Shown: piece after piece, positions 1 through 56,777 of the stretch | Numbering within the stretch: position 1 is the stretch's first letter | Layout: each line of letters begins with the position of its first letter | Source: a virus | Lineage: Duplodnaviria > Caudoviricetes | Virus record (IMG/VR): IMGVR_UViG_3300046822_000213 | Coordinates: 1-56,777 of that record | Reading direction: 5' to 3' (one strand) | Length of the DNA stretch: 56,777 nucleotides | Program-made: the position numbers and the translations under genes | Notes under the pieces: model-generated | Database searches by the model: none | What the model saw: the letters and a program-made list of their open reading frames with translations, nothing else | What the model was told of the DNA's origin: nothing

Positions 1-459
1 TATGCGTTCCAAGATAACATGTGCTCCATCTCGGGGCCGAATGGTGCCTTCAGCATGGGGGCGGGTGCCGGTGACGCGGAAGGCGGCATTTCGGTGGTGA
101 TGACTGAAGACAAGTCCACCATGACGATCGGCGCGGATGGCGTGGTCATGCACTCGCTGCACGCGGGCAAGAGCGCAACGGTGACGGTGCGCTTGCTCAA
201 AACCTCACCGACCAATGCGCTGCTGTCGGCTATGTACGCCAGTGACTGCGCAAATTCTCAAAATTTCGGCAACAACACCATCTCGATCCGCGACATGGCG
301 CGCAATGACGTCATTGTTTGTCAACAATGCGCGTGGGCGAAGTTTGCCGATGTCACCTACGCGAAGGAGGGCGGTGAAATGACGTGGACTTTCCACGCCG
401 GTATCGTCGACTTCATTCTCGGCACCGGGCTAGCAACGGCGACAGGCATCGCTGCTTAG
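1..459 (+). CDS. Tail tube protein (DUF3277-like), 5'-truncated by the window edge
   Basis: Frame is open from base 1 (YAFQDNMCSISGP...). TMTIGADG..MHSLHA.KS.TVTVRLLKTSP.N motif is typical of DUF3277 tube proteins. Lies before the chaperone and tape measure genes. Confidence 0.8.
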   Translation, partial: YAFQDNMCSISGPNGAFSMGAGAGDAEGGISVVMTEDKSTMTIGADGVVMHSLHAGKSATVTVRLLKTSPTNALLSAMYASDCANSQNFGNNTISIRDMARNDVIVCQQCAWAKFADVTYAKEGGEMTWTFHAGIVDFILGTGLATATGIAA

Positions 460-468
460 AGGTGAATT

Positions 469-933
469 ATGCAAGAGATTGAGATTGAAGATCACCGGTA
501 TCGCACCGGCAGACTCAATGCCTTTCAGCAGTTCCATTTGTTCCGTAAACTCATGCCCATCCTCTCGGGCATGGGGGCGACATTTTCTGATCTGCCGACG
601 CAGCAGTCTGCTGAACAAATGGAGACGGACACCGCTTTCTGGGGGGCATTGGGTCCTGCTGCCGCTGCCATCGCCGAAATGTCGCAGGAGGACAGCGAGT
701 ACATCCTCCAGACCTGCCTCAAGGTTTGTTCAGTATGGAATGGGCAGAGTTGGGTGCGCATCACCACGCCCGGCGGCGAGCTGATGTTCGAAGACATCAA
801 CATGATGGTGATGTTGCGGCTCACTTTCGCGGTGATGCAGGATAACCTGCAGAGTTTTTTCAGCGCACCCCTGCCCAGCGGTTCGGTAGCAGGGGAGACG
901 GCTCAGGTTCTAGCGTACCCCTCGTCGCAATGA
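469..933 (+). CDS. Tail assembly chaperone (G-like)
   Basis: Position between tube and tape measure; LNAFQQFHLFRKL and LMFEDI motifs; slippery T TTT TTC near the 3' end. Confidence 0.75.
   Translation: MQEIEIEDHRYRTGRLNAFQQFHLFRKLMPILSGMGATFSDLPTQQSAEQMETDTAFWGALGPAAAAIAEMSQEDSEYILQTCLKVCSVWNGQSWVRITTPGGELMFEDINMMVMLRLTFAVMQDNLQSFFSAPLPSGSVAGETAQVLAYPSSQ
855..861 (+). promoter_or_regulatory. Putative -1 programmed ribosomal frameshift heptamer (T TTT TTC)
   Basis: X XXY YYZ heptamer in the chaperone frame; the -1 frame has no stop from 855 to 1100. Confidence 0.65.
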
Positions 934-1100
934 ATGACGAGGAAGATTGGGTGATGCGGCCAGCAATTGAAGGCGTCTGTCGGTATGAGTCGCTAATTGA
1001 CGGGACGCTGGATCTCGTTGACGTGGCTCGCATCAATGAAGCGTTAGATGTACGGGCGGAAAATCGTGCCCGCATCGATGAGTCAATGCGACAGGATTAA
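930..1100 (+). CDS. Tail assembly chaperone C-terminal part (T-like, 56 aa; not in the ORF track)
   Basis: ATGA overlap with the upstream gene; translates MNDEEDWVMRPAIEGVCRYESLIDGTLDLVDVARINEALDVRAENRARIDESMRQD; ends immediately before the tape measure ATG. Confidence 0.8.
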   Translation: MNDEEDWVMRPAIEGVCRYESLIDGTLDLVDVARINEALDVRAENRARIDESMRQD

Positions 1101-4100
1101 ATGGCAGGCACCGTCCTTCATGAATTTTTAGTAAAACTAGGCTTCGTCACTGACGCGGCTTCGGCGAAGCGTTTCGATGACACCATCAAGTCCGGTGCCG
1201 CTCAAGTAAAGGCGTTCCAACTCGCATTGGTTGGTCTGGCGACCGGCGTCGAGGAGGCCATCCGGCGGACCCTTCGATCATTCGATCAGCTCTACTTTAC
1301 TTCAAAGCTGACCGGGGTACCGGCTAAACTGCTGGCTGATCTGACCTATGGCTTGAAGGCTATCGGCATCGATGCCCAAAGGGCAATCTCCGGTATCGCT
1401 CAGGCGATGCGCGAGCCAGCCACCGCAGGTCTCATTACTGCATTGGTCGGCCAGACTAATAATGCCGGTGAGGCCTTCCTCAAGCTGGCTCATCGCTATG
1501 CTCTGGCGATCAAGACGGCGGGCGGTGAACAGAGTCAAGCGGCACTTGCTCTTAAGTATTCAATGTCGCAGATCCCTGGTGTGGATTTTGAGGAAATCCG
1601 CAACGCTGCGATTAACGAAGAGATCATGATCAAGGCGATGGAGACGCGGGCGCGCGTCGCCAAGCGCTTTCATCTCGATGACCAGAAAGCGGCGGAGAAT
1701 GCACAGAAAGCGCAGTCGGCGTGGAATGAGTTCTCACTGACGATTGCGACTGGTATCGGAAAACTGATATCGGATAACTTCGATAGCATCGAGGAAATCT
1801 TCGAAAGCCTGTCGAAGTGGATGCAGAACCCGTCGTTGGTCTCTGCATTGGAGGGCATCGGACATGCTCTCAAGAAAGCCTTCATCGGGGTTGGCACCTT
1901 CATCTGGAATGAACTCCGGGCGGTCGACTGGCGCTATGTCTGGATACAGCTCAAAATCGGGCTGCGCGACATTGGGAAGTGGATTTGGGACACTGTATCC
2001 GGGATCGATTGGAAGGCGGTATGGGTCGCTTTCAAAGAGGCCGGTGCTGCCGTTTGGACTTGGTTCAAGGATGAAGTCAGCAGCATTGACTGGAAAAAGC
2101 TCTGGGCGGATTTCAAGTACGGGGCCAGCGTCGCGGCTACGTGGCTCTGGGATGAACTCAAGTCGATTGACTGGAAAAAGCTTTGGGAAGACTTCAAGTA
2201 CGGGGCTAGCGTCGCCGCTACGTGGCTCTGGGATGAACTCAAGTCGATTGACTGGAAGTCCATCGGCATTTGGATTAAAGATTCCATTGCTGATACTGCT
2301 ACTTTCCTGTGGGAGCAATTCAAGGCAATTCCTTGGGCGGCCATCGGCACTTGGATCAAAGATGGTGTCGTAGGCATAGCACAGTGGCTCGCTAGTTTCG
2401 ATTGGTACGATGTCGGCAAGACTATTGGTGAATCGCTGATCGCGGCGCTGACCACCAAAATTGGTGGCGGTGATATGATGACGCCGCTCATCAAAGCATT
2501 TGGTGACATTGCTGCTGCTGGCTTCAAGATTGGCAAGGCACTGATGGATGGCATCAGTGACGCACTTGAAGCGCAAATTCCCGGCCTCAAGGCGATTGAA
2601 GATATACTGAATAAGTTAGCTGGATTACCGACTAGACAACCGGGCGGTGGCGGGCCACAGCCAGGACCGTCCACACCGCCGCCCGTCGATCCGGGCGGCG
2701 GTATAGCGAAGTGGTTTATTGGGCCTCGGAACATCTTTACGGGTGATCCGCTCGGTCTTGGTACGAACAAACCCAAGGAGAGCCACGAAAGAGGCGGCAT
2801 CGTAGGAGCGGGTCATTATCAAAGTGGTGGTATTGTTCCGATCAATGCTCATGCAGGTGAGATGGTATTGCCTCGCAATATCAGCGACGGCATGCAGAAG
2901 ATGTTCGGTCAAACTAACTTCATGTCGCCCGGCGCGGATGGTGGCGGCGGTCTGGCTTTGGAGTTCAAACGCTGGTGGTCGGGTGACGCTTCATTCCGTC
3001 CCATCGTGGACCTCGCCGTCACCGTCTATGACAGATTGCTTGAGGTGTTGCTGAGTGTAGCTGATCAAGTTTTAAAGACGATGGGCTACGAGAAGGGTGT
3101 CTTTGGCAGTGGTGATCAACCTGCTCCCGGTACTCCCGGCGCTCCGGGGGGTCCCAGCGGCCCAGATCAGCCTAGCGGACCGAATGAAGTAAAGCCAGAG
3201 CAGGACGGCAAGATCGATCGTTCCAAGTTTGAGGAGGAACTGAAGAATAATCCTGAGCTGATGCAGAAAGTTTTGAATATTGCTGCCAGTGAACAGGAGA
3301 CTAATCCTCAGGGTACGCAGGCCATCATCGAAAGCATGATGAACCGCGCGCAGGTGTATGGCACTTCATTAGCGCAGCAGGCCAGATGGACAAGTGAAGG
3401 TGGTTACTATGACGCCAAAGGACGGGCCAGAGGCGAAAGGACCGCGTCCGATCCGAAAAATGCGGCTATCCTAACGGAAAGCTTGAAGAAAGCACTGGCG
3501 GGCAGTAACATCAGCGACTATGCGACCGATAACGCTTCCGGTTCCTTTGGGCAGGGTGAAATCGACCGGGGCGAGTTCATTCTCGCCAAGAAGATCGCTG
3601 GTGAAATCTTCTCGACACCCGGATCAAAGGGCGGGGCCGGTATTCGAGCAAAGTACGCTGCATGGCGTGCGGCTTTGGCCGGGCAGGCTCCTTCTACCCT
3701 TACTGGGGGCGATAAAGACGCTCCGATCAGTGAGGAAGACCGCAGTCAAACTCCCGAATCCCAACGCAACGTTGCTGGATTGCCCAAACAAGCCGGTGCG
3801 GATGTCGCGGATCTGCAGAAAGGTTTTGCTGAGCGGCTGAAAGCGTTGGTTCTTGCCGCCAAGACGGCAACGGGCGAAACCGCCGTGGTCACTTCTGGGT
3901 TCCGTGACTATGCCCATCAGGCTCGGTTGTTCGCTCAGTCCGACCGTTCTGGAAAAATGGTTGCGGCTCCCGGTCACTCAATGCATAATCGCGGCTTGGC
4001 CGCCGATTTTATGCATATGTCGAAAAAGCTGGGCGATTACTTTCACGCGCATGCTGCCGAGTTCGGACTTAACTTTCCAATGAGCTATGAAGACTGGCAT

Positions 4101-4376
4101 ATTGAACCATCAGGAATGCGGCGTGGCGCGGCGGGGGCTGCTTCGCGGGCCGGTGGGCAGCATGCGGCGATGCAGGGTAGGCAGCTTGGCGGTGAGCGTC
4201 CACGGCAGGTAGCATCGGCGGGCGGCGGTCGCGGCGGCGGTGAAGTCCCGCCGGTTGTCGTCACCATCAACGTCAATGGCGTCATGAACCCCAAGGATGT
4301 AGGGGATCACGTCGCTTCGGTGCAACAACGTGTTTACGCGTCGTCATTTCGTAATTTCCAGGCAATAGCGACGTGA
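1101..4376 (+). CDS. Tape measure protein with C-terminal putative lysozyme-like and peptidase M15 (VanY-like) domains
   Basis: N-terminal EFLVKLGF; Trp-periodic helical repeats (IDWKxxW); C-terminal TSGFR..HQ..L...APGHSMH..GLAAD...EDWHIE Zn-peptidase M15 motifs. Confidence 0.85.
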   Translation: MAGTVLHEFLVKLGFVTDAASAKRFDDTIKSGAAQVKAFQLALVGLATGVEEAIRRTLRSFDQLYFTSKLTGVPAKLLADLTYGLKAIGIDAQRAISGIAQAMREPATAGLITALVGQTNNAGEAFLKLAHRYALAIKTAGGEQSQAALALKYSMSQIPGVDFEEIRNAAINEEIMIKAMETRARVAKRFHLDDQKAAENAQKAQSAWNEFSLTIATGIGKLISDNFDSIEEIFESLSKWMQNPSLVSALEGIGHALKKAFIGVGTFIWNELRAVDWRYVWIQLKIGLRDIGKWIWDTVSGIDWKAVWVAFKEAGAAVWTWFKDEVSSIDWKKLWADFKYGASVAATWLWDELKSIDWKKLWEDFKYGASVAATWLWDELKSIDWKSIGIWIKDSIADTATFLWEQFKAIPWAAIGTWIKDGVVGIAQWLASFDWYDVGKTIGESLIAALTTKIGGGDMMTPLIKAFGDIAAAGFKIGKALMDGISDALEAQIPGLKAIEDILNKLAGLPTRQPGGGGPQPGPSTPPPVDPGGGIAKWFIGPRNIFTGDPLGLGTNKPKESHERGGIVGAGHYQSGGIVPINAHAGEMVLPRNISDGMQKMFGQTNFMSPGADGGGGLALEFKRWWSGDASFRPIVDLAVTVYDRLLEVLLSVADQVLKTMGYEKGVFGSGDQPAPGTPGAPGGPSGPDQPSGPNEVKPEQDGKIDRSKFEEELKNNPELMQKVLNIAASEQETNPQGTQAIIESMMNRAQVYGTSLAQQARWTSEGGYYDAKGRARGERTASDPKNAAILTESLKKALAGSNISDYATDNASGSFGQGEIDRGEFILAKKIAGEIFSTPGSKGGAGIRAKYAAWRAALAGQAPSTLTGGDKDAPISEEDRSQTPESQRNVAGLPKQAGADVADLQKGFAERLKALVLAAKTATGETAVVTSGFRDYAHQARLFAQSDRSGKMVAAPGHSMHNRGLAADFMHMSKKLGDYFHAHAAEFGLNFPMSYEDWHIEPSGMRRGAAGAASRAGGQHAAMQGRQLGGERPRQVASAGGGRGGGEVPPVVVTINVNGVMNPKDVGDHVASVQQRVYASSFRNFQAIAT
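2085..2258 (+). repeat. 81-nt (27-aa) tandem duplication within the tape measure gene
   Basis: SIDWKKLW(A/E)DFKYGASVAATWLWDELK occurs twice plus a partial third copy, near-identical at DNA level. Confidence 0.9.
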
Positions 4377-5830
4377 GTAACGCTCCAGATCCTTTCCTGT
4401 CCAGCAACCTCAATATTATCAGCGCGGCGACTGAAGTCTGGCGGTCGCTATCCAGCCACTTGCAGCCGAGTACTGGTCCAGGATCACAGCCGACCACTTC
4501 GCATGATGGTCAATGGCTCCGCAAGATCAGTGTGGCCGTTTATTCGAGTGGAACCGGCGGCAGCAGTGGCAGCAGCGGGTCCAGTGGCAGCGGTAGCAGC
4601 AGTGGGAGCAGCAGTGGGAGCAGCAGTAGCAGGGCCAGCGGTGACAGCGATGTTGGTGGGGGTGGTGATAAGACCGCTGCCACCTCTGGTAGTGGCAACA
4701 GTGCGACCAGCAGCAATGCCAGTCAGGGGATGGAGCTATCGGCGCTGCGCGTTAATTTCACCGTCAAGCACGCACAGGCCGGGTCTCCCGCCATCTTCTG
4801 GTGCCGCATCTACAACATGTCGCCGCAGACCATGGCGAAGGTCATTCAATTCACCCGTATTCAACTAAGCGCGGGCTATCAGTTTTCTGGTTATGGCAAG
4901 ATTTTCGATGGCACAGTGGTGCAATACCGGCGTGGCAAGGAAAACCCGGTCGACACTTACCTTGAAATCCATGCGGCAGATGGCGATGACCGCATCAATC
5001 GAGCGATGGTCTTCGCCAACATGGCCTCCGGTGCCTCCGACAGTGACATCTTGAAGGAAGTGGCTAAACAGTCTGGCATGCCGGTGAAATTTCTGGACCC
5101 GGAAATTGGGAAACAAAAGACACAACGCGATCAAACCATTGCTCAACCTGCACGTGATAAGCTCCGCGAATTGATGTTAAAGTATGATGCCACCTATTTC
5201 GTCGAGAATGGCGAGCTGGTGTTACTTAAAAATAGCAACTCCAGGGACGGCCAAGCCGTCGTACTCAGCCCGACGAGCGGACTTACTGGGTTGCCGGAAA
5301 TAACGCCGCAAGGCATTCATGCACAATGCCTGCTGAATCCCAATATCAAGATCGCTGGTAGGGTGAAGATTGACGTGTCGGTCCTGTCTGGCGTACCATA
5401 TACGCCAGGATCGGCGATCAAAATAGGAGCTGACGGCAATCTTCCTAATGACCCCACTGGTGGTGCAATTAAGCCGGTAGCGATGTGGGGGCAGCAGTTG
5501 GAGACCGCCTTCACCGCGCCGAAAGGTATTTATAAAGTTGTCCTGTTGGAGCATACAGGTGACACCAGAGGCACCCCTTGGTACTGCAATATGACTTGCG
5601 TTGCGCTTGATGAAAACAACAAGGTGATGGTGGCAGGCAATCCGTCAACCGCTCATGCCCGCGCTGCCCCAGCCGCTGTCGGTACGCCTAATACTGCCAC
5701 GACGCCCACTCCGACGCCCACTCCGACACCCACTCCGACACCTACTCCGACGCCTACTCCGACACCGACCGCAATTCCGACCGCGACGCCGACGCGGTCA
5801 CCCGTGACTTACATTCAGAGGGTTGCGTGA
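4373..5830 (+). CDS. Baseplate hub-like protein with Ser/Gly insertion and Pro-Thr tail
   Basis: RIYN.S..T, LSAGY...G.IFDG, GLTGLPEITPQGI..CLLNP.IK, G.YKV...H.GDTRG..WY motifs typical of the Bcep781-type hub. Confidence 0.7.
   Translation: MSNAPDPFLSSNLNIISAATEVWRSLSSHLQPSTGPGSQPTTSHDGQWLRKISVAVYSSGTGGSSGSSGSSGSGSSSGSSSGSSSSRASGDSDVGGGGDKTAATSGSGNSATSSNASQGMELSALRVNFTVKHAQAGSPAIFWCRIYNMSPQTMAKVIQFTRIQLSAGYQFSGYGKIFDGTVVQYRRGKENPVDTYLEIHAADGDDRINRAMVFANMASGASDSDILKEVAKQSGMPVKFLDPEIGKQKTQRDQTIAQPARDKLRELMLKYDATYFVENGELVLLKNSNSRDGQAVVLSPTSGLTGLPEITPQGIHAQCLLNPNIKIAGRVKIDVSVLSGVPYTPGSAIKIGADGNLPNDPTGGAIKPVAMWGQQLETAFTAPKGIYKVVLLEHTGDTRGTPWYCNMTCVALDENNKVMVAGNPSTAHARAAPAAVGTPNTATTPTPTPTPTPTPTPTPTPTPTPTAIPTATPTRSPVTYIQRVA
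5696..5795 (+). repeat. Pro-Thr dipeptide tandem repeat (ccgac[g/a]cc[c/t]act units)
   Basis: TPTPTPTPTPTPTPTPTPTPTPT read directly. Confidence 0.9.
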
Positions 5831-6921
5831 ACAGCCGTCCGCTCACTCCGATAAGAAGCCGGGCGCTCACTCCGACTGGACCCGCTCAGCGCGATCTCGG
5901 AGGGCTGGTAGGCTCCGTCGTCTCCGCAGGTGTCGGTGCCGCTACTAATGCTGCTTTCCAGGCAGTGCGCGATCTTACTCCGATGCCGGTGGCGGGTATC
6001 ATTTCTGCGGTAGCTCCCGCTCTCTTCGGCAACTGGATACCGGCGCTGTTTATGCCGCACTTCCGCTCGATTGGCGGCATCATCGCACAGGTGACGATCG
6101 AGGAGAGCGGAACTGATGACTTGACGATCACCGAGCATCCGGTTGAACAGGGCGCGCCTATCGCTGATCATGCCTTTAAGCGCCCATCCACCATCAACAT
6201 CCGGGCCGGGTGGTCAATGCGCGGGGCTTACGACCTGTCAGCCGAGAGCGGCATCTACGGGTTGCTGCTGTCATGGCAAGCGTCATTGACGCCATTCGAT
6301 GTCATCACCGGCAAGCGGCGCTATACCAACATGCTGATGGAGCGCCTGACCGTCACTACCGATCAGCACTCGGAATACGCGCTGATGGCCGACATCGTGT
6401 GCCGTCAGGTAATTATTGTCAAAACGGCATCGACCACAGTTGATTCCGCGTCATCGTCACCGGGTGATCAGAAGGACGCGGCGTCGACTTCATCGAGCAG
6501 CGACGGTGGCGATCAGCCGACTACCGATCAGGGTAGCGGTAGCGATAATAAGCAAACCATGGTCGACAATCCGTATCCCAATGCTGGGGCGGGGCAGGGC
6601 CGCCCGCCGGAAGGCGGCGATGACACAGGGTTATCGGGTACCCCATCACCGCAGGCACCAGGGGGGCCGGGAGGATCGGCTGAAAGTGAAGTTACCCCTG
6701 GGGGCCAGAAGATCGAAATGACGGGGGCGGCTAACACCACTGTAGATGGCCGCAATGAGAAAGGCTTCACTGATGCCGGTACCACCATTACCAGCAGCAG
6801 TAGCTCCGCTGCCACCATGAGTTTCCAGAGGCAGTTATGGCAACGAACTCTGAAATACCAACGCGATCGGGGCGTCCATTCAGCGAGCGGGTTTCGCTTC
6901 TCGGCACCGTCTACACGATAA
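5827..6921 (+). CDS. Dit-like / baseplate organiser protein with low-complexity C-terminus
   Basis: EE...D.LTITEHPVEQGAPIADHAFKRP and PFDVITGKRRYTNML motifs; start codon uncertain. Confidence 0.75.
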   Translation: MNSRPLTPIRSRALTPTGPAQRDLGGLVGSVVSAGVGAATNAAFQAVRDLTPMPVAGIISAVAPALFGNWIPALFMPHFRSIGGIIAQVTIEESGTDDLTITEHPVEQGAPIADHAFKRPSTINIRAGWSMRGAYDLSAESGIYGLLLSWQASLTPFDVITGKRRYTNMLMERLTVTTDQHSEYALMADIVCRQVIIVKTASTTVDSASSSPGDQKDAASTSSSSDGGDQPTTDQGSGSDNKQTMVDNPYPNAGAGQGRPPEGGDDTGLSGTPSPQAPGGPGGSAESEVTPGGQKIEMTGAANTTVDGRNEKGFTDAGTTITSSSSSAATMSFQRQLWQRTLKYQRDRGVHSASGFRFSAPSTR

Positions 6922-7172
6922 AGTTCTATTGGAATACCGTGTCGAATTGTTGGGCTGGGGATTTTTATGACGAAGCCGGATCAACTCCAATCTTACTGGG
7001 CATGCCGCTGGTGACCGGGTCCGATTTACTTGAACAATTTGGCTACATTCCACTTGGGGCTAACACCATCTTCACTGTGATGACGACTGGTCCGGATAAG
7101 TCACCCGATACCGTGCCTACCTTCACTAATTTGGGTGGTGAAGGACATCTCTACGTGTCCACGCCATTTTAA
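6837..7172 (+). CDS. Baseplate plug-like small protein
   Basis: EIP.....F...L.G..Y....WN....W..D; G.PLVTG.DLLEQF.Y; PTF.NLG...HLY motifs. Confidence 0.75.
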   Translation: MATNSEIPTRSGRPFSERVSLLGTVYTIKFYWNTVSNCWAGDFYDEAGSTPILLGMPLVTGSDLLEQFGYIPLGANTIFTVMTTGPDKSPDTVPTFTNLGGEGHLYVSTPF

Positions 7173-7181
7173 GGGGCCAAA

Positions 7182-7757
7182 ATGACCGATTACGTCGACA
7201 TTCCGACCGTCACCACGCTCCATGGCGAGCAAGAGCGGACCCAGCAGGCGATAGACTTGCTCGCTGCTGGCGGTACTATGACGAGCTTTACAGTAGCGCC
7301 GCCGTCCATTCCTTCCGGCACATCACCGCCGCCCAATACAATGATGATGTCGGTTCAAATTTCGGTAACTGAACCGATTTCGGAAGAGATGGTGACCGCA
7401 CTTAATGACTGGCTGACGACGCGGCAACAAAACATCATCGATGAACTAGCTATTTATGACGTTGGGCCGCCGCCACCACCGGTCACTGATCCTCCAGTGA
7501 ATACTCTGACTCCAGTTGCCACGCAAGATGTCAACAATTTGATCTGCACGACGGGCAATTGGAACAATTCTCCGACCAGCTTCACCTACCAATGGTCGAA
7601 TCATAACGGCCCGGTCATGGGGGCCACTTATCCGAGCTACGCCATCACTTTTAATGATGTCGGCGTCGGCTTCACTTGTACGGTGACGGCTACCAACAAT
7701 ATCGGTTCCACAGTGGCACCGTCATCGAATAACGTAGTAGTCGTTTCCCCACCATAA
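7182..7757 (+). CDS. Fibre-associated paralogue 1 with C-terminal Ig-like domain
   Basis: N-terminus resembles 15353 and 23364; C-terminus TGNW...PTSFTYQW...GAT...Y......G....CTVTATN is typical of phage Ig-like domains. Confidence 0.6.
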   Translation: MTDYVDIPTVTTLHGEQERTQQAIDLLAAGGTMTSFTVAPPSIPSGTSPPPNTMMMSVQISVTEPISEEMVTALNDWLTTRQQNIIDELAIYDVGPPPPPVTDPPVNTLTPVATQDVNNLICTTGNWNNSPTSFTYQWSNHNGPVMGATYPSYAITFNDVGVGFTCTVTATNNIGSTVAPSSNNVVVVSPP

Positions 7758-7766
7758 TGAGCTGAC

Positions 7767-10700
7767 ATGGCGCAGGGTGTCTATCAACAAGCTGAACGCT
7801 TCCTTGATCCGGATGAGCTGAGACGCCGTGAGCTAGAAGAGTTTCAATCGCGTCTTCGCACTGCCGCGCCGATCATCATTAAAGAAAACCAGACGAAACA
7901 AAACACCGTCAAATTTGACCCGGCACTGAAGACGGCGGTATTACAGGCTGATGGTACGATAAAGTGGCAACAGGTACCAACAGTCAGCTCTGCTCCGCTG
8001 TTGTTTCTGGGTGGCGGCGGGATGCACATTACCATCCCAGTGCAGCCCGGTGACGAAGGGCTGGCGATCTTCGCTGAACGGGCGATCGACGCGTGGTGGG
8101 CGAAGGGCAGCATCCAGAACCAAGATCAAGCGCGGATGCACAATGTAACCGACGCATTCATCATTCCCGGATTTCACTCACAGCCCAAGAAGATTGACAA
8201 CGTCAATACCACGTCGATGCAGATGCGGACGACGGATGGTAAGACTAACTTCAACTTCGACCCCACCAACGGCGGGGCGATGACGCTGACCACGCCGAAT
8301 AATCCGACGACCATTCAAGGCAAGGCATTCAACACCAATACCCAGGATGCGACCCACACCGTCACCAATGGTGTCAAATACAACACGCCATCAGTCAACG
8401 TCAGCGGCAAGGTCGACGCCAAGGCCGGTTTCTTTATTAACGGTAAGCCGATCTCGGGCAGTGGGGCGGGCGGTTCGGGCGGCGTCAGCCCAGCGCCGCC
8501 GGGCGGCAGTGATGGGCAAGGCGGCAGTTCTGGTACCACGCCCGCGTTGGGCGACTTCTGGTGGGACGCTGTCGGCGGTCAGCTCTATATTTGGTATGAT
8601 GACGGCAATTCGGCACAATGGGTTGCTGCGACCAACATGCCGGGGCCGCCCGGCCCGACCGGGCCAATGGGTCCACCCAATGGTAATACGATCTGGAGCG
8701 GTTCTGGCGCGCCGACGGCGGGGATCGGCCAGAACGGCGACTTTTACATCGACAACGTCGGTCATGTCATCTATGGACCAAAGGCCTCGGGGGCATGGCC
8801 GGGTACGGGAGTATCGCTCATCGGACCGGCGGGACCTCCGGGGCCTCCAGGTTCAGTCGGGCCTGCCGGGCCGACCGGGCCGACCGGTCCACAGGGTATA
8901 CCCGGAACCCAAGGCGTCAAGGGGGATACTGGACCCGCTGGCCCGCGAGGGGCCACGGGGGTTGCAGGGGCCGATTCGACGGTACCGGGGCCAGAGGGGC
9001 CTGCTGGCCTTCAGGGAGCACCGGGCCTCGCCGGGCCGCAGGGGCCTCAGGGTGTCAAAGGCGACACCGGCAGCGTCGGTCCGCAGGGGCCGATCGGTCT
9101 AACCGGAGCCACCGGTCCAACCGGCGCGGACTCGACAGTACCAGGGCCACAGGGGCCGCAGGGACCAATAGGCCTCACGGGCGCGACGGGGGCCACGGGA
9201 GCGGCATCGACGGTGCCGGGGCCATCAGGGCCGCCCGGACCGCAAGGCGCGACGGGGGCCACGGGAGCGGCAGGAGCGACCGGCCCGCAAGGCCCGACTG
9301 GCAACGCCGCCGTCGTGGCCGGTTCTGGCATCAGCATCACCGGCACCGCGCCGCAGACGATCAGCACCGCGACGCCATACCTGCCGCTGACCGGCGGCAC
9401 GCTGACCGGCCCGCTAAACTTTTCACTAAGTGCGCAGCCCAATACCGGGATTATTATCACTACTTACTCAGGAGGAGCGGTCGCGCCTAACCCAGCGGTA
9501 ATATATCAAGCCGCGAGAGGTACTTTGGCTGTTCCGACAGCAGTTCAGTTAGGTGACTCGCTTGGTGCGATCGTCGCCCGTGGTTATGGCGCAACAGGAT
9601 TTTCCCCTGCCAGCAAGGCTGGTATTGCATTTGTAGCCGCTGAAAACTGGACGGATGCCGCTCAAGGCGCTTACATCAATTTTAATGTTACGCCCGCAGG
9701 AAGTATAACTGGTGCCACTTATTTAAGTCTCAATAATTTTGGTCTGACGCTCGCGTCCGGGGTCAGCCTTTACCTTGCTGGTGTGACCAGCGGCAACGGT
9801 CCGCGCTTCTTTGGCGACACGACCAATATCGGTTTTGAATTAGGCATCGGAAACGGCAGCTACCTTTTTTACAACAACACGCCTGCGGTCGTGATGTCGC
9901 TGACCGCAGGCGGCAACCTCACCGTCAGTGGTGGCGTCCTGACGCTGAACAACGGGACCTCGAACTGGATCGATCTCGGCTCGCTTGGCTACGCGCCGCC
10001 GTCCTTCACCACCCGGAGCATCGGTACGAAGCTCGTTTTATTTGGCGGTATAGGTGCGTCGGCTGCCGATTACGCTCTTGGGATCGAGGGCGGAACCATG
10101 TGGTCATCCGTGCCACTTACCACAAACGCTTTTAATTGGTACGGCGGCACCACGCTGGCGATGACGCTGTACGGGACCGGCAACCTGTTGTTGCACGGTG
10201 CGCTGACGCTTACTAATGCATCTCAAGTATCTGTTGTTTTCAACAATACGACGCCCGCGATTACAACGGGCGGCCTGTGGCGCTGGACGGTCGGGACCGG
10301 CGGCAACATGAACCTCCAGGTTAACACTGCCGCTGCTGGTGATTGGTCGACCTACAACAACAATTTGTATGTGACCCCGACAGGAAATGCCACCTTTACC
10401 AGCTCCGTGGCAATTGCGCCGCCAGCGGGTAACTGGCCGACGCTCATACTACAAAAATCCGGCGCGGCGGATGCTAGTTCAATTTACGGCTACAAAGGGG
10501 CCAACCCGCGATGGCAGATGACGCTCGGCAATCAGAGCGCCGAAAGCACCGGAAATGTCGGAAGTGATTTTGGGTTATATCGTTTCACCGATGCTGGGGC
10601 ATACATCGACTCGCCTTTCACCATCAACCGTGCCAACGGTGGAGTACAGTTAGGCGGGAACGTCGCGATCAACGGCACCACACTATTCTTTGCTGGCGTG

Positions 10701-12302
10701 ACTAGCGGCAACGGCCCGCGCGTCTATGCCGACCCCACTAATATGGTGTTCCAGCTTGGCACTTCGAACGGCTCTTTCTATTGGTGGAACAACGGCGGCG
10801 GCACGCCAATGTTGCTGACCGCAGCGGGAACCCTCATCGTCAACAATGGTGCCGATGCTATAGGTGCGAAGCTGATCGTTACGCGTACTCCCTCAAACAA
10901 CAATAACTATTGGGATACGGCGACTGCGACATTCCAAGATGCGCGCGCAATGGCGCAGGGCGTCGGTGGCGGAATTAGCTTTGAAGGGCTGTACACGACA
11001 GCCGGTGCGTGGGCCGATCTCGGTGGCATCCAAGCACGTAAGTTTAACGCTACGTCGGGGGATTTCACTGGCACCCTTGACATTTGGGCGCGCGGCGGCA
11101 ATGTTAATTTCTTGAGTAACGGTGGCATTGGCGTGGGCCTGCTTGCTTCTATTTCCAGTGTCGCATGTCTCACCATCAATGGTGGCGTCGATAGCGTAGG
11201 TGCAAAGCTTTATGTGTCGCGAACGCCGGGAGCCAGCCCGGCTAATTGGTGGGAAATCCCGACTGCAGTATTTCAGGATAAGCGCCCGTTCGCGACGGGG
11301 GTTGGTGGTGCAATCGCCTTTGAATGTGTAATTGATGCCGCCGGGACATGGTGCGAGCTAGGCGGTATCCAGGGGGCCAAGGCCAACGCTACCTCGGGCG
11401 ACGTTACCGGAAACCTCAACATTTGGGCGCGGAACGGCAACGTTACTTTTTTCAGCTCCGCTGCTGCTATCGGCAGCGGTGTGATGGCTTGGTTTAATAC
11501 CAGCGGCTTAAATATCGTCAACACTCTGCTGGTCATGGGCAATGGTAATTCTGGCGGCCTTCGCATGGCCTCGAATACCAGCGGGACCGGCTACGGCTCG
11601 TTTTTTCGGAATGATAGCACCTCGACTTATTTGTTGTTAACTAACAACAACGATGCTTTTGGTAGTTGGAACAACTTGCGTCCTATCGTGGTGGACAACG
11701 CCACGGGCAACGTGACGATGTCACATCAGGTGACGATCGGCGGTCCTTTCGTTTGTAATCAAATGCTCACGGTGGCCAACAACTACCCGATTTATGGTAA
11801 GGACACCGCAGGCACGGCGCGTGCGATGATGAACTTTGCCTCTGATAACAATATCTGGATAGGCGACAATGGTCGATGGATAGTTTTCAGTGCTGGTGGA
11901 GCGGGTATAATTCCTGCAGCTTCCAACGCAAATTACTGCGGATCCAGCAGTAATTACTGGTACCAAGTATATGCGGGTTCGGGCGGTTTTCAGACCGGCA
12001 GTGACCGCCGAATGAAGATCGGCATCGAGGACTTGCCAGATTGCCTCGATCTGGTGTGCCAAGTCACACCGCAACGCTTTCGCTGGCGCAATGGTCCCGA
12101 CACTTTGCGTACACACTGGGGCTTCATCGCTCAAGACGTTGGTGAGGTGTTGGGGGAAGACTTTGGCGGATATACCCCTTCTGACCCCGCCAATCCTCGG
12201 AGCATCGCTGGTCTCGCCTATAATGAGCTTGTCGCCGTATTGTGGAAAGCCTGCCAGGAGATGAAAGCTCGGATTGAAGCGTTGGAGGCGAGAGTTGCTT
12301 GA
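7767..12302 (+). CDS. Baseplate central spike (gp138/gpV-like N-terminus) fused to collagen stalk, fibre and peptidase S74 chaperone
   Basis: [27 protein letters not shown]...R.H...DA..IPG; (G-X-Y)n about 8640-9300; C-terminal SDRRMK..I...HWGFIAQDV...[14 protein letters not shown]. Confidence 0.85.
8640..9302 (+). repeat. Collagen-like Gly-X-Y repeat region
   Basis: [10 protein letters not shown]...GPQGPTG with recurring ADSTVPGP interruptions. Confidence 0.9.
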
Positions 12303-15297
12303 TTTCCCCAATAATCCCACTAACGGCCAGCGCTTCACCGATCCGACTGCTGGCACGACCTGGATGTGGGACAGCCAGAAGTGGCTGGCGGCAGGCACCA
12401 GTTTTTATCTACCACTGATCGGCGGCACGCTGACCGGCAACCTGTTCCTCGCCGATCGCACTTTGCTCATCTTCAACAACGGCAGCTACGGGCCGCCAGC
12501 CTTCACCACGCGCAGCGTGGGAACGAAGATCATCCTCTGGAGCAACATCAGCCCGACGACCGTCGACTACGCCATCGGCATGGATGGCGGCACCCTGTGG
12601 TTCTCGGTCCCCGGTGGAACCGGCGGCAGCGTCTTTCAGTGGTACGGCGGCACGACGCCAATGATGACGCTGAGCGCGGGAAGCCTCACCCTCGCCGGAA
12701 ACCTCACGGTGGGCGGCAGCATCGCTGCCAACGGACAGATCAGTGCTCCCGGCTTACTTGCGACAGGCACGGGCGCGCAGGTCGCTTGGGCGGATCGCAC
12801 GAATACCGGCCAGGGCTGGCTGTGGTACTCGACGGGCGGGACCGCGCGCCTCTACAACGGGGGCGACAGGTTCTGGGTCGACGCCAACGGGCAAGGCACT
12901 TTCACCCAAGGTGTCTATGCTGCCGCCTTCGCTATCGGCGGCACTGGTCATTTCCTCTACGACGCAGGCAGCGGCACATTTACTATCCGCGCGGGGCCTT
13001 CTAGCGGTCCTTATGGTTATTTCAACTTCCAGAGCAACGGCGTCATCACCGCAACGGAACTGGATACCGCAGGCTGGGGCATCCGCTACAACGGGTTCAG
13101 TGACGGTGTCCACGGCTTCGGCTTCGGGTGGGATGGCGCTCATGTGAAGTGCTACGTCGATGGCGGCGGGGCCGTCCTGACGCTCGCAAATGTAGGTGAT
13201 ATTTACAATATAGTGGGCGGATACCTTCCGCTCGGCGGCGGGCGCATGACGGGCCAGATCGGCACCAGCGGCTCGCTCGGCGCGATCTCGCAATCAAGCC
13301 TGACGACCGGGCTGATGGTTTATGGTAACGGCGGCACTGGCGATGCTTCATACCTCATCTTTCACCGGCCCAGTCAGTACGCCATAGCCTTTGGCCTCGA
13401 CACCGACAATCAGATGGCATGGGGCGGCTGGAGCATGGGCGCAGCGCGGCGCGTCCTGTGGGACACGGGAAACTTCAACCCCGGCAATTACCTGCCAATA
13501 GGCGGCGGTACCCTTTCGGGCAGCCTAACGACCAACGGCATTTTTGTTACGACTGGCGGTCAGGTCGTCATTTACAACAGCACCACAATTGGGTTTCATG
13601 TCCAGAATGCCAACGGCGACTGGGTTCGCATGTACGATGACAGCCAGCCGCACATCGAGACCAGCGGCAGCACGCTTTACCTCAATTACACGAATGGTGC
13701 GACGGTTTATACAGGTGGCCAGATTCAGTGTAATGACTTATATTCTCGCAACAATTTAAACTGCGCTGGGAGCATTGGAGGTAGTGGTCATTATCTTTAT
13801 CTCAATGGATGGGGAAACGGTAATGTCAACTCCACAGGCGGGCCGTTCATTTATGCCGATGGCAGTTGGATCATCCCCCATCTAGGTCCGGGAAACGCCG
13901 GATTTGCTATTCAGGCGACCGGCGGCAACGACGTTTTTACCGTCGACGGCGCAGGCAATACCACTGCCTTCGGTGACCTTCACACCAACCATCAAATATT
14001 CATGCCGGGAGACAACTGGTTGTGGCAGGGCGGGCGCGCCAGCATCCTTCAGTCGAGCGACGGCAACTTCTATATCGGTGACGCGGGCGCGGGCTGGAAT
14101 ACACGGTTGCGCGGTGCCACCGTTTATGTCGACGGTGGCGGCTTCCGAGTCAACAACAACGACAATTGCAGAACAGTATGTGCTAACGGGAGTCATGCCC
14201 GTTGGTGGTATGAAGTCTCTGGCACCCGTTTGTGGAGCCAGGGCTGTGTCAGTTGGGGTAGCTGGTATCTTGCTGATGAAAGTGCTGGCGCAGTTCGCAT
14301 GGATATCGATGTGAATGGCCGACTTACTCATTACGGCGAAGTGGCGATGCCTAATAACACGTACCTATGGTTCAAGGACACCAATGGCTCGGTGCGCTAT
14401 GGTCTGATCTTGGCGAATGACAATCAGTATTATCTAAGCGATGGCAATATTAACGTCATCGTCCGCGCTCCAAACATCTACTTGCAAGGTTACGTGCAGG
14501 GAAACGGCAATATTTACGCCTCTGGTAGCCTTGGTTCCAATGGGATTTGGTTCGGCAACAGCGGCGGCTGGTGGTGGACCGGCTCGCCGATCCACACCGA
14601 CAGCGATATTCAGTGCAACAGTCTCTATTTTGGCGGTTGCCGCATCTACAACAGCGGCGGGTATGCCTACTTTGATCAGACGGTGCATGCTGCTGGCGTG
14701 TACTCACGTGGTGACATCTGGAACGCGGGAAACATCAACTCAGGTAATCAAGTCAATGGTGCCTACATTCACAGCACAGGCGATGCGCGGTGCGACGGCA
14801 GCTACACCTGTGGCGGCTGGTATTACGGCGGCGGTAACGGCGGCGCTCAAATCAGGTGCTGGGCGGGTGACTGGGGCGCGATGTCCTACGCCATGAGCCA
14901 GGGGTATTTTGAAGTCAGCCCGGATCAAGGCGTCTCCGGCTTTGTTCTCCAACCCGTCACCAGTTGGTCCGACGCGCGGTTGAAACTCAACATCCGCGAC
15001 AGCGAGATCAATGCCTTGGCAATACTTTGTGCGATACCCGTGCGGGCTTTTGACTGGACACCAAAGGGGCGTGAATTGATGCCCCAAGATAACGGCCCTT
15101 CAGTGTCGTGCGGCCTCGTAGCGCAGGAGGTTGAGGAATTGATCCCCAGTGCGGTGAATATGGTTCCGGTTATTGGCGATTTTGCTAGCGAAGGCATGCG
15201 CTGTCTCGCCAGCGAGCAGCTTCACGCTTATTACATCCGCGCGATTCAGCAACTAAATGATCGCATTGAGGAACTAGAGGTCCGCTTAGCCGCCTGA
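12295..15297 (+). CDS. Tail fibre 2 with C-terminal peptidase S74 chaperone
   Basis: Likely TTG start at 12295 (GGAGG 6 nt upstream; [12 protein letters not shown]); [11 protein letters not shown] motifs; [23 protein letters not shown]. Confidence 0.85.
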
Positions 15298-15352
15298 CTT
15301 CCCGCCCGGCGGCGTGCGTGGTATACTCGCGAACTGATGAAGGAACCTACCA

Positions 15353-15715
15353 ATGGTCGCCTACACCGACGTCCCGGCTGCTAATGCTCTCGTTGAAGAG
15401 CAGGCCAAGATTAATCAGGGGATCGCTCTGGTCGACGCGGGCGGCAAGATCTCGTCTTTCACCATCATTCCACCATTACCCGATCCCGGCAGCCCTCCGG
15501 GGGTGCCGATGATGTCGGCCACGCTCTCGGCGGTCGACCCGTCATTGTCATTTATGCAGTCGGTCCGTGATGCGATGGTGGCGCGCAGCGCGGAAATTGA
15601 TGACGAGCTGGCAGCGCTGGGCGTTGACCCGCCGCCGCCACCCGATCCGCCAGCAAGCGACAGTGGTACCCGTTCTATCTCCGCAACCGGCATCATAGGA
15701 GCGTTTAAGCCATGA
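15353..15715 (+). CDS. Fibre-associated paralogue 2
   Basis: Similar to the N-terminus of 7182 (YxDxP...EQ....Q.I.L...GG...SFT..PP...MMS...I.DELA). Confidence 0.6.
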   Translation: MVAYTDVPAANALVEEQAKINQGIALVDAGGKISSFTIIPPLPDPGSPPGVPMMSATLSAVDPSLSFMQSVRDAMVARSAEIDDELAALGVDPPPPPDPPASDSGTRSISATGIIGAFKP

Positions 15716-15921
15716 CGACACCAGTTGGCCCGACCCAGCCCTTCCATGTGACCCTGCAGGCGCAGGAATGGAACAATCTGATCGCGGCGCTGCACGATGC
15801 GCCGTACAAGATTTCCGCACCGCTGATCCAGTCGATCAGTCAGCAGCTCCAGGAACAAGCCGATAACGCGCCTCAGCCCAACGGCACCATGGGAGTCGGC
15901 ATTCCGATGCAGCCCAACTAG
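15712..15921 (+). CDS. Small helical protein (fibre assembly-associated?)
   Basis: ATGA coupling; L...EWN....AL...PY....PLI..I..Q pattern often found beside fibre genes. Confidence 0.55.
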   Translation: MTTPVGPTQPFHVTLQAQEWNNLIAALHDAPYKISAPLIQSISQQLQEQADNAPQPNGTMGVGIPMQPN

Positions 15922-15924
15922 GCG

Positions 15925-16413
15925 ATGCGTTACCGCAAGCTCGATCAAAACGGCGACATGACTTTTGGTCATGGCACTGGGAATTTCTGGCATGACGTAC
16001 CGGATGCGGTGGGCCAGTCAGTCCAGACCCGTCTCATGCTGTTTGCGGGCGAGTGGTTCCTCAACATCACGGAAGGCACACCGTGGGGCGGCTTCCCGCT
16101 CAATGACCAAGTGGTGTTGCAAGGCCGTATCTTGGCTGAGCATACCCAGTTGTCGCGCGATGCGGCGATCCGTGACCGCATTATTTCGACGACGGGCGTC
16201 GCGACGTTGGTCGAGTATTACAGCACGATTGATGCCGAGACGCGCGCGTTTCGCGTAAATGCGGTGATCGACACGACCTACGGCGGCAACATCGTCCGGT
16301 TGACGATTGCCGCCGTACCGGGGGCGCAACCAAATGTCCAAATCAAGGTTGCGCCCACCATCAACGTGACGAGACCGCCGCCGCCATTCCTGCGACAACT
16401 ACCGGCACGGTGA
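15925..16413 (+). CDS. Baseplate wedge / sheath initiator (gp25-like)
   Basis: MRYRKLD.NGD.TFG.G...AV.Q.V.TRL.LF.GEWFL...GTPW; immediately upstream of baseplate J. Confidence 0.75.
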   Translation: MRYRKLDQNGDMTFGHGTGNFWHDVPDAVGQSVQTRLMLFAGEWFLNITEGTPWGGFPLNDQVVLQGRILAEHTQLSRDAAIRDRIISTTGVATLVEYYSTIDAETRAFRVNAVIDTTYGGNIVRLTIAAVPGAQPNVQIKVAPTINVTRPPPPFLRQLPAR

Positions 16414-16417
16414 CGCG

Positions 16418-17611
16418 ATGCCACCTCCCGTCACTACCATCCAATACAACGGGGTCGTGACGCCGTTGTTCACTGATGTACTGGCTTACTTGCAGGATCA
16501 GTACAAGTCAATCTATGGGCAGGATGTCAATCTTGCCGCCGACACCCAGGATGGACAGTGGCTCGCGGTCACTGCCTTGGCGATCCACAATGCCAATCAG
16601 ACGATCACCGCCGCTTACCAAGCCTATTCTCCGACTTTCGCGCAGGGGGCCGGGCTGTCGAGCGTCGTTAAGATCAACGGCATCAGGCGGCTGCGGTCGA
16701 GCAACAGCACAGTGATTCTGCAGTGCGTCGGGACTGCCGGGCGGCAGATCGGCGGCGGGGTGGTCGGTGACAATCTCAGCCTCGGCACGTCGTGGACGCT
16801 GCCTGCCGATGTGACGATTCCACCAGAGGGCGAGATCGAGGTGACCGCCACCTGCACCGTCACTGGGTCGATACAGGCTGAGATCGGCACCCTGACCGAG
16901 ATTCTGACGCCGATACCCGGCTGGCAGACGGTGACCAACCCATCCGCCGCTTCTATTGGGTTGCCGGTAGAGACCGATGCCGCATTGCGACGCCGCCAGA
17001 CGCAATCGGTCGCCAATCCGTCGCAAACCGTGGTATTGGGCATCACCGGGGCGATCGAGAATATTTTGGGCGTCAGCCGAGTGATGATTTACGAGAACCC
17101 GCACAGCACATCCGACATCAACGGTCTGCCGCCTTATTCCATGGCGATCGTAGTCCAAGGTGGTGATATTCAGGCTGTCGCTGATGCCATCGCCCTGCGC
17201 AAGACGCCCGGCAGCCCGACTTATGGCACTACCAGCGTCATGGTGTTCGATAGTCGGGGTGTGCCATCAGTGATTAACTTCTTCGAGCTGACGCTGGTGC
17301 CGATCTCAGTTGCCATCACCATCACCGCTCTCCCTGGCTTCACCGCGAACATCGAAGCGGCGCTGGCGGCGCAGGTGATCGCTTTCCTGTCGACGCTGCC
17401 GATTGGCTACAATTCGTTCATCTCGAAGCTCATCGCCGCTTGCCAGCTACCGGAACCGGACGGGTTGACTTACGATGTCATCACCGTCACCCAGTCACGC
17501 GGCGGCGCGGCATTGGCGGCGACTGACGTCGTCATTTCATACATCGAAGCCTGCGTCGCGGATTCCACTACGATCGCAGTGACCGTTAATGTCGTACCCG
17601 GACAACCTTAA
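16418..17611 (+). CDS. Baseplate J-like protein
   Basis: IYG.D..L..D..DGQ, A.G..L....NGI.R, I.TP..GW..VTNP..A..G...ETDA.LR.R motifs. Confidence 0.9.
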   Translation: MPPPVTTIQYNGVVTPLFTDVLAYLQDQYKSIYGQDVNLAADTQDGQWLAVTALAIHNANQTITAAYQAYSPTFAQGAGLSSVVKINGIRRLRSSNSTVILQCVGTAGRQIGGGVVGDNLSLGTSWTLPADVTIPPEGEIEVTATCTVTGSIQAEIGTLTEILTPIPGWQTVTNPSAASIGLPVETDAALRRRQTQSVANPSQTVVLGITGAIENILGVSRVMIYENPHSTSDINGLPPYSMAIVVQGGDIQAVADAIALRKTPGSPTYGTTSVMVFDSRGVPSVINFFELTLVPISVAITITALPGFTANIEAALAAQVIAFLSTLPIGYNSFISKLIAACQLPEPDGLTYDVITVTQSRGGAALAATDVVISYIEACVADSTTIAVTVNVVPGQP

Positions 17612-17625
17612 GGGGGGACCCTATT

Positions 17626-18285
17626 ATGACGGGCCTTACTGATCGCACTGCCCAAGCCTTGCTGAGTCACATCACCGGCAAGGCGACGATGTTCCCGATG
17701 CCGACTGCTTACGTCGCGCTGTTCACTGCCGTGGGTATCGATGCCGGAACCGGCTTTGTTGAATGCTCGGGCGGGGCCTATGCTCGGGCGGTGACGGCAG
17801 CAACCGGCTGGACCACCGCGAGCGGCACTGCACCCAGTACCATCCAGAATGCGACGCCGATCACCTTTGCCATTTCGACTGCCTCCTGGGGAACCGTCAT
17901 TGGCTTTGGGTTGTATGATGCGCTGTCCACTGGTAACCTTCTGGCTTGGGACTTTTTTGGTAACTACCCGTGGCTCCCTGCCGAGTGCTCGGCGGCGACG
18001 CCTGCAGTGATCACTGCGGCTCAGCACCAATACCTAGCCAGCGACAGCATCGTCTGGTCGATTGAATACGGTGGTATCAACCCAACTTTCACCCAGGGTG
18101 ACTTCACTGGTATCTTGACCGTCACCACTCCGTTGACCGACACTTTCACCGTCACCAAGGGTGCGACGGCGGTCAACACCAGTACGTCGGGTAACGGCAT
18201 GGTACGAAAAGTTGCTTCGCAACAGATCATTTCCGGCGTACAGCCAACTTTCCCTGCCGGTTCCTTGATCCTTACCGCTGCTTGA
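17626..18285 (+). CDS. Tail/baseplate structural protein (short fibre-like family)
   Basis: YVALFT..E.SGGAYAR..N...ITF...T.SWGTV..FGLYDA...GNLL motif, with an internal insertion. Confidence 0.65.
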   Translation: MTGLTDRTAQALLSHITGKATMFPMPTAYVALFTAVGIDAGTGFVECSGGAYARAVTAATGWTTASGTAPSTIQNATPITFAISTASWGTVIGFGLYDALSTGNLLAWDFFGNYPWLPAECSAATPAVITAAQHQYLASDSIVWSIEYGGINPTFTQGDFTGILTVTTPLTDTFTVTKGATAVNTSTSGNGMVRKVASQQIISGVQPTFPAGSLILTAA

Positions 18286-18291
18286 TGATCG

Positions 18292-19989
18292 ATGGATCTT
18301 TCTGGTCGCATTACTGCGACCACATCGACCAGAGGGGGAAGGCTATCACCGGCTAGGCTCCTGGCCGGTCGCGTCACTGCGGCTGTCTCATCGCAGAATT
18401 GGTTGGCATGGGTAGTCAGCGGTCGTATTAGCACCGCATTTACTACTCGATCAGTTTTAACAACACCGCTGCCTCAAGTCATCCCGCTCACCGGGCGCGC
18501 GATCTTCATGACCCACATGAGATCGCCGCCCGGTGGTCCGATGTTGCGGTATTTTCTGACTGGCCGCATCACCGCGACCAGCACGGCGCGCACCAGCATC
18601 TTCTTCCCGGTTATCGGTCGCCCGATGAATTTGGCTGGTCGCGTCACCGCGACCGTCACGGCGTGGGCCTCCCAAGATTACCCGACAGTTAAGCTGTCAG
18701 GGCGCATCACCTCAACCGCTCGGGCATCTTTCCTCTCCATCAATTTCATCAATGTAGCGGGCCTAATTACTTCGACCACGCGGGCGCGTCTCCGGTCGAT
18801 CCCGATACTGGTCCTGTCCGGGCGCGTCACCGCAACCACTCGGGCATACTTCCGTTGGATTGGGCTAAATTTAGTAGGCGGCAGGCTCAATATTGCCGTT
18901 AAAGCCACTCATGCTGGCTTCCCGTTCCATCACCTCATGGGTCGCGTCAAGTCGACCACCAGTGCGCGCCTCGATTTTCCCGCTCTTATTGGTCAGGTTT
19001 CGTTAGCGGGTCGCATCAAGTCGACCACCAGTGCGCGCCTCGTCGGCGACTACATGGTCTGGGTCGGGGGCCGGGTCAAGACTACCAGCACGGCGCGCCT
19101 CGACTTTCCAGGATTGCAGACCTTCCTAACCGGCGGTCAGTTTGTTGGTTTTGCCGGGCCATCCGTTTCGACGCGGATGTTCGGCCTATTCAATCCGAAT
19201 TTTGATCTACTTGCCAGCCGCATCAAGATCACCCTACGGGTGTCGATCGACGTTGCGGAGCTGTATCCGCCGCGACCGGACATCCCGGTAGCTTTCCCAG
19301 TATTCACCACTGATTATTACCTCGGCTACATCACCAGCGAGCATAATCAGCGGCCAAAATACATGCAGACGGTCAGCATCACCGTCGAACCAATGGTAGA
19401 TGACGCGTATCTTGCCGCCAGTCTGCCGGTGTTGTTTGATCTCGATTATTCAGTAGGTGAGCAGGAGGACTTCACTGGGCAGTGGATCGGCAAGAATCGC
19501 TGGATCCAAATGCCGATGGGCTTCTTTTCTTGGGATACACCGAGCCTCGGCTGGGATGAAGCTAACTGGCAAGGTCCATTCGATGCAGCCAACTACATAC
19601 AGCGACTGGACGACTACCACTACCGGATGTTACTGTACGCTGCCATCATCGCCAATCATTGGGATGGTTCAGTACCAAAGGCCTATGAAGCTTGGGACAC
19701 TCTGCTCTCCTACACTGGGCTGCGGGTGATCATCCAGGATTATGGCAATATGACGATGCTGTACGGCCTGCTATGGACCGAAAAGCCGTCAACTGTGCTG
19801 CTCGGGCTATTCACGACCGGTCAGATGGACTTGAAGCCGGAAGGCATCGAGTTGCTTGATTACGTATTCCCGCCATCAGCCAGCACGCCGCTGTTCGCTT
19901 GGGATGCGGAGAGCGATTCGGTCGCGGGTTGGGACGTGGGTGAATGGGGTATTTTGGTGCCGCCGGGTACTGGCTTTGTGCCAATCTGA
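18292..19989 (+). CDS. DUF2612-like baseplate wedge protein with long N-terminal GR(I/V)TxT repeat extension
   Basis: C-terminal ITSEH...PKY, FDLD..VG.Q.D..G.W.G..R, L.D..YR..L.A.I..NHWDG, D...M.M; about 13 N-terminal repeats. Confidence 0.75.
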   Translation: MDLSGRITATTSTRGGRLSPARLLAGRVTAAVSSQNWLAWVVSGRISTAFTTRSVLTTPLPQVIPLTGRAIFMTHMRSPPGGPMLRYFLTGRITATSTARTSIFFPVIGRPMNLAGRVTATVTAWASQDYPTVKLSGRITSTARASFLSINFINVAGLITSTTRARLRSIPILVLSGRVTATTRAYFRWIGLNLVGGRLNIAVKATHAGFPFHHLMGRVKSTTSARLDFPALIGQVSLAGRIKSTTSARLVGDYMVWVGGRVKTTSTARLDFPGLQTFLTGGQFVGFAGPSVSTRMFGLFNPNFDLLASRIKITLRVSIDVAELYPPRPDIPVAFPVFTTDYYLGYITSEHNQRPKYMQTVSITVEPMVDDAYLAASLPVLFDLDYSVGEQEDFTGQWIGKNRWIQMPMGFFSWDTPSLGWDEANWQGPFDAANYIQRLDDYHYRMLLYAAIIANHWDGSVPKAYEAWDTLLSYTGLRVIIQDYGNMTMLYGLLWTEKPSTVLLGLFTTGQMDLKPEGIELLDYVFPPSASTPLFAWDAESDSVAGWDVGEWGILVPPGTGFVPI

Positions 19990-20009
19990 CATAGGGGGGC
20001 AATGACCCA

Positions 20010-23000
20010 ATGAGTGACAACCGCATCGGCACCGATTTTGAAGAACCCACTCCATTTGCCGGTACGCCGCGTGATGCTGTGGTCGGCACTGACTTCCTGA
20101 CTTATGCCACCGGAAGCGGGGCCAACATTCAGGATCAGGTCTCGTATGACGCTGAGCCACAGCGCCAGTCCGGAGCGTTGCCTGGTATCGCACGATCGAA
20201 CTTCAGCAATAAGGCGATTCGCCAGGGTACTTTCATTGCTCACTCGCTGAGCCTGTGGATCAGCCAGCAGCTCATTTTGTACATCTACGATGATGGTAAT
20301 GACGTCAACTGGATGGCAAATTTCACCAATGCCTTGAACCAACTGATCCTGGCGGCCATCCCGCCCGGTCCCAATCTCGGCGCATACTTGCCCCTGATCG
20401 GTGGCACGATGGTCGGCCACATCTATTTCCAACCCGGCATCACCACCATCTTGTCGAATAACACGTGGTATTATGGCAAGGACTCTGGCGGAACGGCACG
20501 CGGCCTGATCCTCAAGGGCAGCGACAACAACGTTTACATCAATGACGGCTCGGCCCCTTACGTCGTCATGCAGGGCATACCGATCATTTCTGCCAACAAC
20601 GTGGCCTTGACGGGCAGGAATACTTCAAACACCGCATATCCGCTGATTGGCCTGCTGAGTGACAATTCGGTCCACGTCGGCAGCGGCAGTGCCGGTAATA
20701 TCTTCCTGGATAGTTCCACTCAGACCGGCGGCTCGGTATGGTGCGCCACCAATTTTGTCATCTCCAATAACTACGCCTATTACGCCAAGGACACCAGCGG
20801 TGCCGCGCGTATCGTTATGATGATCAACACCGGCAACTCGTTGATGATCGGCAGTGGTGCGCCCAATACTACCGAAATTTACGCCGCGAGCGGCTCTAAT
20901 GTCAATGTGCATAACCCGTTGGCGGCACTCACTACTTTCCAAGCCTACGGCTTCAGCTATCTGACCGGCGGACGGGCTTACATTCCTGGTGGCAATGACC
21001 CATGGCAGATTTATGCCGACAACGGCTTCTTTGCCCGCACTCGCTTCGTGGTCGGCGGCACGCGCGACTGGAGCGTCGGCGTTTATCCCACCAGCGGGTT
21101 GTTTTCAATTAATGATGAGACCGGGGCGGCAGTCCGCTTCCAGATCGACACCACTGGCAAAGGTACATTCTTCGGTGCGTTCTACGTCCAGGGCGGCTCG
21201 CAGATCACTGGCGGGTTGACCGTACTCAACGGTCTCAATGTCGCTTCCGGCACCATCTCGGCCTCGGGCGGGGCCAGCCTGAGCGGCGGGGTCTCGGTCT
21301 ACGGTGGCCTGAGCATCGTCAGCGGCAACACCACCATGGCCGGTTCGCTGAGCGTCGCTGCCAATGCTCAGATTAACGGTGGGCTGGTGGTTTATAATGC
21401 GCTCAATGTCGCTTCGGGCCGTTTTGATGTAGCGGGCGGCGCGTACCTCGCGGGCGGGCTGCAGGTGTGGGCTGGGTTGGCCGTCAACAGTGGCAACGTC
21501 ACGATGGCTGGAACGCTGAGCGTCACTGGTGCCGCAACCGTGGGCAATGGGCTGAGCGTCTATAATGGGTTGAACGTTGCTTCCGGTAACTTGTCGGCGG
21601 GCTACATCATTTCGACCGGCGCGGCCCAAGTAAACGGCGGGTTGACCGTCTATAACGGCATCAACATCGCGTCGGGTAACCTAGATGTCGCCAATACTAC
21701 CTTCATGCACAACCAAGGACAAGTGTGGAATCATTTCTACGTGCAGACCGGTGACATGCACGTCCAGAATGGCTCGATGCTGGCTTCGGGCAATGCTAAT
21801 GTCGGCAATACGCTGTTCGTCAGCAATCAAGCGCAAGTGTGGAATTGGGTCATCATTCAAAGTGGCGGCCTATCGGTTCCGAATGGTGACGTCAATGCTG
21901 CCGGTAATCTCAGCATCAGTGGCGTCGGCTACATTTACGCCGGACTGAACGTATGGAACAGCCTGATAGTCCAGACCGGCAACTTAACGGTCAATGGTGC
22001 CGTGGGCATTGGCGGCGGGCTGACTGTCTATAACGGTTTCAATGTTCAGACTGGCAATGCGCAAGTTAGCAACGGGTCGTTTTCCATTGCGGGCGATCTC
22101 AATGTCGGCAATACTGGTTATATCCGCAATCAAGCGCAGATTTGGAACCATTGCATCGTCCAGAGCGGCGATCTGTGGGTTCCCAATGGCAGCGTCGGTG
22201 GCAATGGTAATCTTAACATTGGTGGCGTCGGTAACATCTTCAATAGTTTAAATGTGTGGAACAGTTGCGTCATCCAGACCGGCGGTTTCACCGTCAACGG
22301 TGGTGCCGCGATCGGCAGCGGTCTGACGGTGTATAACTCTATCAACATTGTCTCGGGTCGCTTTGACGTGGCCGGTGCTGGTCAGATCAACGGCGGACTG
22401 ACAGTCGGTGGAGGTATTTACCTATATTCAGGTGTTGGTACTTGCAACAGTGACTGGAATGTTGCCGGGTGGAGCCGGGGCGGCGGGTTGTGGACTGATG
22501 GCGATCTGCACGTCGGTCATTACGCTAGCTTGCCCACTACCCACGTCGGTCAAATCCAAATCGGCGGCCTGCCCTACATGTACGATAGCGGCAACAACAT
22601 TTTTGTCATGCCAAATACGAATTTGAGTGTCGCTCAAGGCACGATTTGGGGGGCTAATTTACAGGCTTACGGCACGGTATGGACTAACGACCTTTCTGCC
22701 AACGGTCAGATCACCACCAACACCTGCTATGCTCAATATTACAGAAGCTACGGTGCGGTCGATTGTGATCACGTCTACGCCTACAATTACGTACATGCCG
22801 ACAACTATTTCGATTGCAGCGGTTGGTCATATCTCAGGGGCGGTGTACAAATATGGGGCGAAGTATATCAGTTCGCTGGTAGCTTTGAAACTTATGGCCA
22901 CATTTATCCAGTTCCTAACGGTCAGAACGAATGCGGCGTGTGTCAGCACCAATGGCGGAACGTGTTCTCCTATAATTTCGCAACTGAAAGCGATCCGGCA

Positions 23001-23342
23001 AAGAAACGCGACATCGCACCAGTCCCGGAGGTGTGTCTCGAACTGGTTAACGCCATCAGGCCGTCAACCTTTAAGTGGAGGAACCCCGGCACGCATGACG
23101 ATCATGGTCAACCGATGGACGCCGACCATCCGTTTGCGAATACCCATTGGGGGTTCATGCAGCCCGATGTCATGAGCGTCATGAACGATCCCGACCGGAA
23201 GCTGCCGGTGTTTGGTGGTGCCTACATTGACAAAATGTTCGGCGTAAAAATACTCCAATACAACGAACTGGTGGCGGTGCTGTGGCAAGCGGTGCGGGAG
23301 CTGTCGGACAAAGTAAAGCAATTAGAGGCTACCAAACACTAA
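20010..23342 (+). CDS. Tail fibre 3 (baseplate-attached) with beta repeats and S74 chaperone
   Basis: N-terminal G..PGIARS...NKAIRQ.T anchor typical of DUF2612-associated fibres; GGLTVYNGLNVASG repeats; SDPAKKRDI...[19 protein letters not shown]. Confidence 0.85.
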   Translation: MSDNRIGTDFEEPTPFAGTPRDAVVGTDFLTYATGSGANIQDQVSYDAEPQRQSGALPGIARSNFSNKAIRQGTFIAHSLSLWISQQLILYIYDDGNDVNWMANFTNALNQLILAAIPPGPNLGAYLPLIGGTMVGHIYFQPGITTILSNNTWYYGKDSGGTARGLILKGSDNNVYINDGSAPYVVMQGIPIISANNVALTGRNTSNTAYPLIGLLSDNSVHVGSGSAGNIFLDSSTQTGGSVWCATNFVISNNYAYYAKDTSGAARIVMMINTGNSLMIGSGAPNTTEIYAASGSNVNVHNPLAALTTFQAYGFSYLTGGRAYIPGGNDPWQIYADNGFFARTRFVVGGTRDWSVGVYPTSGLFSINDETGAAVRFQIDTTGKGTFFGAFYVQGGSQITGGLTVLNGLNVASGTISASGGASLSGGVSVYGGLSIVSGNTTMAGSLSVAANAQINGGLVVYNALNVASGRFDVAGGAYLAGGLQVWAGLAVNSGNVTMAGTLSVTGAATVGNGLSVYNGLNVASGNLSAGYIISTGAAQVNGGLTVYNGINIASGNLDVANTTFMHNQGQVWNHFYVQTGDMHVQNGSMLASGNANVGNTLFVSNQAQVWNWVIIQSGGLSVPNGDVNAAGNLSISGVGYIYAGLNVWNSLIVQTGNLTVNGAVGIGGGLTVYNGFNVQTGNAQVSNGSFSIAGDLNVGNTGYIRNQAQIWNHCIVQSGDLWVPNGSVGGNGNLNIGGVGNIFNSLNVWNSCVIQTGGFTVNGGAAIGSGLTVYNSINIVSGRFDVAGAGQINGGLTVGGGIYLYSGVGTCNSDWNVAGWSRGGGLWTDGDLHVGHYASLPTTHVGQIQIGGLPYMYDSGNNIFVMPNTNLSVAQGTIWGANLQAYGTVWTNDLSANGQITTNTCYAQYYRSYGAVDCDHVYAYNYVHADNYFDCSGWSYLRGGVQIWGEVYQFAGSFETYGHIYPVPNGQNECGVCQHQWRNVFSYNFATESDPAKKRDIAPVPEVCLELVNAIRPSTFKWRNPGTHDDHGQPMDADHPFANTHWGFMQPDVMSVMNDPDRKLPVFGGAYIDKMFGVKILQYNELVAVLWQAVRELSDKVKQLEATKH

Positions 23343-23363
23343 ACTTTGGAAGGAGGAATTAAA

Positions 23364-23777
23364 ATGGCTGCACCTGGAATTTCTGCCATTCCGGATTCTG
23401 CCGCGCTCGCCGCGCAGATGGACCTGCTCAATCAGGCGATCGCCGCGCTCAATACTGGGTCGGTCGTCACCAATATGACGGTGAGCGCACCCGCTGCGCC
23501 GCCAGATGACCCGACCCGGTTCATGATGCCGGTATCCGTGACGATCGATCCGCCGATCAGTGACCCGGCAACGATCGCTGCTCTGATCATTGGGTTGCAG
23601 GCACAATCACAAGCACTGTGTGACCGACTGGTGGCGATGGGCTACGTCGACGATAGTGACGATATCACGGCTCGCAGCATTCCGACGCCGCCGGGAACCC
23701 CACCGGCCCCGCCAGGGATGCCCGTCATGCCGCCGCGCTATGCCGTGCCGTATCCCTCCGTCACCTCTGGGGCATAG
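23364..23777 (+). CDS. Fibre-associated paralogue 3
   Basis: GGAGG RBS before ATG 23364; IP..AAL..Q...LNQAI..L..G...T..TV..P..P....MM.VS...PIS resembles 7182 and 15353. Confidence 0.6.
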   Translation: MAAPGISAIPDSAALAAQMDLLNQAIAALNTGSVVTNMTVSAPAAPPDDPTRFMMPVSVTIDPPISDPATIAALIIGLQAQSQALCDRLVAMGYVDDSDDITARSIPTPPGTPPAPPGMPVMPPRYAVPYPSVTSGA

Positions 23778-23779
23778 AC

Positions 23780-23886
23780 GGCCCACGAGACGGCCACGGG
23801 GGGCCACGGAGACGCCATGAGCCATCCGGCAGCTATAGATATAGCCGCGACCCCTCTCCCGCGTCTCCGTGGCCGTCTCGCGGGCC
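23780..23886. repeat. Intergenic inverted-repeat element with GCTATAGATATAGC core (copy 1)
   Basis: Arms ggcccacgagacggccacgg / ccgtggccgtctcgcgggcc (19/20 complementary) flank the core at 23832-23845. Confidence 0.8.
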
Positions 23887-23916
23887 TCGGAGACCAAGTC
23901 CTTAAGGAGGGCTGCC

Positions 23917-24555
23917 ATGGCCGATCCGCCGCCTCCGCCGCCGCCGTCATCCAGGGGATGGCTGGCCGATCTGATCACTTCGGTATTTGCTTACATCGAC
24001 CGGCCCTGGAAAGCCGTGGTCGTGGTCGTCCTGGCGGTGCTTGGGCTGGCTGGCTGGATCGTCTATGAGAAGCGCGATGAGCTGTTCGAGGCATGGCTGA
24101 CGCCGGACACCCCAGAATTGAAGACCGCCGAGATCCCGGATGCGCTGGAGAAACTGGCTATGGAGACCGACGCGGACCTTGTGCAGGTTTGGGCGGTGGA
24201 CCTGTCGAAGAACTCCCAATGGTTCATCGCGGCACGACGGCATGACGGGGAGAGGCCTGTGATTCCGATACCGCGCAGGCTTCCCATCATTGATCACACT
24301 TCGGACATACAGCGATTAACAGAAATTTTGGCGGGACGCCCGGTTTGTGTTGCCTTGGAACCGGGCGGCACGCCGGTCGCCCGGCGGCTGTATGAGCGCG
24401 GTATGAAGCGCGGCTGCGCGATACCGATTCCGCCGAATCCGGATGCCTTCGTCGGAGTGATCTACTTGGCATGGTCGGTATCGACCGACAGCAGCGGTGA
24501 AAACGTCGCGGTCGGTGCCGCACGGGAAATCTCGAAGAAACTGGCGACGCACTAG
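23917..24555 (+). CDS. Single-TM membrane protein with probable GAF-like soluble domain (T4 t-like holin candidate)
   Basis: TAAGGAGG RBS before ATG 23917; TM segment AVVVVVLAVLGLAGWIVY; GAF-like end GCAIPIP....FVGVIYLAW; located at the end of the tail operon. Confidence 0.45.
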   Translation: MADPPPPPPPSSRGWLADLITSVFAYIDRPWKAVVVVVLAVLGLAGWIVYEKRDELFEAWLTPDTPELKTAEIPDALEKLAMETDADLVQVWAVDLSKNSQWFIAARRHDGERPVIPIPRRLPIIDHTSDIQRLTEILAGRPVCVALEPGGTPVARRLYERGMKRGCAIPIPPNPDAFVGVIYLAWSVSTDSSGENVAVGAAREISKKLATH

Positions 24556-24564
24556 GAGGATGAC

Positions 24565-24708
24565 ATGAGAATGGCACTGGCACTCGGACTGGCACTACTG
24601 CTCAGCGGCTGTGGCTGCGGTATCAACGGTCAATACTGCGTGTCTTCGTACAGCTACGTCCAGACTGCACCGGGGGCCTGGACAGCAACCGCGCACTACG
24701 GCAATTAA
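24565..24708 (+). CDS. Small lipoprotein (47 aa; not in the ORF track)
   Basis: AGGAGG RBS; MRMALALGLALLLSGC lipobox, then GCGINGQYCVSSYSYVQTAPGAWTATAHYGN. Confidence 0.7.
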   Translation: MRMALALGLALLLSGCGCGINGQYCVSSYSYVQTAPGAWTATAHYGN

Positions 24709-24810
24709 GTCGCCCGGTCATCGAGCGCTTGCCGCCGTAGCACTGGCGGTGTTAATATCGTGGCTCGCGGTAGTCGTGCTGCTGTGGATTATTGTTAAAT
24801 TCGGGGGTGG

Positions 24811-25038
24811 ATGATGGCTACATTCCAAGAGTTCCTGGCGGTGACCCAGAAGGAACTGAACCGGCATCTCGACCGGATGGTGGGCCACGTGCCGTTAAAG
24901 CCGGTCAATCGCCCGCCGCAACGGGTGGTGCCGCCATTACCCGCTCGGGCGCTGAACTTCTCTGGTATTGGTCGAGCGCCGCTGATCCCGGACGACACTT
25001 CAACTGATAACGCACCAGTAACGCGGCGAGGCCGGTGA
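24811..25038 (+). CDS. Hypothetical protein, last gene of the + strand block
   Basis: ORF with G-rich RBS; converges with the - strand genes. Confidence 0.45.
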   Translation: MMATFQEFLAVTQKELNRHLDRMVGHVPLKPVNRPPQRVVPPLPARALNFSGIGRAPLIPDDTSTDNAPVTRRGR

Positions 25039-25077
25039 CGTTCAGACCGACCCACGCCGCCAAAACTATTTCGACGA

Positions 25078-25347
25078 TCACCACAGCGCGGTTACCCTCT
25101 TGACTTCGGCAGCACAGGCCTGCCATGTTGGGAAGCCCTTGACCGGAACATGGCTGAAACTCGCACCGGGAACCCGCAGGAAGCGGTGCACCGGCATGTC
25201 GGGGGTGATCGGCCACTGGTAGCCGGGGATGCGCAGCAACCACGTTTTGCGCCCGACATAGCGCGCGGTGGCGATCATCTTGCGCCCGTCCATCCAGCAG
25301 CAGGCCCGCCGGGGAATGCGGTGCAGGGTTAGTTCAAGTGCCATCAC
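25078..25347 (-). CDS. Hypothetical protein
   Basis: Translationally coupled to 25344-25553 with a GGAGGGAG RBS. Confidence 0.5.
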   Translation of the reverse strand: MMALELTLHRIPRRACCWMDGRKMIATARYVGRKTWLLRIPGYQWPITPDMPVHRFLRVPGASFSHVPVKGFPTWQACAAEVKRVTALW

Positions 25348-25553
25348 TCTCCCTCCATGTGTTGCTTGAGCCGGGGGTAGCTGTCGAGCCACAGCCGCAA
25401 GGCTTGGAAGACGTCTGGCTCCATGGCAATCCAATGATCGCTGTCATCGCGTGGCGCGCGGAGTTTCACGTGAAACCCATCGAAGGACGCGTAGACGCCG
25501 TCGCCCAGATAGGTTTCGGCGTCGCGGATGGGGAGTTCAGCGGCCACTGTCAC
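25344..25553 (-). CDS. Conserved phage hypothetical protein (YLGDGVYASFDG motif)
   Basis: AGGAGG RBS; motif common in small phage early proteins. Confidence 0.65.
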   Translation of the reverse strand: MTVAAELPIRDAETYLGDGVYASFDGFHVKLRAPRDDSDHWIAMEPDVFQALRLWLDSYPRLKQHMEGE

Positions 25554-25737
25554 CTCCTGAGGTGGGGGTTCCGGAACCGGTTTCGACGACGGTCAGGTCG
25601 TCGCCGCCATCGACGCGACCGGCTTCCTCGATCCAATAATCAAGCTCGCACGGGTCGATGTCCAGTACCTTGGCCGCGACCCGCCGGGTCACACTGACGA
25701 GATGAAGCTGTTGGGCGTGGTAGATGTCGTAACGCAC
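25537..25737 (-). CDS. Hypothetical protein
   Basis: AGGAG RBS; packed in operon. Confidence 0.55.
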   Translation of the reverse strand: MRYDIYHAQQLHLVSVTRRVAAKVLDIDPCELDYWIEEAGRVDGGDDLTVVETGSGTPTSGGDSGR

Positions 25738-25746
25738 GGGGAACTC

Positions 25747-25869
25747 CTATTGGTGAGCGAGCGCGCCGATCAGCGCGAGCAGCAGCAGGACCAGCGCGAT
25801 CTTGCCGATATGACGCAGCATCGCCAGGATGAAGACAGCGAGCAGGATGCCGCCCGCGACGGCTAACAT
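25747..25869 (-). CDS. Small hydrophobic membrane protein (40 aa; not in the ORF track)
   Basis: MLAVAGGILLAVFILAMLRHIGKIALVLLLLALIGALAHQ fills the gap between neighbouring genes. Confidence 0.55.
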   Translation of the reverse strand: MLAVAGGILLAVFILAMLRHIGKIALVLLLLALIGALAHQ

Positions 25870-26093
25870 GGGATCACCAAGCCGTGATATTGGGACACCG
25901 CGTCCCAGTCGCTCGACCATAGCTGCGACTCGTGACCGTACTCGTCGCTCAGGTGGACCGATGCGACGCGCCCGCCGGAATAAGACACGTGGTGTCGCGC
26001 GAACAGCCGCGCGGCGTATGTGCTGTGGAACCGGCGCTGCTCATCGCTGCCATTGGTGAAGCGGATGATCAGGAAGGGCTTGCGCGGCTTCAT
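25863..26093 (-). CDS. Hypothetical protein
   Basis: GGAGGTG RBS; ATGA coupling. Confidence 0.6.
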   Translation of the reverse strand: MKPRKPFLIIRFTNGSDEQRRFHSTYAARLFARHHVSYSGGRVASVHLSDEYGHESQLWSSDWDAVSQYHGLVIPC

Positions 26094-26284
26094 GACGGGA
26101 TCACCTCCATAACCTTGACCGAGCTGCCTTGCTGCGCCAGACGGGCGACGACCCGCTCACCAGCGGCATTGACGTAGAGCCGCGAAGTCTTGGGGAAATC
26201 GCGCGGCAGGTCGCGGTTGACGGGCCGGAATCCCAGCGCGACCATCCGCGAGTGCCACGTGACGTAACGAACTGGCTTGAACAT
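26090..26284 (-). CDS. Hypothetical early protein
   Basis: ATG at 26284 after GATAGAGGAGAAG and a promoter. Confidence 0.6.
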   Translation of the reverse strand: MFKPVRYVTWHSRMVALGFRPVNRDLPRDFPKTSRLYVNAAGERVVARLAQQGSSVKVMEVIPS

Positions 26285-26309
26285 TTGCTTCTCCTCTATC
26301 AAGACACGT

Positions 26310-26338
26310 AAAATACCACACTTTGACAAATCGGTCAA
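26310..26338 (-). promoter_or_regulatory. Sigma70-type promoter TTGACC-17-TATTTT with TTGAC..GTCAA palindrome
   Basis: Read on the reverse complement; TGn extended -10. Confidence 0.6.
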
Positions 26339-26394
26339 TGGTCGCGTCTGGAACTAGGAGCATGGTTCCCATGTTCCCTTAATAGGAGGCCGTC

Positions 26395-26553
26395 ATGCCC
26401 TCGATTATTCTGTTGGTCTTTGCCTTCGTGCTGACCCTGATCGCTGCCTTCTGGCGTGGCGGACCGTGGCCCGGTGGCTTCCCATTTCCACACCTCGGCT
26501 GGCTCGGGCTGTCGCTGTTTTTCCTGCACCTGCTGCTGGGCGGGCATCCGTAG
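26395..26553 (+). CDS. Small two-TM membrane protein (52 aa; not in the ORF track), divergent orientation
   Basis: AGGAGG RBS; MPSIILLVFAFVLTLIAAFWRGGPWPGGFPFPHLGWLGLSLFFLHLLLGGHP. Confidence 0.7.
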   Translation: MPSIILLVFAFVLTLIAAFWRGGPWPGGFPFPHLGWLGLSLFFLHLLLGGHP

Positions 26554-26566
26554 GCTACGATGCTGA

Positions 26567-26932
26567 TCATGGCCGCATCTTCACACCAGGGGCCATTGGC
26601 GGCTTTTCAGCGGCGAATTTCGTATCGATGACAAAGCCGCAGATCGCGCAACGCTTTAACGTAGCCCTATCGTGGCGCTCTGTGGGCGCAAAGGGATTGG
26701 TAGGATCATGGGGCGCGGGCCGGTTCTCTGGCTGGCACGCGTCGCCGCTGGCGAGCGCCGACAAGCAGGGCGTTTGATGGCCCTCCCTATCGATCAAAGC
26801 GGCAGCACATGCTGCCACCATCGCGTCGCGCATCGATATTTTGTGGATCACCGCTTGCCCAAATTCGGCGAGCACAACATCGACGATCCGTTCCGCGCGC
26901 GCCGTTCGGTTGCGATTGGGATGGTTAGTCAT
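26567..26932 (-). CDS. Hypothetical protein (MTNHPNR N-terminus, CxxC near the C-terminus)
   Basis: AGAGG RBS before ATG 26932. Confidence 0.55.
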   Translation of the reverse strand: MTNHPNRNRTARAERIVDVVLAEFGQAVIHKISMRDAMVAACAAALIDREGHQTPCLSALASGDACQPENRPAPHDPTNPFAPTERHDRATLKRCAICGFVIDTKFAAEKPPMAPGVKMRP

Positions 26933-26959
26933 GTTGGCCTCTACTGATCCCTGCTCCGG

Positions 26960-27090
26960 TAGTGTCACGGAGGGCGACGGGCGGCCTCCCAGCCCCCCCT
27001 GAGTGTGGGAGTGGCTATGTCTATAGCTCCGGTGGTCCCACCGCGTCTCTGTGGCCTCCGTCGACCGTCCGTCGTCCCCCGTGACACTAT
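26960..27090. repeat. Intergenic inverted-repeat element with GCTATAGACATAGC core (copy 2, on - strand)
   Basis: Arms tagtgtcacgg..cgacgg / ccgtcgt..ccgtgacacta flank the core at 27014-27027. Confidence 0.75.
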
Positions 27091-27272
27091 TAATCCTCCT
27101 TAGCCAACCGGGCGCGTAACTCGGCGCGCTCATCTAAATCTGGAACGTAATTGCGAAGCCATTGGCAGGTAGCGCAGACCGTCGGCGGCGGGTCGCGTAC
27201 CGGTAGGCTACAAATTAACTGCCCGCAATCAGGACAGACGAACTCGTCATGGCTGTGCATGGCGTCGGTCAT
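27090..27272 (-). CDS. Small Zn-finger protein (CPDC...CATC)
   Basis: Two CxxC pairs; ATGA coupling. Confidence 0.6.
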   Translation of the reverse strand: MTDAMHSHDEFVCPDCGQLICSLPVRDPPPTVCATCQWLRNYVPDLDERAELRARLAKED

Positions 27273-27751
27273 GCCCGCCCGCCGATCGGCAAGATGCCGT
27301 CGATCATCCGCCCGGCAAATTGACCCACGGCGGAATCTGGGTTATTGGTCAGGGCGGACACCTTGCCCTTCCAGTCACGTTGAATATCCAATATCCGGAC
27401 TTTGGTGGCGATGCCATCGGTTGCCGCGATCATAATCGCCTCGCGCCGATCCGGCAACTGACTAGGAGGCGGCGCGGCATCCACCTCTGCCTGCGTCCGG
27501 TACATGGGCGACATCCAAGCTTCCGACATGTGGGACAGTATCACGGCACCCATGCTGCGCGCCTTGGCCCGAATCTCGGACAGCATCATCTGCTTGTCAA
27601 ACTCACCATTCCATGGACAAGAACACACCGCAGCCTCACCCTGCGGCCCGACCAAAATAAAGGTCGCAACCAATTCTGGTTTACGCTCAACCAGCAAGGT
27701 GTCACGGGCTTGCGCTTCGGCAACATCGAGCAGTTCATCAAGGGTCACCAT
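27269..27751 (-). CDS. Conserved phage hypothetical protein
   Basis: GGAGG RBS and TGATG coupling at 27751; SEAWM...PS..PDRREA motif. Confidence 0.65.
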   Translation of the reverse strand: MVTLDELLDVAEAQARDTLLVERKPELVATFILVGPQGEAAVCSCPWNGEFDKQMMLSEIRAKARSMGAVILSHMSEAWMSPMYRTQAEVDAAPPPSQLPDRREAIMIAATDGIATKVRILDIQRDWKGKVSALTNNPDSAVGQFAGRMIDGILPIGGRA

Positions 27752-28044
27752 CAGACCATCCTCCGGATCTCTTGCCAGCGGTCGCGGAAAACCGGATCGC
27801 GGCCAAACAGTGCAACGGCGGTGTACTCCACGATGCCCCACGACGCGTAACCGTTGGCTCCGCGAGTGATCAGGAACTGGATGGCCTCGTCGGCCTCATG
27901 CTTCTCGTAGTCATTGATCATGCAGTCTAGCTCGATGCGACGCCGCACTAAAGTGACCTGCCGCTCGTCCAAAATGTTGACCAGCGCGCGACGCTGGTCG
28001 GATGACCACCCTTGGGTCAGTAGTCTCACGGATGCTCGTGCCAT
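27751..28044 (-). CDS. Hypothetical early protein
   Basis: ATAGAGGAGAAG RBS downstream of a consensus promoter. Confidence 0.65.
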   Translation of the reverse strand: MARASVRLLTQGWSSDQRRALVNILDERQVTLVRRRIELDCMINDYEKHEADEAIQFLITRGANGYASWGIVEYTAVALFGRDPVFRDRWQEIRRMV

Positions 28045-28069
28045 TACCTTCTCCTCTATATGGCGGGCT

Positions 28070-28098
28070 ATTATAACACATCGTTAAACGGATGTCAA
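28070..28098 (-). promoter_or_regulatory. Consensus sigma70 promoter TTGACA-17-TATAAT
   Basis: Reverse complement ttgacatccgtttaacgatgtgttataat. Confidence 0.85.
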
Positions 28099-28278
28099 CG
28101 ACCCGGCTCGGAATTTCTCCTTGGCAATCGCAATCATGCGGTGTCGCACGTCAGCCCATTGGACTAATACCCACGGCTCGCCGCCCAATGCTACCCAAGC
28201 GTGGAATGCCGACACCCGGTCGGGGCCGGGACGCTGCCACAGTGCAATCGTCGCGTCAATGTCGGCCAGACGGTTCAT
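28084..28278 (-). CDS. Hypothetical protein
   Basis: Fills operon gap; TTG start uncertain. Confidence 0.35.
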   Translation of the reverse strand: MNRLADIDATIALWQRPGPDRVSAFHAWVALGGEPWVLVQWADVRHRMIAIAKEKFRAGSLTSV

Positions 28279-28501
28279 TCAAGTGCGATAAGATTTTGGT
28301 GTCTTTCTGGGCCAGCGACGTCGCCATCTCCATCTCAGTCTCACCGGAAAAGATCAAGATGTCGAACGGAATGCCCATCTCTTTGCCCGACACCCGGATG
28401 TGGGTGTCCAACATTTCGGCTAGGAATGCCTCCAGGTTGCCGCGCGACAATCCGATCAGCACGATTTTCCTACCGTTCTCTTCAGCTAAACCTTTTAACA
28501 T
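28256..28501 (-). CDS. Conserved phage hypothetical protein
   Basis: AGGAGG RBS before ATG 28501; IGLS..N...L motif. Confidence 0.6.
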   Translation of the reverse strand: MLKGLAEENGRKIVLIGLSRGNLEAFLAEMLDTHIRVSGKEMGIPFDILIFSGETEMEMATSLAQKDTKILSHLNEPSGRH

Positions 28502-28526
28502 AAACCCTCCTAATCCAACGGTTCCG

Positions 28527-28907
28527 TCATACCGCGTCCATGAAGTCTTCATCACCAAACATGACGGCAATCGGCCCGACCAGCACGTCAGTGGGATCGC
28601 CATTGGGTTGGGTCAGCCCGTCCGGGTAGACCCGGTCGCCATCGATGTCGCGCATCCGGCGTAACGCCAGATCCCACAACTCGGTCGCCTTCTGGTTATA
28701 CGGCAGCTCCTTGCGCTTGCCGTCTTCATCACAGAATGCGAGGCAATGGTGAACTTCGCCATTGTAAGCCACCGTATTGAAGAAAGGCACCTGCTCGATG
28801 TAGCCGCCGCCGACTGCTTGTTGCACCTCGACCAGGGTGGGCCGCTCGGTGAAGCTGACGATGTCAAAGGCACCGTCAGTCCCGTAAATCAGCATCATGC
28901 CGTTCAT
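28527..28907 (-). CDS. DUF3846-like protein
   Basis: L..VQ.AVGGGYIE.V...CDEDGK...LP.N..AT...LVG motifs. Confidence 0.75.
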   Translation of the reverse strand: MNGMMLIYGTDGAFDIVSFTERPTLVEVQQAVGGGYIEQVPFFNTVAYNGEVHHCLAFCDEDGKRKELPYNQKATELWDLALRRMRDIDGDRVYPDGLTQPNGDPTDVLVGPIAVMFGDEDFMDAV

Positions 28908-29173
28908 GGGTCTATTTCTCCGATCACGATGAAAGCCGAATATCCGACCATCGCCGCGCCATGCTCGCTGATGAGTAGGTCTTTAATTTCACTGGGACTC
29001 AACCTGCGCCGCGTGGCCTCCAGCAATAGCCTAGTGGCGACCCAAATCATCATGTCCGGAAAGAATTTCAGCGCCGGAAAATGCTCGCACGCGTTCTGGA
29101 CGATGTCGTGGATTATCTTCTTTAATGTCTGCTCCGCGATCCGTCGCTGCTGGGGTGACAATGTCTTCTTCAT
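28904..29173 (-). CDS. Hypothetical protein
   Basis: ATAGAGGACAAG RBS. Confidence 0.6.
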   Translation of the reverse strand: MKKTLSPQQRRIAEQTLKKIIHDIVQNACEHFPALKFFPDMMIWVATRLLLEATRRRLSPSEIKDLLISEHGAAMVGYSAFIVIGEIDP

Positions 29174-29250
29174 GGTTCTTGTCCTCTATAAAGGCAGGTC
29201 GCTCCTGCCGGGGCGTGTGATTCCGAGCGACGTGAGTGTCGGAATAGGCA

Positions 29251-29275
29251 GAAGGCCCGCTACTGGCGGGCCTTC
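29251..29275 (-). terminator. Hairpin downstream of the UvrD-like gene (putative terminator or processing site)
   Basis: gaaggcccgc-tactg-gcgggccttc, perfect 10-bp stem; weak U-tract. Confidence 0.55.
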
Positions 29276-29293
29276 GCTGTGTCTGGACCGGCA

Positions 29294-30826
29294 TCACTTG
29301 ACCGATCCGCTGATGAAGATGAGATGCTCCTTGGCGCGGGTATAAGCCACATAAATGAGGTTCTTTTCTTGGGCGATCTGCCACTCCAGCCGCGCCCACT
29401 TGCCCGGCATGCACTCTGGCTCCAGGATCGCGACCCGGTCCCATTCCTTGCCCTTCGCTTTATGAATTGAAGAGAGTGTCAAAACGCCGTTGTGGTCGCT
29501 GAACATCGCCTCGATGCTGGCTATCATTTGGGCCACGGTCCGGTTATTCTCGGGCAGGTTCTCGATGATCACCAGCAGGCACTGCACCTTGTCGACCAGC
29601 GCGTCGGCCTGCGGCTCCTTGCCCGCCATCATTAGCTTGGCGAACTCGCGGTCGCGGTACCCGACCAGCCGCTGCTGCAGCCCGTCGACGTCGCGCGCCT
29701 TCATCTGCCGGATCAGCTTGACCAGCCCGGCACCGATCTCGCGGCCCAGCACGATGCAGCCGGTGCCGCGCGCGATCAGGCTGAATGCCATGGTGATCAG
29801 CGGCGCGGTCTTGCGGCAGAGGATCGCATCGTGCGGCCCAAGAACCTTGAGCGCGTCCGTGGCGGTCAGCGTCTCGACCTTGCCCTCGATGGCCGCGTCG
29901 TGCCATTCGATGCGCGGCACGATGGTCTGCGCCATCTGGACCACCGATTGCGCGCAGCGGTAGCACACCGACAGCGGCATCTCGATCGCGTTGAAGTCGT
30001 GCTTGATCAGGTCGATTGCGTCGGTCGACGCGCCGCAGAAGCCATTGATCGACTGCGACGGGTCGCCGACCCACGCCGACCGGCCATTAAGCTTCATCGC
30101 CCGCTTGGCCACCCAGCGGCGGACCGGGTTGGTGTCCTGGGCCTCATCGACCAGCACCCAATCATTTTGCCACAGGCGGAGCTGCCACAGCACCGGCAGG
30201 TAGAGCATGTCATCGAAATCAATGATGTGGTCCTTGGCCTGCTCATTCGAGGCCTTGAGCAGGTCCTGCGCCAGCTCGATCGCCCGCCCCTCGTCGGCCT
30301 CCTCGGCCTCCAGGAACATGTTGTGATGCTGGATGATCGCCATCCAAGTGTCGAGCGTGTTGGGTGCCTCGGGCAGCGCGCCAACGCCTTCGCCCTTGGC
30401 AAATCCGACCAGCTTGCAGACGAATGAGCCGTACAGGTCCTTGTCGTCGGCGCTGAACAGGTCGTCGGACAGCTTGAGCAGCTTGCGGTCGCTGATGTCG
30501 AGCTGGCGCACCGTGACGCCCAGCTTCTTGGCGACGGCACCCGCGCCCAGCGAATGGAAGGTCGAGGCCCGCGTGTTGCGGTAAGCCCGCCCAGTGTCGA
30601 CCCGAAGCTTGTCCAAGCGGACGTTCAGCTCCTTGGCGATCGCGTTGTTGAACGCGAACAATTGGACGTGGCAGGCCTCAGGGATCTGAGCCAGCGCCAT
30701 CTCCAGGGTCTTGGTTTTGCCCGATCCGGCAACTGCGTTGACGACGGCATGGCCGCGCCCGTTCCGGATCCAATCGAGAACCGCCTGCTGGTACGCGGAC
30801 GGGGTAATCTTGGTCTGTGCGTTCAT
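29294..30826 (-). CDS. UvrD/Rep-like SF1 helicase
   Basis: AVAGSGKT, VDEAQD, VGDP.QSI..F, L..CYRC, SIHKAKGKEW, YVAYTRAK. Confidence 0.9.
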   Translation of the reverse strand: MNAQTKITPSAYQQAVLDWIRNGRGHAVVNAVAGSGKTKTLEMALAQIPEACHVQLFAFNNAIAKELNVRLDKLRVDTGRAYRNTRASTFHSLGAGAVAKKLGVTVRQLDISDRKLLKLSDDLFSADDKDLYGSFVCKLVGFAKGEGVGALPEAPNTLDTWMAIIQHHNMFLEAEEADEGRAIELAQDLLKASNEQAKDHIIDFDDMLYLPVLWQLRLWQNDWVLVDEAQDTNPVRRWVAKRAMKLNGRSAWVGDPSQSINGFCGASTDAIDLIKHDFNAIEMPLSVCYRCAQSVVQMAQTIVPRIEWHDAAIEGKVETLTATDALKVLGPHDAILCRKTAPLITMAFSLIARGTGCIVLGREIGAGLVKLIRQMKARDVDGLQQRLVGYRDREFAKLMMAGKEPQADALVDKVQCLLVIIENLPENNRTVAQMIASIEAMFSDHNGVLTLSSIHKAKGKEWDRVAILEPECMPGKWARLEWQIAQEKNLIYVAYTRAKEHLIFISGSVK

Positions 30827-30879
30827 TTGAGCCTCTATCCGTGGTGAGCGTCAGTCGCTCCGTTTCACCATCAGGACCG

Positions 30880-30909
30880 AGTAAACCACACGGCACGGGC
30901 ATTTGTCAA
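30880..30909 (-). promoter_or_regulatory. Sigma70-type promoter TTGACA-18-TTTACT
   Basis: Reverse complement, upstream of the helicase; TGTGG before the -10. Confidence 0.6.
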
Positions 30910-30938
30910 GTGGTCTGTTGCAGAATGATCATGCGCGG

Positions 30939-31166
30939 CTAACAAATTTTGCCGTTTACGGCGCGGACTATCAGTTCGGCGTCCTCTCTGGCATTTTTGT
31001 TGTCCCAATCGTTAAGCGTTACGATACGATGATAGGTGGGCGGGTTGACGGACCATATTTCGTAACTTATGGTCCCGTCTTCCTGATCGTGGCGTTCTAT
31101 GGTCCAGGGTAAGGGTGTTGCGGACATGGGCGGTTGTTCCTCGATCTTAGTGTTTAACATTCCCAT
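30939..31166 (-). CDS. Hypothetical protein (TP.PW motif family)
   Basis: TPLPW...DA.LI..AVN pattern; start may be the internal Met. Confidence 0.55.
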   Translation of the reverse strand: MGMLNTKIEEQPPMSATPLPWTIERHDQEDGTISYEIWSVNPPTYHRIVTLNDWDNKNAREDAELIVRAVNGKIC

Positions 31167-31268
31167 AAATGAGCCACAAGTAGCTGTCGACCGGGTGCAG
31201 CAGCAGGCTCACCAGCAGGTACGACCACAGCAGCAACAGAATCGCCCGCAGGTAAAGGACGACGAACA

Positions 31269-31634
31269 TCATTGAGCCTTACGCGGGGGCCTTTTCCGCG
31301 CCTTCGCGGTTTGCGCATGGCGATAAATTGCGCCAAAACGGCGGTCCGCACACAGCGTAGCGACGAAATTCTCCAAAGCAGTGAGCCGTTCGTCAAAAAC
31401 CAGCAAGTTCATGATCTGGGCCGCTTCTTGCTCGCCTTCCTGCGCCCTGGCTTCCAGCAATTCATCTTCATGCTTGAGCGTCGGTCTGTGACGCAGCGGT
31501 AGCCGCGATGCCCAAAGGACGGCTTCCAGCTTCTGCTTGAAGGTCTTGAGGTGTCGCTTACCGGCAAGGTCGAGATAATCGACTACCCAAACCGCACGGG
31601 AGCTTCCATGATGGCGTTCCCTGATGCTGGTCAT
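31269..31634 (-). CDS. Protein with integrase Arm-type DNA-binding-like N-terminus
   Basis: W.VDY.D..GKR..KTF..K.EA..W motif; no catalytic integrase domain. Confidence 0.5.
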   Translation of the reverse strand: MTSIRERHHGSSRAVWVVDYLDLAGKRHLKTFKQKLEAVLWASRLPLRHRPTLKHEDELLEARAQEGEQEAAQIMNLLVFDERLTALENFVATLCADRRFGAIYRHAQTAKARKRPPRKAQ

Positions 31635-31882
31635 GTCAGGATGTCAATATCCACAAATTCAACGAAGTTCAGACGCTGTGCTAGTTGCCCCAGCGTGAAC
31701 TCATCCTTGTGCTTGTCCCAGAAGCCACGGCAACAGGCGTCTTCCGAGTGGTGACAGGTGCGATAGCCCGCAAAGCCGACGTGCTTGTCGCGCACCTGAT
31801 CCTCCAGGCGTTCGATGTCCAGCAGGCTATCCTTGCGGTAGATGCAAGTGGCGCAACGTTTGCGTTGAACTTTGAAGGTCAT
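31631..31882 (-). CDS. Small Cys/His-rich protein
   Basis: CxxC...CH.....CCRG; ATGA coupling. Confidence 0.65.
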   Translation of the reverse strand: MTFKVQRKRCATCIYRKDSLLDIERLEDQVRDKHVGFAGYRTCHHSEDACCRGFWDKHKDEFTLGQLAQRLNFVEFVDIDILT

Positions 31883-32157
31883 TGGTCGTCTCCCTGGATA
31901 TAGGCCCGCGCCTCGTCATCATGGTAGCCGTCGCTGATGTCGAGCATGACGAAGTCAATGAACTCGTCTTCGGTCACGTCGATCGCCGCCGGGTCCGGGG
32001 CGATAGGGGCAGCAATTTCGGTGTGACCATCGCCGTAGGCTTCCTCGATCTGCCGCCGCAACGCAATGGCGCGGCGCACCCGGTCGCTGTCTTCGAGGAC
32101 GTAAACCACGTCCTCGTCATACGACGCGCTGCTGAAGGTAACTTGAATGATGGCCAT
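31879..32157 (-). CDS. Acidic hypothetical early protein
   Basis: GATAGAGGAGAAG RBS; directly after a consensus promoter. Confidence 0.65.
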   Translation of the reverse strand: MAIIQVTFSSASYDEDVVYVLEDSDRVRRAIALRRQIEEAYGDGHTEIAAPIAPDPAAIDVTEDEFIDFVMLDISDGYHDDEARAYIQGDDQ

Positions 32158-32183
32158 GGCACCTTCTCCTCTATCAACCACCC

Positions 32184-32212
32184 ATTATACCATGGTCAAC
32201 AAACAGTGTCAA
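32184..32212 (-). promoter_or_regulatory. Consensus sigma70 promoter TTGACA-17-TATAAT
   Basis: Reverse complement ttgacactgtttgttgaccatggtataat. Confidence 0.85.
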
Positions 32213-32219
32213 TCCTCAT

Positions 32220-32531
32220 TTAATCGGTCCTGGCGTGGGGATATTCGCAGCGGCGCGCGTCCTTGTTGACGCAAGGGTTTGCCCCATTCTTGCACTTCCA
32301 GCAGGCCTTGTCGCGGAAGACGCCGGGCGGCATGCCGAGCAGGTCGATGTAGCTCGATTCCTCGCCATCCGACACCTCGAAAATAGTGGCGGTGTTGCTG
32401 GCATCGCGCTGAATGTCCTGGGCCATCCGGGCCGCCGTGTTCGGTCCTGGCGCGAGCAGCTCGATCCGCCAAGTCACCGTGTACATCTTGTTCACCGGTT
32501 GATTCTCCTCTATGTCGTCACTCATTGCCAA
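32220..32531 (-). CDS. Hypothetical protein with C-terminal Cys cluster
   Basis: Y.VTW.IEL.A..P..AA motif; CWKC..C..C; start uncertain. Confidence 0.55.
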   Translation of the reverse strand: MAMSDDIEENQPVNKMYTVTWRIELLAPGPNTAARMAQDIQRDASNTATIFEVSDGEESSYIDLLGMPPGVFRDKACWKCKNGANPCVNKDARRCEYPHARTD

Positions 32532-32606
32532 AGTTCCAATCCCTTCAAATATGACGATGGGCGACCGCAGCCGCCCATCCGGGTCTCGAATTATGTGAGG
32601 CTGTCA

Positions 32607-32837
32607 TCATTCCATGGCGGTGTCGATGTTGCCCGTCACATCATCCAGGCTGCTTATGACCTCCTGCAATTCGCCTGCGGCCTCTTCCATGCGCTGGGCC
32701 TTCTCGGTTGCTTGCAGGCCCTCCGACATATTGTCAAAGGCCTCCTGCTCCTCGTCGGCAACCTCTTCCACGATGGACTTGGCCTGTTCAATTAACTCCT
32801 GCGCCTTGGCGAGGCGCTTCCTACGGTCCGCATTCAC
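32607..32837 (-). CDS. Conserved coiled-coil phage protein (MN..RRK..; EEQEAFDNM.E.LQ)
   Basis: GTG start after GATAGAGGAGAAG. Confidence 0.7.
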   Translation of the reverse strand: MNADRRKRLAKAQELIEQAKSIVEEVADEEQEAFDNMSEGLQATEKAQRMEEAAGELQEVISSLDDVTGNIDTAME

Positions 32838-32866
32838 TGGTACTTCTCCTCTATCAAAGACAGGTA

Positions 32867-32896
32867 AAAGTACCACATCTCGCTAGGTCGTGTCAA
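32867..32896 (-). promoter_or_regulatory. Sigma70-type promoter TTGACA-18-TACTTT
   Basis: Reverse complement; TGTGG before the -10. Confidence 0.65.
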
Positions 32897-33031
32897 GCAT
32901 TGATCGGAATTGATGTGCGGGCATTTTTGATTCGCTCGTGGAGCTACCCCGCCGCCCTCCACTCAGCCGGGCGCAACCCGACCTCGCCTAATGCGAGCGC
33001 GTCGGTTTAACCTCCTGACGCGCGGAGGTTC

Positions 33032-33181
33032 TCATATCCTGTGACCCAAGAGGAGATAGACGATCAACACTACCAGCAGAATGCCGCCGATTCCAATTCC
33101 ACCGCCATATCCCCACCTGTTGTATCCAAACCCACCCCCAAATAGCAAGAGGAGGACGATGATGATGAGAATCAGGTCCAT
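33032..33181 (-). CDS. DUF3309-like small Gly-rich membrane protein (49 aa; not in the ORF track)
   Basis: MDLILIIIVLLLLFGGGFGYNRWGYGGGIGIGGILLVVLIVYLLLGHRI. Confidence 0.75.
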   Translation of the reverse strand: MDLILIIIVLLLLFGGGFGYNRWGYGGGIGIGGILLVVLIVYLLLGHRI

Positions 33182-33185
33182 GTTC

Positions 33186-35420
33186 TCACCCGCAATTACT
33201 CCAGCCACAAGAGGTGCACTTAGCGCAGCCCTCTACCCGGATCACGGCGGGAGCATAGCACGACGGGCATTCGCTGCCAAGTTCACCATAGCCAACTCCG
33301 TGATCGCCCGGCATAACGCTGACCGATGGCGCTTCGCCCGTGATGTAGCCCACCTTGATCATGTGGCGGCGCAAGCAATCTCCGATCAACGCTACCTCGG
33401 ACGCGACATAGCGTTGGTTGATGAACTCACCGCCGCGTGCCGAATAAATCTGCATCAACTCGGTCGCCAGGAACCCAAAATCGGCGTCGCGCCGCATCAC
33501 GGCGGACATCGTGCGGGTCAGCGCCCGCAACCAGTGATCGTAATCGGCGGACTTGGCCCGGACAAAGATTTCATACGGCACCCGCCGCCCATCCGGCTCG
33601 ATCGTATCGTTGATGGTGACGTAGAGCGACTTACCATCCCAGCGCAATTTATAGGTAGTCCCGGTCAGCTCTTCCGGGCGGTGACGCAGCGGTGCCGCCG
33701 CGACCGCCATCAGCACCGGCATTTTAGGGGCCTCATCGACCGATAATACGGAGCCGGTCACATCATTGGGCCGATAGGTGGTGCATGACTTGGCCCCTAC
33801 GTCATAAGCGTAATGGTAAACGTCCTTGAACTCCTCGAAGCTGATGTCGCGCGGCAGGTTGATGGTCTTGCTGATCGACTGATCGACGTGATTTTGGGCC
33901 GCCGCCAGCATGTCGATGTGTTGCTTCCAAGTCAATTCGTGAGTAGTAACGAAGCTTCCTGGTAACGGCTCATCACCACGCAGCTCGCACCATTGGCGAT
34001 AAGCGAAATCATCGACCTTCTCGGTGACGTGAGATCCGTTGCCCTGCAGCACCTTGCGATTGTAGAAGTGACTGAATACCGGTTCGACTCCGCCGGATAC
34101 ATTGCCCGCAAACAATGAAATAGTGCCGGTAGGAGCAACCGCCATCAAGTGCGAGTTCCGCATACCCTTGCGCTTCACCCGATCCTGCACCGCTTGCGGC
34201 AATCGCTTGAAGCGCTTGCCCTCGCAGTACAGGTCAGACGCGTAGAGCGGGAATGGCCCTTTTTCCTCAGCCAAATCCGCCGATGCGAGATAAGCCGTCG
34301 TCTCGATTATCGACATCCAAGCGTTAGTTTCTTCCACCGCCGCATCTGAACCGTAGCGCAGCCCGCACATCACTAGGGCATCGGCCAGCCCGGTGATGCC
34401 CATCCCCATACGCCGCTTAGCTCGGGCCTGCTCGGCCTGCTGTGGCAGCGGAAAGTTTGAGATGTCGACCACGTTATCCAGCATCCGGATAGCGACCGGC
34501 ACTACCGTCTCCAGCAGCTCGACATCAATCGCCGCGTCGGGCGTAAACGGTTCAGTAACGAAAGCCGCCAGATTAAGTGACCCCAATAAGCACGACGAAT
34601 AAGGACCTTGCGGAACTTCACCGCACGGATTGGTGCAAGTGATGTCTTCACAATAGTACAGGTTGTTCTCTTGGTTGATCCGGTCAATGAAGATGACGCC
34701 AGGATCGGCAACGTCAAAGGTGGCGCGCATCAAGCGATCCCACAGCTCACGTGCGTCAACCCACTGGACCACTTCACCATTGAACTTCAATCCCCAAGAG
34801 CCGCCCTCTCGGACTTTCGCCATGAATTGATCAGTGACCAACACTGACAAATTGAAGTGACGCAGCTCGGCCTTATCGCGCTTAGCTTCAATGAAAGCCT
34901 CGATGTCGGGGTGATCACAGCGCAGCGTCGCCATCATCGCGCCCAGCCGGTCATGCGCGTCGACCATCGTTTGCGACATCGCGTCCCAGCAGCGCATAAA
35001 GGCCAGTGGCCCTCGCGCGCGAGACCCGGTGCCGTTTACATAACTGCCCGCCGGACGAATGGTCGAGAAGTCATGCCCGATTCCGCCGCCCTGCTTCAAT
35101 GTCAGCGCCGCCTCGGACAGCGCGCTGAAGATGCCTTCCATACTGTCATCAATCGGCCCCATGACGTAGCAGTTCATCATGGTGACGTTCCGACCAGTCC
35201 CGGCCCCCGCCAGAATGCGGCCCCCCGGTATGAATTTGTAGTCCTCCATCGCCCAGTAGAACTGCGAGGCCCAAGTGTCGACGTCACGTTCCGGCTGGGC
35301 CAAGGCGCGGGCTACCCGTAGCCACGTGTCCTCGATGTATTGATCGATCGGGGTGCCGTCAGGATCGCGCAAGCGATACTTAGCGTCCCAAAATTTCATA
35401 GAAATTTCACCATGCGGCAT
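33186..35420 (-). CDS. nrdJ: Adenosylcobalamin-dependent (class II) ribonucleotide reductase with C-terminal TSCPD-like domain and Zn ribbon
   Basis: PGGRIL, NCYV, TNPCGE, CLLGS, APTGTIS, SISKTIN, C-terminal CPSC...EGC..C..CGWS.C; no nrdB nearby. Confidence 0.9.
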   Translation of the reverse strand: MPHGEISMKFWDAKYRLRDPDGTPIDQYIEDTWLRVARALAQPERDVDTWASQFYWAMEDYKFIPGGRILAGAGTGRNVTMMNCYVMGPIDDSMEGIFSALSEAALTLKQGGGIGHDFSTIRPAGSYVNGTGSRARGPLAFMRCWDAMSQTMVDAHDRLGAMMATLRCDHPDIEAFIEAKRDKAELRHFNLSVLVTDQFMAKVREGGSWGLKFNGEVVQWVDARELWDRLMRATFDVADPGVIFIDRINQENNLYYCEDITCTNPCGEVPQGPYSSCLLGSLNLAAFVTEPFTPDAAIDVELLETVVPVAIRMLDNVVDISNFPLPQQAEQARAKRRMGMGITGLADALVMCGLRYGSDAAVEETNAWMSIIETTAYLASADLAEEKGPFPLYASDLYCEGKRFKRLPQAVQDRVKRKGMRNSHLMAVAPTGTISLFAGNVSGGVEPVFSHFYNRKVLQGNGSHVTEKVDDFAYRQWCELRGDEPLPGSFVTTHELTWKQHIDMLAAAQNHVDQSISKTINLPRDISFEEFKDVYHYAYDVGAKSCTTYRPNDVTGSVLSVDEAPKMPVLMAVAAAPLRHRPEELTGTTYKLRWDGKSLYVTINDTIEPDGRRVPYEIFVRAKSADYDHWLRALTRTMSAVMRRDADFGFLATELMQIYSARGGEFINQRYVASEVALIGDCLRRHMIKVGYITGEAPSVSVMPGDHGVGYGELGSECPSCYAPAVIRVEGCAKCTSCGWSNCG

Positions 35421-35635
35421 CTAAACGGCCCCCCTTCGTAAGCAGCACTGGTTAAGTCAGTCGGATGATCAGAACAATGACAACGCACGCAATGAGGACG
35501 GTAGCCCAGCCCTCGATGGTAACCCATGGACGGACACGACGACGCGATGGGCAGAGATTGCTACTATCAAAAAATAAACGACGGGCGAAAGTCTCACGTG
35601 TCACCTAGGCCCCCCAGAACGCCCATACAGGCGCG

Positions 35636-35827
35636 TCAACTTCGTTGTTGTTTCACCTCATACAAGCCAAGTTCAAGTAACCCGTGCAGGTGGGCGCGGG
35701 CCGCGTCATCCGTCATTACGGTATTAATGCACTTGATCGGGATTTTAAATTTAGGAACCAACCTCATGATCACCGGGCCGACATCTCTCACTGTGCATTC
35801 GCGCCCATTAGATCGAACCAACTTCAT
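35636..35827 (-). CDS. Hypothetical protein
   Basis: ATGA coupling. Confidence 0.45.
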   Translation of the reverse strand: MKLVRSNGRECTVRDVGPVIMRLVPKFKIPIKCINTVMTDDAARAHLHGLLELGLYEVKQQRS

Positions 35828-36306
35828 TGGATCGTCGCTCTGCGAACGCGGACCTGTCCGCTTTCATCGGCCAAGGCATCGATGCCGCCCAAGTCCGGAT
35901 AAGCGGCGTGGATCGCTTGCGCAACTTCCTGGGCCGACACCGGTAAGCGGCGACGGGTCGGGTCGGAGATGAGGTTTATGATTTTGGTACGGATGCCAGC
36001 CGGATCGAGATCGGCCCGCCAGAAGTCGATCATACCGACGCGCGGGATGCAGAAAATGACCATGTATGGAAAGTCGACGCCGCGCAGCCGCCACCGGGTC
36101 CGGTGGTCGTCGCGCATCTCGATGACTTGCTCCAGGAGCTGTCGGGAGATTACTCGACCGACGCAGAGAGTAACGGCGGCTTGCCTCAGTTCCTCGGCAG
36201 CGGCGATAAGTTCTGGGTGCTCAGGATCATCGATCATTGCACGTGATAGTTGCTGATATCGTTGGATCCGGCACTCGACCTTGTCCTCTCTGCGCCCGTC
36301 CGTCAT
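35824..36306 (-). CDS. Hypothetical protein
   Basis: AGGTG RBS before MTDGRR. Confidence 0.55.
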   Translation of the reverse strand: MTDGRREDKVECRIQRYQQLSRAMIDDPEHPELIAAAEELRQAAVTLCVGRVISRQLLEQVIEMRDDHRTRWRLRGVDFPYMVIFCIPRVGMIDFWRADLDPAGIRTKIINLISDPTRRRLPVSAQEVAQAIHAAYPDLGGIDALADESGQVRVRRATIQ

Positions 36307-36351
36307 CGTACACCTGCGACGGGTGCCGCGCAAGGTGCCGTCCCGGAACTG

Positions 36352-36543
36352 CTAGGATTGATCTAGCGGTGAATCATCCTTGATCTGTTGCCGGTATCCT
36401 TGGGCAATCGCGTCACATAAACGACGATGTGACGTCGCTTCGCCCTGCAGGCTGCTGCCGCGCCATTGATCCTCATAGTCCCAGAATATGCGCGCGGCGA
36501 ACTCCCAAGCGGCGGCGTGCTGTTCTAAATCTTCATTGGTCAT
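36352..36543 (-). CDS. Hypothetical protein
   Basis: ATGA coupling with the helicase gene. Confidence 0.5.
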   Translation of the reverse strand: MTNEDLEQHAAAWEFAARIFWDYEDQWRGSSLQGEATSHRRLCDAIAQGYRQQIKDDSPLDQS

Positions 36544-37607
36544 CGGCTAATCACTATGATGCTGTGGGCAGCTCGGGTAATGCCGGTGTAGAGTACCGCC
36601 TTGCGGTCCTCATTGAAGCATTCGTCAACCAATATCACCTTGTTCCACTCGGACCCCTGCGAGCGGTGCACCGTCAGCGCGTAGCCAAAGGCGAAGGGTG
36701 ACCAGCCCTCCTCGTACTGTTCATTTTTAAAGTCCCGGCTGACGCCTTCGATCGTCGCCATTTCGATCTCTTCCTCATAGCCATCGATGTTGATGAAGAT
36801 GGTGGGATCGTATGGGTCGACGTCCGCCGCCAGCTCATACACCGCGCCATTGAGAATGCCGATCCGGTGGTTGTTCTTCATGCAAACCAGTGGCTCGCCC
36901 CGGCGCGGCGGCCCCTCAATGCCGAGATATTGGCGTTTCTTCATATTGGCGAGCTGCCGGGTCTTGTTGGTGTAACACAGTAGCATGTCGGCTTCGATGA
37001 ACTCATCGGGCGTCGTTTTGTACACCACCCGGAACTCCGGTCCGTCTTCCTCAAAACTGCCGCCGTTGCGGACGGCATGGGCCTGCCGGATGATTGGCGA
37101 ATCCAGTGCCTGCCGGTGAATGTTGGTCAGCATGACGTCAGCCTTGGCGAAGAATGGCTCGTCGCGGACTGGTGGAAGCTGACCAGGATCACCCGCTGCG
37201 ACGATTCTGGCCCCGGTATTTAACAGGACTTCAGCAACTCTGGTGCCGATCATCGAACTTTCATCGAGCATCACCAGCCGGTCGATCTGCTGCTCCCTCG
37301 CATCGAATTTGGGAGCCTTGATGCCACGGTCGTCATCGAGACCCAGCCCCCGGAAGTCATAGAAGGCTGAATGAATAGTCGATACGTTCATCCCGATGCG
37401 CTGCTGCAATACATAAGCGGCCTTGCCGGTGTAAGCCGCTAGGATTGCGTTGGGGTGGCGCTTGGCCAGCTCCGCCAGTACAACAGTTTTCCCAACCCCT
37501 GCAAGGCCATGTAGAGATAAGTACTGTCGATTTGTGTACCACCTTCCTGCAATGAAGGACTCTATTTTATCCAATGCTTTGATTTGATCCGGAGAAAATT
37601 TCACCAA
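36540..37607 (-). CDS. Dda/RecD-like SF1B helicase
   Basis: GLAGVGKT, AYTGKAA, LDESSM, GDPGQLPPV, LT.IHRQ, YALTVHRSQGSEW, LYTGITRA. Confidence 0.9.
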   Translation of the reverse strand: MVKFSPDQIKALDKIESFIAGRWYTNRQYLSLHGLAGVGKTVVLAELAKRHPNAILAAYTGKAAYVLQQRIGMNVSTIHSAFYDFRGLGLDDDRGIKAPKFDAREQQIDRLVMLDESSMIGTRVAEVLLNTGARIVAAGDPGQLPPVRDEPFFAKADVMLTNIHRQALDSPIIRQAHAVRNGGSFEEDGPEFRVVYKTTPDEFIEADMLLCYTNKTRQLANMKKRQYLGIEGPPRRGEPLVCMKNNHRIGILNGAVYELAADVDPYDPTIFINIDGYEEEIEMATIEGVSRDFKNEQYEEGWSPFAFGYALTVHRSQGSEWNKVILVDECFNEDRKAVLYTGITRAAHSIIVISR

Positions 37608-37628
37608 GTGGCTCCTTTTACGTCACTG

Positions 37629-37913
37629 TCATGTTTGGTACTGCGCCAGTAACTTTTGCAGCCGTTTCACTTCCTTTTCCAACCGTTTGCTTTTCTTGCG
37701 CTCCACTGATAACACACCTTGATGATCGGCTTTTCCCATCCCCATAACGCCATACTTGATGAAGTACGGCGTCGCGCATAACAGTTTGCCCCAGAACGGC
37801 CCCTCCAAATTGCGCCGGATGTCGGAGTCATTAACCCCAACAATTACTTCATCCAACGCTGCGTGCAATCTCTCGTCGATTTCCGGTGGACCGTTTACTG
37901 ATTTCTTTCCCAT
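37629..37913 (-). CDS. Hypothetical protein
   Basis: AGAGAGGA RBS; overlaps the end of the SNF2 gene. Confidence 0.55.
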   Translation of the reverse strand: MGKKSVNGPPEIDERLHAALDEVIVGVNDSDIRRNLEGPFWGKLLCATPYFIKYGVMGMGKADHQGVLSVERKKSKRLEKEVKRLQKLLAQYQT

Positions 37914-39360
37914 TTTTAATTATCCTCTCTGGTAAAATGCGTAGCGCCTTGAAGACGCTCTCGACCATGTTGGCTTTGTATTGTAACGCCTCGGCTATCT
38001 TGTCGTCAATGGTCGAGCAGGAAATCGTGTGGTACACCACTGAATTGGTTTGACCGTAGCGGTGATTGCGATCAGCAGACTGCCACATGATGTCGGCGTC
38101 GAAGATGCACTCATAATACAACGTGGTTGAGCAGCGCTGGGTGTCGGTTCCCAGGAGAGTGTGGCCGCGCGCCCCCACGGTGAGTTGAGCCAGCATCACC
38201 TTGACGTTGTCATCCGTGTTGAATGCTAACTTGACCGCCTCAATTTCAGTGTCCTTCATCCCGCCGCGCAATACGACGAGACCATAGCCCTTCAGTGCCG
38301 TCGCCAGCGTCTCGACCGAGTGCCGGTGAAAGGCGAAGACGATGATTTTACCAGTGGTTGCTTCAATCACTTCCTTGGTGAGGTTGATCGCCGGGTTTTT
38401 GTCGGATGAGATCAAGTCACGAGCGACGCCTTCATTGTCAATAATGAAGCCACGGGCGATCTGCAGCAACTTGTTGTACATGTTACCGACATGAGCGGCA
38501 TAAATTACTTCCTCGCCCTCTTCCGGGTCCCAGATGGGCAAACCGGTGCAGTACTCCATCAGCATGCTGTCATACATTTCCTGCTGTAGCCGCTGCATCT
38601 CAAATTCAAGCGGGTGCGGCCAAATCTTCGGCGGCAGGTCGGTCCAGTCAACCTTGAGCGCCCGGATGCCGCAACTGGCGACGATGTTCTGGAACTCCAG
38701 CTCGCACTCCGGTCGCAGCCCTCGGGCCTCGCGTCCCTTGAAGCCGCCCATCACGGCAAAATGATTGCGGAAAGCGACTGGGTTCCAGCCGTTGAGCGCC
38801 CCACACCAGCGAAGCTGCGGATACATTTCCATGATGCTATTGGTCCAGGGCTGACCCGACATCGCCCGGAGCTGTTTAGCATAGCTTCGTAGAAACATTG
38901 CCTTCTTGTTCCACTTACCGCCGACCCTGGCGATCGCCCGGCTTTCATCGGCGGCCATCATGTACGGCGTGCCGGATTTCAGCAGTGCCTCCAGATGCTG
39001 GCCCCCAGAATGTAGCATCGACTCGTAGTTATAGACGATGGCGTGCGGCTCGCGGTACTCCCTGGCACCTACCTTTGGTACTTTAGGCCACGTGAATAGT
39101 GGGAACGGCATTTCCCACTTTGCCCATTCATCGCGCCACGTCGACTTGAGGTAGGACGGTGCCAGGATGACCAGCCCGGCGACGCGGCCCAGCGTCACTT
39201 CTCGCATGAAGTCGGCGCACAGCACCATCGACTTACCAAGGCCCATCTCCAGCCAATAACCATAGCGCTCGCGGTCGCGGCTGTGATCAAAGGCTAGCCG
39301 CTGCACTTCATATGGCTCGGCCTTCAGCGGCCAGTCATATGGCTTATCCACCACTTGCAT
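37849..39360 (-). CDS. SNF2-like SF2 helicase
   Basis: EMGLGKS, NYES, ADES, MSG.P, LLQI..GF, QS.DR.HRYGQ. Confidence 0.85.
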   Translation of the reverse strand: MQVVDKPYDWPLKAEPYEVQRLAFDHSRDRERYGYWLEMGLGKSMVLCADFMREVTLGRVAGLVILAPSYLKSTWRDEWAKWEMPFPLFTWPKVPKVGAREYREPHAIVYNYESMLHSGGQHLEALLKSGTPYMMAADESRAIARVGGKWNKKAMFLRSYAKQLRAMSGQPWTNSIMEMYPQLRWCGALNGWNPVAFRNHFAVMGGFKGREARGLRPECELEFQNIVASCGIRALKVDWTDLPPKIWPHPLEFEMQRLQQEMYDSMLMEYCTGLPIWDPEEGEEVIYAAHVGNMYNKLLQIARGFIIDNEGVARDLISSDKNPAINLTKEVIEATTGKIIVFAFHRHSVETLATALKGYGLVVLRGGMKDTEIEAVKLAFNTDDNVKVMLAQLTVGARGHTLLGTDTQRCSTTLYYECIFDADIMWQSADRNHRYGQTNSVVYHTISCSTIDDKIAEALQYKANMVESVFKALRILPERIIKNGKEISKRSTGNRREIARSVG

Positions 39361-39362
39361 CC

Positions 39363-39542
39363 TTATACGAGACCTTTCTCCTGGGCGAGCCATTCGGGCA
39401 TAGTGAATGACTCACCATCATGTTCAGTCAGGGACTTAGGCACCCAGCACTCGATTTCGCCGTCATTGATGAGATAAGCCAGCTCGGTCTCCCTGATGAG
39501 TTCGGCTTCGATCTCCACCGTCTCCCGCTCACGTGCCATCTG
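39363..39542 (-). CDS. Conserved small phage protein (W.PKS...TMPEWLA.EKGL)
   Basis: Recognisable motif; GGGTGA RBS. Confidence 0.7.
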   Translation of the reverse strand, partial: QMARERETVEIEAELIRETELAYLINDGEIECWVPKSLTEHDGESFTMPEWLAQEKGLV

Positions 39543-39957
39543 CGTCACCCCCTCTTATTTTGGTCTGGATGGCAACATCGGCCAAGAAAGCGTAGTTGGC
39601 AACGTCGGCCAATTCAAATAACGTGTTCATGTCGAGCGCATCGGCGGCGAATTGCTCTTCAAATTCAGTTATCTCGGATCGCAATCGCTCAATGATGCGC
39701 GGCACGTCATCCACCACGGGAGTTTGCTTGTGGCTGTTTTTATCCAGCTTGACCAGCATGGCAGTGAAAAACCGGTGTAGGTCGGTGTTATATTGGGCAA
39801 GTGACTTCGGGATAGTTAGTGTCAGTTCCACGTCGGTCTCCGCCGTTACACCATATTTAGGGCAGTGCGGTTCGTGATACCTGCCAAAGCCAGTGAAGCA
39901 AAAGCAGCAAGCCCCCGAAACATCCTCTGCTAGTTCTGTGTCGACTCCCAGTTCCAA
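39529..39957 (-). CDS. MazG-like all-alpha nucleotide pyrophosphohydrolase (MazZ candidate) with N-terminal Cys/His motif
   Basis: L..EI.EF......E.ADVAN.A acidic tetrad of MazG-like enzymes; two genes from purZ. Confidence 0.6.
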   Translation of the reverse strand: MELGVDTELAEDVSGACCFCFTGFGRYHEPHCPKYGVTAETDVELTLTIPKSLAQYNTDLHRFFTAMLVKLDKNSHKQTPVVDDVPRIIERLRSEITEFEEQFAADALDMNTLFELADVANYAFLADVAIQTKIRGGDADGT

Positions 39958-39966
39958 GTCGGCCCC

Positions 39967-40326
39967 TTATTCAATGACACGAAATTGGTCGCCATCGTTC
40001 ACTCGACGCCCGGTGCCACCGCGAAAGCGAATAACCCGCTGCGCTACCGGATGGCCCACCCACTGGTCCCATACCAAAAGGCCCCCTTCGACCTCTTCGA
40101 TGAAAATGGCGGCATGACTGCGGCCATCGGTGTGGTTACCGTAATGCCCGTCACTATCGAACGTGGCAATAGCCACGCCCCCTTCGAGGCCGCTGCCGCG
40201 CACCATGACACCGGGTTGCCAATGCGAAGTGTGCGGCGCATCCGTGCAAGTTTGGACGTATCTGACGCACTGGCCGTTAGCCACGACTTGCCCCTCATAG
40301 CCCTCTGGATTACTGGCGATCCACAT
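39967..40326 (-). CDS. BPSL0067-family papain-like peptidoglycan amidase (endolysin candidate)
   Basis: GQCV.YV...T..W..G..V....G.AIATF...G.Y.N...G.SHAAIF...V.DQW; GGAGG RBS before ATG 40326. Confidence 0.75.
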   Translation of the reverse strand: MWIASNPEGYEGQVVANGQCVRYVQTCTDAPHTSHWQPGVMVRGSGLEGGVAIATFDSDGHYGNHTDGRSHAAIFIEEVEGGLLVWDQWVGHPVAQRVIRFRGGTGRRVNDGDQFRVIE

Positions 40327-41452
40327 GTGTTCCTCCATCAGAGTTCCACGTCGGCTCTCGCTTATCGTACCACGACACTGCGGCGTCCAGGTTGTCGGTG
40401 ACATCCTCAACCGCTGGCCCGAAACCGTAAATGCGGTGAACATTTGCATTGCCTACCTTGCGCTCAATCCGCTGCATGTGATGTAGCAGACCCAAAAATG
40501 CCGTGCCGCTTGGCAGGTAGTTGCAGAAATTGAGGAAGACCATCGTCGGGCGGTTCAGCTCCAGCGCATCCTGGTACTGTTGATTGGACCACGAGGCGAT
40601 GCGCCGCATCCGCTTGGTGACAGTGGTGCGCTCTGGCTCGATACCGGGAAAGTCGCGCTTCCAATCCAGCTCAATCGAATCTGGGTAAAATGGCCCGCTG
40701 CGGCCCAGCAGCTCGCCCTGCTCGTTGTAAGAGTCACCGACCCGGATCGGGTAGGTCCGCATCGTCATGCAGATCGGCCCAATGAATGACGGATGAATAC
40801 CGGCATCGGACAGCCCGGCGGTGACGTAAGCATCGCGGCTGGTGCAGTATGGGTAGGCGTAGCCGTGGTTGAGGCTGAGACCGGCCCCCTGCGGAATTTC
40901 CAGGACGATCGACGCGTTGTAGATGTCCATCTCGCCGTTGAGGCACAGCGGCTCTACTTTCACCCAGGAAGGCAATTTTGATCCCTGGGCCAGCGGCGCG
41001 CGCCGCATTACTTTATCAGCGATCGCCTGTCCGACACCATGCATGGTCGAGGCGATCCGTGCCGGACCATTTTCTGGGATGCGCTCCGCCGCCTTCATCG
41101 CATCGGTAATGATTGACGCGCGCGGGTGCACTGTGATCCGCAGCCGGTCAATCTTGCAATCCTCGACTTCTTGCTCAAATGACGGCAGGTCAATGATTGA
41201 ACCGGCGTTGATGTAAATTCTGGATTCGGGCCGCAACACCCCCGTCGTTGGCAGGGTGTAGCAGATGAATTTCCAGCCATCGACGATCGAAGTGTGACCA
41301 GCGTTTGCGCCGCTGTTGCAGGTAGCAATTCCAACCGGATCGCGGCAAAATCTTGCTAGCCATGCGGCAGCGGCCCCCTTACCGGTCGACCCAAAGGCCC
41401 CGTCACATAGCACCGATACTTTGCCACATTTTGACCACTCGCCAACCGTCAT
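40310..41452 (-). CDS. purZ: PurZ-type N6-succino-2-amino-2'-deoxyadenylate synthase (adenylosuccinate synthetase paralogue)
   Basis: P-loop FGSTGKG (Ser where PurA has the catalytic Asp in GDEGKG), NAGHT, YPYCTSR, TYPIRVG, TTVT, FLNFCNY in place of PurA TKLD. Confidence 0.85.
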   Translation of the reverse strand: MTVGEWSKCGKVSVLCDGAFGSTGKGAAAAWLARFCRDPVGIATCNSGANAGHTSIVDGWKFICYTLPTTGVLRPESRIYINAGSIIDLPSFEQEVEDCKIDRLRITVHPRASIITDAMKAAERIPENGPARIASTMHGVGQAIADKVMRRAPLAQGSKLPSWVKVEPLCLNGEMDIYNASIVLEIPQGAGLSLNHGYAYPYCTSRDAYVTAGLSDAGIHPSFIGPICMTMRTYPIRVGDSYNEQGELLGRSGPFYPDSIELDWKRDFPGIEPERTTVTKRMRRIASWSNQQYQDALELNRPTMVFLNFCNYLPSGTAFLGLLHHMQRIERKVGNANVHRIYGFGPAVEDVTDNLDAAVSWYDKREPTWNSDGGTHVDRQ

Positions 41453-41976
41453 TCCGGATACCCTTTCTGTAGGTCACGCCACGATACCCGGTTGCGATTA
41501 GACCGAATTAACCTGTCATCTGGCTTTCCCAGCCATTCTACCTCGATCTGCCCAGCACCGCATTCAAGGCTACGGATGATGCCGATCGCGCCACTCCCCC
41601 GGAAAACTACGTGATCACCGACGCGGGCCTCCTTGTCATCGGCTAGTTTCACTCCGCGCTTTCCCTTGTGACCAACACTGCGTACCGCGTCACTCGGCGG
41701 TATCGATCCGGACTCCAACCGAATTTCAGCTAAAGCACGGGCAACCAGCATCGGGTAGCCCGCCATATCAACCCAATGCTCTTCACAATTGTGATCGCCC
41801 GATAGCATTCGAGCGATCTTAATAGTCATCAGGTCCAGCACTTCGCGTTGAAATTCGGAGAGCTTCGGCCAGTTGGGTGAGCCGCGCCATATTTCTTTGG
41901 CGGCTTGGGCTATCCTGGCGTTTTCGGTAAATGGGCCGTGAGTGTCGCTGCGAACGTTAATCGGGTGATCGTCCAT
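41449..41976 (-). CDS. DUF6378-like protein with C-terminal SH3-like extension
   Basis: R...HG.F......Q..K...L...KIAR...GD....HW.D.AGY..L motif; GATAGAGGAG RBS; ATGA-coupled to purZ. Confidence 0.7.
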   Translation of the reverse strand: MDDHPINVRSDTHGPFTENARIAQAAKEIWRGSPNWPKLSEFQREVLDLMTIKIARMLSGDHNCEEHWVDMAGYPMLVARALAEIRLESGSIPPSDAVRSVGHKGKRGVKLADDKEARVGDHVVFRGSGAIGIIRSLECGAGQIEVEWLGKPDDRLIRSNRNRVSWRDLQKGYPE

Positions 41977-41992
41977 CGGCCCCTCTCCTCTA

Positions 41993-42493
41993 TCACGCCT
42001 CCATACAAGCACGGATGGCGGTCTTGTGTCTAGACATCTCATGAGAAACTAGCAGCCGCTGCATGATGGCGACGATTGGCCATGCTCCGCCGCGATCACG
42101 GAACAAGCCGACACGTGCCGGATCCACGTTCAAATCAACCAATAGTGGCGACGCCATCAGGACATGATCAGCTTCATGGTCAGTGCCAACCTGCATCGCC
42201 ACCCGACCAGTGCCGGATTTCACTTCGACCGCCAAGATCCATCCGGCGCAGCCCCCCGCCTGCTGCACTTCGCGCAAGAACTTACTTTGGTGCGCGGTTA
42301 ATTCCAGCGGATAGCGTTCCGACAACCGCAGCCCGCGTAGGAACTTAACCTCTAGGAACCAATGAGGATAGCCCGGCAACACCAGCGACAGGTCAGCTAC
42401 CCCTACCGTGAAAGCATTGCTGCACTTAAAGCCGTGGCCCCCGGCGTCATTGGCAGCTTTGGCCAGCGCGGCCTGGATCAATAATTCGTTGAT
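41993..42493 (-). CDS. VRR-NUC / PD-(D/E)xK nuclease (Holliday junction resolvase candidate)
   Basis: GVADL......FLEVK...LT.HQ.KFL......GG; start either TTG 42481 or ATC 42493. Confidence 0.7.
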   Translation of the reverse strand: MNELLIQAALAKAANDAGGHGFKCSNAFTVGVADLSLVLPGYPHWFLEVKFLRGLRLSERYPLELTAHQSKFLREVQQAGGCAGWILAVEVKSGTGRVAMQVGTDHEADHVLMASPLLVDLNVDPARVGLFRDRGGAWPIVAIMQRLLVSHEMSRHKTAIRACMEA

Positions 42494-43089
42494 ATCAACC
42501 TCCCTTTACGCGAGTTATCCCTCGCCCACAACGGTTGAATATTAGTGAAGTGACAAGCCGCCAAGAATTGTTCCCGATTAGTAAGATCAAAAGAAGCTAA
42601 CGGGCGTATATGATCAAGATGCCACTTACCATAATTATTCCAGGACATGCCTGTCCAAAAAAGCGTTTCGATGTAATCCCGAAACGCTGAAATAGTGCAC
42701 CCAAGATCGCGGACAGCGGACCCAGCGCGGGCATTCGAGCGAACTGCCATGTTAAGACGAGTTCGAAGCTTTTGTCGAAGCATTGTCAAAGGATGTTTGC
42801 TTCGGCATGTCGGGCAACGACCGTAACCCGGAGCGTTGGCTGTCGGAATAAAAATGCGGCTACACACAACACATGACTTAATCCGTCGCGGTTTTCTCTT
42901 TTGCCTACATGTTCCGCATCGCGACCTTGCCCCTTGACTTGGCGTAGTTTTAAACGTACGCTCGCAGTCAAGACACACTCGCTCCTGTATGGGCTGTGAT
43001 CTAACGTGACATCTATTACAACGCCCGCCCCCCGGTCTAGCACGTGGCGGGGTGTAGTCTTTGCCGCAATCACGGCAGATTTTAGTCAT
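42478..43089 (-). CDS. HNH endonuclease with N-terminal Zn-finger repeats
   Basis: LGCT...F..Y.E..F..GMSW.NYG.WHLDHI.PL..FDL.....HFTN.QPLW..DN..KG; three CxxC..CxxC units; AT-richer than its neighbours. Confidence 0.8.
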   Translation of the reverse strand: MTKICRDCGKDYTPPRARPGGGRCNRCHVRSQPIQERVCLDCERTFKTTPSQGARSRCGTCRQKRKPRRIKSCVVCSRIFIPTANAPGYGRCPTCRSKHPLTMLRQKLRTRLNMAVRSNARAGSAVRDLGCTISAFRDYIETLFWTGMSWNNYGKWHLDHIRPLASFDLTNREQFLAACHFTNIQPLWARDNSRKGRLISTNY

Positions 43090-45080
43090 ACGGCCTCTCC
43101 CGTGGCCGTCCGCTGCATGAGAGGCGTCGCGGCTATAGATATAGCGGCCAGCGTGCCTCCCTGCACCAGAGAGGCCGCGACGGGCGTCGCCTGGGGCATC
43201 TGGACCGCCCCGCGCACCCGGTCGTAGTCGCTGCCCATCTCGCGGAAGGCGTCACGCACCTGACCGAGACCGTAGGACGCCTCCGCCCAGTTGGCCCCCT
43301 CGTCCACCTCAAGGGCCAGCGGCACGGTCAGATCGAACTTCTGGCCGGGTCCGTAATCCTCGGTCATCATCACCAGTGCGCGTTGGTAGACTTGTTGGTT
43401 GTCCGGATGATAGCTGAAATCGAGGCTGTCGTGCACATTGTTGAGCAAGAAAGTCGTATCGCCCTGCGCCATCAGATATTCGTCGATCTCGGCCATCGAC
43501 CGCTTTAAGATATCGGCGTTGCTGGTTTGCAGGATGCGATTAAGCGCCCGGTAGGCAAAATTCGGATTAGGCTCACGTGACCGGCGGCCCATCAATGACT
43601 TGATGTAACCACGCTGCTCCATGACGCCGGTAGCATAAGACTGGAAGCCACCATTGCCCGGAACTGCCGGGCTATTTTTATTCAGTTCGGGCATTGCCTC
43701 GAAGTAATCATTGACAATTTGGTCGGCCTCGGCCTGTGGGCGGTTCAACATCAGCGCTGCCTTGCGGCGACCACAGCCGGTCAGCAGCGCTTGGTTTAGT
43801 TGCTTACCCGCCTGCCTTGGAATATTGGCAGCGAGCGCGACCGCTGAATGAGCATCGATCGGCGGGTCAGACATGTAACCTTCAATCAGCACCTTTACTT
43901 GAGCAAAATGGGCGAGGAGACGCGGCTCGATTTGGCTGTAGTCAGGCGATCCCCAGACATGCCCTTCTTCCGGGATGAAGATCGAGCGGAACAACGACCC
44001 AAGGATCGGGTCACGTTTGTTCACCTGCTGTAGATTCGGGTCACTGGATGATAGCCGCCCGGTGACGGTACCGTACTGCTCACCTCGGGTCTGGTTGTAG
44101 CTGGTGTGAACCCTGCCGTTCCACAGGTGGCGCTCCGCCATCGGGCGCAGGAAGGCGTTTTCGAGATGGGACAGCTTGCGGACAGTAACGATGTCGCGGC
44201 CCAGTGGCGTGGTCAGCAACCAATGCTCAGCAAAGGACGGGATGCCATTTGGATGCATCTTGCTGGGAGCGGTCATCGGCCAGTTGGTGAGACTGGCGTC
44301 GGTGAAGATCTGCTTAAGCTGGGTAGGTGCATTTTCATTGAAGCCGGGCGGCAGGCGACGCCGGGCCTGCTCCATTCGCTGCTTGATCATCCGGCGCACC
44401 TGATCGAGCCGCTCCTCATCGATTCGCACGCCGCGCACCATCATCCGGTGCAGCACTCGAATGCAGCGATTCTCGATCTCCCAAATACCGGTCAGGTTCT
44501 GGGAAGCGATCTCTGGTAACTGAGCATCGCGTAGCTGCCACGTGCTGGTGCCGTCGCCCACCGCGTAGTCGACTGCAACGGCGTCGTCACCAGCCAGCTT
44601 CCAGTAGTGCTGCATTTGCTTGCGATCAGGCGTCCCGCCGAAACGCCCGGCCAAACGCTTGTACAACTCTTCACCCTTTTTCTCCTGGACCTTCATTGCG
44701 ATGCAGCAGGCTTCCAGGGTGAATGATCGCTGGTTTTCATCAATGAGATAGGCATTGATCTGGGCGTCCTCCAGTGGCCCCCTAATTTCGACATCATCGC
44801 GGTGCATGAATTTGAGATCAAAGCTATAGGAGAAGCCGATCGTGCGCAGGTCGGGCCGCGACAGGTGACGGCGCAGCATCGCTAATGTCTTGTCCGGGTC
44901 GAGGTTGCCGCCGCCGCCGTGCCGGATCGGCAGGTAATGCGAGTCCGCAGGATTGCCGGAAAAGGTCAGGACGTAACCAACGGTGTGGTCGTTTTTCCAG
45001 TCCAACCCGGTCGTCTCGGTGTCGATCACCAGCTCTTTGGCGGCGTCGATGCGGCTGGCGATCCAGCTAAGGTCGATCAT
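43086..45080 (-). CDS. Family A DNA polymerase with 3'-5' exonuclease (DpoZ candidate)
   Basis: DTETTG exonuclease motif, TGRLSSSDPNLQ, motif A DYSQIEPR, motif C VHDS; no 5'-3' exonuclease domain. Confidence 0.9.
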   Translation of the reverse strand: MIDLSWIASRIDAAKELVIDTETTGLDWKNDHTVGYVLTFSGNPADSHYLPIRHGGGGNLDPDKTLAMLRRHLSRPDLRTIGFSYSFDLKFMHRDDVEIRGPLEDAQINAYLIDENQRSFTLEACCIAMKVQEKKGEELYKRLAGRFGGTPDRKQMQHYWKLAGDDAVAVDYAVGDGTSTWQLRDAQLPEIASQNLTGIWEIENRCIRVLHRMMVRGVRIDEERLDQVRRMIKQRMEQARRRLPPGFNENAPTQLKQIFTDASLTNWPMTAPSKMHPNGIPSFAEHWLLTTPLGRDIVTVRKLSHLENAFLRPMAERHLWNGRVHTSYNQTRGEQYGTVTGRLSSSDPNLQQVNKRDPILGSLFRSIFIPEEGHVWGSPDYSQIEPRLLAHFAQVKVLIEGYMSDPPIDAHSAVALAANIPRQAGKQLNQALLTGCGRRKAALMLNRPQAEADQIVNDYFEAMPELNKNSPAVPGNGGFQSYATGVMEQRGYIKSLMGRRSREPNPNFAYRALNRILQTSNADILKRSMAEIDEYLMAQGDTTFLLNNVHDSLDFSYHPDNQQVYQRALVMMTEDYGPGQKFDLTVPLALEVDEGANWAEASYGLGQVRDAFREMGSDYDRVRGAVQMPQATPVAASLVQGGTLAAISIAATPLMQRTATGEAV
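43091..43187. repeat. Inverted-repeat element with GCTATAGATATAGC core (copy 3, inside the polymerase 3' end)
   Basis: Core 43132-43145 is identical to 23832-23845; flanked by cggcctctc / gagaggccg. Confidence 0.75.
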
Positions 45081-45274
45081 GTGAATTGATCCGTCAAATC
45101 TTCAAGCCAGCGCCACTGCGCCCCTGATACCCAAATTTCGGCCCCTTCCAAGCCATAACGCTTGATCATGTCATCCAGAAAATGTGTAGCGCTCGGGTAT
45201 AGCTTGGATCGGACTTCATTCAACATCGTAAGGTATTCCTCCAGACGGGCGGTTTCGTCGTCGCTAAGTGACAC
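45077..45274 (-). CDS. Small conserved protein (F...M..R......S..Q..WL)
   Basis: GTG after a G-rich RBS; ATGA coupling to the polymerase. Confidence 0.6.
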   Translation of the reverse strand: MSLSDDETARLEEYLTMLNEVRSKLYPSATHFLDDMIKRYGLEGAEIWVSGAQWRWLEDLTDQFT

Positions 45275-45456
45275 CGGACACCCCCCTTTGAATAGAGCGA
45301 GGGGCGGGATCGCTAGAGCTGCAGCCACCACGACCGCTAGCTGTCCTAGAGTCTCACCCGCCCCTCTGGCCGCAGCGCGCCGTCTCCCTAGCTTAACCGT
45401 GACAGGAGACCGTTCGAGTTTGTCACAATCAAGCAAACTGCGCCCTACGACGTCCC

Positions 45457-46347
45457 TTAGAAGCGGCTCTCTTTCTGAGCCATCTCTTCGGTTACGTTTA
45501 CCCTACCGCCACCGCTAGTGTCCGACGTCTCGTCCTGTGCACCCTCCATGTCGCGCAGCACGACTGGGGTTGCCTTGAAGACTTCGGCCATCGACTTATA
45601 CTCGTCATACTGGTCCGGGTCCGTAATAAAACCGTCCGTCATGAAGCGGTAGTTATGGAACTGCTGATCCTGCGGCCCATCGACGACGGACGACATGACG
45701 AACCTGATGCCATATACCGGCACTTTGATGCTCATGAACTTGATCTTGCTCAGCAGTTTGCGCACCACCGACAAGGAGGAGCGCTGCAACATCATCGCCA
45801 CCGGTCCGACTTCCGGATACTCTTCGATCGCGATCACCAGCACGTGGCACTCGGTCGCGGCGGGCGGCGACTTATAGTCGGACGGGTCATAGGTACCCCA
45901 CTCGGCTAGCCGCGACTCTGCCACGGTTGGCCGAGTGCGCCACACTACCTCGGTGCCGCGCTTGTCGACCTTCACCTTGAACTCGGCATTAGGCGGGTTC
46001 CAGTGGATCTCGTCATCAGCGCGAGCCAGGATGCCACCCTTATCGATCGGCGGGCGGGGTGCCCATAATACGTAGCGCCGCGTGGCATTCAGCACCGTGA
46101 TGGTTAGCTTGCTGCCCAGGCTCTGCTCCAGCGTAGTGTGGAAGAAATCTCCAGCCTTGACGCCGTCATAATTCTGGATCTCAGGGGAGATGCCCTGGAT
46201 CAATTTCAGCCGGGGCATCTCGAAGCTGGATGTCGACCAGCCTTCGGTGCCTTTACCGGCATCACCGCGCATGAACTCTGGCACGTCGCCCATGATACCG
46301 ACCGCGCCGCCGTTTTTCTTAGCCTCGACTTCCTGTGACTTGGCCAT
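45457..46347 (-). CDS. Putative ssDNA-binding / replication accessory protein
   Basis: PRLKLIQ.ISPE motif, acidic tail ending in Phe, upstream of the polymerase. Confidence 0.45.
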   Translation of the reverse strand: MAKSQEVEAKKNGGAVGIMGDVPEFMRGDAGKGTEGWSTSSFEMPRLKLIQGISPEIQNYDGVKAGDFFHTTLEQSLGSKLTITVLNATRRYVLWAPRPPIDKGGILARADDEIHWNPPNAEFKVKVDKRGTEVVWRTRPTVAESRLAEWGTYDPSDYKSPPAATECHVLVIAIEEYPEVGPVAMMLQRSSLSVVRKLLSKIKFMSIKVPVYGIRFVMSSVVDGPQDQQFHNYRFMTDGFITDPDQYDEYKSMAEVFKATPVVLRDMEGAQDETSDTSGGGRVNVTEEMAQKESRF

Positions 46348-46403
46348 CGCTACTTGTCCTCTCTTTATTGGGCCAGATTATGTCGCGCCCGGCCCGCTGC
46401 GCG

Positions 46404-47021
46404 TCACTTCACTTTGGTGATTGAAGTGTTGGGCTGGTAGTAAGCGTGGAACAGCTCCTCGGGCAGGTCGCGCCCTTCGTCAATAAACGTCTTTCCCGCC
46501 GCATTTAGCGTACCGGAATTGACTGTTTGTGTGATGAGCGCTTCCAGCCCGTTGTCCCGCAGCCACTGATGGGCGGCCTCTTTCTGATCCGCCTTGATCG
46601 AAGTCTTTAGCGCAACCGAGATGGTCACGCGGTAGCCTTCAAGAGTGGTAAAAGAGGAGATCTTTTCGCGCTCAAAGGCCGCCGGGATGATTTCCTGCCC
46701 CAGATTTTGGTACTGCTCGTCCAATAGCTTGGTGGCTTCGGACATCGCGTCCCTGATCTGGCGGAGCGCGGTGTAGACGTGCGCCAGCCCGGATGCCGTA
46801 TTGGTGCGCCGAATCATTGGGAGGAGGGTAGCTTCAACCTTAGTCTTCAGCGCTACAGCGCCCTTCACGCCCCAATCGCGAAAAGTCTCGATTGTCGGGT
46901 CCCATACCCGCCGGTTTGCTGCTTCCAGCTCCCGGTCGAGATCGGCCTTATCTTCATCCGACAGCCGGGATAGTTCGGTCAGATCCTCAGGCGTTAACTC
47001 TCTCGCATCGCTCATCGTCAA
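46404..47021 (-). CDS. Conserved phage replication-cluster protein
   Basis: WLR.NG...LI...VN..TL.A......G..LP motif; GATAGAGGA RBS. Confidence 0.65.
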   Translation of the reverse strand: MTMSDARELTPEDLTELSRLSDEDKADLDRELEAANRRVWDPTIETFRDWGVKGAVALKTKVEATLLPMIRRTNTASGLAHVYTALRQIRDAMSEATKLLDEQYQNLGQEIIPAAFEREKISSFTTLEGYRVTISVALKTSIKADQKEAAHQWLRDNGLEALITQTVNSGTLNAAGKTFIDEGRDLPEELFHAYYQPNTSITKVK

Positions 47022-47370
47022 GCTCCTTATCCTCTATCAACAAGGGGTAGTAGCACTTCTCCTGCCGATCGTAGCGCAGCAAGCGGACCGGTGATATGCC
47101 CAGTGAACCCAAAACATAGCTGCACACCGCCAAATGAACCGGCGAACCGATCAGGCACAGGTAGTCCTGTTCTGGGTCGTAGTGCTGTAGGTAGCTGTGC
47201 GCCTCTTCGAGCAGCGCTGGCATTCGAACGTCGCCGTTATCCGGAAACACGTCGCGGCGCGAGATGACGATCGGCGTGCCAAAGCGACAAGCATCTGAAA
47301 TATCCAGACGCCCATCGCTGTGCGGCACCCAGACTTGTGGGCCTCGCTGCATGGCGTGATCCTTGATCAT
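46987..47370 (-). CDS. Conserved hypothetical protein (small Rossmann-like; DYL.L.G.P...L.YD....Y)
   Basis: Motif pattern; preceded by TTGACG-18-TCTAAT (47377-47406), possibly leaderless. Confidence 0.6.
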   Translation of the reverse strand: MIKDHAMQRGPQVWVPHSDGRLDISDACRFGTPIVISRRDVFPDNGDVRMPALLEEAHSYLQHYDPEQDYLCLIGSPVHLAVCSYVLGSLGISPVRLLRYDRQEKCYYPLLIEDKELDDERCERVNA

Positions 47371-47507
47371 GGTGACATTAGACTATGCGACAGTACGTCG
47401 CGTCAAGTGTCGTAGCAGGAAGGGGTGCGGGCGGCCCCCACGTGACTAAAGGCCGCCCGCTATTCTCGACGGGTTATGACAGTCTGGGGGGACTCCCGTC
47501 GAGGAAT

Positions 47508-47825
47508 TTAAGCCGCCTTCGGCGCAGCGGCAGCGGCGTCGAGCGTCAGCTTGTGGCGCAGCGCATTTCGCGAGTTCATGGCAACCTGACCGGCATTGAG
47601 ACCGCGATCGACCCACTCATCGAGCTTCTCGGCCAGACCATGTTCGTCCAAAATCTCGCGCAGTTCGTCCTGGGTCTTACCGCGCAGCATGACGGCGACA
47701 TTGTCGCCATTGTCGACCACCCGGCGCTTTTTGCCGTCCGGTCCAGTCACAACGGTCTTTTTGTAGTTGGCGACCCGGCTGGGGTCGATCATTGGCTTCT
47801 TGTCAGCGGTAGCGGTTTGGGCCAT
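47508..47825 (-). CDS. Hypothetical protein, paralogue of the 48755 C-terminal domain
   Basis: GD.VA...W..LN.G...MN..N.LR motif. Confidence 0.65.
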   Translation of the reverse strand: MAQTATADKKPMIDPSRVANYKKTVVTGPDGKKRRVVDNGDNVAVMLRGKTQDELREILDEHGLAEKLDEWVDRGLNAGQVAMNSRNALRHKLTLDAAAAAPKAA

Positions 47826-47916
47826 CTTCAGTACTCTTACCTTGTTGGATATACGCTGGCAGACCTTAACACAGCTCGAACGGTACCGTCAATACGCCTT
47901 TTCGGAATTTCAGACC

Positions 47917-48240
47917 CTACTCGACAGCCTCCGGTATGCGCCGATACTTGAGATATTGGCATGCCGTACCCTCGATCGGGTTGGTGTTGGTGATCCACAT
48001 GCACTCGATGTTGTTGCATACATTCGCCCGGCTCTTAACGTCGGCCAGCGCATTCTGGAATAACGAGTGGAATTTGCTGTAATCCCGCTCAGTTTGACGC
48101 CCTTCGTCAGTGAGGATGAGATTATGGCAGACCTTGGTTAGCGCCCACGCCTCGAAGAAATGACACATCGAGGTGCACTTTTCCTCGGCATGGGCAGCAG
48201 TCGCGGACAGCACGACCAGCAGAAACACTAATGCTTTCAT
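47917..48240 (-). CDS. Secreted Cys-rich protein with Sec signal peptide
   Basis: AGGAG RBS; MKALVFLLVVLSATAAHA|EE; six Cys. Confidence 0.7.
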   Translation of the reverse strand: MKALVFLLVVLSATAAHAEEKCTSMCHFFEAWALTKVCHNLILTDEGRQTERDYSKFHSLFQNALADVKSRANVCNNIECMWITNTNPIEGTACQYLKYRRIPEAVE

Positions 48241-48333
48241 TGGGGTAACTCCTATAAAATGTGTTGGACCATGGCCCACAGGATGGGGCCAAGAGGGGTG
48301 AGGCAAATGGTCAGCTTGAACATAGGGGTATTC

Positions 48334-48675
48334 CTAGTCGGCAGCGAGTGGATAGTTGAGTTCACGTAAATGCCCATGGTAATCGGCACCGAGATGCAAA
48401 CTGGCGTCTGCCCGCGTGTCAGCCGCATCAAGGCAATTAAGGCAGTTAACCTCGCGCGGGGTGCGCCGATATCCGAGCCGATTATTGGGGTAGTGCAGCC
48501 CGCAGAGCGTGGCAGTCTCGCCGCCGCAAGTTTGGTAAAGGTATGCATGATTGCGGTCACCCGAATAGAAGGTAACGCTGAGCGGCGGCACGTATCGGAG
48601 GAAGTTGTCGTTGGCCGCCAGCGGCGCGACGTGGGACTTCCTAGGTAATGGAAACATAAACAATTGCGCAGACAT
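48334..48675 (-). CDS. Hypothetical protein with Zn-binding motif (H...LCG...VNCLNC)
   Basis: GAGG RBS; Cys/His motif. Confidence 0.55.
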   Translation of the reverse strand: MSAQLFMFPLPRKSHVAPLAANDNFLRYVPPLSVTFYSGDRNHAYLYQTCGGETATLCGLHYPNNRLGYRRTPREVNCLNCLDAADTRADASLHLGADYHGHLRELNYPLAAD

Positions 48676-48696
48676 GGCAAAATTTCCTCGGATCTA

Positions 48697-48740
48697 AAGA
48701 AAGGTCGGGCGGCTCAGCCTGCGCTGGCCGCCCGTCGACC
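48697..48740 (-). terminator. Putative intrinsic terminator after 48755-49399
   Basis: GC stem cgggcggc / gccgcccg followed by TTTCTTT on the - strand. Confidence 0.55.
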
Positions 48741-48754
48741 GGGAGTGGGGAGGC

Positions 48755-49399
48755 CTATTCGGCCTCCTCGTCCTTGGGCGTCGGGTTGAACACCACGCCG
48801 CCGATCGAGATCCGGGTGCCGCCCCGGACCATGCCCCGCAGCACGTTGCTGAGGTTCATGCGCTGCATACCATTGTTGAGGTTACCCCAGCGGCCCAGCA
48901 CGTCCACGCCATTCTCGGCACCGACCGCGATCAGCGCGGCGTGGTCGAGGTTGCCGTCGGCGTCGCGGCACTTGGCGCTGAACACCTCGGCGTACTCATC
49001 GCCGCAGGTCGCGTCGAACGGCTCGTACGCCTCCTTGTACTTGCCCTTGACCACCGAGCCGCTGACCTTCTCGTCCTCGTCCTCGGCGTCCTCGTCCGCC
49101 TTACCCTCGAAGGCGTCCTCAGCCTCGCCCGTCTCGGCGTCCTCATCCGCCTCGTCGGCGTCCTCGTCGCCCTCGTCCTCGTCCACGGCCTTCGCCGGAC
49201 GCTTGGCCTTGGGTGCCTTCGGCTCGTCCTGCGGGCGGGCGGCCAGCACCCGTGCCAGCAGCTCCTTGGCGTTCATGCCCGAGAACTCCTGGTCGACGTT
49301 GAACAGCGTGTCGCGAGCGACCACCGTATCCACGTCCACGAACAGCTCAACGCTGAGCTTCTGGGCCTGCTTCGCAACCATGTGGTGAATTAGTGCCAT
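48755..49399 (-). CDS. Hypothetical protein with acidic linker and LN.G..RMN domain
   Basis: ATAGAGGACAAG RBS; D/E-rich middle region. Confidence 0.7.
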   Translation of the reverse strand: MALIHHMVAKQAQKLSVELFVDVDTVVARDTLFNVDQEFSGMNAKELLARVLAARPQDEPKAPKAKRPAKAVDEDEGDEDADEADEDAETGEAEDAFEGKADEDAEDEDEKVSGSVVKGKYKEAYEPFDATCGDEYAEVFSAKCRDADGNLDHAALIAVGAENGVDVLGRWGNLNNGMQRMNLSNVLRGMVRGGTRISIGGVVFNPTPKDEEAE

Positions 49400-49516
49400 C
49401 GAACTTGTCCTCTATGAGAAGGCCCGACCACCGGGCCGTAGGGAGAAGAAAACCACGCTTCGACAACGCAGTCAATTGCGTGTTAAACAAGGTGATTATG
49501 CAAACGACGCAGGTAT

Positions 49517-51037
49517 TTACTCGGATGGCGTCCACAGCTTGCAGCAGTCGATCGGGGAGATCGGCGGCTCTACCTTCGCGCAGGCATCGCGCCCGTGGAA
49601 GTGTTCACATTCCGCGCAATGGTGCGGTCCTTGGGATGGCCGCTCGTACATCACGGAGTCGTGATCGCGCAGCTTCTGCGCATCGTGGACCTTGGGGGGC
49701 ATCAAATGCTCTGACGCTATCTTCCGGTCGCGTCCTCGGTTAAGAAAGGCATGTAGCTGGTGGTGCGGCACCAGAGATACCCCTTCACTTTCCCAGCCGT
49801 GTCCGGTCGGCGTCCCGCCCTCTCGGACAGCATGATAGTAGCGGGTCATCGAAGTGTCGCCCTCGTAATCCCCAGCATGGCCCACGATCCGGCCCTTCAG
49901 CCCGGATTCCTCGAAGGCCTCCTTGATCGCGGTGGCCTGCAGCGAATGGCCCTTCTCCCGGCCACCTTTAGGGAAAGTATACTTGTAGCCGCCGTAGGCG
50001 TTGGTCGGCTTGATGATCCAAACCCGACCATCCGGCTCACGCATCAGCAGCCCGGCACCTACCTTTTTGCCCTTGGAGTTCAACGGCGGCTCTGAGATGT
50101 CGGCTTGCCCCTCGACCTTGCTCCAGTCGGCTGGCGGCTTGAATGGCTTGAACGGCACGCCATGTAGGTCGGGCGGATCGGGGTCGCCCTCCTTGAAGTG
50201 AGCGGCACCCGACCCAAACTGACCGCCTTTGCTCCGCTTATGTTCGGATTCCACCCAGTCGTCATGAACGTGGACGCGCACACCAGTTATACGGTCAAAT
50301 GCTTTTTCCAAAAGCGGATTGACCCTGACACCCGATTTGCCGTAATCTTGATGACTGTAAGCCGAAAACGACTCGGCTATCCATTCCTTCGGGTTCAGCG
50401 AAGCATAAGTTGATAACTCTTTTGAAATAGAATCTTTGTTTGCTGCGAATACTTTATCAACAGATATTAACCGACCAACAGCCTCTTCAAGCGAATGCCC
50501 GATCTCATGTCTAAGTAAATCAGCCAGTGTACCGCCGACAACTGTTGTTTTTTCATCGACCTTTACGCCACCACGTTTAAGAGGTTGCGGTGTATCTATT
50601 ATAAGCTGACCACTTAAATATAACTCGCCCCCGTTCTCAGGAATATACATTCCCAAACCGTCATCTTGCAGTAAATCTTCGTAGCCTACCCCAATACCGC
50701 CTTGTACTCTTCTAGCAAATTTCAGCTTTGGAAATCGCGTTTTAAGATCGGTCAAAGTATGGTCAATAATTCCCAGAGAGCTTCGATAATCATCCTCCGT
50801 AAAATCTTCACTGTAATTTCCACTTACAGCAACACCATGTTTCTTGGTGAAACTTTCTTCAACTTTATCAATAGACTGTTTTGACTTTGACTTTGATCCC
50901 CCACCTTCAGTGAATTTACCGCCTGCTTCTCGCGGGTGTTTTTCCTCTTTGAACTCCGCATCCTTAGTCTCATCCTCGTCTACTTCATCGTAGTCATGAA
51001 CGTGGACGCGTAGACCGGGCGATGAGTGCAGCAACAT
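49517..51037 (-). CDS. Polyvalent protein: zincin-like metallopeptidase + Nudix hydrolase + HiPIP-like Cys domain
   Basis: HEIGH...YA..N..EWIAESF; Nudix box GG.E.......AIKEAFEESG; CxxCxxF....C..V...I.P..CC..W. Confidence 0.75.
   Translation of the reverse strand: MLLHSSPGLRVHVHDYDEVDEDETKDAEFKEEKHPREAGGKFTEGGGSKSKSKQSIDKVEESFTKKHGVAVSGNYSEDFTEDDYRSSLGIIDHTLTDLKTRFPKLKFARRVQGGIGVGYEDLLQDDGLGMYIPENGGELYLSGQLIIDTPQPLKRGGVKVDEKTTVVGGTLADLLRHEIGHSLEEAVGRLISVDKVFAANKDSISKELSTYASLNPKEWIAESFSAYSHQDYGKSGVRVNPLLEKAFDRITGVRVHVHDDWVESEHKRSKGGQFGSGAAHFKEGDPDPPDLHGVPFKPFKPPADWSKVEGQADISEPPLNSKGKKVGAGLLMREPDGRVWIIKPTNAYGGYKYTFPKGGREKGHSLQATAIKEAFEESGLKGRIVGHAGDYEGDTSMTRYYHAVREGGTPTGHGWESEGVSLVPHHQLHAFLNRGRDRKIASEHLMPPKVHDAQKLRDHDSVMYERPSQGPHHCAECEHFHGRDACAKVEPPISPIDCCKLWTPSE
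50261..51010. repeat. 18-bp perfect direct repeat (gtcatgaacgtggacgcg at 50261 and 50993) bounding an AT-rich cassette
   Basis: Both copies encode RVHVHD on the - strand; spacing is 732 nt (in frame). Confidence 0.85.
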
Positions 51038-51291
51038 CAGTTGTTGACCTGTACGTAACCGTCATCGAACGCCTTCTTAGGCGACCAGGAAACATAACCG
51101 TCATCGTAGCGCACGAAATAATCGCCCATGCTGGGCAGACCACGGGCGAAGAAATTCGGCGGCACATCAAAGCGCAGAGTGTTCATTGAAACGCTCACCT
51201 CGACCCAGCATGGATCGGGCGCACGGCTGATTGAAGTGATCGGCGCGGCCTCCACGATCTTGTGTGAGCGCCACAGCGGCATATCGGTCAT
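51037..51291 (-). CDS. Conserved phage protein (GDY.V.Y.DGY.SWSPK..F..GY)
   Basis: Recognisable motif; AGGAGG RBS. Confidence 0.7.
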   Translation of the reverse strand: MTDMPLWRSHKIVEAAPITSISRAPDPCWVEVSVSMNTLRFDVPPNFFARGLPSMGDYFVRYDDGYVSWSPKKAFDDGYVQVNN

Positions 51292-51491
51292 GTGTTCCTC
51301 CTGGCAATCGCCTCTTCGGCGGCGCGGGCCTGCCGACGCACCCAGTCACGAACTTCATCGGAGACATTGGCCCAGAGCCACGCTCCCTCGCCACGGTTGG
51401 CGTTGTAGATCGCCTCGGCCACATCATCGCCGGGCAGCGGTGCGGGCCGCGACTGGCGATAACGCTCCAGCGCGTTTAATTGGTTGGTCAT
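51288..51491 (-). CDS. Hypothetical protein
   Basis: ATGA coupling at both ends. Confidence 0.55.
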   Translation of the reverse strand: MTNQLNALERYRQSRPAPLPGDDVAEAIYNANRGEGAWLWANVSDEVRDWVRRQARAAEEAIARRNT

Positions 51492-51709
51492 GGCGGGTCC
51501 TGATATAGCTTGGCGCGCACCGCGCAGTCCTTGGCCTCCAATAGCTTGCGCAGGGCCACGGTGCGCTCGGGGTTGCGCGGCAAGTCACGCAGCAATTGCA
51601 GCGCCAATTCGCAGAACGGCTTGCTTACTTCCTGCAGCGGCGCGGGCAGGTGTAGGTAACCAAAGAACTGGATCATTGGCTCAACCTGGACGGGCAGAAT
51701 GTCAGTCAT
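51488..51709 (-). CDS. Small helical-hairpin protein, Acb2/Tad1-like candidate
   Basis: FF.Y.HLP..LQ..S..F...A......PRNPERTVALRKLLEAKD.AVRA. Confidence 0.5.
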   Translation of the reverse strand: MTDILPVQVEPMIQFFGYLHLPAPLQEVSKPFCELALQLLRDLPRNPERTVALRKLLEAKDCAVRAKLYQDPP

Positions 51710-51914
51710 GGCGATGAACAGTCACGCGGCCAATGCGGGTGCCGCGATCCTGCGTCGCGGGCTTACCCTCTTCCTCCTCGCGATACTTGGCGAGATTAGC
51801 GCGCGCAATCGCGCGCTGCTCCGGTGTCAACAGCGGCGGGCGGGTCGGGTCGCGTGCGAACACGACGTCGCCCCTGTGCCACGTCCACCGTCGTTCGGTT
51901 CGTTTGTCAGCCAT
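51702..51914 (-). CDS. Hypothetical protein ending in VTVHRHD
   Basis: GGAG RBS before MADKR. Confidence 0.5.
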   Translation of the reverse strand: MADKRTERRWTWHRGDVVFARDPTRPPLLTPEQRAIARANLAKYREEEEGKPATQDRGTRIGRVTVHRHD

Positions 51915-51951
51915 TGTTGCTCCAATCAGCAGACGCAGTGATCGGGTAGCT

Positions 51952-52206
51952 TCACTTGCGGCGCAGGTTAAGGACATACCCTTCAGGCACCTTAACACTA
52001 ACTTTTCGACCGTTGGGAAGGGTCAATTCGACAGTGCGATTTGCCGTACGGGGCTTCAACGAGACGGTATGATTCTCGGGGACGTGGATTTTCTTGTGGC
52101 CCTCCCCTGAAGGCCCAGCCGCTTTGGCAAACTGACCATGCGAACGTGGATGTTCCGACTCGGAAAAAGCATCCAAATTCACGTGAACATGCTTAGCCAT
52201 CGTCAT
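51952..52206 (-). CDS. Small protein carrying the HVH..D / EHPR..GQF tag
   Basis: KHVHVNLDAFSESEHPRSHGQFAK; GATAGAGGGAG RBS; own promoter. Confidence 0.65.
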   Translation of the reverse strand: MTMAKHVHVNLDAFSESEHPRSHGQFAKAAGPSGEGHKKIHVPENHTVSLKPRTANRTVELTLPNGRKVSVKVPEGYVLNLRRK

Positions 52207-52225
52207 CTCCCTCTATCGTGCCCCT

Positions 52226-52254
52226 ATTAAAACACACTTTGACAAGCCTGTCAA
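52226..52254 (-). promoter_or_regulatory. Sigma70-type promoter TTGACA-17-TTTAAT with TTGACA..TGTCAA palindrome
   Basis: Reverse complement ttgacaggcttgtcaaagtgtgttttaat. Confidence 0.7.
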
Positions 52255-55200
52255 GCGGCCAAGGGCTGGGGCGACGGCTGGATCAGCTCGCTGAGCTTCT
52301 CATGATGGACGGCACCCGCGCCACGCCCGGAACGCATCAAGGTCACCTCCATCTCCAGCTTATTGGGGTCGAAGTTGTCGATGCGGAACTTTGAACCGCG
52401 CTGAATCAAGATTTCGTTCTCGCCAGGGTGATCCGAATAATGGCCGATCGCCGCCGCCTGCGCGCCCTTCGGCAGATTGATCTTGAGGGTCAGCTTGCCC
52501 GACCAGTGATCGGTCGATGCGAACCCAAAATCCTGGAAGATGTGGACATCGTCTTGGGTCTCCTCCATCAGCCATTCGGCGAAGTCGCTGCTGACCCGGC
52601 GCTTGACGGTGATCGCCTCGGGCAAGCTGGCCTTGCTGAGGTAGGACGCCAGCGCATCGGTCGGATAGCCGCCCGATTTCTTGCCGAATGACCCGCGCAG
52701 CGCTTCATTCCATGGGTCGTAGGACCCGCCAGAATACTTGAAGATAGCGGCGGCCTCGGCCTTGGTCGGGATCGGGGCCTGCTTCAATCGGGCCTTGTAG
52801 GTGTCGTCCCAATTCCCGTTGGTGTGATGTTTCTTGGGCGGGGCCTTTTCCGGCGGCACCGCGCCGGGCGTCGCACCGGGCGCGGTAGCGATACCGGCCT
52901 GCGCGGCGATGGCATCGCGGCGCTTGATCAGCTTCTTGGCTAACTCGATCTTCTCTTCATCGGTGCCGGGACCAAACTTGGCGACGGCAGCGATGATGTC
53001 ACTGTTGCTAATGGCGGCGACAGCTTTCGCCCCCTCCTGCAATTGTTCGGGCGCAGCCTTGCTGAAAAATGCCACCGCTTGCGGATTGGAATAACCCGAC
53101 TTCATGCTCTCCCATTCACCGGCATCATTATCGAAAGCGGAGCCTTTCAGTCCGCCCTGAGCGCGATAAATCAGCGCGCCGCCGACATCCATCGGCGTCA
53201 CTTTGCCATTGATCACACCCATATTATCATCGGCCAGACCTACCGCGTCCCAGTTCGCCAGCCAAGCATGGACAGCGTATTGTTTAAATGCCTCGTTCTG
53301 CTCCGCTAGCGTCATATTGGCAGTACCCATCTTGGCATCTGACCAATCGGTAACGATTCGCTCAGGGTAGTCGGTGTCCTGGTGGTAGGTCAAGGTCGGG
53401 ACGCCAGCCATCGAATAGAGCGACGCCGCCAGCATCTCATTCTGGGCGTGACTGACCGACTTGGTATCCTTGACGTAGTACTTTTTGCCGGTGTCGGGGT
53501 CCTCGTAAGTACCGCCGGGATTCGAGCCAAGATTGCTGCCCAGCTTTTTCCAATGGGTGCCGTCGACCGGGTGCGCCACGGCTGTCGGGGCCTTGGGTCC
53601 AGCCGCAGCCGGTGGCGGCGGGATATTGGCTAGATGATCCTCCAGCCCGTTGGCTCCCGCCCCCTCGATGACATAAGCACTACCGTCGCCCTTGGGTAAG
53701 ATATGCTTCCACTCGGACTTGCCTTCAGCATTGACGTCCTTGTGGACATAGAGCAGCCCGCCGCCCACCTCATATGAGTTGACGTTGGGATCGCTCGACC
53801 CGACCGGCTTGGCACCAGCCTTATTCAACGATATTGCGATGAAAGAATTGGGATGAAGCGGTGCAGCGGCGTCAGGTGGCGGTTTCGGCCCGCCGCTGCC
53901 AGCCAACATCTCTGACAACATTTTAGCACCATTACCCGGCTTAGCGTTCGTAGGGTCATATTGAAGCAGGAAACCCGTATCGTACTTGTTTAAGGTCAGT
54001 TTTTTACCATCTGGAAAGGTGTAAATGTCCACATAGTTTGAGGCTTTGACGAGAGTGGCACCGGAATCTGTTAATGCCTGTTCCATCGCTGAATCAGGAT
54101 GAGATATCTTGGGTTTCTCTGCCGGTGGCGTCAGCCCGCCGCCCGTGTGCTTCAATGGCGCGTGCTTCGCCGTCTCGGCCTGCAGACTGGCGAGGTCGCT
54201 ACCCTTGGCAATGACGCCGTCACCTGATCTCCAGACTTCCCAACCAGACCCGTCATTGAAGACGTGGACGGCCATCGACTTAGCGGTGATGCTTTGGGCG
54301 GGGAAGTAGAACTCCTTGATCTTCTGGCCGCCATTGATGGTAGCGTCTGATATTTCGGGGGTTTGCTCCATCCCAGCCAAAAAATGGCCCAGCGCATCGC
54401 GCTTGTGTTTAGCTTCGAATGCAGCATTGATCGCGCCCGGATCTCCCTGTATTGCATGCTTGGCGAACTCCGCCTCGACGTCATCCGGCTCTTCAAAACC
54501 GCTGTTGTCCGGTTCAACTTCTGGCTCAAATATATTGTCGAGCGGCTCGATGTGGTGCAGTGCGGCGCTCAGCTCCTTGTACCCAGCACCGGCTTCATAT
54601 TGGTCTCCGGTGGTGTTGTCACCGATCGACCATTCATGAACGCCCTCGTCATTCGGTTCCTTGGATATTTCGATATCCATGCCGCCCGGCGTCTTGAGGT
54701 TGTGATAGTACATGTCGTCTTCACCAGGATCAACGATCAACTGGTGTTCCTCGACCAGACTGTGGATGTCAGTGACAGGTTTTTTCTTGGGCGGGGCCGT
54801 CATTTGGAGAAATTGATCCAACTCATCCGGGCCTTCGCCCGACATCATGACGCCGCCCAGACTGTTCTTCACCTGGAAACTGCCGGTGACGGAGTTGAGA
54901 TGCACCGTATCACCAGTCGGCGGATTGTGATAAACCAGGGTGAAGCCGGGCGCAGGCTTGATATGGTCAGCCGACTCAAAGCCCGCTTCATTGAGAGCCT
55001 GACCAAAAGTCGTCTTTGGGGCGGGCTTGGGTTCCGGCTCGGACAGCGACGTCTTGGTGCCGACGCCATTCTGCAACACTGCGCCCAAATTCACCGCACC
55101 GAAACCCGACTGGCTCTTACCCTGCATGTTGGTAATGATCCAGCCCACCTTGCCGTCTGGGTTCGGATGATGGTTAACCACGACAGTGCTGCCATCCGGA

Positions 55201-56210
55201 GCATCGAACACATTCTTGTCCGGGTAGCTCAGATCAGGAGAAATCGTCAGCTTGTTCTGCTCGATCACCTTGTGTAGTGGAGTGCCGGGGTCGACATTAG
55301 GGATTTTCTTGGCACCGGCAGTCCCGACGCCAAGAGCGTCACTCAACGGAAAGGCACCAGTACCAGACTTTGCAGTGCCGTCCGGAAACGATATCGCCCA
55401 CTTGATTTTGCCATTTTCATCGGCATGATGCGAAGTGGTGACAACCGCGCCCTCTGGTGAAGTGAAGACGTGGTGATTCTCCAGGTGCTGCGGCTGTTGC
55501 TTTAACTTAAATTGGTTGATAACATCGGCAATCAGCGACCCCTTGAGGATCGGTGGCGGCGCGTTTTCGTGGGGCGGCGGCTCGGATGGCTTAAACTCAG
55601 CAGGCTTATTGGCTAATGCCTCCATGCCCTTACGGCCCGATTCCAGAAAGGCCTTGAGTGAGGCACCCGACTTGCCGGTAACGTCCTTTTTACCGGGCAT
55701 CGTGCCGGTCCAATAACCGCCCGGCTTGCCGGTGATCTTGGCTCCGGTGGTAGGGTTGTGGTATTGTAACGGAACGCCGGTCGGTTCGAAGCCAGCAGCA
55801 GTGGCGGCCTTATGCATGTTCTTGTTGACGGTAGCCGCCAGCATGCCGTGGGTCGCGCCACCGGCAGCAGGTGACGGCAGCGGTGACGGCATCTCGGACG
55901 GGGCAGGCTGGTGCGACGTCGACGCCTTGCCGCCGCCGCCAGCACTGGAAAACTTGCCGCCCTTGTCTCGCTTATGTTCCTCCTCGACCCACTCCGCGCC
56001 ATCGTCGCGGAATGGAACCCGATATTGATTGCGCTCGGCCTGCATCTGGTAGATTTGTTGGATGATGTTGAACGGCTTGCCTCGGGCCAGCGCGATCAGA
56101 TCGGGATCGAGCGGCACCAGCTCACCGTCATCATGAAAATGTAAACGGACACCCGGTGCGACGCGCGCGTCGCGGGTATGGGGATTGAAAGTGATGTGGT
56201 AGTGCGGCAT
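52251..56210 (-). CDS. Polyvalent protein: repeated small domains + HipA/PI3-4K-like kinase + VIP2/C3-like ADP-ribosyltransferase
   Basis: Kinase: GSNPGG.Y....GKKYYVK..NE.LA..LY, W.ANWD..G...DN, DVGGAL.YRAQG. ART: YS...Y...N.ALR, TVKR, GFAST, ENEILI.RGS.F.I. Confidence 0.8.
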   Translation of the reverse strand: MPHYHITFNPHTRDARVAPGVRLHFHDDGELVPLDPDLIALARGKPFNIIQQIYQMQAERNQYRVPFRDDGAEWVEEEHKRDKGGKFSSAGGGGKASTSHQPAPSEMPSPLPSPAAGGATHGMLAATVNKNMHKAATAAGFEPTGVPLQYHNPTTGAKITGKPGGYWTGTMPGKKDVTGKSGASLKAFLESGRKGMEALANKPAEFKPSEPPPHENAPPPILKGSLIADVINQFKLKQQPQHLENHHVFTSPEGAVVTTSHHADENGKIKWAISFPDGTAKSGTGAFPLSDALGVGTAGAKKIPNVDPGTPLHKVIEQNKLTISPDLSYPDKNVFDAPDGSTVVVNHHPNPDGKVGWIITNMQGKSQSGFGAVNLGAVLQNGVGTKTSLSEPEPKPAPKTTFGQALNEAGFESADHIKPAPGFTLVYHNPPTGDTVHLNSVTGSFQVKNSLGGVMMSGEGPDELDQFLQMTAPPKKKPVTDIHSLVEEHQLIVDPGEDDMYYHNLKTPGGMDIEISKEPNDEGVHEWSIGDNTTGDQYEAGAGYKELSAALHHIEPLDNIFEPEVEPDNSGFEEPDDVEAEFAKHAIQGDPGAINAAFEAKHKRDALGHFLAGMEQTPEISDATINGGQKIKEFYFPAQSITAKSMAVHVFNDGSGWEVWRSGDGVIAKGSDLASLQAETAKHAPLKHTGGGLTPPAEKPKISHPDSAMEQALTDSGATLVKASNYVDIYTFPDGKKLTLNKYDTGFLLQYDPTNAKPGNGAKMLSEMLAGSGGPKPPPDAAAPLHPNSFIAISLNKAGAKPVGSSDPNVNSYEVGGGLLYVHKDVNAEGKSEWKHILPKGDGSAYVIEGAGANGLEDHLANIPPPPAAAGPKAPTAVAHPVDGTHWKKLGSNLGSNPGGTYEDPDTGKKYYVKDTKSVSHAQNEMLAASLYSMAGVPTLTYHQDTDYPERIVTDWSDAKMGTANMTLAEQNEAFKQYAVHAWLANWDAVGLADDNMGVINGKVTPMDVGGALIYRAQGGLKGSAFDNDAGEWESMKSGYSNPQAVAFFSKAAPEQLQEGAKAVAAISNSDIIAAVAKFGPGTDEEKIELAKKLIKRRDAIAAQAGIATAPGATPGAVPPEKAPPKKHHTNGNWDDTYKARLKQAPIPTKAEAAAIFKYSGGSYDPWNEALRGSFGKKSGGYPTDALASYLSKASLPEAITVKRRVSSDFAEWLMEETQDDVHIFQDFGFASTDHWSGKLTLKINLPKGAQAAAIGHYSDHPGENEILIQRGSKFRIDNFDPNKLEMEVTLMRSGRGAGAVHHEKLSELIQPSPQPLAA

Positions 56211-56295
56211 CTCAATTCCCCCAGACTACACCCGGCGCATCATACCACGCGCCGGGCGTCCGCGCCAGAGGAAAGGTCAGATGTTTTTGTGTTCG

Positions 56296-56733
56296 CTAAC
56301 CGACGCCCAAATGGGCAATAGCCTTGCGCCACGCGCCCGCACCCTTCCAGGTACTCTTGCCTGCCGCGATCCGGGCCTTAATTTTGCGCGTTTCTTCAGC
56401 ACGTGCCTCAGCTGCCAGCCGCTCCTGCTCGGCCAGCACTGCTGCGGCCTCGGCTTCCTTGCGGGCCTTGCGTTCTGCAGCGCGCTGACGCTCCGCCGCA
56501 TGTTTAGCCGCCCTCCCAGCAGAATCAAGGCTGATGCTCTGATTGCGACCAGAGAAGGCATTAAGCGAGTCGCCCGAATTGGGCGGCCACATCTCGCGCC
56601 GGTCAACTGACATGCCGACGCGCGCCACCTTGCTAAGCAGCGCGTCGTCGTTGCCTTCATCGAACTCCGGGATCAGCACCCTCGGATCATGTTCCCCAGC
56701 GGGCCTGCCGGGCTTACGTTTGGTTCTGGGCAT
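56296..56733 (-). CDS. Basic coiled-coil hypothetical protein
   Basis: AAGGAAGGTG RBS. Confidence 0.55.
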   Translation of the reverse strand: MPRTKRKPGRPAGEHDPRVLIPEFDEGNDDALLSKVARVGMSVDRREMWPPNSGDSLNAFSGRNQSISLDSAGRAAKHAAERQRAAERKARKEAEAAAVLAEQERLAAEARAEETRKIKARIAAGKSTWKGAGAWRKAIAHLGVG

Positions 56734-56777
56734 TACACCTTCCTTGGTTGGACCAGATAAGCATCCATCACGATGCT

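Follow-up and report, generated by a model that had tools for sequence, protein, structure and literature searches.

Phages with Z (2-aminoadenine) genomes, as described in PMC8342488 and PMC8599892, are siphoviruses and podoviruses whose purZ clusters encode PurZ, MazZ and DatZ. MazZ-2 was defined as the phiVC8-like variant located between purZ and datZ (Czernecki 2021, PMC8342488), and PurZ of phage S-2L was reported to accept dATP as donor (PMC8342488). Z pathways that operate without DatZ have already been published for PurZ0 phages: in the actinophages the pyrophosphohydrolases DutZ and DUF5664-1 are described as removing dATP as dAMP, and DUF5664 of phage Wayne as converting dATP, dGTP and dUTP to the corresponding dNMPs (PMC12884076). 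Here we analyze a 56,777-nucleotide stretch of a viral IMG/VR record, the window (Table 1), against 80 related metagenomic loci and 50 records. A sequence-only reading had proposed a myovirus with a variant Z pathway. PurZ, a tail sheath and the absence of any DatZ seen uphold that proposal, but DUF6378, which the reading put where DatZ would be expected, does not occupy the DatZ place. We conclude that the cluster in the window is a variant of the known Z system.

Table 1. Features of the window, in order of position
Positions	Strand	Feature	Basis
1..459	+	Tail tube-like protein, 5' end cut by window	PF11681 KPP10_Orf10, 3e-47
469..17611	+	Tail module: chaperone, Dit-like, Pam3 gp18-like plug, fibres	Part of tail block
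1101-4376	+	Tape measure	Tail module
4373-5830	+	Hub	Tail module
16418-17611	+	Baseplate_J	Tail module
33186..35420	-	Ribonucleotide reductase (RNR) large subunit	phrog_84, 2.2e-166
37849..39393	-	SNF2-type helicase closing conserved cluster	phrog_62, 2.7e-73
39363..39548	-	61-aa ORF at DatZ place of relatives	phrog_8389, unknown function, 2.5e-11
39529..39957	-	MazZ-2 type all-alpha NTP pyrophosphohydrolase (predicted)	Family profile, hhalign to phiVC8 p26
39967..40449, true start probably near 40338	-	BPSL0067-family (papain/CHAP-like) insert	NF033857, 2.2e-19
40310..41452	-	PurZ (2-aminoadenylosuccinate synthetase type, predicted), 380 aa	PF00709, phrog_1211, PDB, NF038379, GSTGKG, tree
41449..41976	-	Divergent DUF6378 protein, 175 aa	PF19905 via relatives, AF2 model, BFVD
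41993..42481	-	Small PD-(D/E)xK (VRR-NUC-like) nuclease, u162	Profile vs PDB 4QBN 'Nuclease', 6.5e-6
42478..43089	-	HNH / endonuclease VII-like insert between PolA and small nuclease	phrog_1035 'endonuclease VII', 3.5e-10
43086..45080	-	Family A DNA polymerase with 3'-5' exonuclease domain, DpoZ-like	PF00476, 1.1e-52; PF01612, 5.5e-7
49517..51037	-	506-aa protein, C-terminal NUDIX hydrolase domain at 49718-50068	PF00293

The PurZ cluster and its conserved order

The window had been read as encoding a PurZ-signature enzyme with the motifs GSTGKG, YPIRVG and NFCN, and homology searches confirmed the signature. The open reading frame matched PF00709 in Pfam (E = 2.6e-25) and phrog_1211, '2-aminooxy adenylosuccinate synthetase', in PHROG (1.1e-53). 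In PurZ the P-loop carries a Ser at the position of the catalytic PurA residue Asp13 (GSxGKG, not GDEGKG); a scripted motif search found GSTGKG in the window enzyme as in 7 of 7 reference PurZ proteins, whereas GDEGKG is the motif in PurA of Acinetobacter phage MD-2021a. YPIRVG and NFCN can be read in the translated sequence, where they line up with phiVC8 PurZ, and the pocket motifs TTVTKR, PIRVG and NFCN are conserved between the two enzymes. The top solved relatives were phiVC8 PurZ (6FM1, 1.8e-38) and S-2L PurZ (7ODX, 5.4e-36), and PurA structures ranked behind (archaeal 2D7U, 2.3e-27; 7VF6 'PurA-like', 1.3e-22; bacterial, ~1e-14). The top NCBIfam model was NF038379 PurZ, at 200 bits versus 154 bits for archaeal-type PurA and below its curated cut-off of 300 bits. 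NF038379 is an 'exception'-type HMM with few cultured phages behind it, and we read the sub-cut-off score as probable divergence of the window enzyme rather than exclusion. A PurA/PurZ/PurZ0 phylogeny, the check suggested by the earlier reading, was built with a quick IQ-TREE run of 83 rows and placed the window enzyme within a PurZ clade of 78 rows, apart from the clade of four actinophage PurZ0 references (SH-aLRT 99 for each). We conclude that the product is, on sequence grounds, of PurZ type and not PurZ0, with dGMP, aspartate and ATP as predicted substrates.

The MazG-like gene previously noted two genes downstream proved to resemble MazZ-2. The core of its product spans residues of about 47 to 137, and translation may begin at a later GTG. 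Searched as a single sequence it had no Pfam or PHROG match; its family profile matched the MazG-like structures 2P06 (6.9e-13), 1VMG, 2YXH and 1YVW, and 20 of 40 family members matched PRA-PH and 8 of 40 MazG. Comparison of the window family (A4) with p26 of phiVC8, whose gene lies between purZ and datZ, gave an hhalign probability of 97% (E = 1.2e-10), and comparison with S-2L MazZ gave only 1.5%. Four acidic residues, E95, E98, E115 and D118, are invariant in a 40-sequence alignment. We conclude that the gene encodes, by homology, a phiVC8-type MazZ-2 with predicted dGTP-to-dGMP activity.

The usual order in the 80 loci is PolA, small nuclease, DUF6378 (or DUF5664), PurZ, MazZ-2, DatZ and SNF2. 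The window order is a DpoZ-like PolA, the HNH insert, the VRR-NUC-like nuclease, DUF6378, PurZ, the BPSL0067 insert, MazZ-2, the 61-aa ORF and SNF2. PolA stands at the start of the cluster in 59 of the 80 loci. The top NCBIfam model for the window polymerase was NF038380 phage_DpoZ_1, with 322 bits (cut-off, 500) versus 252 bits for DNA polymerase I, and its PDB matches to Klenow (1e-42) and phiVC8 DpoZ (7PBK, 8.6e-41) were about equal. The small nuclease, whose profile matched 4QBN, which we take to be a VRR-NUC nuclease, recurs in 66/80 loci, nearly always with PolA on one side and DUF6378/PurZ on the other, and residues D30, E44, K46 and Q65 are invariant in 35 aligned sequences. MazZ-2 is found in 62 loci, directly downstream of PurZ in most, and the SNF2 helicase in 62/80.

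Two genes interrupt this order in the window, and phmmer detected no homologue of the HNH insert in any of the 80 loci. The other, between PurZ and MazZ-2, had been overlooked in the earlier reading; it belongs to the BPSL0067 family (NF033857, 69.8 bits against a cut-off of 27), its protein-atlas neighbours are CHAP and cysteine-proteinase-fold clusters at 0.94, and with no homologue in the 80 loci it is unique to the window phage among them.

A tail sheath gene upstream of the window

The phage had been described as contractile tailed, and overlapping contigs bore this out. The window holds a KPP10_Orf10 tube-like gene, an E217 gp41 hub, a Pam3 gp18 plug and Baseplate_J, with no sheath gene within its bounds. 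A sheath gene lies directly upstream of window base 1, at L091:10454-11941 (phrog_205, 5.2e-113; DUF3383, 3.9e-122), and contig L089, 100% identical over window positions 1-4273 (4,273 bp), links the sheath contig to the window. The overlapping contigs add 32.7 kb upstream, a head, neck and sheath module with capsid, portal and terminase, and the resulting composite of three near-identical contigs is at least 89.5 kb and open at the right end of the window. A contig of 100,388 bp is recorded as carrying an identical PurZ, which could leave about 11 kb beyond the composite. We conclude that the window makes up some 57-63% of the phage genome, at its right-hand side; that this genome measures at least 89.5 kb and encodes a contractile tail of the DUF3383 type; and that the phage, known here from genes alone, is probably of the myovirus morphotype.

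The empty DatZ slot and candidates for dATP removal

The sequence-only reading had reported no HD-domain gene, and for the window this was verified: neither the window nor the sheath contig (L091/G051) had any match (E <= 0.1) to the profiles PF01966, PF12917 and PF13023, and positive controls were matched. Likewise, PF12917 and PF13023 gave 0 matches in the 24.9-kb G052, and the PF12917 search recovered DatZ in 43/50 related records. Thus, no DatZ or HD gene was found in the 89.5-kb composite (window plus 32.7 kb of overlapping contigs) of a genome that is not closed. A canonical pathway with datZ or another HD dATPase in the unseen part might be imagined, as the record is a fragment, the composite is open on the right and the identical PurZ sits on a longer contig. 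We consider this quite improbable, because in 62/62 loci with DatZ the gene comes after MazZ-2, its start lying -13 to 1,233 bp downstream from PurZ; because both flanks of that position, MazZ-2 and SNF2, are intact in the window and enclose only the 61-aa ORF, which has no homologue in the 80 loci; because the added upstream module lacks such a gene; and because the whole-genome relative G047 (60,481 bp, CheckV 100% complete) had no HD, YfbR-like, HD_3, dUTPase, NDT or NUDIX match. Neither dUTPase nor NDT was matched in the window itself. In G050 (44.4 kb, terminal repeats, rated 100% complete) DUF6378 and MazZ-2 are likewise present and DatZ was not found, and the DatZ-less loci are spread over three separate PurZ subclades in the IQ-TREE phylogeny. 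We conclude that what stands empty is the slot of DatZ, which lies between MazZ-2 and SNF2, and that DatZ loss appears to recur in several lineages.

The reading that we favor, and think probable, is a phiVC8-type extended Z cluster from which DatZ was lost and in which dATP would be excluded by the pyrophosphohydrolases MazZ-2 and/or DUF6378. By homology, MazZ-2 would convert dGTP to dGMP, and PurZ would combine dGMP with aspartate, with ATP or dATP as donor, into the dZMP precursor. Host enzymes would complete dZTP, and the DpoZ-like polymerase would, again by homology, place Z opposite T. In most relatives MazZ-2 is followed by DatZ, the HD-type dATP triphosphohydrolase; with DatZ presumably lost here, dATP exclusion would fall to a Trp-less MazZ-2 subtype and/or DUF6378, with extra help from two known contributors, consumption of dATP as donor by PurZ and polymerase selectivity. 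The window MazZ-2 is of the subtype lacking the Trp that most members conserve, and this subtype occurs in 6/11 DatZ-less loci versus 4/53 others (Fisher p = 9e-4, with shared ancestry ignored). We infer all enzymatic activities, Z in virion DNA and the identity of the dATP remover from the genes and their relatives.

Adenine might instead be replaced partially or not at all, with PurZ and MazZ-2, in the absence of DatZ, only enriching the pool in dZTP. The S-2L triad, DatZ included, was reported to yield 12% substitution in plasmid and 4% in the chromosome of E. coli (PMC8342488), low values that indicate that pool control matters. The polymerase, however, is closest to the DpoZ model, PurZ0 phages are described as attaining Z genomes without DatZ (PMC12884076) and the cluster is kept intact in complete DatZ-less genomes, and we regard incomplete replacement as having little chance of being right.

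The favored reading names DUF6378 as one candidate. The stop of the DUF6378 gene, whose ORF is extendable to 42042, overlaps the PurZ start as ATGA (...CCGGAATGACGGTT...), so the ATGA coupling seen earlier was verified at the junction. Alone, the window protein scored 22.8-23.2 bits against PF19905 (E = 1.1e-4 / 8.4e-5), below the gathering cut-off of 27.1 bits. Its DUF6378-like identity was upheld through intermediates: 42/42 members of the surrounding family alignment matched PF19905 (best, 3.2e-26), P0122, 65% identical to the window protein, is annotated PF19905, DUF6378 of Burkholderia phage Bm1 matched by BLASTP (7e-10) and the BFVD structure matches of the window model included DUF6378 proteins (E down to 2e-7, probability 1.0). 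The AF2 model (pLDDT 80.3) has a four-helix N-domain, with helices 5-89 mostly at pLDDT >90, and a small beta C-domain at 120-171; in the family alignment K53, R56, D70 and G73 are invariant.

DUF6378 is present in 60/80 loci, directly upstream of PurZ in 34/60 and after SNF2 in 25/60, and 51 of the 60 also carry DatZ, so DUF6378 sits in a slot of its own. The two also stand together in phiVC8 (DUF6378 as p22) and Burkholderia phage Bm1. By record, DatZ accompanies DUF6378 in 32/34 cases versus 11/16 records without DUF6378. Among cultured phages, 200 records contain homologues, mostly from phages without a PurZ match (Salmonella, 54; Klebsiella, 46; Brucella, 41). DUF6378 is therefore neither Z specific nor a general DatZ substitute. 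We conclude that DUF6378 is a regular, unstudied member of PurZ clusters.

In 50 whole records DUF6378 and DUF5664 occur 34 and 9 times and never together (Fisher p = 4.6e-6, with relatedness ignored), and DUF5664 fills the identical slot in five loci (L020, L022, L037, L038 and L044). Because the two never co-occur, our leading, unproven guess is that DUF6378 has a role analogous to that of DUF5664, an established dATP/dGTP pyrophosphohydrolase. In comparisons of DUF6378 with such enzymes, hhalign gave 0.1% to DUF5664 (with only 5 sequences on the DUF5664 side) and 0.8% to MazZ-2, a DUF5664-named BFVD protein matched the DUF6378 model weakly (E = 0.027, probability 0.41) and no MazG-like chain was among the top 50 solved-structure matches. 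The stronger proposal, that DUF6378 represents a so far unrecognised family of dATP(/dGTP) pyrophosphohydrolases, a non-homologous DUF5664 stand-in that together with Trp-less MazZ-2 makes DatZ dispensable, is tentative and on balance unlikely. Alternatively, DUF6378 could be a general replication accessory, for example DNA or protein binding, that travels with PolA/helicase modules, A being excluded by MazZ-2, dATP use by PurZ and polymerase selectivity alone. This is a real possibility that we nonetheless doubt, as DUF6378 is strictly exclusive with an enzyme, DUF5664, at the same slot, its invariant K, R and D and near-invariant THG and DHxxDxxGY motifs look more like a site for a ligand or metal than like a scaffold and one BFVD neighbour is 'Nucleotide modification associated domain 1' (E = 8e-4).

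A NUDIX gene 8 kb upstream of PurZ, a rival dATP remover, had been overlooked in the earlier reading. dATP is among the dNTPs that certain Nudix enzymes hydrolyse, and the window protein might convert dATP to dAMP and PPi while DUF6378 does something else. The domain match is over the Pfam cut-off (2.1e-14, 49.3 bits), the Nudix box retains an intact Ex2EE portion, with ...KGGREKGHSLQATAIKEAFEESGL... aligned to the Ap4A hydrolase 3I7U (2.2e-6), and the gene shares its strand with the early/replication block. PHROG nudix matches were weak, and the NUDIX explanation is unlikely: the gene lies outside the conserved cluster, the DatZ-less relatives G047, G050 and G001 have none, any NUDIX match occurs in only 3/50 PurZ records (one of those with DatZ), and Nudix substrates are very diverse, the best solved match here being an Ap4A hydrolase.

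DUF6378, which is small, widespread and unstudied, and one MazZ-2 subtype are concrete candidates for dATP removal. Were DUF6378 a dATP(/dGTP) pyrophosphohydrolase, that activity would belong to the gene that most often joins environmental PurZ clusters as a fourth or fifth member. Were DatZ dispensable, Z genomes would be possible in lineages thought to be without them, contractile-tailed phages included, and a compact DatZ-independent set would be of interest for Z-DNA production in cells.

Comparison with known systems

Cyanophage S-2L shares the order PurZ then MazZ and a PurZ 33% identical to that of the window, but has MazZ-1, DatZ and a PrimPol in place of PolA; DUF6378 was not found in the S-2L stretches searched (S2L_21 by hhalign, ORFs of a 9-kb locus by local HMM). 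The PurZ0 actinophages (Arthrobacter phage Wayne and Gordonia phage Ghobes) resemble the window phage in a Z pathway without DatZ and differ in having PurZ0, another DpoZ group, a dUTPase-derived DutZ and an NDT-like DmtZ, whereas the window has PurZ proper. Acinetobacter phage SH-Ab 15497 has a PurZ about 30% identical and, next to it, a small helical domain beside a MazG-like pyrophosphohydrolase. This DUF5664-DUF550 fusion, listed within one paper both as MazZ-2 and as DUF550, is reported to hydrolyse dATP and dGTP (PMC12884076, PMC8342488). SH-Ab 15497 is a siphovirus with DatZ present and with DUF5664, fused rather than separate, instead of DUF6378.

Podovirus phiVC8 (39 kb) has a PurZ 34.5% identical over 89% of the length with the same motifs, a homologous MazZ-2, a DpoZ-like PolA upstream and DUF6378 too, as p22 (hhalign 98.9%, E = 1.3e-17), with DatZ (p25) separating MazZ-2 from the genes downstream. 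By comparison, the window has no DatZ, a DUF6378 gene upstream of and overlapping PurZ and the HNH and BPSL0067 inserts, in a phage with a contractile tail and a genome of at least 89.5 kb. The uncultured IMG/VR record G047 (locus L063) shares sheath, tube, baseplate, PolA, PurZ, DUF6378, MazZ-2 and RNR at 29-47% identity (DUF3383 sheath, 39%; PolA, 42%; PurZ, 39%; DUF6378, 41%; MazZ-2, 37%). Its genome is smaller, with RNR between MazZ-2 and SNF2 and no HNH, BPSL0067 or NUDIX genes; its PurZ falls in a neighbouring subclade, hub and Baseplate_J are present and DatZ is absent as in the window. The window locus and G047 together present a PurZ-proper cluster in a sheath-bearing lineage without DatZ, dUTPase or NDT and sharpen the question of the smallest gene set for adenine exclusion.

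Organization of the cluster and identity of PurZ

The sequence-only reading had recognized a PurZ signature in the PurA-family enzyme of the window, the gene for which begins in an ATGA overlap with the DUF6378-like stop codon, and the motif, the ranking of solved structures, the NCBIfam model, and the phylogeny all agreed with that assignment. GSTGKG occupied the position of GDEGKG in PurA, and TTVTKR, PIRVG, and FLNFCNYL were retained in an alignment to solved PurZ. The closest solved structures were PurZ of phiVC8 (1.8e-38) and PurZ of S-2L (5.4e-36), which outranked archaeal PurA (2.3e-27), the "PurA-like" 7VF6 (1.3e-22), and bacterial PurA. The top NCBIfam match was the PurZ model at 200 bits, a score under the model's 300-bit cutoff. 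A quick IQ-TREE phylogeny of 83 sequences (seven PurZ, four PurZ0 references, one PurA, four MAG copies, and the distinct copies from 80 related loci) placed the window within the PurZ clade (SH-aLRT 99) and the four actinophage PurZ0 references apart from it (99), with two metagenomic loci, L005 and L020, as nearest neighbors (support 96). Every one of the 201 matching cultured-phage records was below 60% identity, the best being a Klebsiella phage at 38%. We conclude that the enzyme is a predicted PurZ and neither a PurA nor a PurZ0.

Features of the window around purZ and elsewhere (window coordinates)
Coordinates	Strand	Feature	Remark
		KPP10_Orf10 structural protein	first ORF of the window; 3e-47
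36540-37607	minus	Dda-like helicase	
37849-39393	minus	SNF2 helicase	
39363-39548	minus	61-aa ORF	between MazZ-2 and SNF2
39529-39957	minus	MazG-like (MazZ-2)	142-aa ORF
39967-40449	minus	BPSL0067-family (papain/CHAP-like)	160-aa ORF between PurZ and MazZ-2
40310-41452	minus	PurA-family (PurZ)	
41449-41976	minus	DUF6378-like	ORF extendable to 42042
41993-42481	minus	u162	162-aa protein
42478-43089	minus	HNH/endonuclease VII-like	between PolA and u162
43086-45080	minus	family A polymerase (PolA)	first of the cluster in transcription direction
49517-51037	minus	NUDIX-domain protein	506 aa
52251-56210	minus	1,319-aa protein	

The MazG-like protein matched no Pfam or PHROG family when searched as a single sequence. 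A profile of its family matched MazG/HisE-type structures (2P06 at 6.9e-13, 1VMG, 2YXH, and 1YVW), and an alignment of 40 homologs from related loci, 20 of which matched PRA-PH and 8 MazG, contained the invariant acidic residues E95, E98, E115, and D118. Moreover, the profile matched phiVC8 p26, encoded between purZ and datZ, with 97% probability and S-2L MazZ with only 1.5%; exactly these phiVC8 and S-2L variants are named MazZ-2 and MazZ-1, respectively (Czernecki et al. 2021, PMC8342488). We conclude that the gene encodes a predicted MazZ-2. At five related loci (L020, L034, L044, L046, and L048), the MazZ-2 domain forms the N-terminal third of ORFs of 256 to 286 aa, the remainder of which has no assigned family.

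None of the 80 related loci had the HNH/endonuclease VII-like gene, which resembles an insertion of a homing endonuclease. The BPSL0067-family gene likewise had no counterpart in the 80 loci. In its longest form the ORF overlaps the 3′ end of purZ by 140 nt, such that the true start is probably later. The u162 gene, by comparison, was as conserved in PurZ clusters (66 of 80 loci) as DatZ or MazZ-2; its product, a small predicted PD-(D/E)xK nuclease, has invariant D, E, K, and Q residues and matched PDB 4QBN ("Nuclease," 6.5e-6), and its homologs in cultured phages, including K21lambda1, Bm1, and phiVC8 (p23), are often mislabeled "DNA helicase."

A contractile-tailed phage and the extent of its genome

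The window coincides exactly with its IMG/VR record, which CheckV rates 76% complete. After the KPP10_Orf10 gene come genes for a tail chaperone, a tape measure, an E217-gp41-type hub, a Pam3-gp18-type plug, and Baseplate_J. Five IMG/VR contigs matched a 51-nt probe taken at the window's left end; contig L089 was 100% identical to window positions 1 to 4273, and contig L091, 99.6% identical to L089, continued leftward for a further 12,045 bp. The gene of this extension that adjoins window base 1 encodes a DUF3383 protein (3.9e-122) that PHROGs name tail sheath (5.2e-113), and a neck terminator gene precedes the sheath gene. The earlier assignment to a contractile-tailed phage is thus borne out. 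A further contig, G052, was 100% identical to L091 over 4,197 bp and added 20,666 bp with genes for the major capsid, DUF2213, portal, Mu-F-like, and large and small terminase proteins. The composite, which joins near-identical contigs that come from different samples and is open at its right end, spans at least 89.5 kb, and the 76% rating is therefore an overestimate. A PurZ identical to that of the window is also recorded on a 100,388-bp contig. No match was obtained with the right-end patterns, two of which were run on viral and two on metagenome contigs, and no contig was found that extended the composite beyond the far end of G052.

Two ORFs of the left extension (L091:3380-4102 and 4200-5003) have a PEP-CTERM sorting motif at the C terminus (2.5e-6 and 4.7e-5), a feature that is unusual in a virion module and possibly hints at an exosortase-bearing host. 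The C-terminal part of the 1,319-aa protein weakly matched ADP-ribosyltransferase and head-maturation-protease PHROGs; the protein may be carried inside the virion or ejected from it.

DUF6378 and the empty DatZ slot

A single PurZ protein retrieved no relatives from IMG/VR and an alignment query was required; with 35 metagenomic PurZ relatives aligned as the query, 199 matches were obtained, and 80 loci were retained from them. Local HMMs built from the window proteins and two annotated phages were run on all ORFs of these loci. The recurrent order was PolA, u162, DUF6378 or DUF5664, PurZ, MazZ-2, DatZ, and SNF2, with PolA in 59 loci and MazZ-2, DatZ, and SNF2 in 62 each, many loci being contig fragments in which missing genes are partly due to truncation. 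DUF6378 was present in 60 loci and DUF5664 in 6, no locus had both, and 14 had neither. Whole-record Pfam scans, which covered 50 of the 80 records, detected PF19905 (DUF6378) in 34, PF12917 (DatZ) in 43, and PF18909 (DUF5664) in 9; PF04447 (DUF550) was detected in none, a result that is uninformative as the positive control was likewise silent.

DUF6378 had been proposed to stand where DatZ, the HD-type dATP triphosphohydrolase, would be expected, and the related clusters contradict that placement. DUF6378 has a conserved place of its own, directly preceding PurZ in 34 of 60 loci and following SNF2 on the downstream side in 25, and in each of the 62 loci with DatZ the start of that gene fell between -13 and 1,233 bp beyond PurZ (median, 292). 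The two genes mostly coexist, in 51 of 60 loci and in 32 of 34 whole records, as they do in Burkholderia phage Bm1 and in the model Z phage phiVC8, a cultured phage with a proven Z genome. The uncharacterized p22 of phiVC8 belongs to DUF6378 by both hhalign (98.9%, E = 1.3e-17) and a local HMM (4.3e-23). Lacking annotation, p22 (L106:6458-6754) lies three genes downstream of DatZ. S2L_21 of S-2L and gp43 of SH-Ab 15497 were tested as DUF6378 proteins and rejected.

The unusual feature of the window is instead an empty DatZ slot, as only a 61-aa ORF lies between MazZ-2 and SNF2. The reported absence of an HD gene held: neither the window nor the left extension L091/G051 had a match to HD, YfbR-like, or HD_3, and G052, scanned with PF12917 and PF13023, had none to either. 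Eight related loci (L005, L063, L068, L070, L072, L073, L074, and L082) kept MazZ-2 and SNF2 and had no DatZ, and DatZ was missing from 4 of 20 records at least 90% complete (G001, G028, G047, and G050). We conclude that DatZ loss is real and recurrent.

One of these records, G047 (the record of L063; 60,481 bp, rated 100% complete), was the only one of the 50 with a DUF3383 sheath. Genes in common between G047 and the extended window are those for the sheath (39%), tube, chaperone, hub, Baseplate_J (39%), PolA (42%), PurZ (39%), DUF6378 (41%), MazZ-2 (37%), RNR, and both helicases; the scans of G047 gave no HD-type, dUTPase, NDT, or NUDIX match. Thus, the combination of a tail sheath and a DatZ-less PurZ cluster marks a lineage that is not confined to the window's contig. 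The same DatZ-less set was present in G050, a 44.4-kb record with terminal repeats and no sheath match. G001, the record of L005, is a complete 64-kb genome with the closest PurZ (50%) but has only the replication module in common with the window and, lacking both DatZ and DUF6378, carries a dUTPase-family gene. That match (G001:C1:34662-34964) lies within a 283-aa frame of a genome in the PurZ clade; the dUTPase-family solution is tied to PurZ0 phages in a 2026 NAR paper (PMC12884076).

Candidates for dATP removal and comparison with known Z phages

The AF2 model of the window DUF6378 protein (pLDDT, 80.3) has a confident four-helix domain (residues 5 to 89) and a small beta domain (120 to 171). 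The family pattern is THG ... KxxR ... DHxxDxxGY, with K53, R56, D70, and G73 invariant and R9, G14, G60, and Y74 nearly so. Fold comparison to solved structures gave no informative match, the family profile had no matches to PDB sequences at an E value of ≤10, and hhalign gave no signal against DUF5664 or MazZ-2. In BFVD, neighbors were other DUF6378 proteins and one "Nucleotide modification associated domain 1" (E = 8e-4), a DUF5664-named match being only marginal. A predicted complex of PurZ, MazZ-2, and the DUF6378 N domain scored 0.00 in a run without controls, which is evidence neither way.

DUF6378 and DUF5664 never occurred together in the 50 scanned records (Fisher p = 4.6e-6, kinship ignored), and DUF5664 filled the identical slot in five loci. 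DUF5664 of phage Wayne prefers dATP but also hydrolyzes dGTP and dUTP, the product being dNMP in each case, and in SH-Ab 15497 DUF5664 is fused to a MazG-like DUF550 (PMC12884076). Based on the mutual exclusion, the identical slot, and the activity of DUF5664, our leading though tentative hypothesis is that DUF6378 may be an analogous pyrophosphohydrolase. Against such a role, DUF6378 homologs occur in 200 cultured phage records, mostly without PurZ, and any dATP specificity would thus be a local specialization of the kind seen among dUTPases and MazG proteins.

Other proteins could remove dATP. One candidate is MazZ-2 itself, as the window copy belongs to a 13-member clade (FastTree local support, 100) in which six loci lack DatZ. 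Moreover, in a motif classification, 6 of 11 MazZ-2 copies without the usual Trp came from DatZ-less loci versus 4 of 53 of the rest (Fisher p = 9e-4, kinship ignored; p = 3e-3 with the window excluded), and these loci were spread over three different PurZ subclades. Another is the NUDIX-domain protein (PF00293, 2.1e-14), but its gene was absent from the DatZ-less records G047, G050, and G001. A systematic link between NUDIX and PurZ was rejected, with a match in 3 of 50 PurZ records; in the window protein, the domain is C-terminal and some 320 N-terminal residues had no match. PurZ might also consume dATP as a donor, as shown for S-2L (PMC8342488), and a DpoZ-like polymerase might contribute to dATP exclusion, NF038380 being the best model for the window polymerase at 322 bits, under its cutoff.

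PurZ-type genes also occurred in other settings. Seven jumbo-phage contigs of 75 to 427 kb (L039, L043, L054, L076, L077, L080, and L081) carried PurZ-like genes with GS(T/S)GKG and no MazZ-2, DatZ, DUF6378, or PolA within 10 kb. One of these jumbo contigs, G032 (142 kb), also had a classical sheath gene (Phage_sheath_1), and PurZ in a myovirus is thus not, by itself, unique in metagenomes. Four contigs binned as bacterial MAGs (L101 to L104) had PurZ-type genes; on L103 (1,000,106 bp, labeled Micavibrio) the gene lies mid-contig, a MazZ-2-like ORF precedes it, and neither DatZ nor DUF6378 was present within 3 kb. A prophage, phage DNA binned in error, or a PurZ of the cell itself could each account for this arrangement.

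We found no description of PurZ in a sheath-bearing phage and nothing linking DUF6378 to Z-genomes in the literature searched, which comprised main texts. Term searches of the text of PMC12884076 found neither myoviruses nor contractile tails, and the text of the metaGPA preprint (10.1101/2025.10.22.683976) names no DUF families or myoviruses; Fig. 5 and the tables of the former and the supplementary list of 116 domains of the latter may include myoviral hosts or PF19905. Published Z phages are described as siphoviruses and podoviruses (PMC8342488, PMC8599892), and DatZ-less pathways, with DutZ, DmtZ, and DUF5664-1, are described for PurZ0 phages only (PMC12884076). New here is a cluster with a predicted PurZ proper, DUF6378, and MazZ-2 and no DatZ in a sheath-bearing lineage, and, relative to those known systems, the locus offers in DUF6378 a concrete candidate for a new pool-control enzyme.

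Follow-up and report, generated by a model that had tools for sequence, protein, structure and literature searches.

The window, a stretch of 56,777 nucleotides covering positions 1 to 56,777 of the IMG/VR virus record IMGVR_UViG_3300046822_000213, encodes a family A DNA polymerase (PolA) in which two residues of motif B that are conserved in the family are replaced by Gln and Thr, and purZ lies close by. The locus raises the question of whether this enzyme is one of the DpoZ-type polymerases that prefer 2-aminoadenine (Z) over adenine (A), and whether the Gln/Thr (Q/T) pair contributes to such a preference. The features on which the answer rests are collected in the table.

Table. The polymerase gene, its conserved motifs and its neighbours, in window coordinates.
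Feature	Product or residues	Position	Strand	Basis or remark
Family A DNA polymerase with 3'-5' exonuclease domain	P0001, 664 aa	43086..45080	(-)	Pfam, HMMER, AF2
Exo I, Exo II and Exo III	D20 and E22; F87-D88; Y172 and D176	44551..45023	(-)	residue map
Motif A	DYSQIE, D380-E385 (Klenow D705-E710)	43926..43943	(-)	metal ligand and steric-gate Glu kept
Motif B (O-helix)	RQAGKQLNQALLTG, R422-G435	43776..43817	(-)	Q430 = Klenow F762 (B3); T434 = Klenow Y766 (B4)
Motif C	H550-D551-S552 (Klenow H881-D882-E883)	43425..43433	(-)	residue map
Endonuclease VII-like protein, directly downstream of the polymerase		42478..43089	(-)	phrog_1035, E 3.5e-10
Two ORFs between the endonuclease and purZ	197 aa and 162 aa	41449..42481	(-)	PHROG families without an assigned function
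PurZ-type 2-aminoadenylosuccinate synthetase	P0002, 380 aa, P-loop GSTGKG	40310..41452	(-)	Adenylsucc_synt, E 2.6e-25
Small MazG-like NTP pyrophosphohydrolase (MazZ-like)		39529..39957	(-)	tblastn
SNF2-type helicase, same replication module		37849-39393	(-)	Pfam/PHROG
Dda-like helicase, same replication module		36540-37607	(-)	Pfam/PHROG

P0001 was the sole DNA polymerase detected in the record (one PF00476 match), and a search of the record for a Prim-Pol found none. The protein matched the Pfam families DNA_pol_A (E 1.1e-52) and DNA_pol_A_exo1 (E 5.5e-07), both over the cut-off, and sequence searches matched it to Klenow (E 1e-42) and to the DpoZ of phage phiVC8 (7pbk, E 8.6e-41). Its AF2 model had a pLDDT of 86, with 1d8y and 7pbk as the top Foldseek matches. 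Every catalytic residue of both active sites was intact: D380, E385, R422, K426, H550 and D551 correspond to Klenow D705, E710, R754, K758, H881 and D882, and D20, E22, D88, Y172 and D176 correspond to Klenow D355, E357, D424, Y497 and D501. Motif C retains the catalytic HD pair and has Ser in place of the Glu; phiVC8 DpoZ has this Ser too, as S583 (PMC8599892 section 13). Since the set of exonuclease catalytic residues is complete, P0001 is expected to proofread.

HMMER aligned motif B of P0001 (RQAGKQLNQALLTG, within the translated stretch NIPRQAGKQLNQALLTGCGRR) to that of Klenow (RRSAKAINFGLIYG) without a gap, which bore out the claim of the sequence-only reading that F762 has become Gln and Y766 has become Thr; the E. 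coli motif quoted there is identical to the translated polA of NC_000913.3, and the site that it had marked, 43765-43820, contains the motif. The register is R754=R422, K758=K426, N761=N429, F762=Q430, Y766=T434 and G767=G435, and on the minus strand the codons of R422, Q430 (caa) and T434 (acc) occupy positions 43815-43817, 43791-43793 and 43779-43781, respectively. The O-helix is predicted to be helical over residues 422-433 in the AF2 model. P0001 thus departs from the family A profile at B3 and B4, neither of which is a catalytic position. That 762 is normally Phe, Tyr or Leu and 766 aromatic, as had also been claimed, is backed by the literature, in which only Leu, Tyr and Phe were counted at 762 (PMC6302109) and the B4 Tyr is described as "otherwise strictly conserved" (PMC8599892 section 13). 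Among the 120 homologues listed, at 43-100% identity and out of 7505 with E ≤ 1e-20, B3 was Gln in all 120, and B4 was Thr in 117 and Ser in three. The pattern was a purifying one, the residues fixed in a clade-specific manner being Q430, T434, N521 (Klenow A852), G425 and F87. The Q/T motif is a fixed clade signature and is neither a chance occurrence nor a sequencing error. Neither Gln at 762, residue 766 nor adenylosuccinate is mentioned in PMC6302109 or PMC9069017, and no Gln762/Thr766 clade was found in the cluster table of PMC10201439 or in a listing of openly accessible papers that mention DpoZ.

The polymerase gene lies near purZ, on the same strand and in the same replication module. 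The earlier description of the polymerase as being next to purZ held in that purZ is located 1.6 kb downstream with three ORFs between. The name purZ was likewise appropriate, as P0002 is closest to the PurZ proteins of known Z-genome phages, its best phage matches being the annotated PurZ of Klebsiella, Ochrobactrum, PMBT28, phiVC8 and S-2L phages, and has the Ser in its P-loop. This Ser, at the position of the catalytic PurA Asp (S22), was invariant in the PurZ alignment (9/9) and was present in 179 of 181 PurZ-like matches across loci; the Ser-for-Asp replacement is the P-loop criterion of PurZ given in the preprint 10.1101/2025.10.22.683976. The MazG-like ORF was matched by tblastn at 39583-39837 (Ochrobactrum phage OH p33, E 1.2e-10; phiVC8 p26, E 2.4e-4), while Pfam and PDB sequence searches with it gave no match. 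The 197-aa and 162-aa ORFs had a weak match to DUF6378, below the cut-off, and no PDB relative was found for them. Another ORF, at 39967-40449, was the only one of three small ORFs around purZ with a PDB match, which was to a T6SS amidase-like protein. Positions 49517-51037 encode a NUDIX protein.

No HD/DatZ, DUF550 or dUTPase gene was found in the window. Specifically, there was no match at E ≤ 1 to an HD-domain dATPase (DatZ; PF12917 or PF13023), the record being 76% complete, so that a DatZ-like gene could sit in the missing part; of the complete Z-cluster of PurZ, MazZ and DatZ, the DatZ component is the one that this 76%-complete record lacks. Searches by tblastn with the DatZ, MazZ and Dut proteins of five reference phages returned the MazG-like ORF only. 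Among five complete genomes of the Q/T clade, a YfbR-like HD gene adjoined purZ in three and a DatZ-like gene was absent from two.

The linkage of motif B variants to PurZ was surveyed in IMG/VR loci and named phage records, the loci being chosen by similarity to queries, which makes the counts a non-random sample. In 76 of 80 polymerase-anchored IMG/VR loci a PurZ match was present 0.4-4 kb downstream, and one of the remaining four had PurZ elsewhere on the contig. When distinct polymerases were counted, those with Q/T at B3/B4 were PurZ-linked in 34 cases and PurZ-less in none, with the flank uninformative in one; the corresponding numbers were 27 and 0 for M/T, 8 and 0 for L/T, 3 and 0 for M/N, 7 and 7 for L/Y, and 5 and 43 for F/Y, the five including one PurA-like match. 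All 69 distinct polymerases with Thr at B4 and informative flanks were PurZ-linked. A blind scan for the DNA pattern gave 36 matches, 35 of them to this polymerase and one by chance, and three of the contigs were new, each with PurZ. The purZ-less phages with the Q/T motif that would have spoken against the sequence-only reading were therefore not encountered, either in the survey (34 versus 0) or in the pattern scan, and the Q/T subclade was always PurZ-linked. PurZ was also found beside PolAs that bear the Tyr (L/Y and F/Y) or without a nearby PolA, which indicates that Q/T is not needed for the PurZ lifestyle, and the PurZ-linked relatives with Tyr at B4 indicate that the Tyr need not be lost. 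There are also F/F and F/G polymerases with no PurZ.

Three trees placed the window polymerase, the Ochrobactrum phage OH enzyme and the PurZ-linked loci in one clade with support of 100, apart from a phiVC8-like clade (98-100) and a clade of PurZ-less L/Y polymerases from HTVC023P, DSL-LC04, Ab18 and YuA (97-99). In every tree, including the final one, which was a mixture-model quick tree without bootstrap values, these three clades formed a polytomy. The Q/T clade is nested within the wider PurZ-linked clade that includes phage OH, and members of the latter with Leu or Met at B3 and Thr, Asn, Ser or Tyr at B4 are also PurZ-linked, which implies that PurZ linkage is older than the change to Gln. 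The wider clade also contains a nested PurZ-less lineage that has kept the Tyr; the contigs of L214 and L215 are complete PurZ-less genomes whose L/Y polymerase is sister to a PurZ-linked group with M/T, L/T and M/S. The lineage is distinct from the phiVC8-like and Wayne-like DpoZ clades, and because the wider clade is separate from both, the O-helix Tyr was lost in three PurZ-linked groups. The proposal that the enzyme was independently adapted consequently stood in one respect, its position outside both published DpoZ clades, but not in others, given that PurZ linkage predates the Gln and that the relationship to phiVC8-like DpoZ is a polytomy. A tree-aware test yielded five independent contrasts, of which a mean of 3.4 were in the expected direction, 0 in the opposite direction and 1.6 without difference (median p 0.125); with five contrasts, the association of B4 with PurZ is suggestive and not proven.

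Taken together, these analyses suggest that P0001 is probably the replicative, proofreading PolA of an uncultured dZTP-making phage and represents a third DpoZ-type lineage, with Q430/T434 as the signature of a subclade. The lineage appears to be hitherto undescribed, and the validated phiDpoZ1 and phiDpoZ2 (10.1101/2025.10.22.683976) may or may not belong to it. In this phage, dZTP would be made by PurZ and the MazG-like hydrolase. F762 and Y766 of Klenow are packed onto the incoming nucleotide's sugar and gate the templating base, and the small, polar Q430 and T434 in their place might loosen the grip on the nascent pair, so that insertion and extension would lean more on the strength of the pair itself. 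Z:T, with three hydrogen bonds, would then be extended, and A:T would stall more often and be passed to the intact exonuclease, a kinetic-partition logic like that proposed for phiVC8 DpoZ. Selectivity of P0001 for dZTP over dATP is thus a prediction. The change that the other PurZ-linked clades have in common with it is loss of the B4 Tyr and not the Gln at B3. A broader version, whose probability is rather low, is that loss of the B4 Tyr is a convergent adaptation to 2-aminoadenine DNA that arose on three or more occasions (Phe separately in the phiVC8-like and the Wayne-like enzymes, Thr/Ser/Asn in the present ones, with Tyr in the PurZ-less lineage), and that the Q430/T434 pocket, together with N521, is its most derived form, with an intrinsic, exonuclease-independent dZTP selectivity that might let some phages dispense with the DatZ dATPase.

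Alternatively, Q/T may be no more than a lineage marker in a phage that replicates a Z-genome and excludes A through its nucleotide pool, by PurZ and MazG-like, DatZ-like or NUDIX hydrolases, with Q430/T434 tolerated or compensated and without a role in the choice between Z and A. Such a marker is doubtful but deserves to be taken seriously, as S-2L keeps A out by DatZ together with an unselective PrimPol (PMC10201439, PMC8599892), and the YfbR-like HD gene beside purZ in three of the five complete Q/T-clade genomes, the NUDIX protein at 49517-51037, the Tyr kept at B4 in PurZ-linked relatives and the younger age of the Gln change relative to PurZ linkage all fit it; changes fixed together with Q430/T434, N521 among others, could be compensatory. 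It is harder to reconcile with the occurrence of non-Tyr residues at B4 in three separate PurZ-linked groups and of Tyr in the nested PurZ-less lineage, or with the failure to find a DatZ-like gene in two of the five complete Q/T genomes and in this 76%-complete record. The Gln was moreover invariant among the homologues listed, down to 43% identity, which argues for selection on Q430.

It is also conceivable, although improbable, that the Q/T pocket serves a trait other than recognition of the purine 2-amino group, such as sugar discrimination against rNTPs or ddNTPs, a balance of speed and fidelity, or another modified nucleotide. Residue 762 controls the discrimination of dideoxynucleotides and has an influence on activity, B4 aids the discrimination of dNTPs from NTPs (PMC10201439; PMC8599892 section 13), and in the virioplankton the type of residue at 762 goes along with the phage's style of replication (PMC6302109). 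This possibility, however, leaves the PurZ linkage of all 69 Thr-at-B4 polymerases with informative flanks unexplained, the steric-gate Glu E385 is retained, and no other base-modification gene was found beside the polymerase. An artefact, whether misalignment, frameshift or a decayed and inactive gene, is extremely improbable. The O-helix insertion of phiVC8 DpoZ is misplaced by sequence alignment alone (PMC8599892), but here an open frame runs through 664 codons, the alignment to Klenow is gapless with R, K, N and G in register, the confident AF2 model matches Klenow and DpoZ, all catalytic residues are there, and all 120 listed homologues share the motif; misalignment and a pseudogene were therefore rejected.

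The preferred reading, that of a third DpoZ-type lineage, bears on an unsolved problem, the basis of the DpoZ preference for Z over A. The DpoZ of phiVC8 is the only one with a solved structure, and no single determinant emerged from it. Its exonuclease-dead form retains the Z/A ratio (PMC8599892 sections 13-15), which places the discrimination outside the exonuclease site. Tyr-to-Phe at B4 is the sole change common to both known DpoZ clades (PMC8599892 sections 13-15), and was earlier dismissed as too conservative; the B4 change was judged unlikely to affect discrimination between A and Z (PMC10201439). A third and much larger PurZ-linked lineage, which has Thr, Ser or Asn in place of the Tyr and in which a nested PurZ-less lineage has the Tyr, makes B4 a hypothesis that can be tested by mutagenesis. 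The Q/T enzymes are also exceptions to the rule of Phe, Tyr or Leu at 762 and Tyr at 766, and dropped out of earlier virioplankton PolA surveys because these excluded sequences in which 762 was not conserved. The engineering of ZTGC-DNA polymerases could naturally start from these enzymes.

Among known systems, P0001 resembles phiVC8-like DpoZ (PolA cluster #18 or DpoZ-2; 7PBK) in being a PolA of the Klenow fold with a 3'-5' exonuclease, whose gene has purZ only a few genes away, that has lost the B4 Tyr and has HDS in motif C (Foldseek E 7.6e-31). Its identity to 7pbk is only 24-25%, however, and that to the phiVC8-like phage enzymes is about 28-30%, no closer than to Klenow. The defining features of the phiVC8-like enzymes are a loop in helix O, Leu at B3 and Phe at B4 (PMC8599892), whereas in P0001 nothing is inserted between R422 and K426, and Q/T stands in place of L/F. 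None of 58 phage records matching phiVC8 DpoZ at E ≤ 1e-60 fell in the lineage of the window. Membership of the phiVC8-like group was ruled out by this difference in motif and by separation from phiVC8, PMBT28 and SH-Ab 15497 in the trees. Wayne-like DpoZ (PolA cluster #19 or DpoZ-1) is also a PurZ-linked PolA without the B4 Tyr, but it has F/F in motif B, belongs to actinophages with a dUTPase-like gene instead of MazZ and DatZ, and forms a very long, distant branch; membership of this group was ruled out by the trees and by the F/F motif.

Klenow, the best PDB match by sequence and by structure, shares the fold and the catalytic residues of both active sites, and differs from P0001 in F762 (Q), Y766 (T), E883 (S) and A852 (N) and in that P0001 has no 5'-3' exonuclease domain. 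The Leu762/Tyr766 PolAs of HTVC023P, DSL-LC04, Ab18 and YuA are likewise phage replicative enzymes of similar size, at 28-30% identity, but have Leu at B3 and Tyr at B4, and PurZ was not found in these four complete genomes. The closest cultured relative is the DNA polymerase I of Ochrobactrum phage vB_OspP_OH (QIG66084.1; 33% identity over 89% of the protein), which differs in having M/S in motif B (RDIGKRMAMGMLSM) and in the 5'-nucleotidase (HD-like) gene of its phage, which the window lacks, but belongs to the same wider clade, has also lost the B4 Tyr and is encoded in a similar order of polymerase, nuclease, small ORFs, PurZ and MazG-like gene.

Motif B of P0001, the window's family A DNA polymerase (PolA), reads RQAGKQLNQALLTG and was aligned without gaps by HMMER to its Klenow counterpart, RRSAKAINFGLIYG, which was verified against the polA translation of NC_000913.3. 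This alignment equates Klenow R754, K758, N761, F762, Y766 and G767 with R422, K426, N429, Q430, T434 and G435 of P0001, and the sequence-only reading of Gln and Thr at Klenow positions 762 (B3) and 766 (B4), hereafter Q/T, was therefore correct; the two codons are caa and acc. Both active sites have their full catalytic set (D380, E385, H550, D551, D20, E22, D88, Y172 and D176), the single active-site replacement being Ser for Klenow E883, and a 3'-5' exonuclease domain was detected (Pfam, E 5.5e-07). The AlphaFold2 model (mean pLDDT 86) matched Klenow (1d8y) and phiVC8 DpoZ, a PolA of Z-genome phages (7pbk), best and with nearly equal scores. No second polymerase was detected in this 56,777-base IMG/VR virus record (completeness estimate 76%), leaving P0001 as the sole one. 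At the sequence level, P0001 is an intact proofreading PolA within a PurZ and MazG-like module.

The closest phage matches of the adenylosuccinate-synthetase homologue were PurZ (2-aminoadenylosuccinate synthetase) proteins from phages known or annotated as having Z genomes, with identities of 38% (Klebsiella phage), 37% (Ochrobactrum phage vB_OspP_OH, OH), 35% (PMBT28), 34.5% (phiVC8) and 33% (S-2L). Its P-loop, GSTGKG, carries Ser at the Asp position of PurA; this Ser is invariant across the PurZ alignment, and its replacement of Asp is the PurZ criterion in preprint 10.1101/2025.10.22.683976. The claim that the polymerase adjoins purZ was borne out by these matches and the diagnostic Ser. 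Genes for HD-type DatZ (a dATPase), DUF550, dUTPase and Prim-Pol were searched for within the window (record 76% complete), and none was found.

Features of the window discussed in the text
Feature	Position	Strand	Remarks
P0001, family A DNA polymerase, 664 residues	43086-45080	minus	Pfam DNA_pol_A, E 1.1e-52
Codon of Q430	43791-43793	minus	caa
Codon of T434	43779-43781	minus	acc
purZ, adenylosuccinate-synthetase homologue	40310-41452	minus	1.6 kb downstream of polymerase, same strand
MazG-like small ORF	39529-39957	minus	matches pyrophosphohydrolases adjoining PurZ in OH (E 1e-10) and phiVC8 (E 2e-4)
160-aa ORF between purZ and MazG-like gene	39967-40449	minus	resembles T6SS peptidoglycan amidase effector (PDB 6win, E 6e-11)
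Three successive ORFs upstream of polymerase	45457-47370	minus	Pam3 gp34-, gp33- and gp32-like families (PF23977, PF23984, PF23992), function unknown
506-aa protein	49517-51037	minus	NUDIX domain, residues 325-439, E 7e-12
1319-aa protein	52251-56210	minus	C-terminal ~150 residues match ADP-ribosyltransferase (ART) exoenzyme family (PF03496, E 4e-15)

The 506-aa NUDIX protein, whose long N-terminal part gave only a sub-threshold metalloprotease-like match, is a candidate nucleotide-pool hydrolase in this record without DatZ. A possible identity for the 1319-aa protein is a large ART-domain protein of the virion, or one that is ejected. As annotated, the 160-aa ORF starts within purZ, with an overlap of 140 nt at the purZ end; the real start is therefore probably further downstream.

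A word-indexed protein search with P0001 scored 8000 candidates, 7505 of them at E<=1e-20; among the 120 matches listed (43-100% identity), B3 was Gln in all 120 and B4 was Thr in 117 and Ser in three. In an exhaustive profile search of 50%-identity representatives (13,414 proteins at E<=1e-30), the best 150 were typed at B3/B4 as L/Y (42), F/Y (35), Q/T (20), M/T (16), M/N (7), Q/S (2) and Gln with B4 unaligned (1), the remainder being of other types. Five residues, Q430, T434, N521 (Klenow A852, adjoining Q849), G425 and F87, were fixed throughout the Q/T group but seldom seen in Tyr-bearing relatives. Across these sequences Q/T is a clade signature, not an isolated oddity, and the unusual pocket residues of P0001 are evidently under conservation. 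Several clade polymerases (among P0009, P0067, P0123, P0127, P0129, P0133, P0135 and others) were 850-990 aa long and matched the profile in two stretches, with intein or HNH domains in the precomputed Pfam annotation of some; since the profile breaks at motif A (after DYSQ-C), inteins appear to lie inside this catalytic motif.

A polymerase-anchored IMG/VR scan confirmed 157 relatives. Of the 80 best loci, 76 had a PurZ homologue 0.4-4 kb beyond the polymerase on its downstream side; in the remaining four the sequence ended too near the polymerase. In one of these four (L044) PurZ was found at the opposite end of a terminally repeated contig; it was not found in the other three, all fragments or contig ends. 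A scan of IMG/VR independent of overall similarity, with a degenerate DNA pattern encoding R..GK..NQ...TG.G, gave 36 matches, 35 to this polymerase and one by chance, and all three previously unseen contigs had PurZ. Loci of four IMG/VR scans were then pooled, a locus being informative if it had a PurZ match or if both flanks were 4 kb or longer. Distinct polymerases with PurZ, without PurZ and of unknown state numbered 34, 0 and 1 for Q/T, 27, 0 and 3 for M/T, 8, 0 and 0 for L/T, 3, 0 and 0 for M/N, 7, 7 and 3 for L/Y, and 5, 43 and 41 for F/Y, counts that describe fetched loci, picked by similarity to queries and in one scan anchored on PurZ, and not the virosphere. One of the five F/Y cases with PurZ was a PurA-like match with Asp in the P-loop. 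In the data reached, Q/T was thus not common in purZ-less phages, and the condition set for refuting the sequence-only proposal did not arise. PurZ homologues with the diagnostic Ser were also observed on very large viral contigs of 80-290 kb (L155, L160, L169, L170, L175, L177, L182, L185 and others), where a family A polymerase was either missing from the nearest 8 kb or of the Klenow-like F/Y type; PurZ is evidently also accompanied by other polymerase types.

Four trees were built (FastTree, 119 and 128 rows; IQ-TREE LG+G4, 68 rows; IQ-TREE C20 mixture, 44 rows), and all four placed P0001, OH and PurZ-linked IMG/VR polymerases in one clade (support 99-100), which included every PurZ-linked Q/T, M/T, L/T and M/N enzyme and some L/Y ones. 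The Q/T subclade alone had an SH-aLRT of 89 (68-row tree), and together with its L/T relatives a support of 96-100 (68-, 128- and 44-row trees); P0130 (M/N) and L025 (Q/L) are secondary departures nested within it. PurZ linkage is, on these trees, older than the Gln substitution, and a PurZ lifestyle is possible without Q/T. The proposal of an independently adapted polymerase was accordingly supported only in part: P0001 stands in a separate DpoZ-type lineage, but PurZ linkage predates its Gln.

The P0001 lineage is the third PurZ-linked group without Tyr at B4, having Thr, Ser or Asn instead. In the phiVC8-like and Wayne-like DpoZ clades this Tyr is Phe, the one substitution that the two have in common (PMC8599892). 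Two PurZ-less IMG/VR contigs, L214 (66.5 kb) and L215 (64.3 kb), each a 100% complete phage genome, encode an L/Y polymerase (...NLG[MI][LM]YT) inside the PurZ-linked clade, sister to the M/T, L/T and M/S group with PurZ (support 96, 128- and 44-row trees), and offer a natural contrast for the role of B4. At the clade base stands the F/Y enzyme of L275, a PurZ-less contig 74% complete. Four PurZ-linked L/Y groups within the clade, and F/F and F/G enzymes that occur without PurZ, speak against a strict B4 rule. The 128-row tree required six changes of PurZ state and nine of B4 state; over five independent phylogenetic contrasts, B4 differed as expected in a mean of 3.4, in the opposite direction in 0 and not at all in 1.6 (median p 0.125), a consistent but not significant pattern.

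The sugar of a nucleotide entering a Pol I enzyme is contacted by F762, which packs against it; the templating base is gated by Y766, a neighbour of the steric-gate Glu. Given these roles, small polar residues at both B3 and B4 would loosen the packing of protein against nucleotide and make insertion and extension depend on how strong the nascent pair is, so that Z:T (Z, 2-aminoadenine) would be favoured and A:T sent to the exonuclease. This proposal extends the backtracking model put forward for phiVC8 DpoZ, and the dZTP selectivity of P0001 is putative. B3 has been described as involved in dideoxynucleotide discrimination (PMC10201439) and B4 as helping to distinguish dNTPs from NTPs (PMC10201439, PMC8599892), and an exonuclease-dead triple mutant of phiVC8 DpoZ is reported to have the wild-type A-to-Z ratio (PMC8599892). 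A DatZ-like HD gene was present in three of five complete Q/T-clade genomes and absent from two; nucleotide-pool control thus varies across the clade, and a share for the polymerase is conceivable.

In the available text of a 19-cluster PolA classification (PMC10201439), the Z-phage clusters are phiVC8-like and Wayne-like only, and that of a 2026 paper (PMC12884076) again gives two DpoZ groups among NCBI viruses; no description of the present clade or of the Q/T motif was found in the searchable literature. The phiVC8-like DpoZ clade and a PurZ-less L/Y clade, each well supported, lie outside the P0001/OH clade and form a polytomy with it. At E<=1e-60, a tblastn search with phiVC8 DpoZ returned 58 phage records. 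Their identities were 41% or higher throughout, and neither OH nor members of the P0001 lineage were among them; together with the separate supported clades, this rules out membership of P0001 in phiVC8-like DpoZ. Among the enzymes compared, which do not include the two 'novel DpoZ' of preprint 10.1101/2025.10.22.683976, P0001 falls in a DpoZ-type lineage that is new, large and uncultured. Its Q/T motif differs from F/Y in Klenow, L/F in phiVC8, ZP6, PMBT28 and SH-Ab 15497, F/F in Wayne, M/S in OH, whose genome has PurZ, and L/Y in HTVC023P, DSL-LC04, Ab18 and YuA, all four complete genomes without PurZ.
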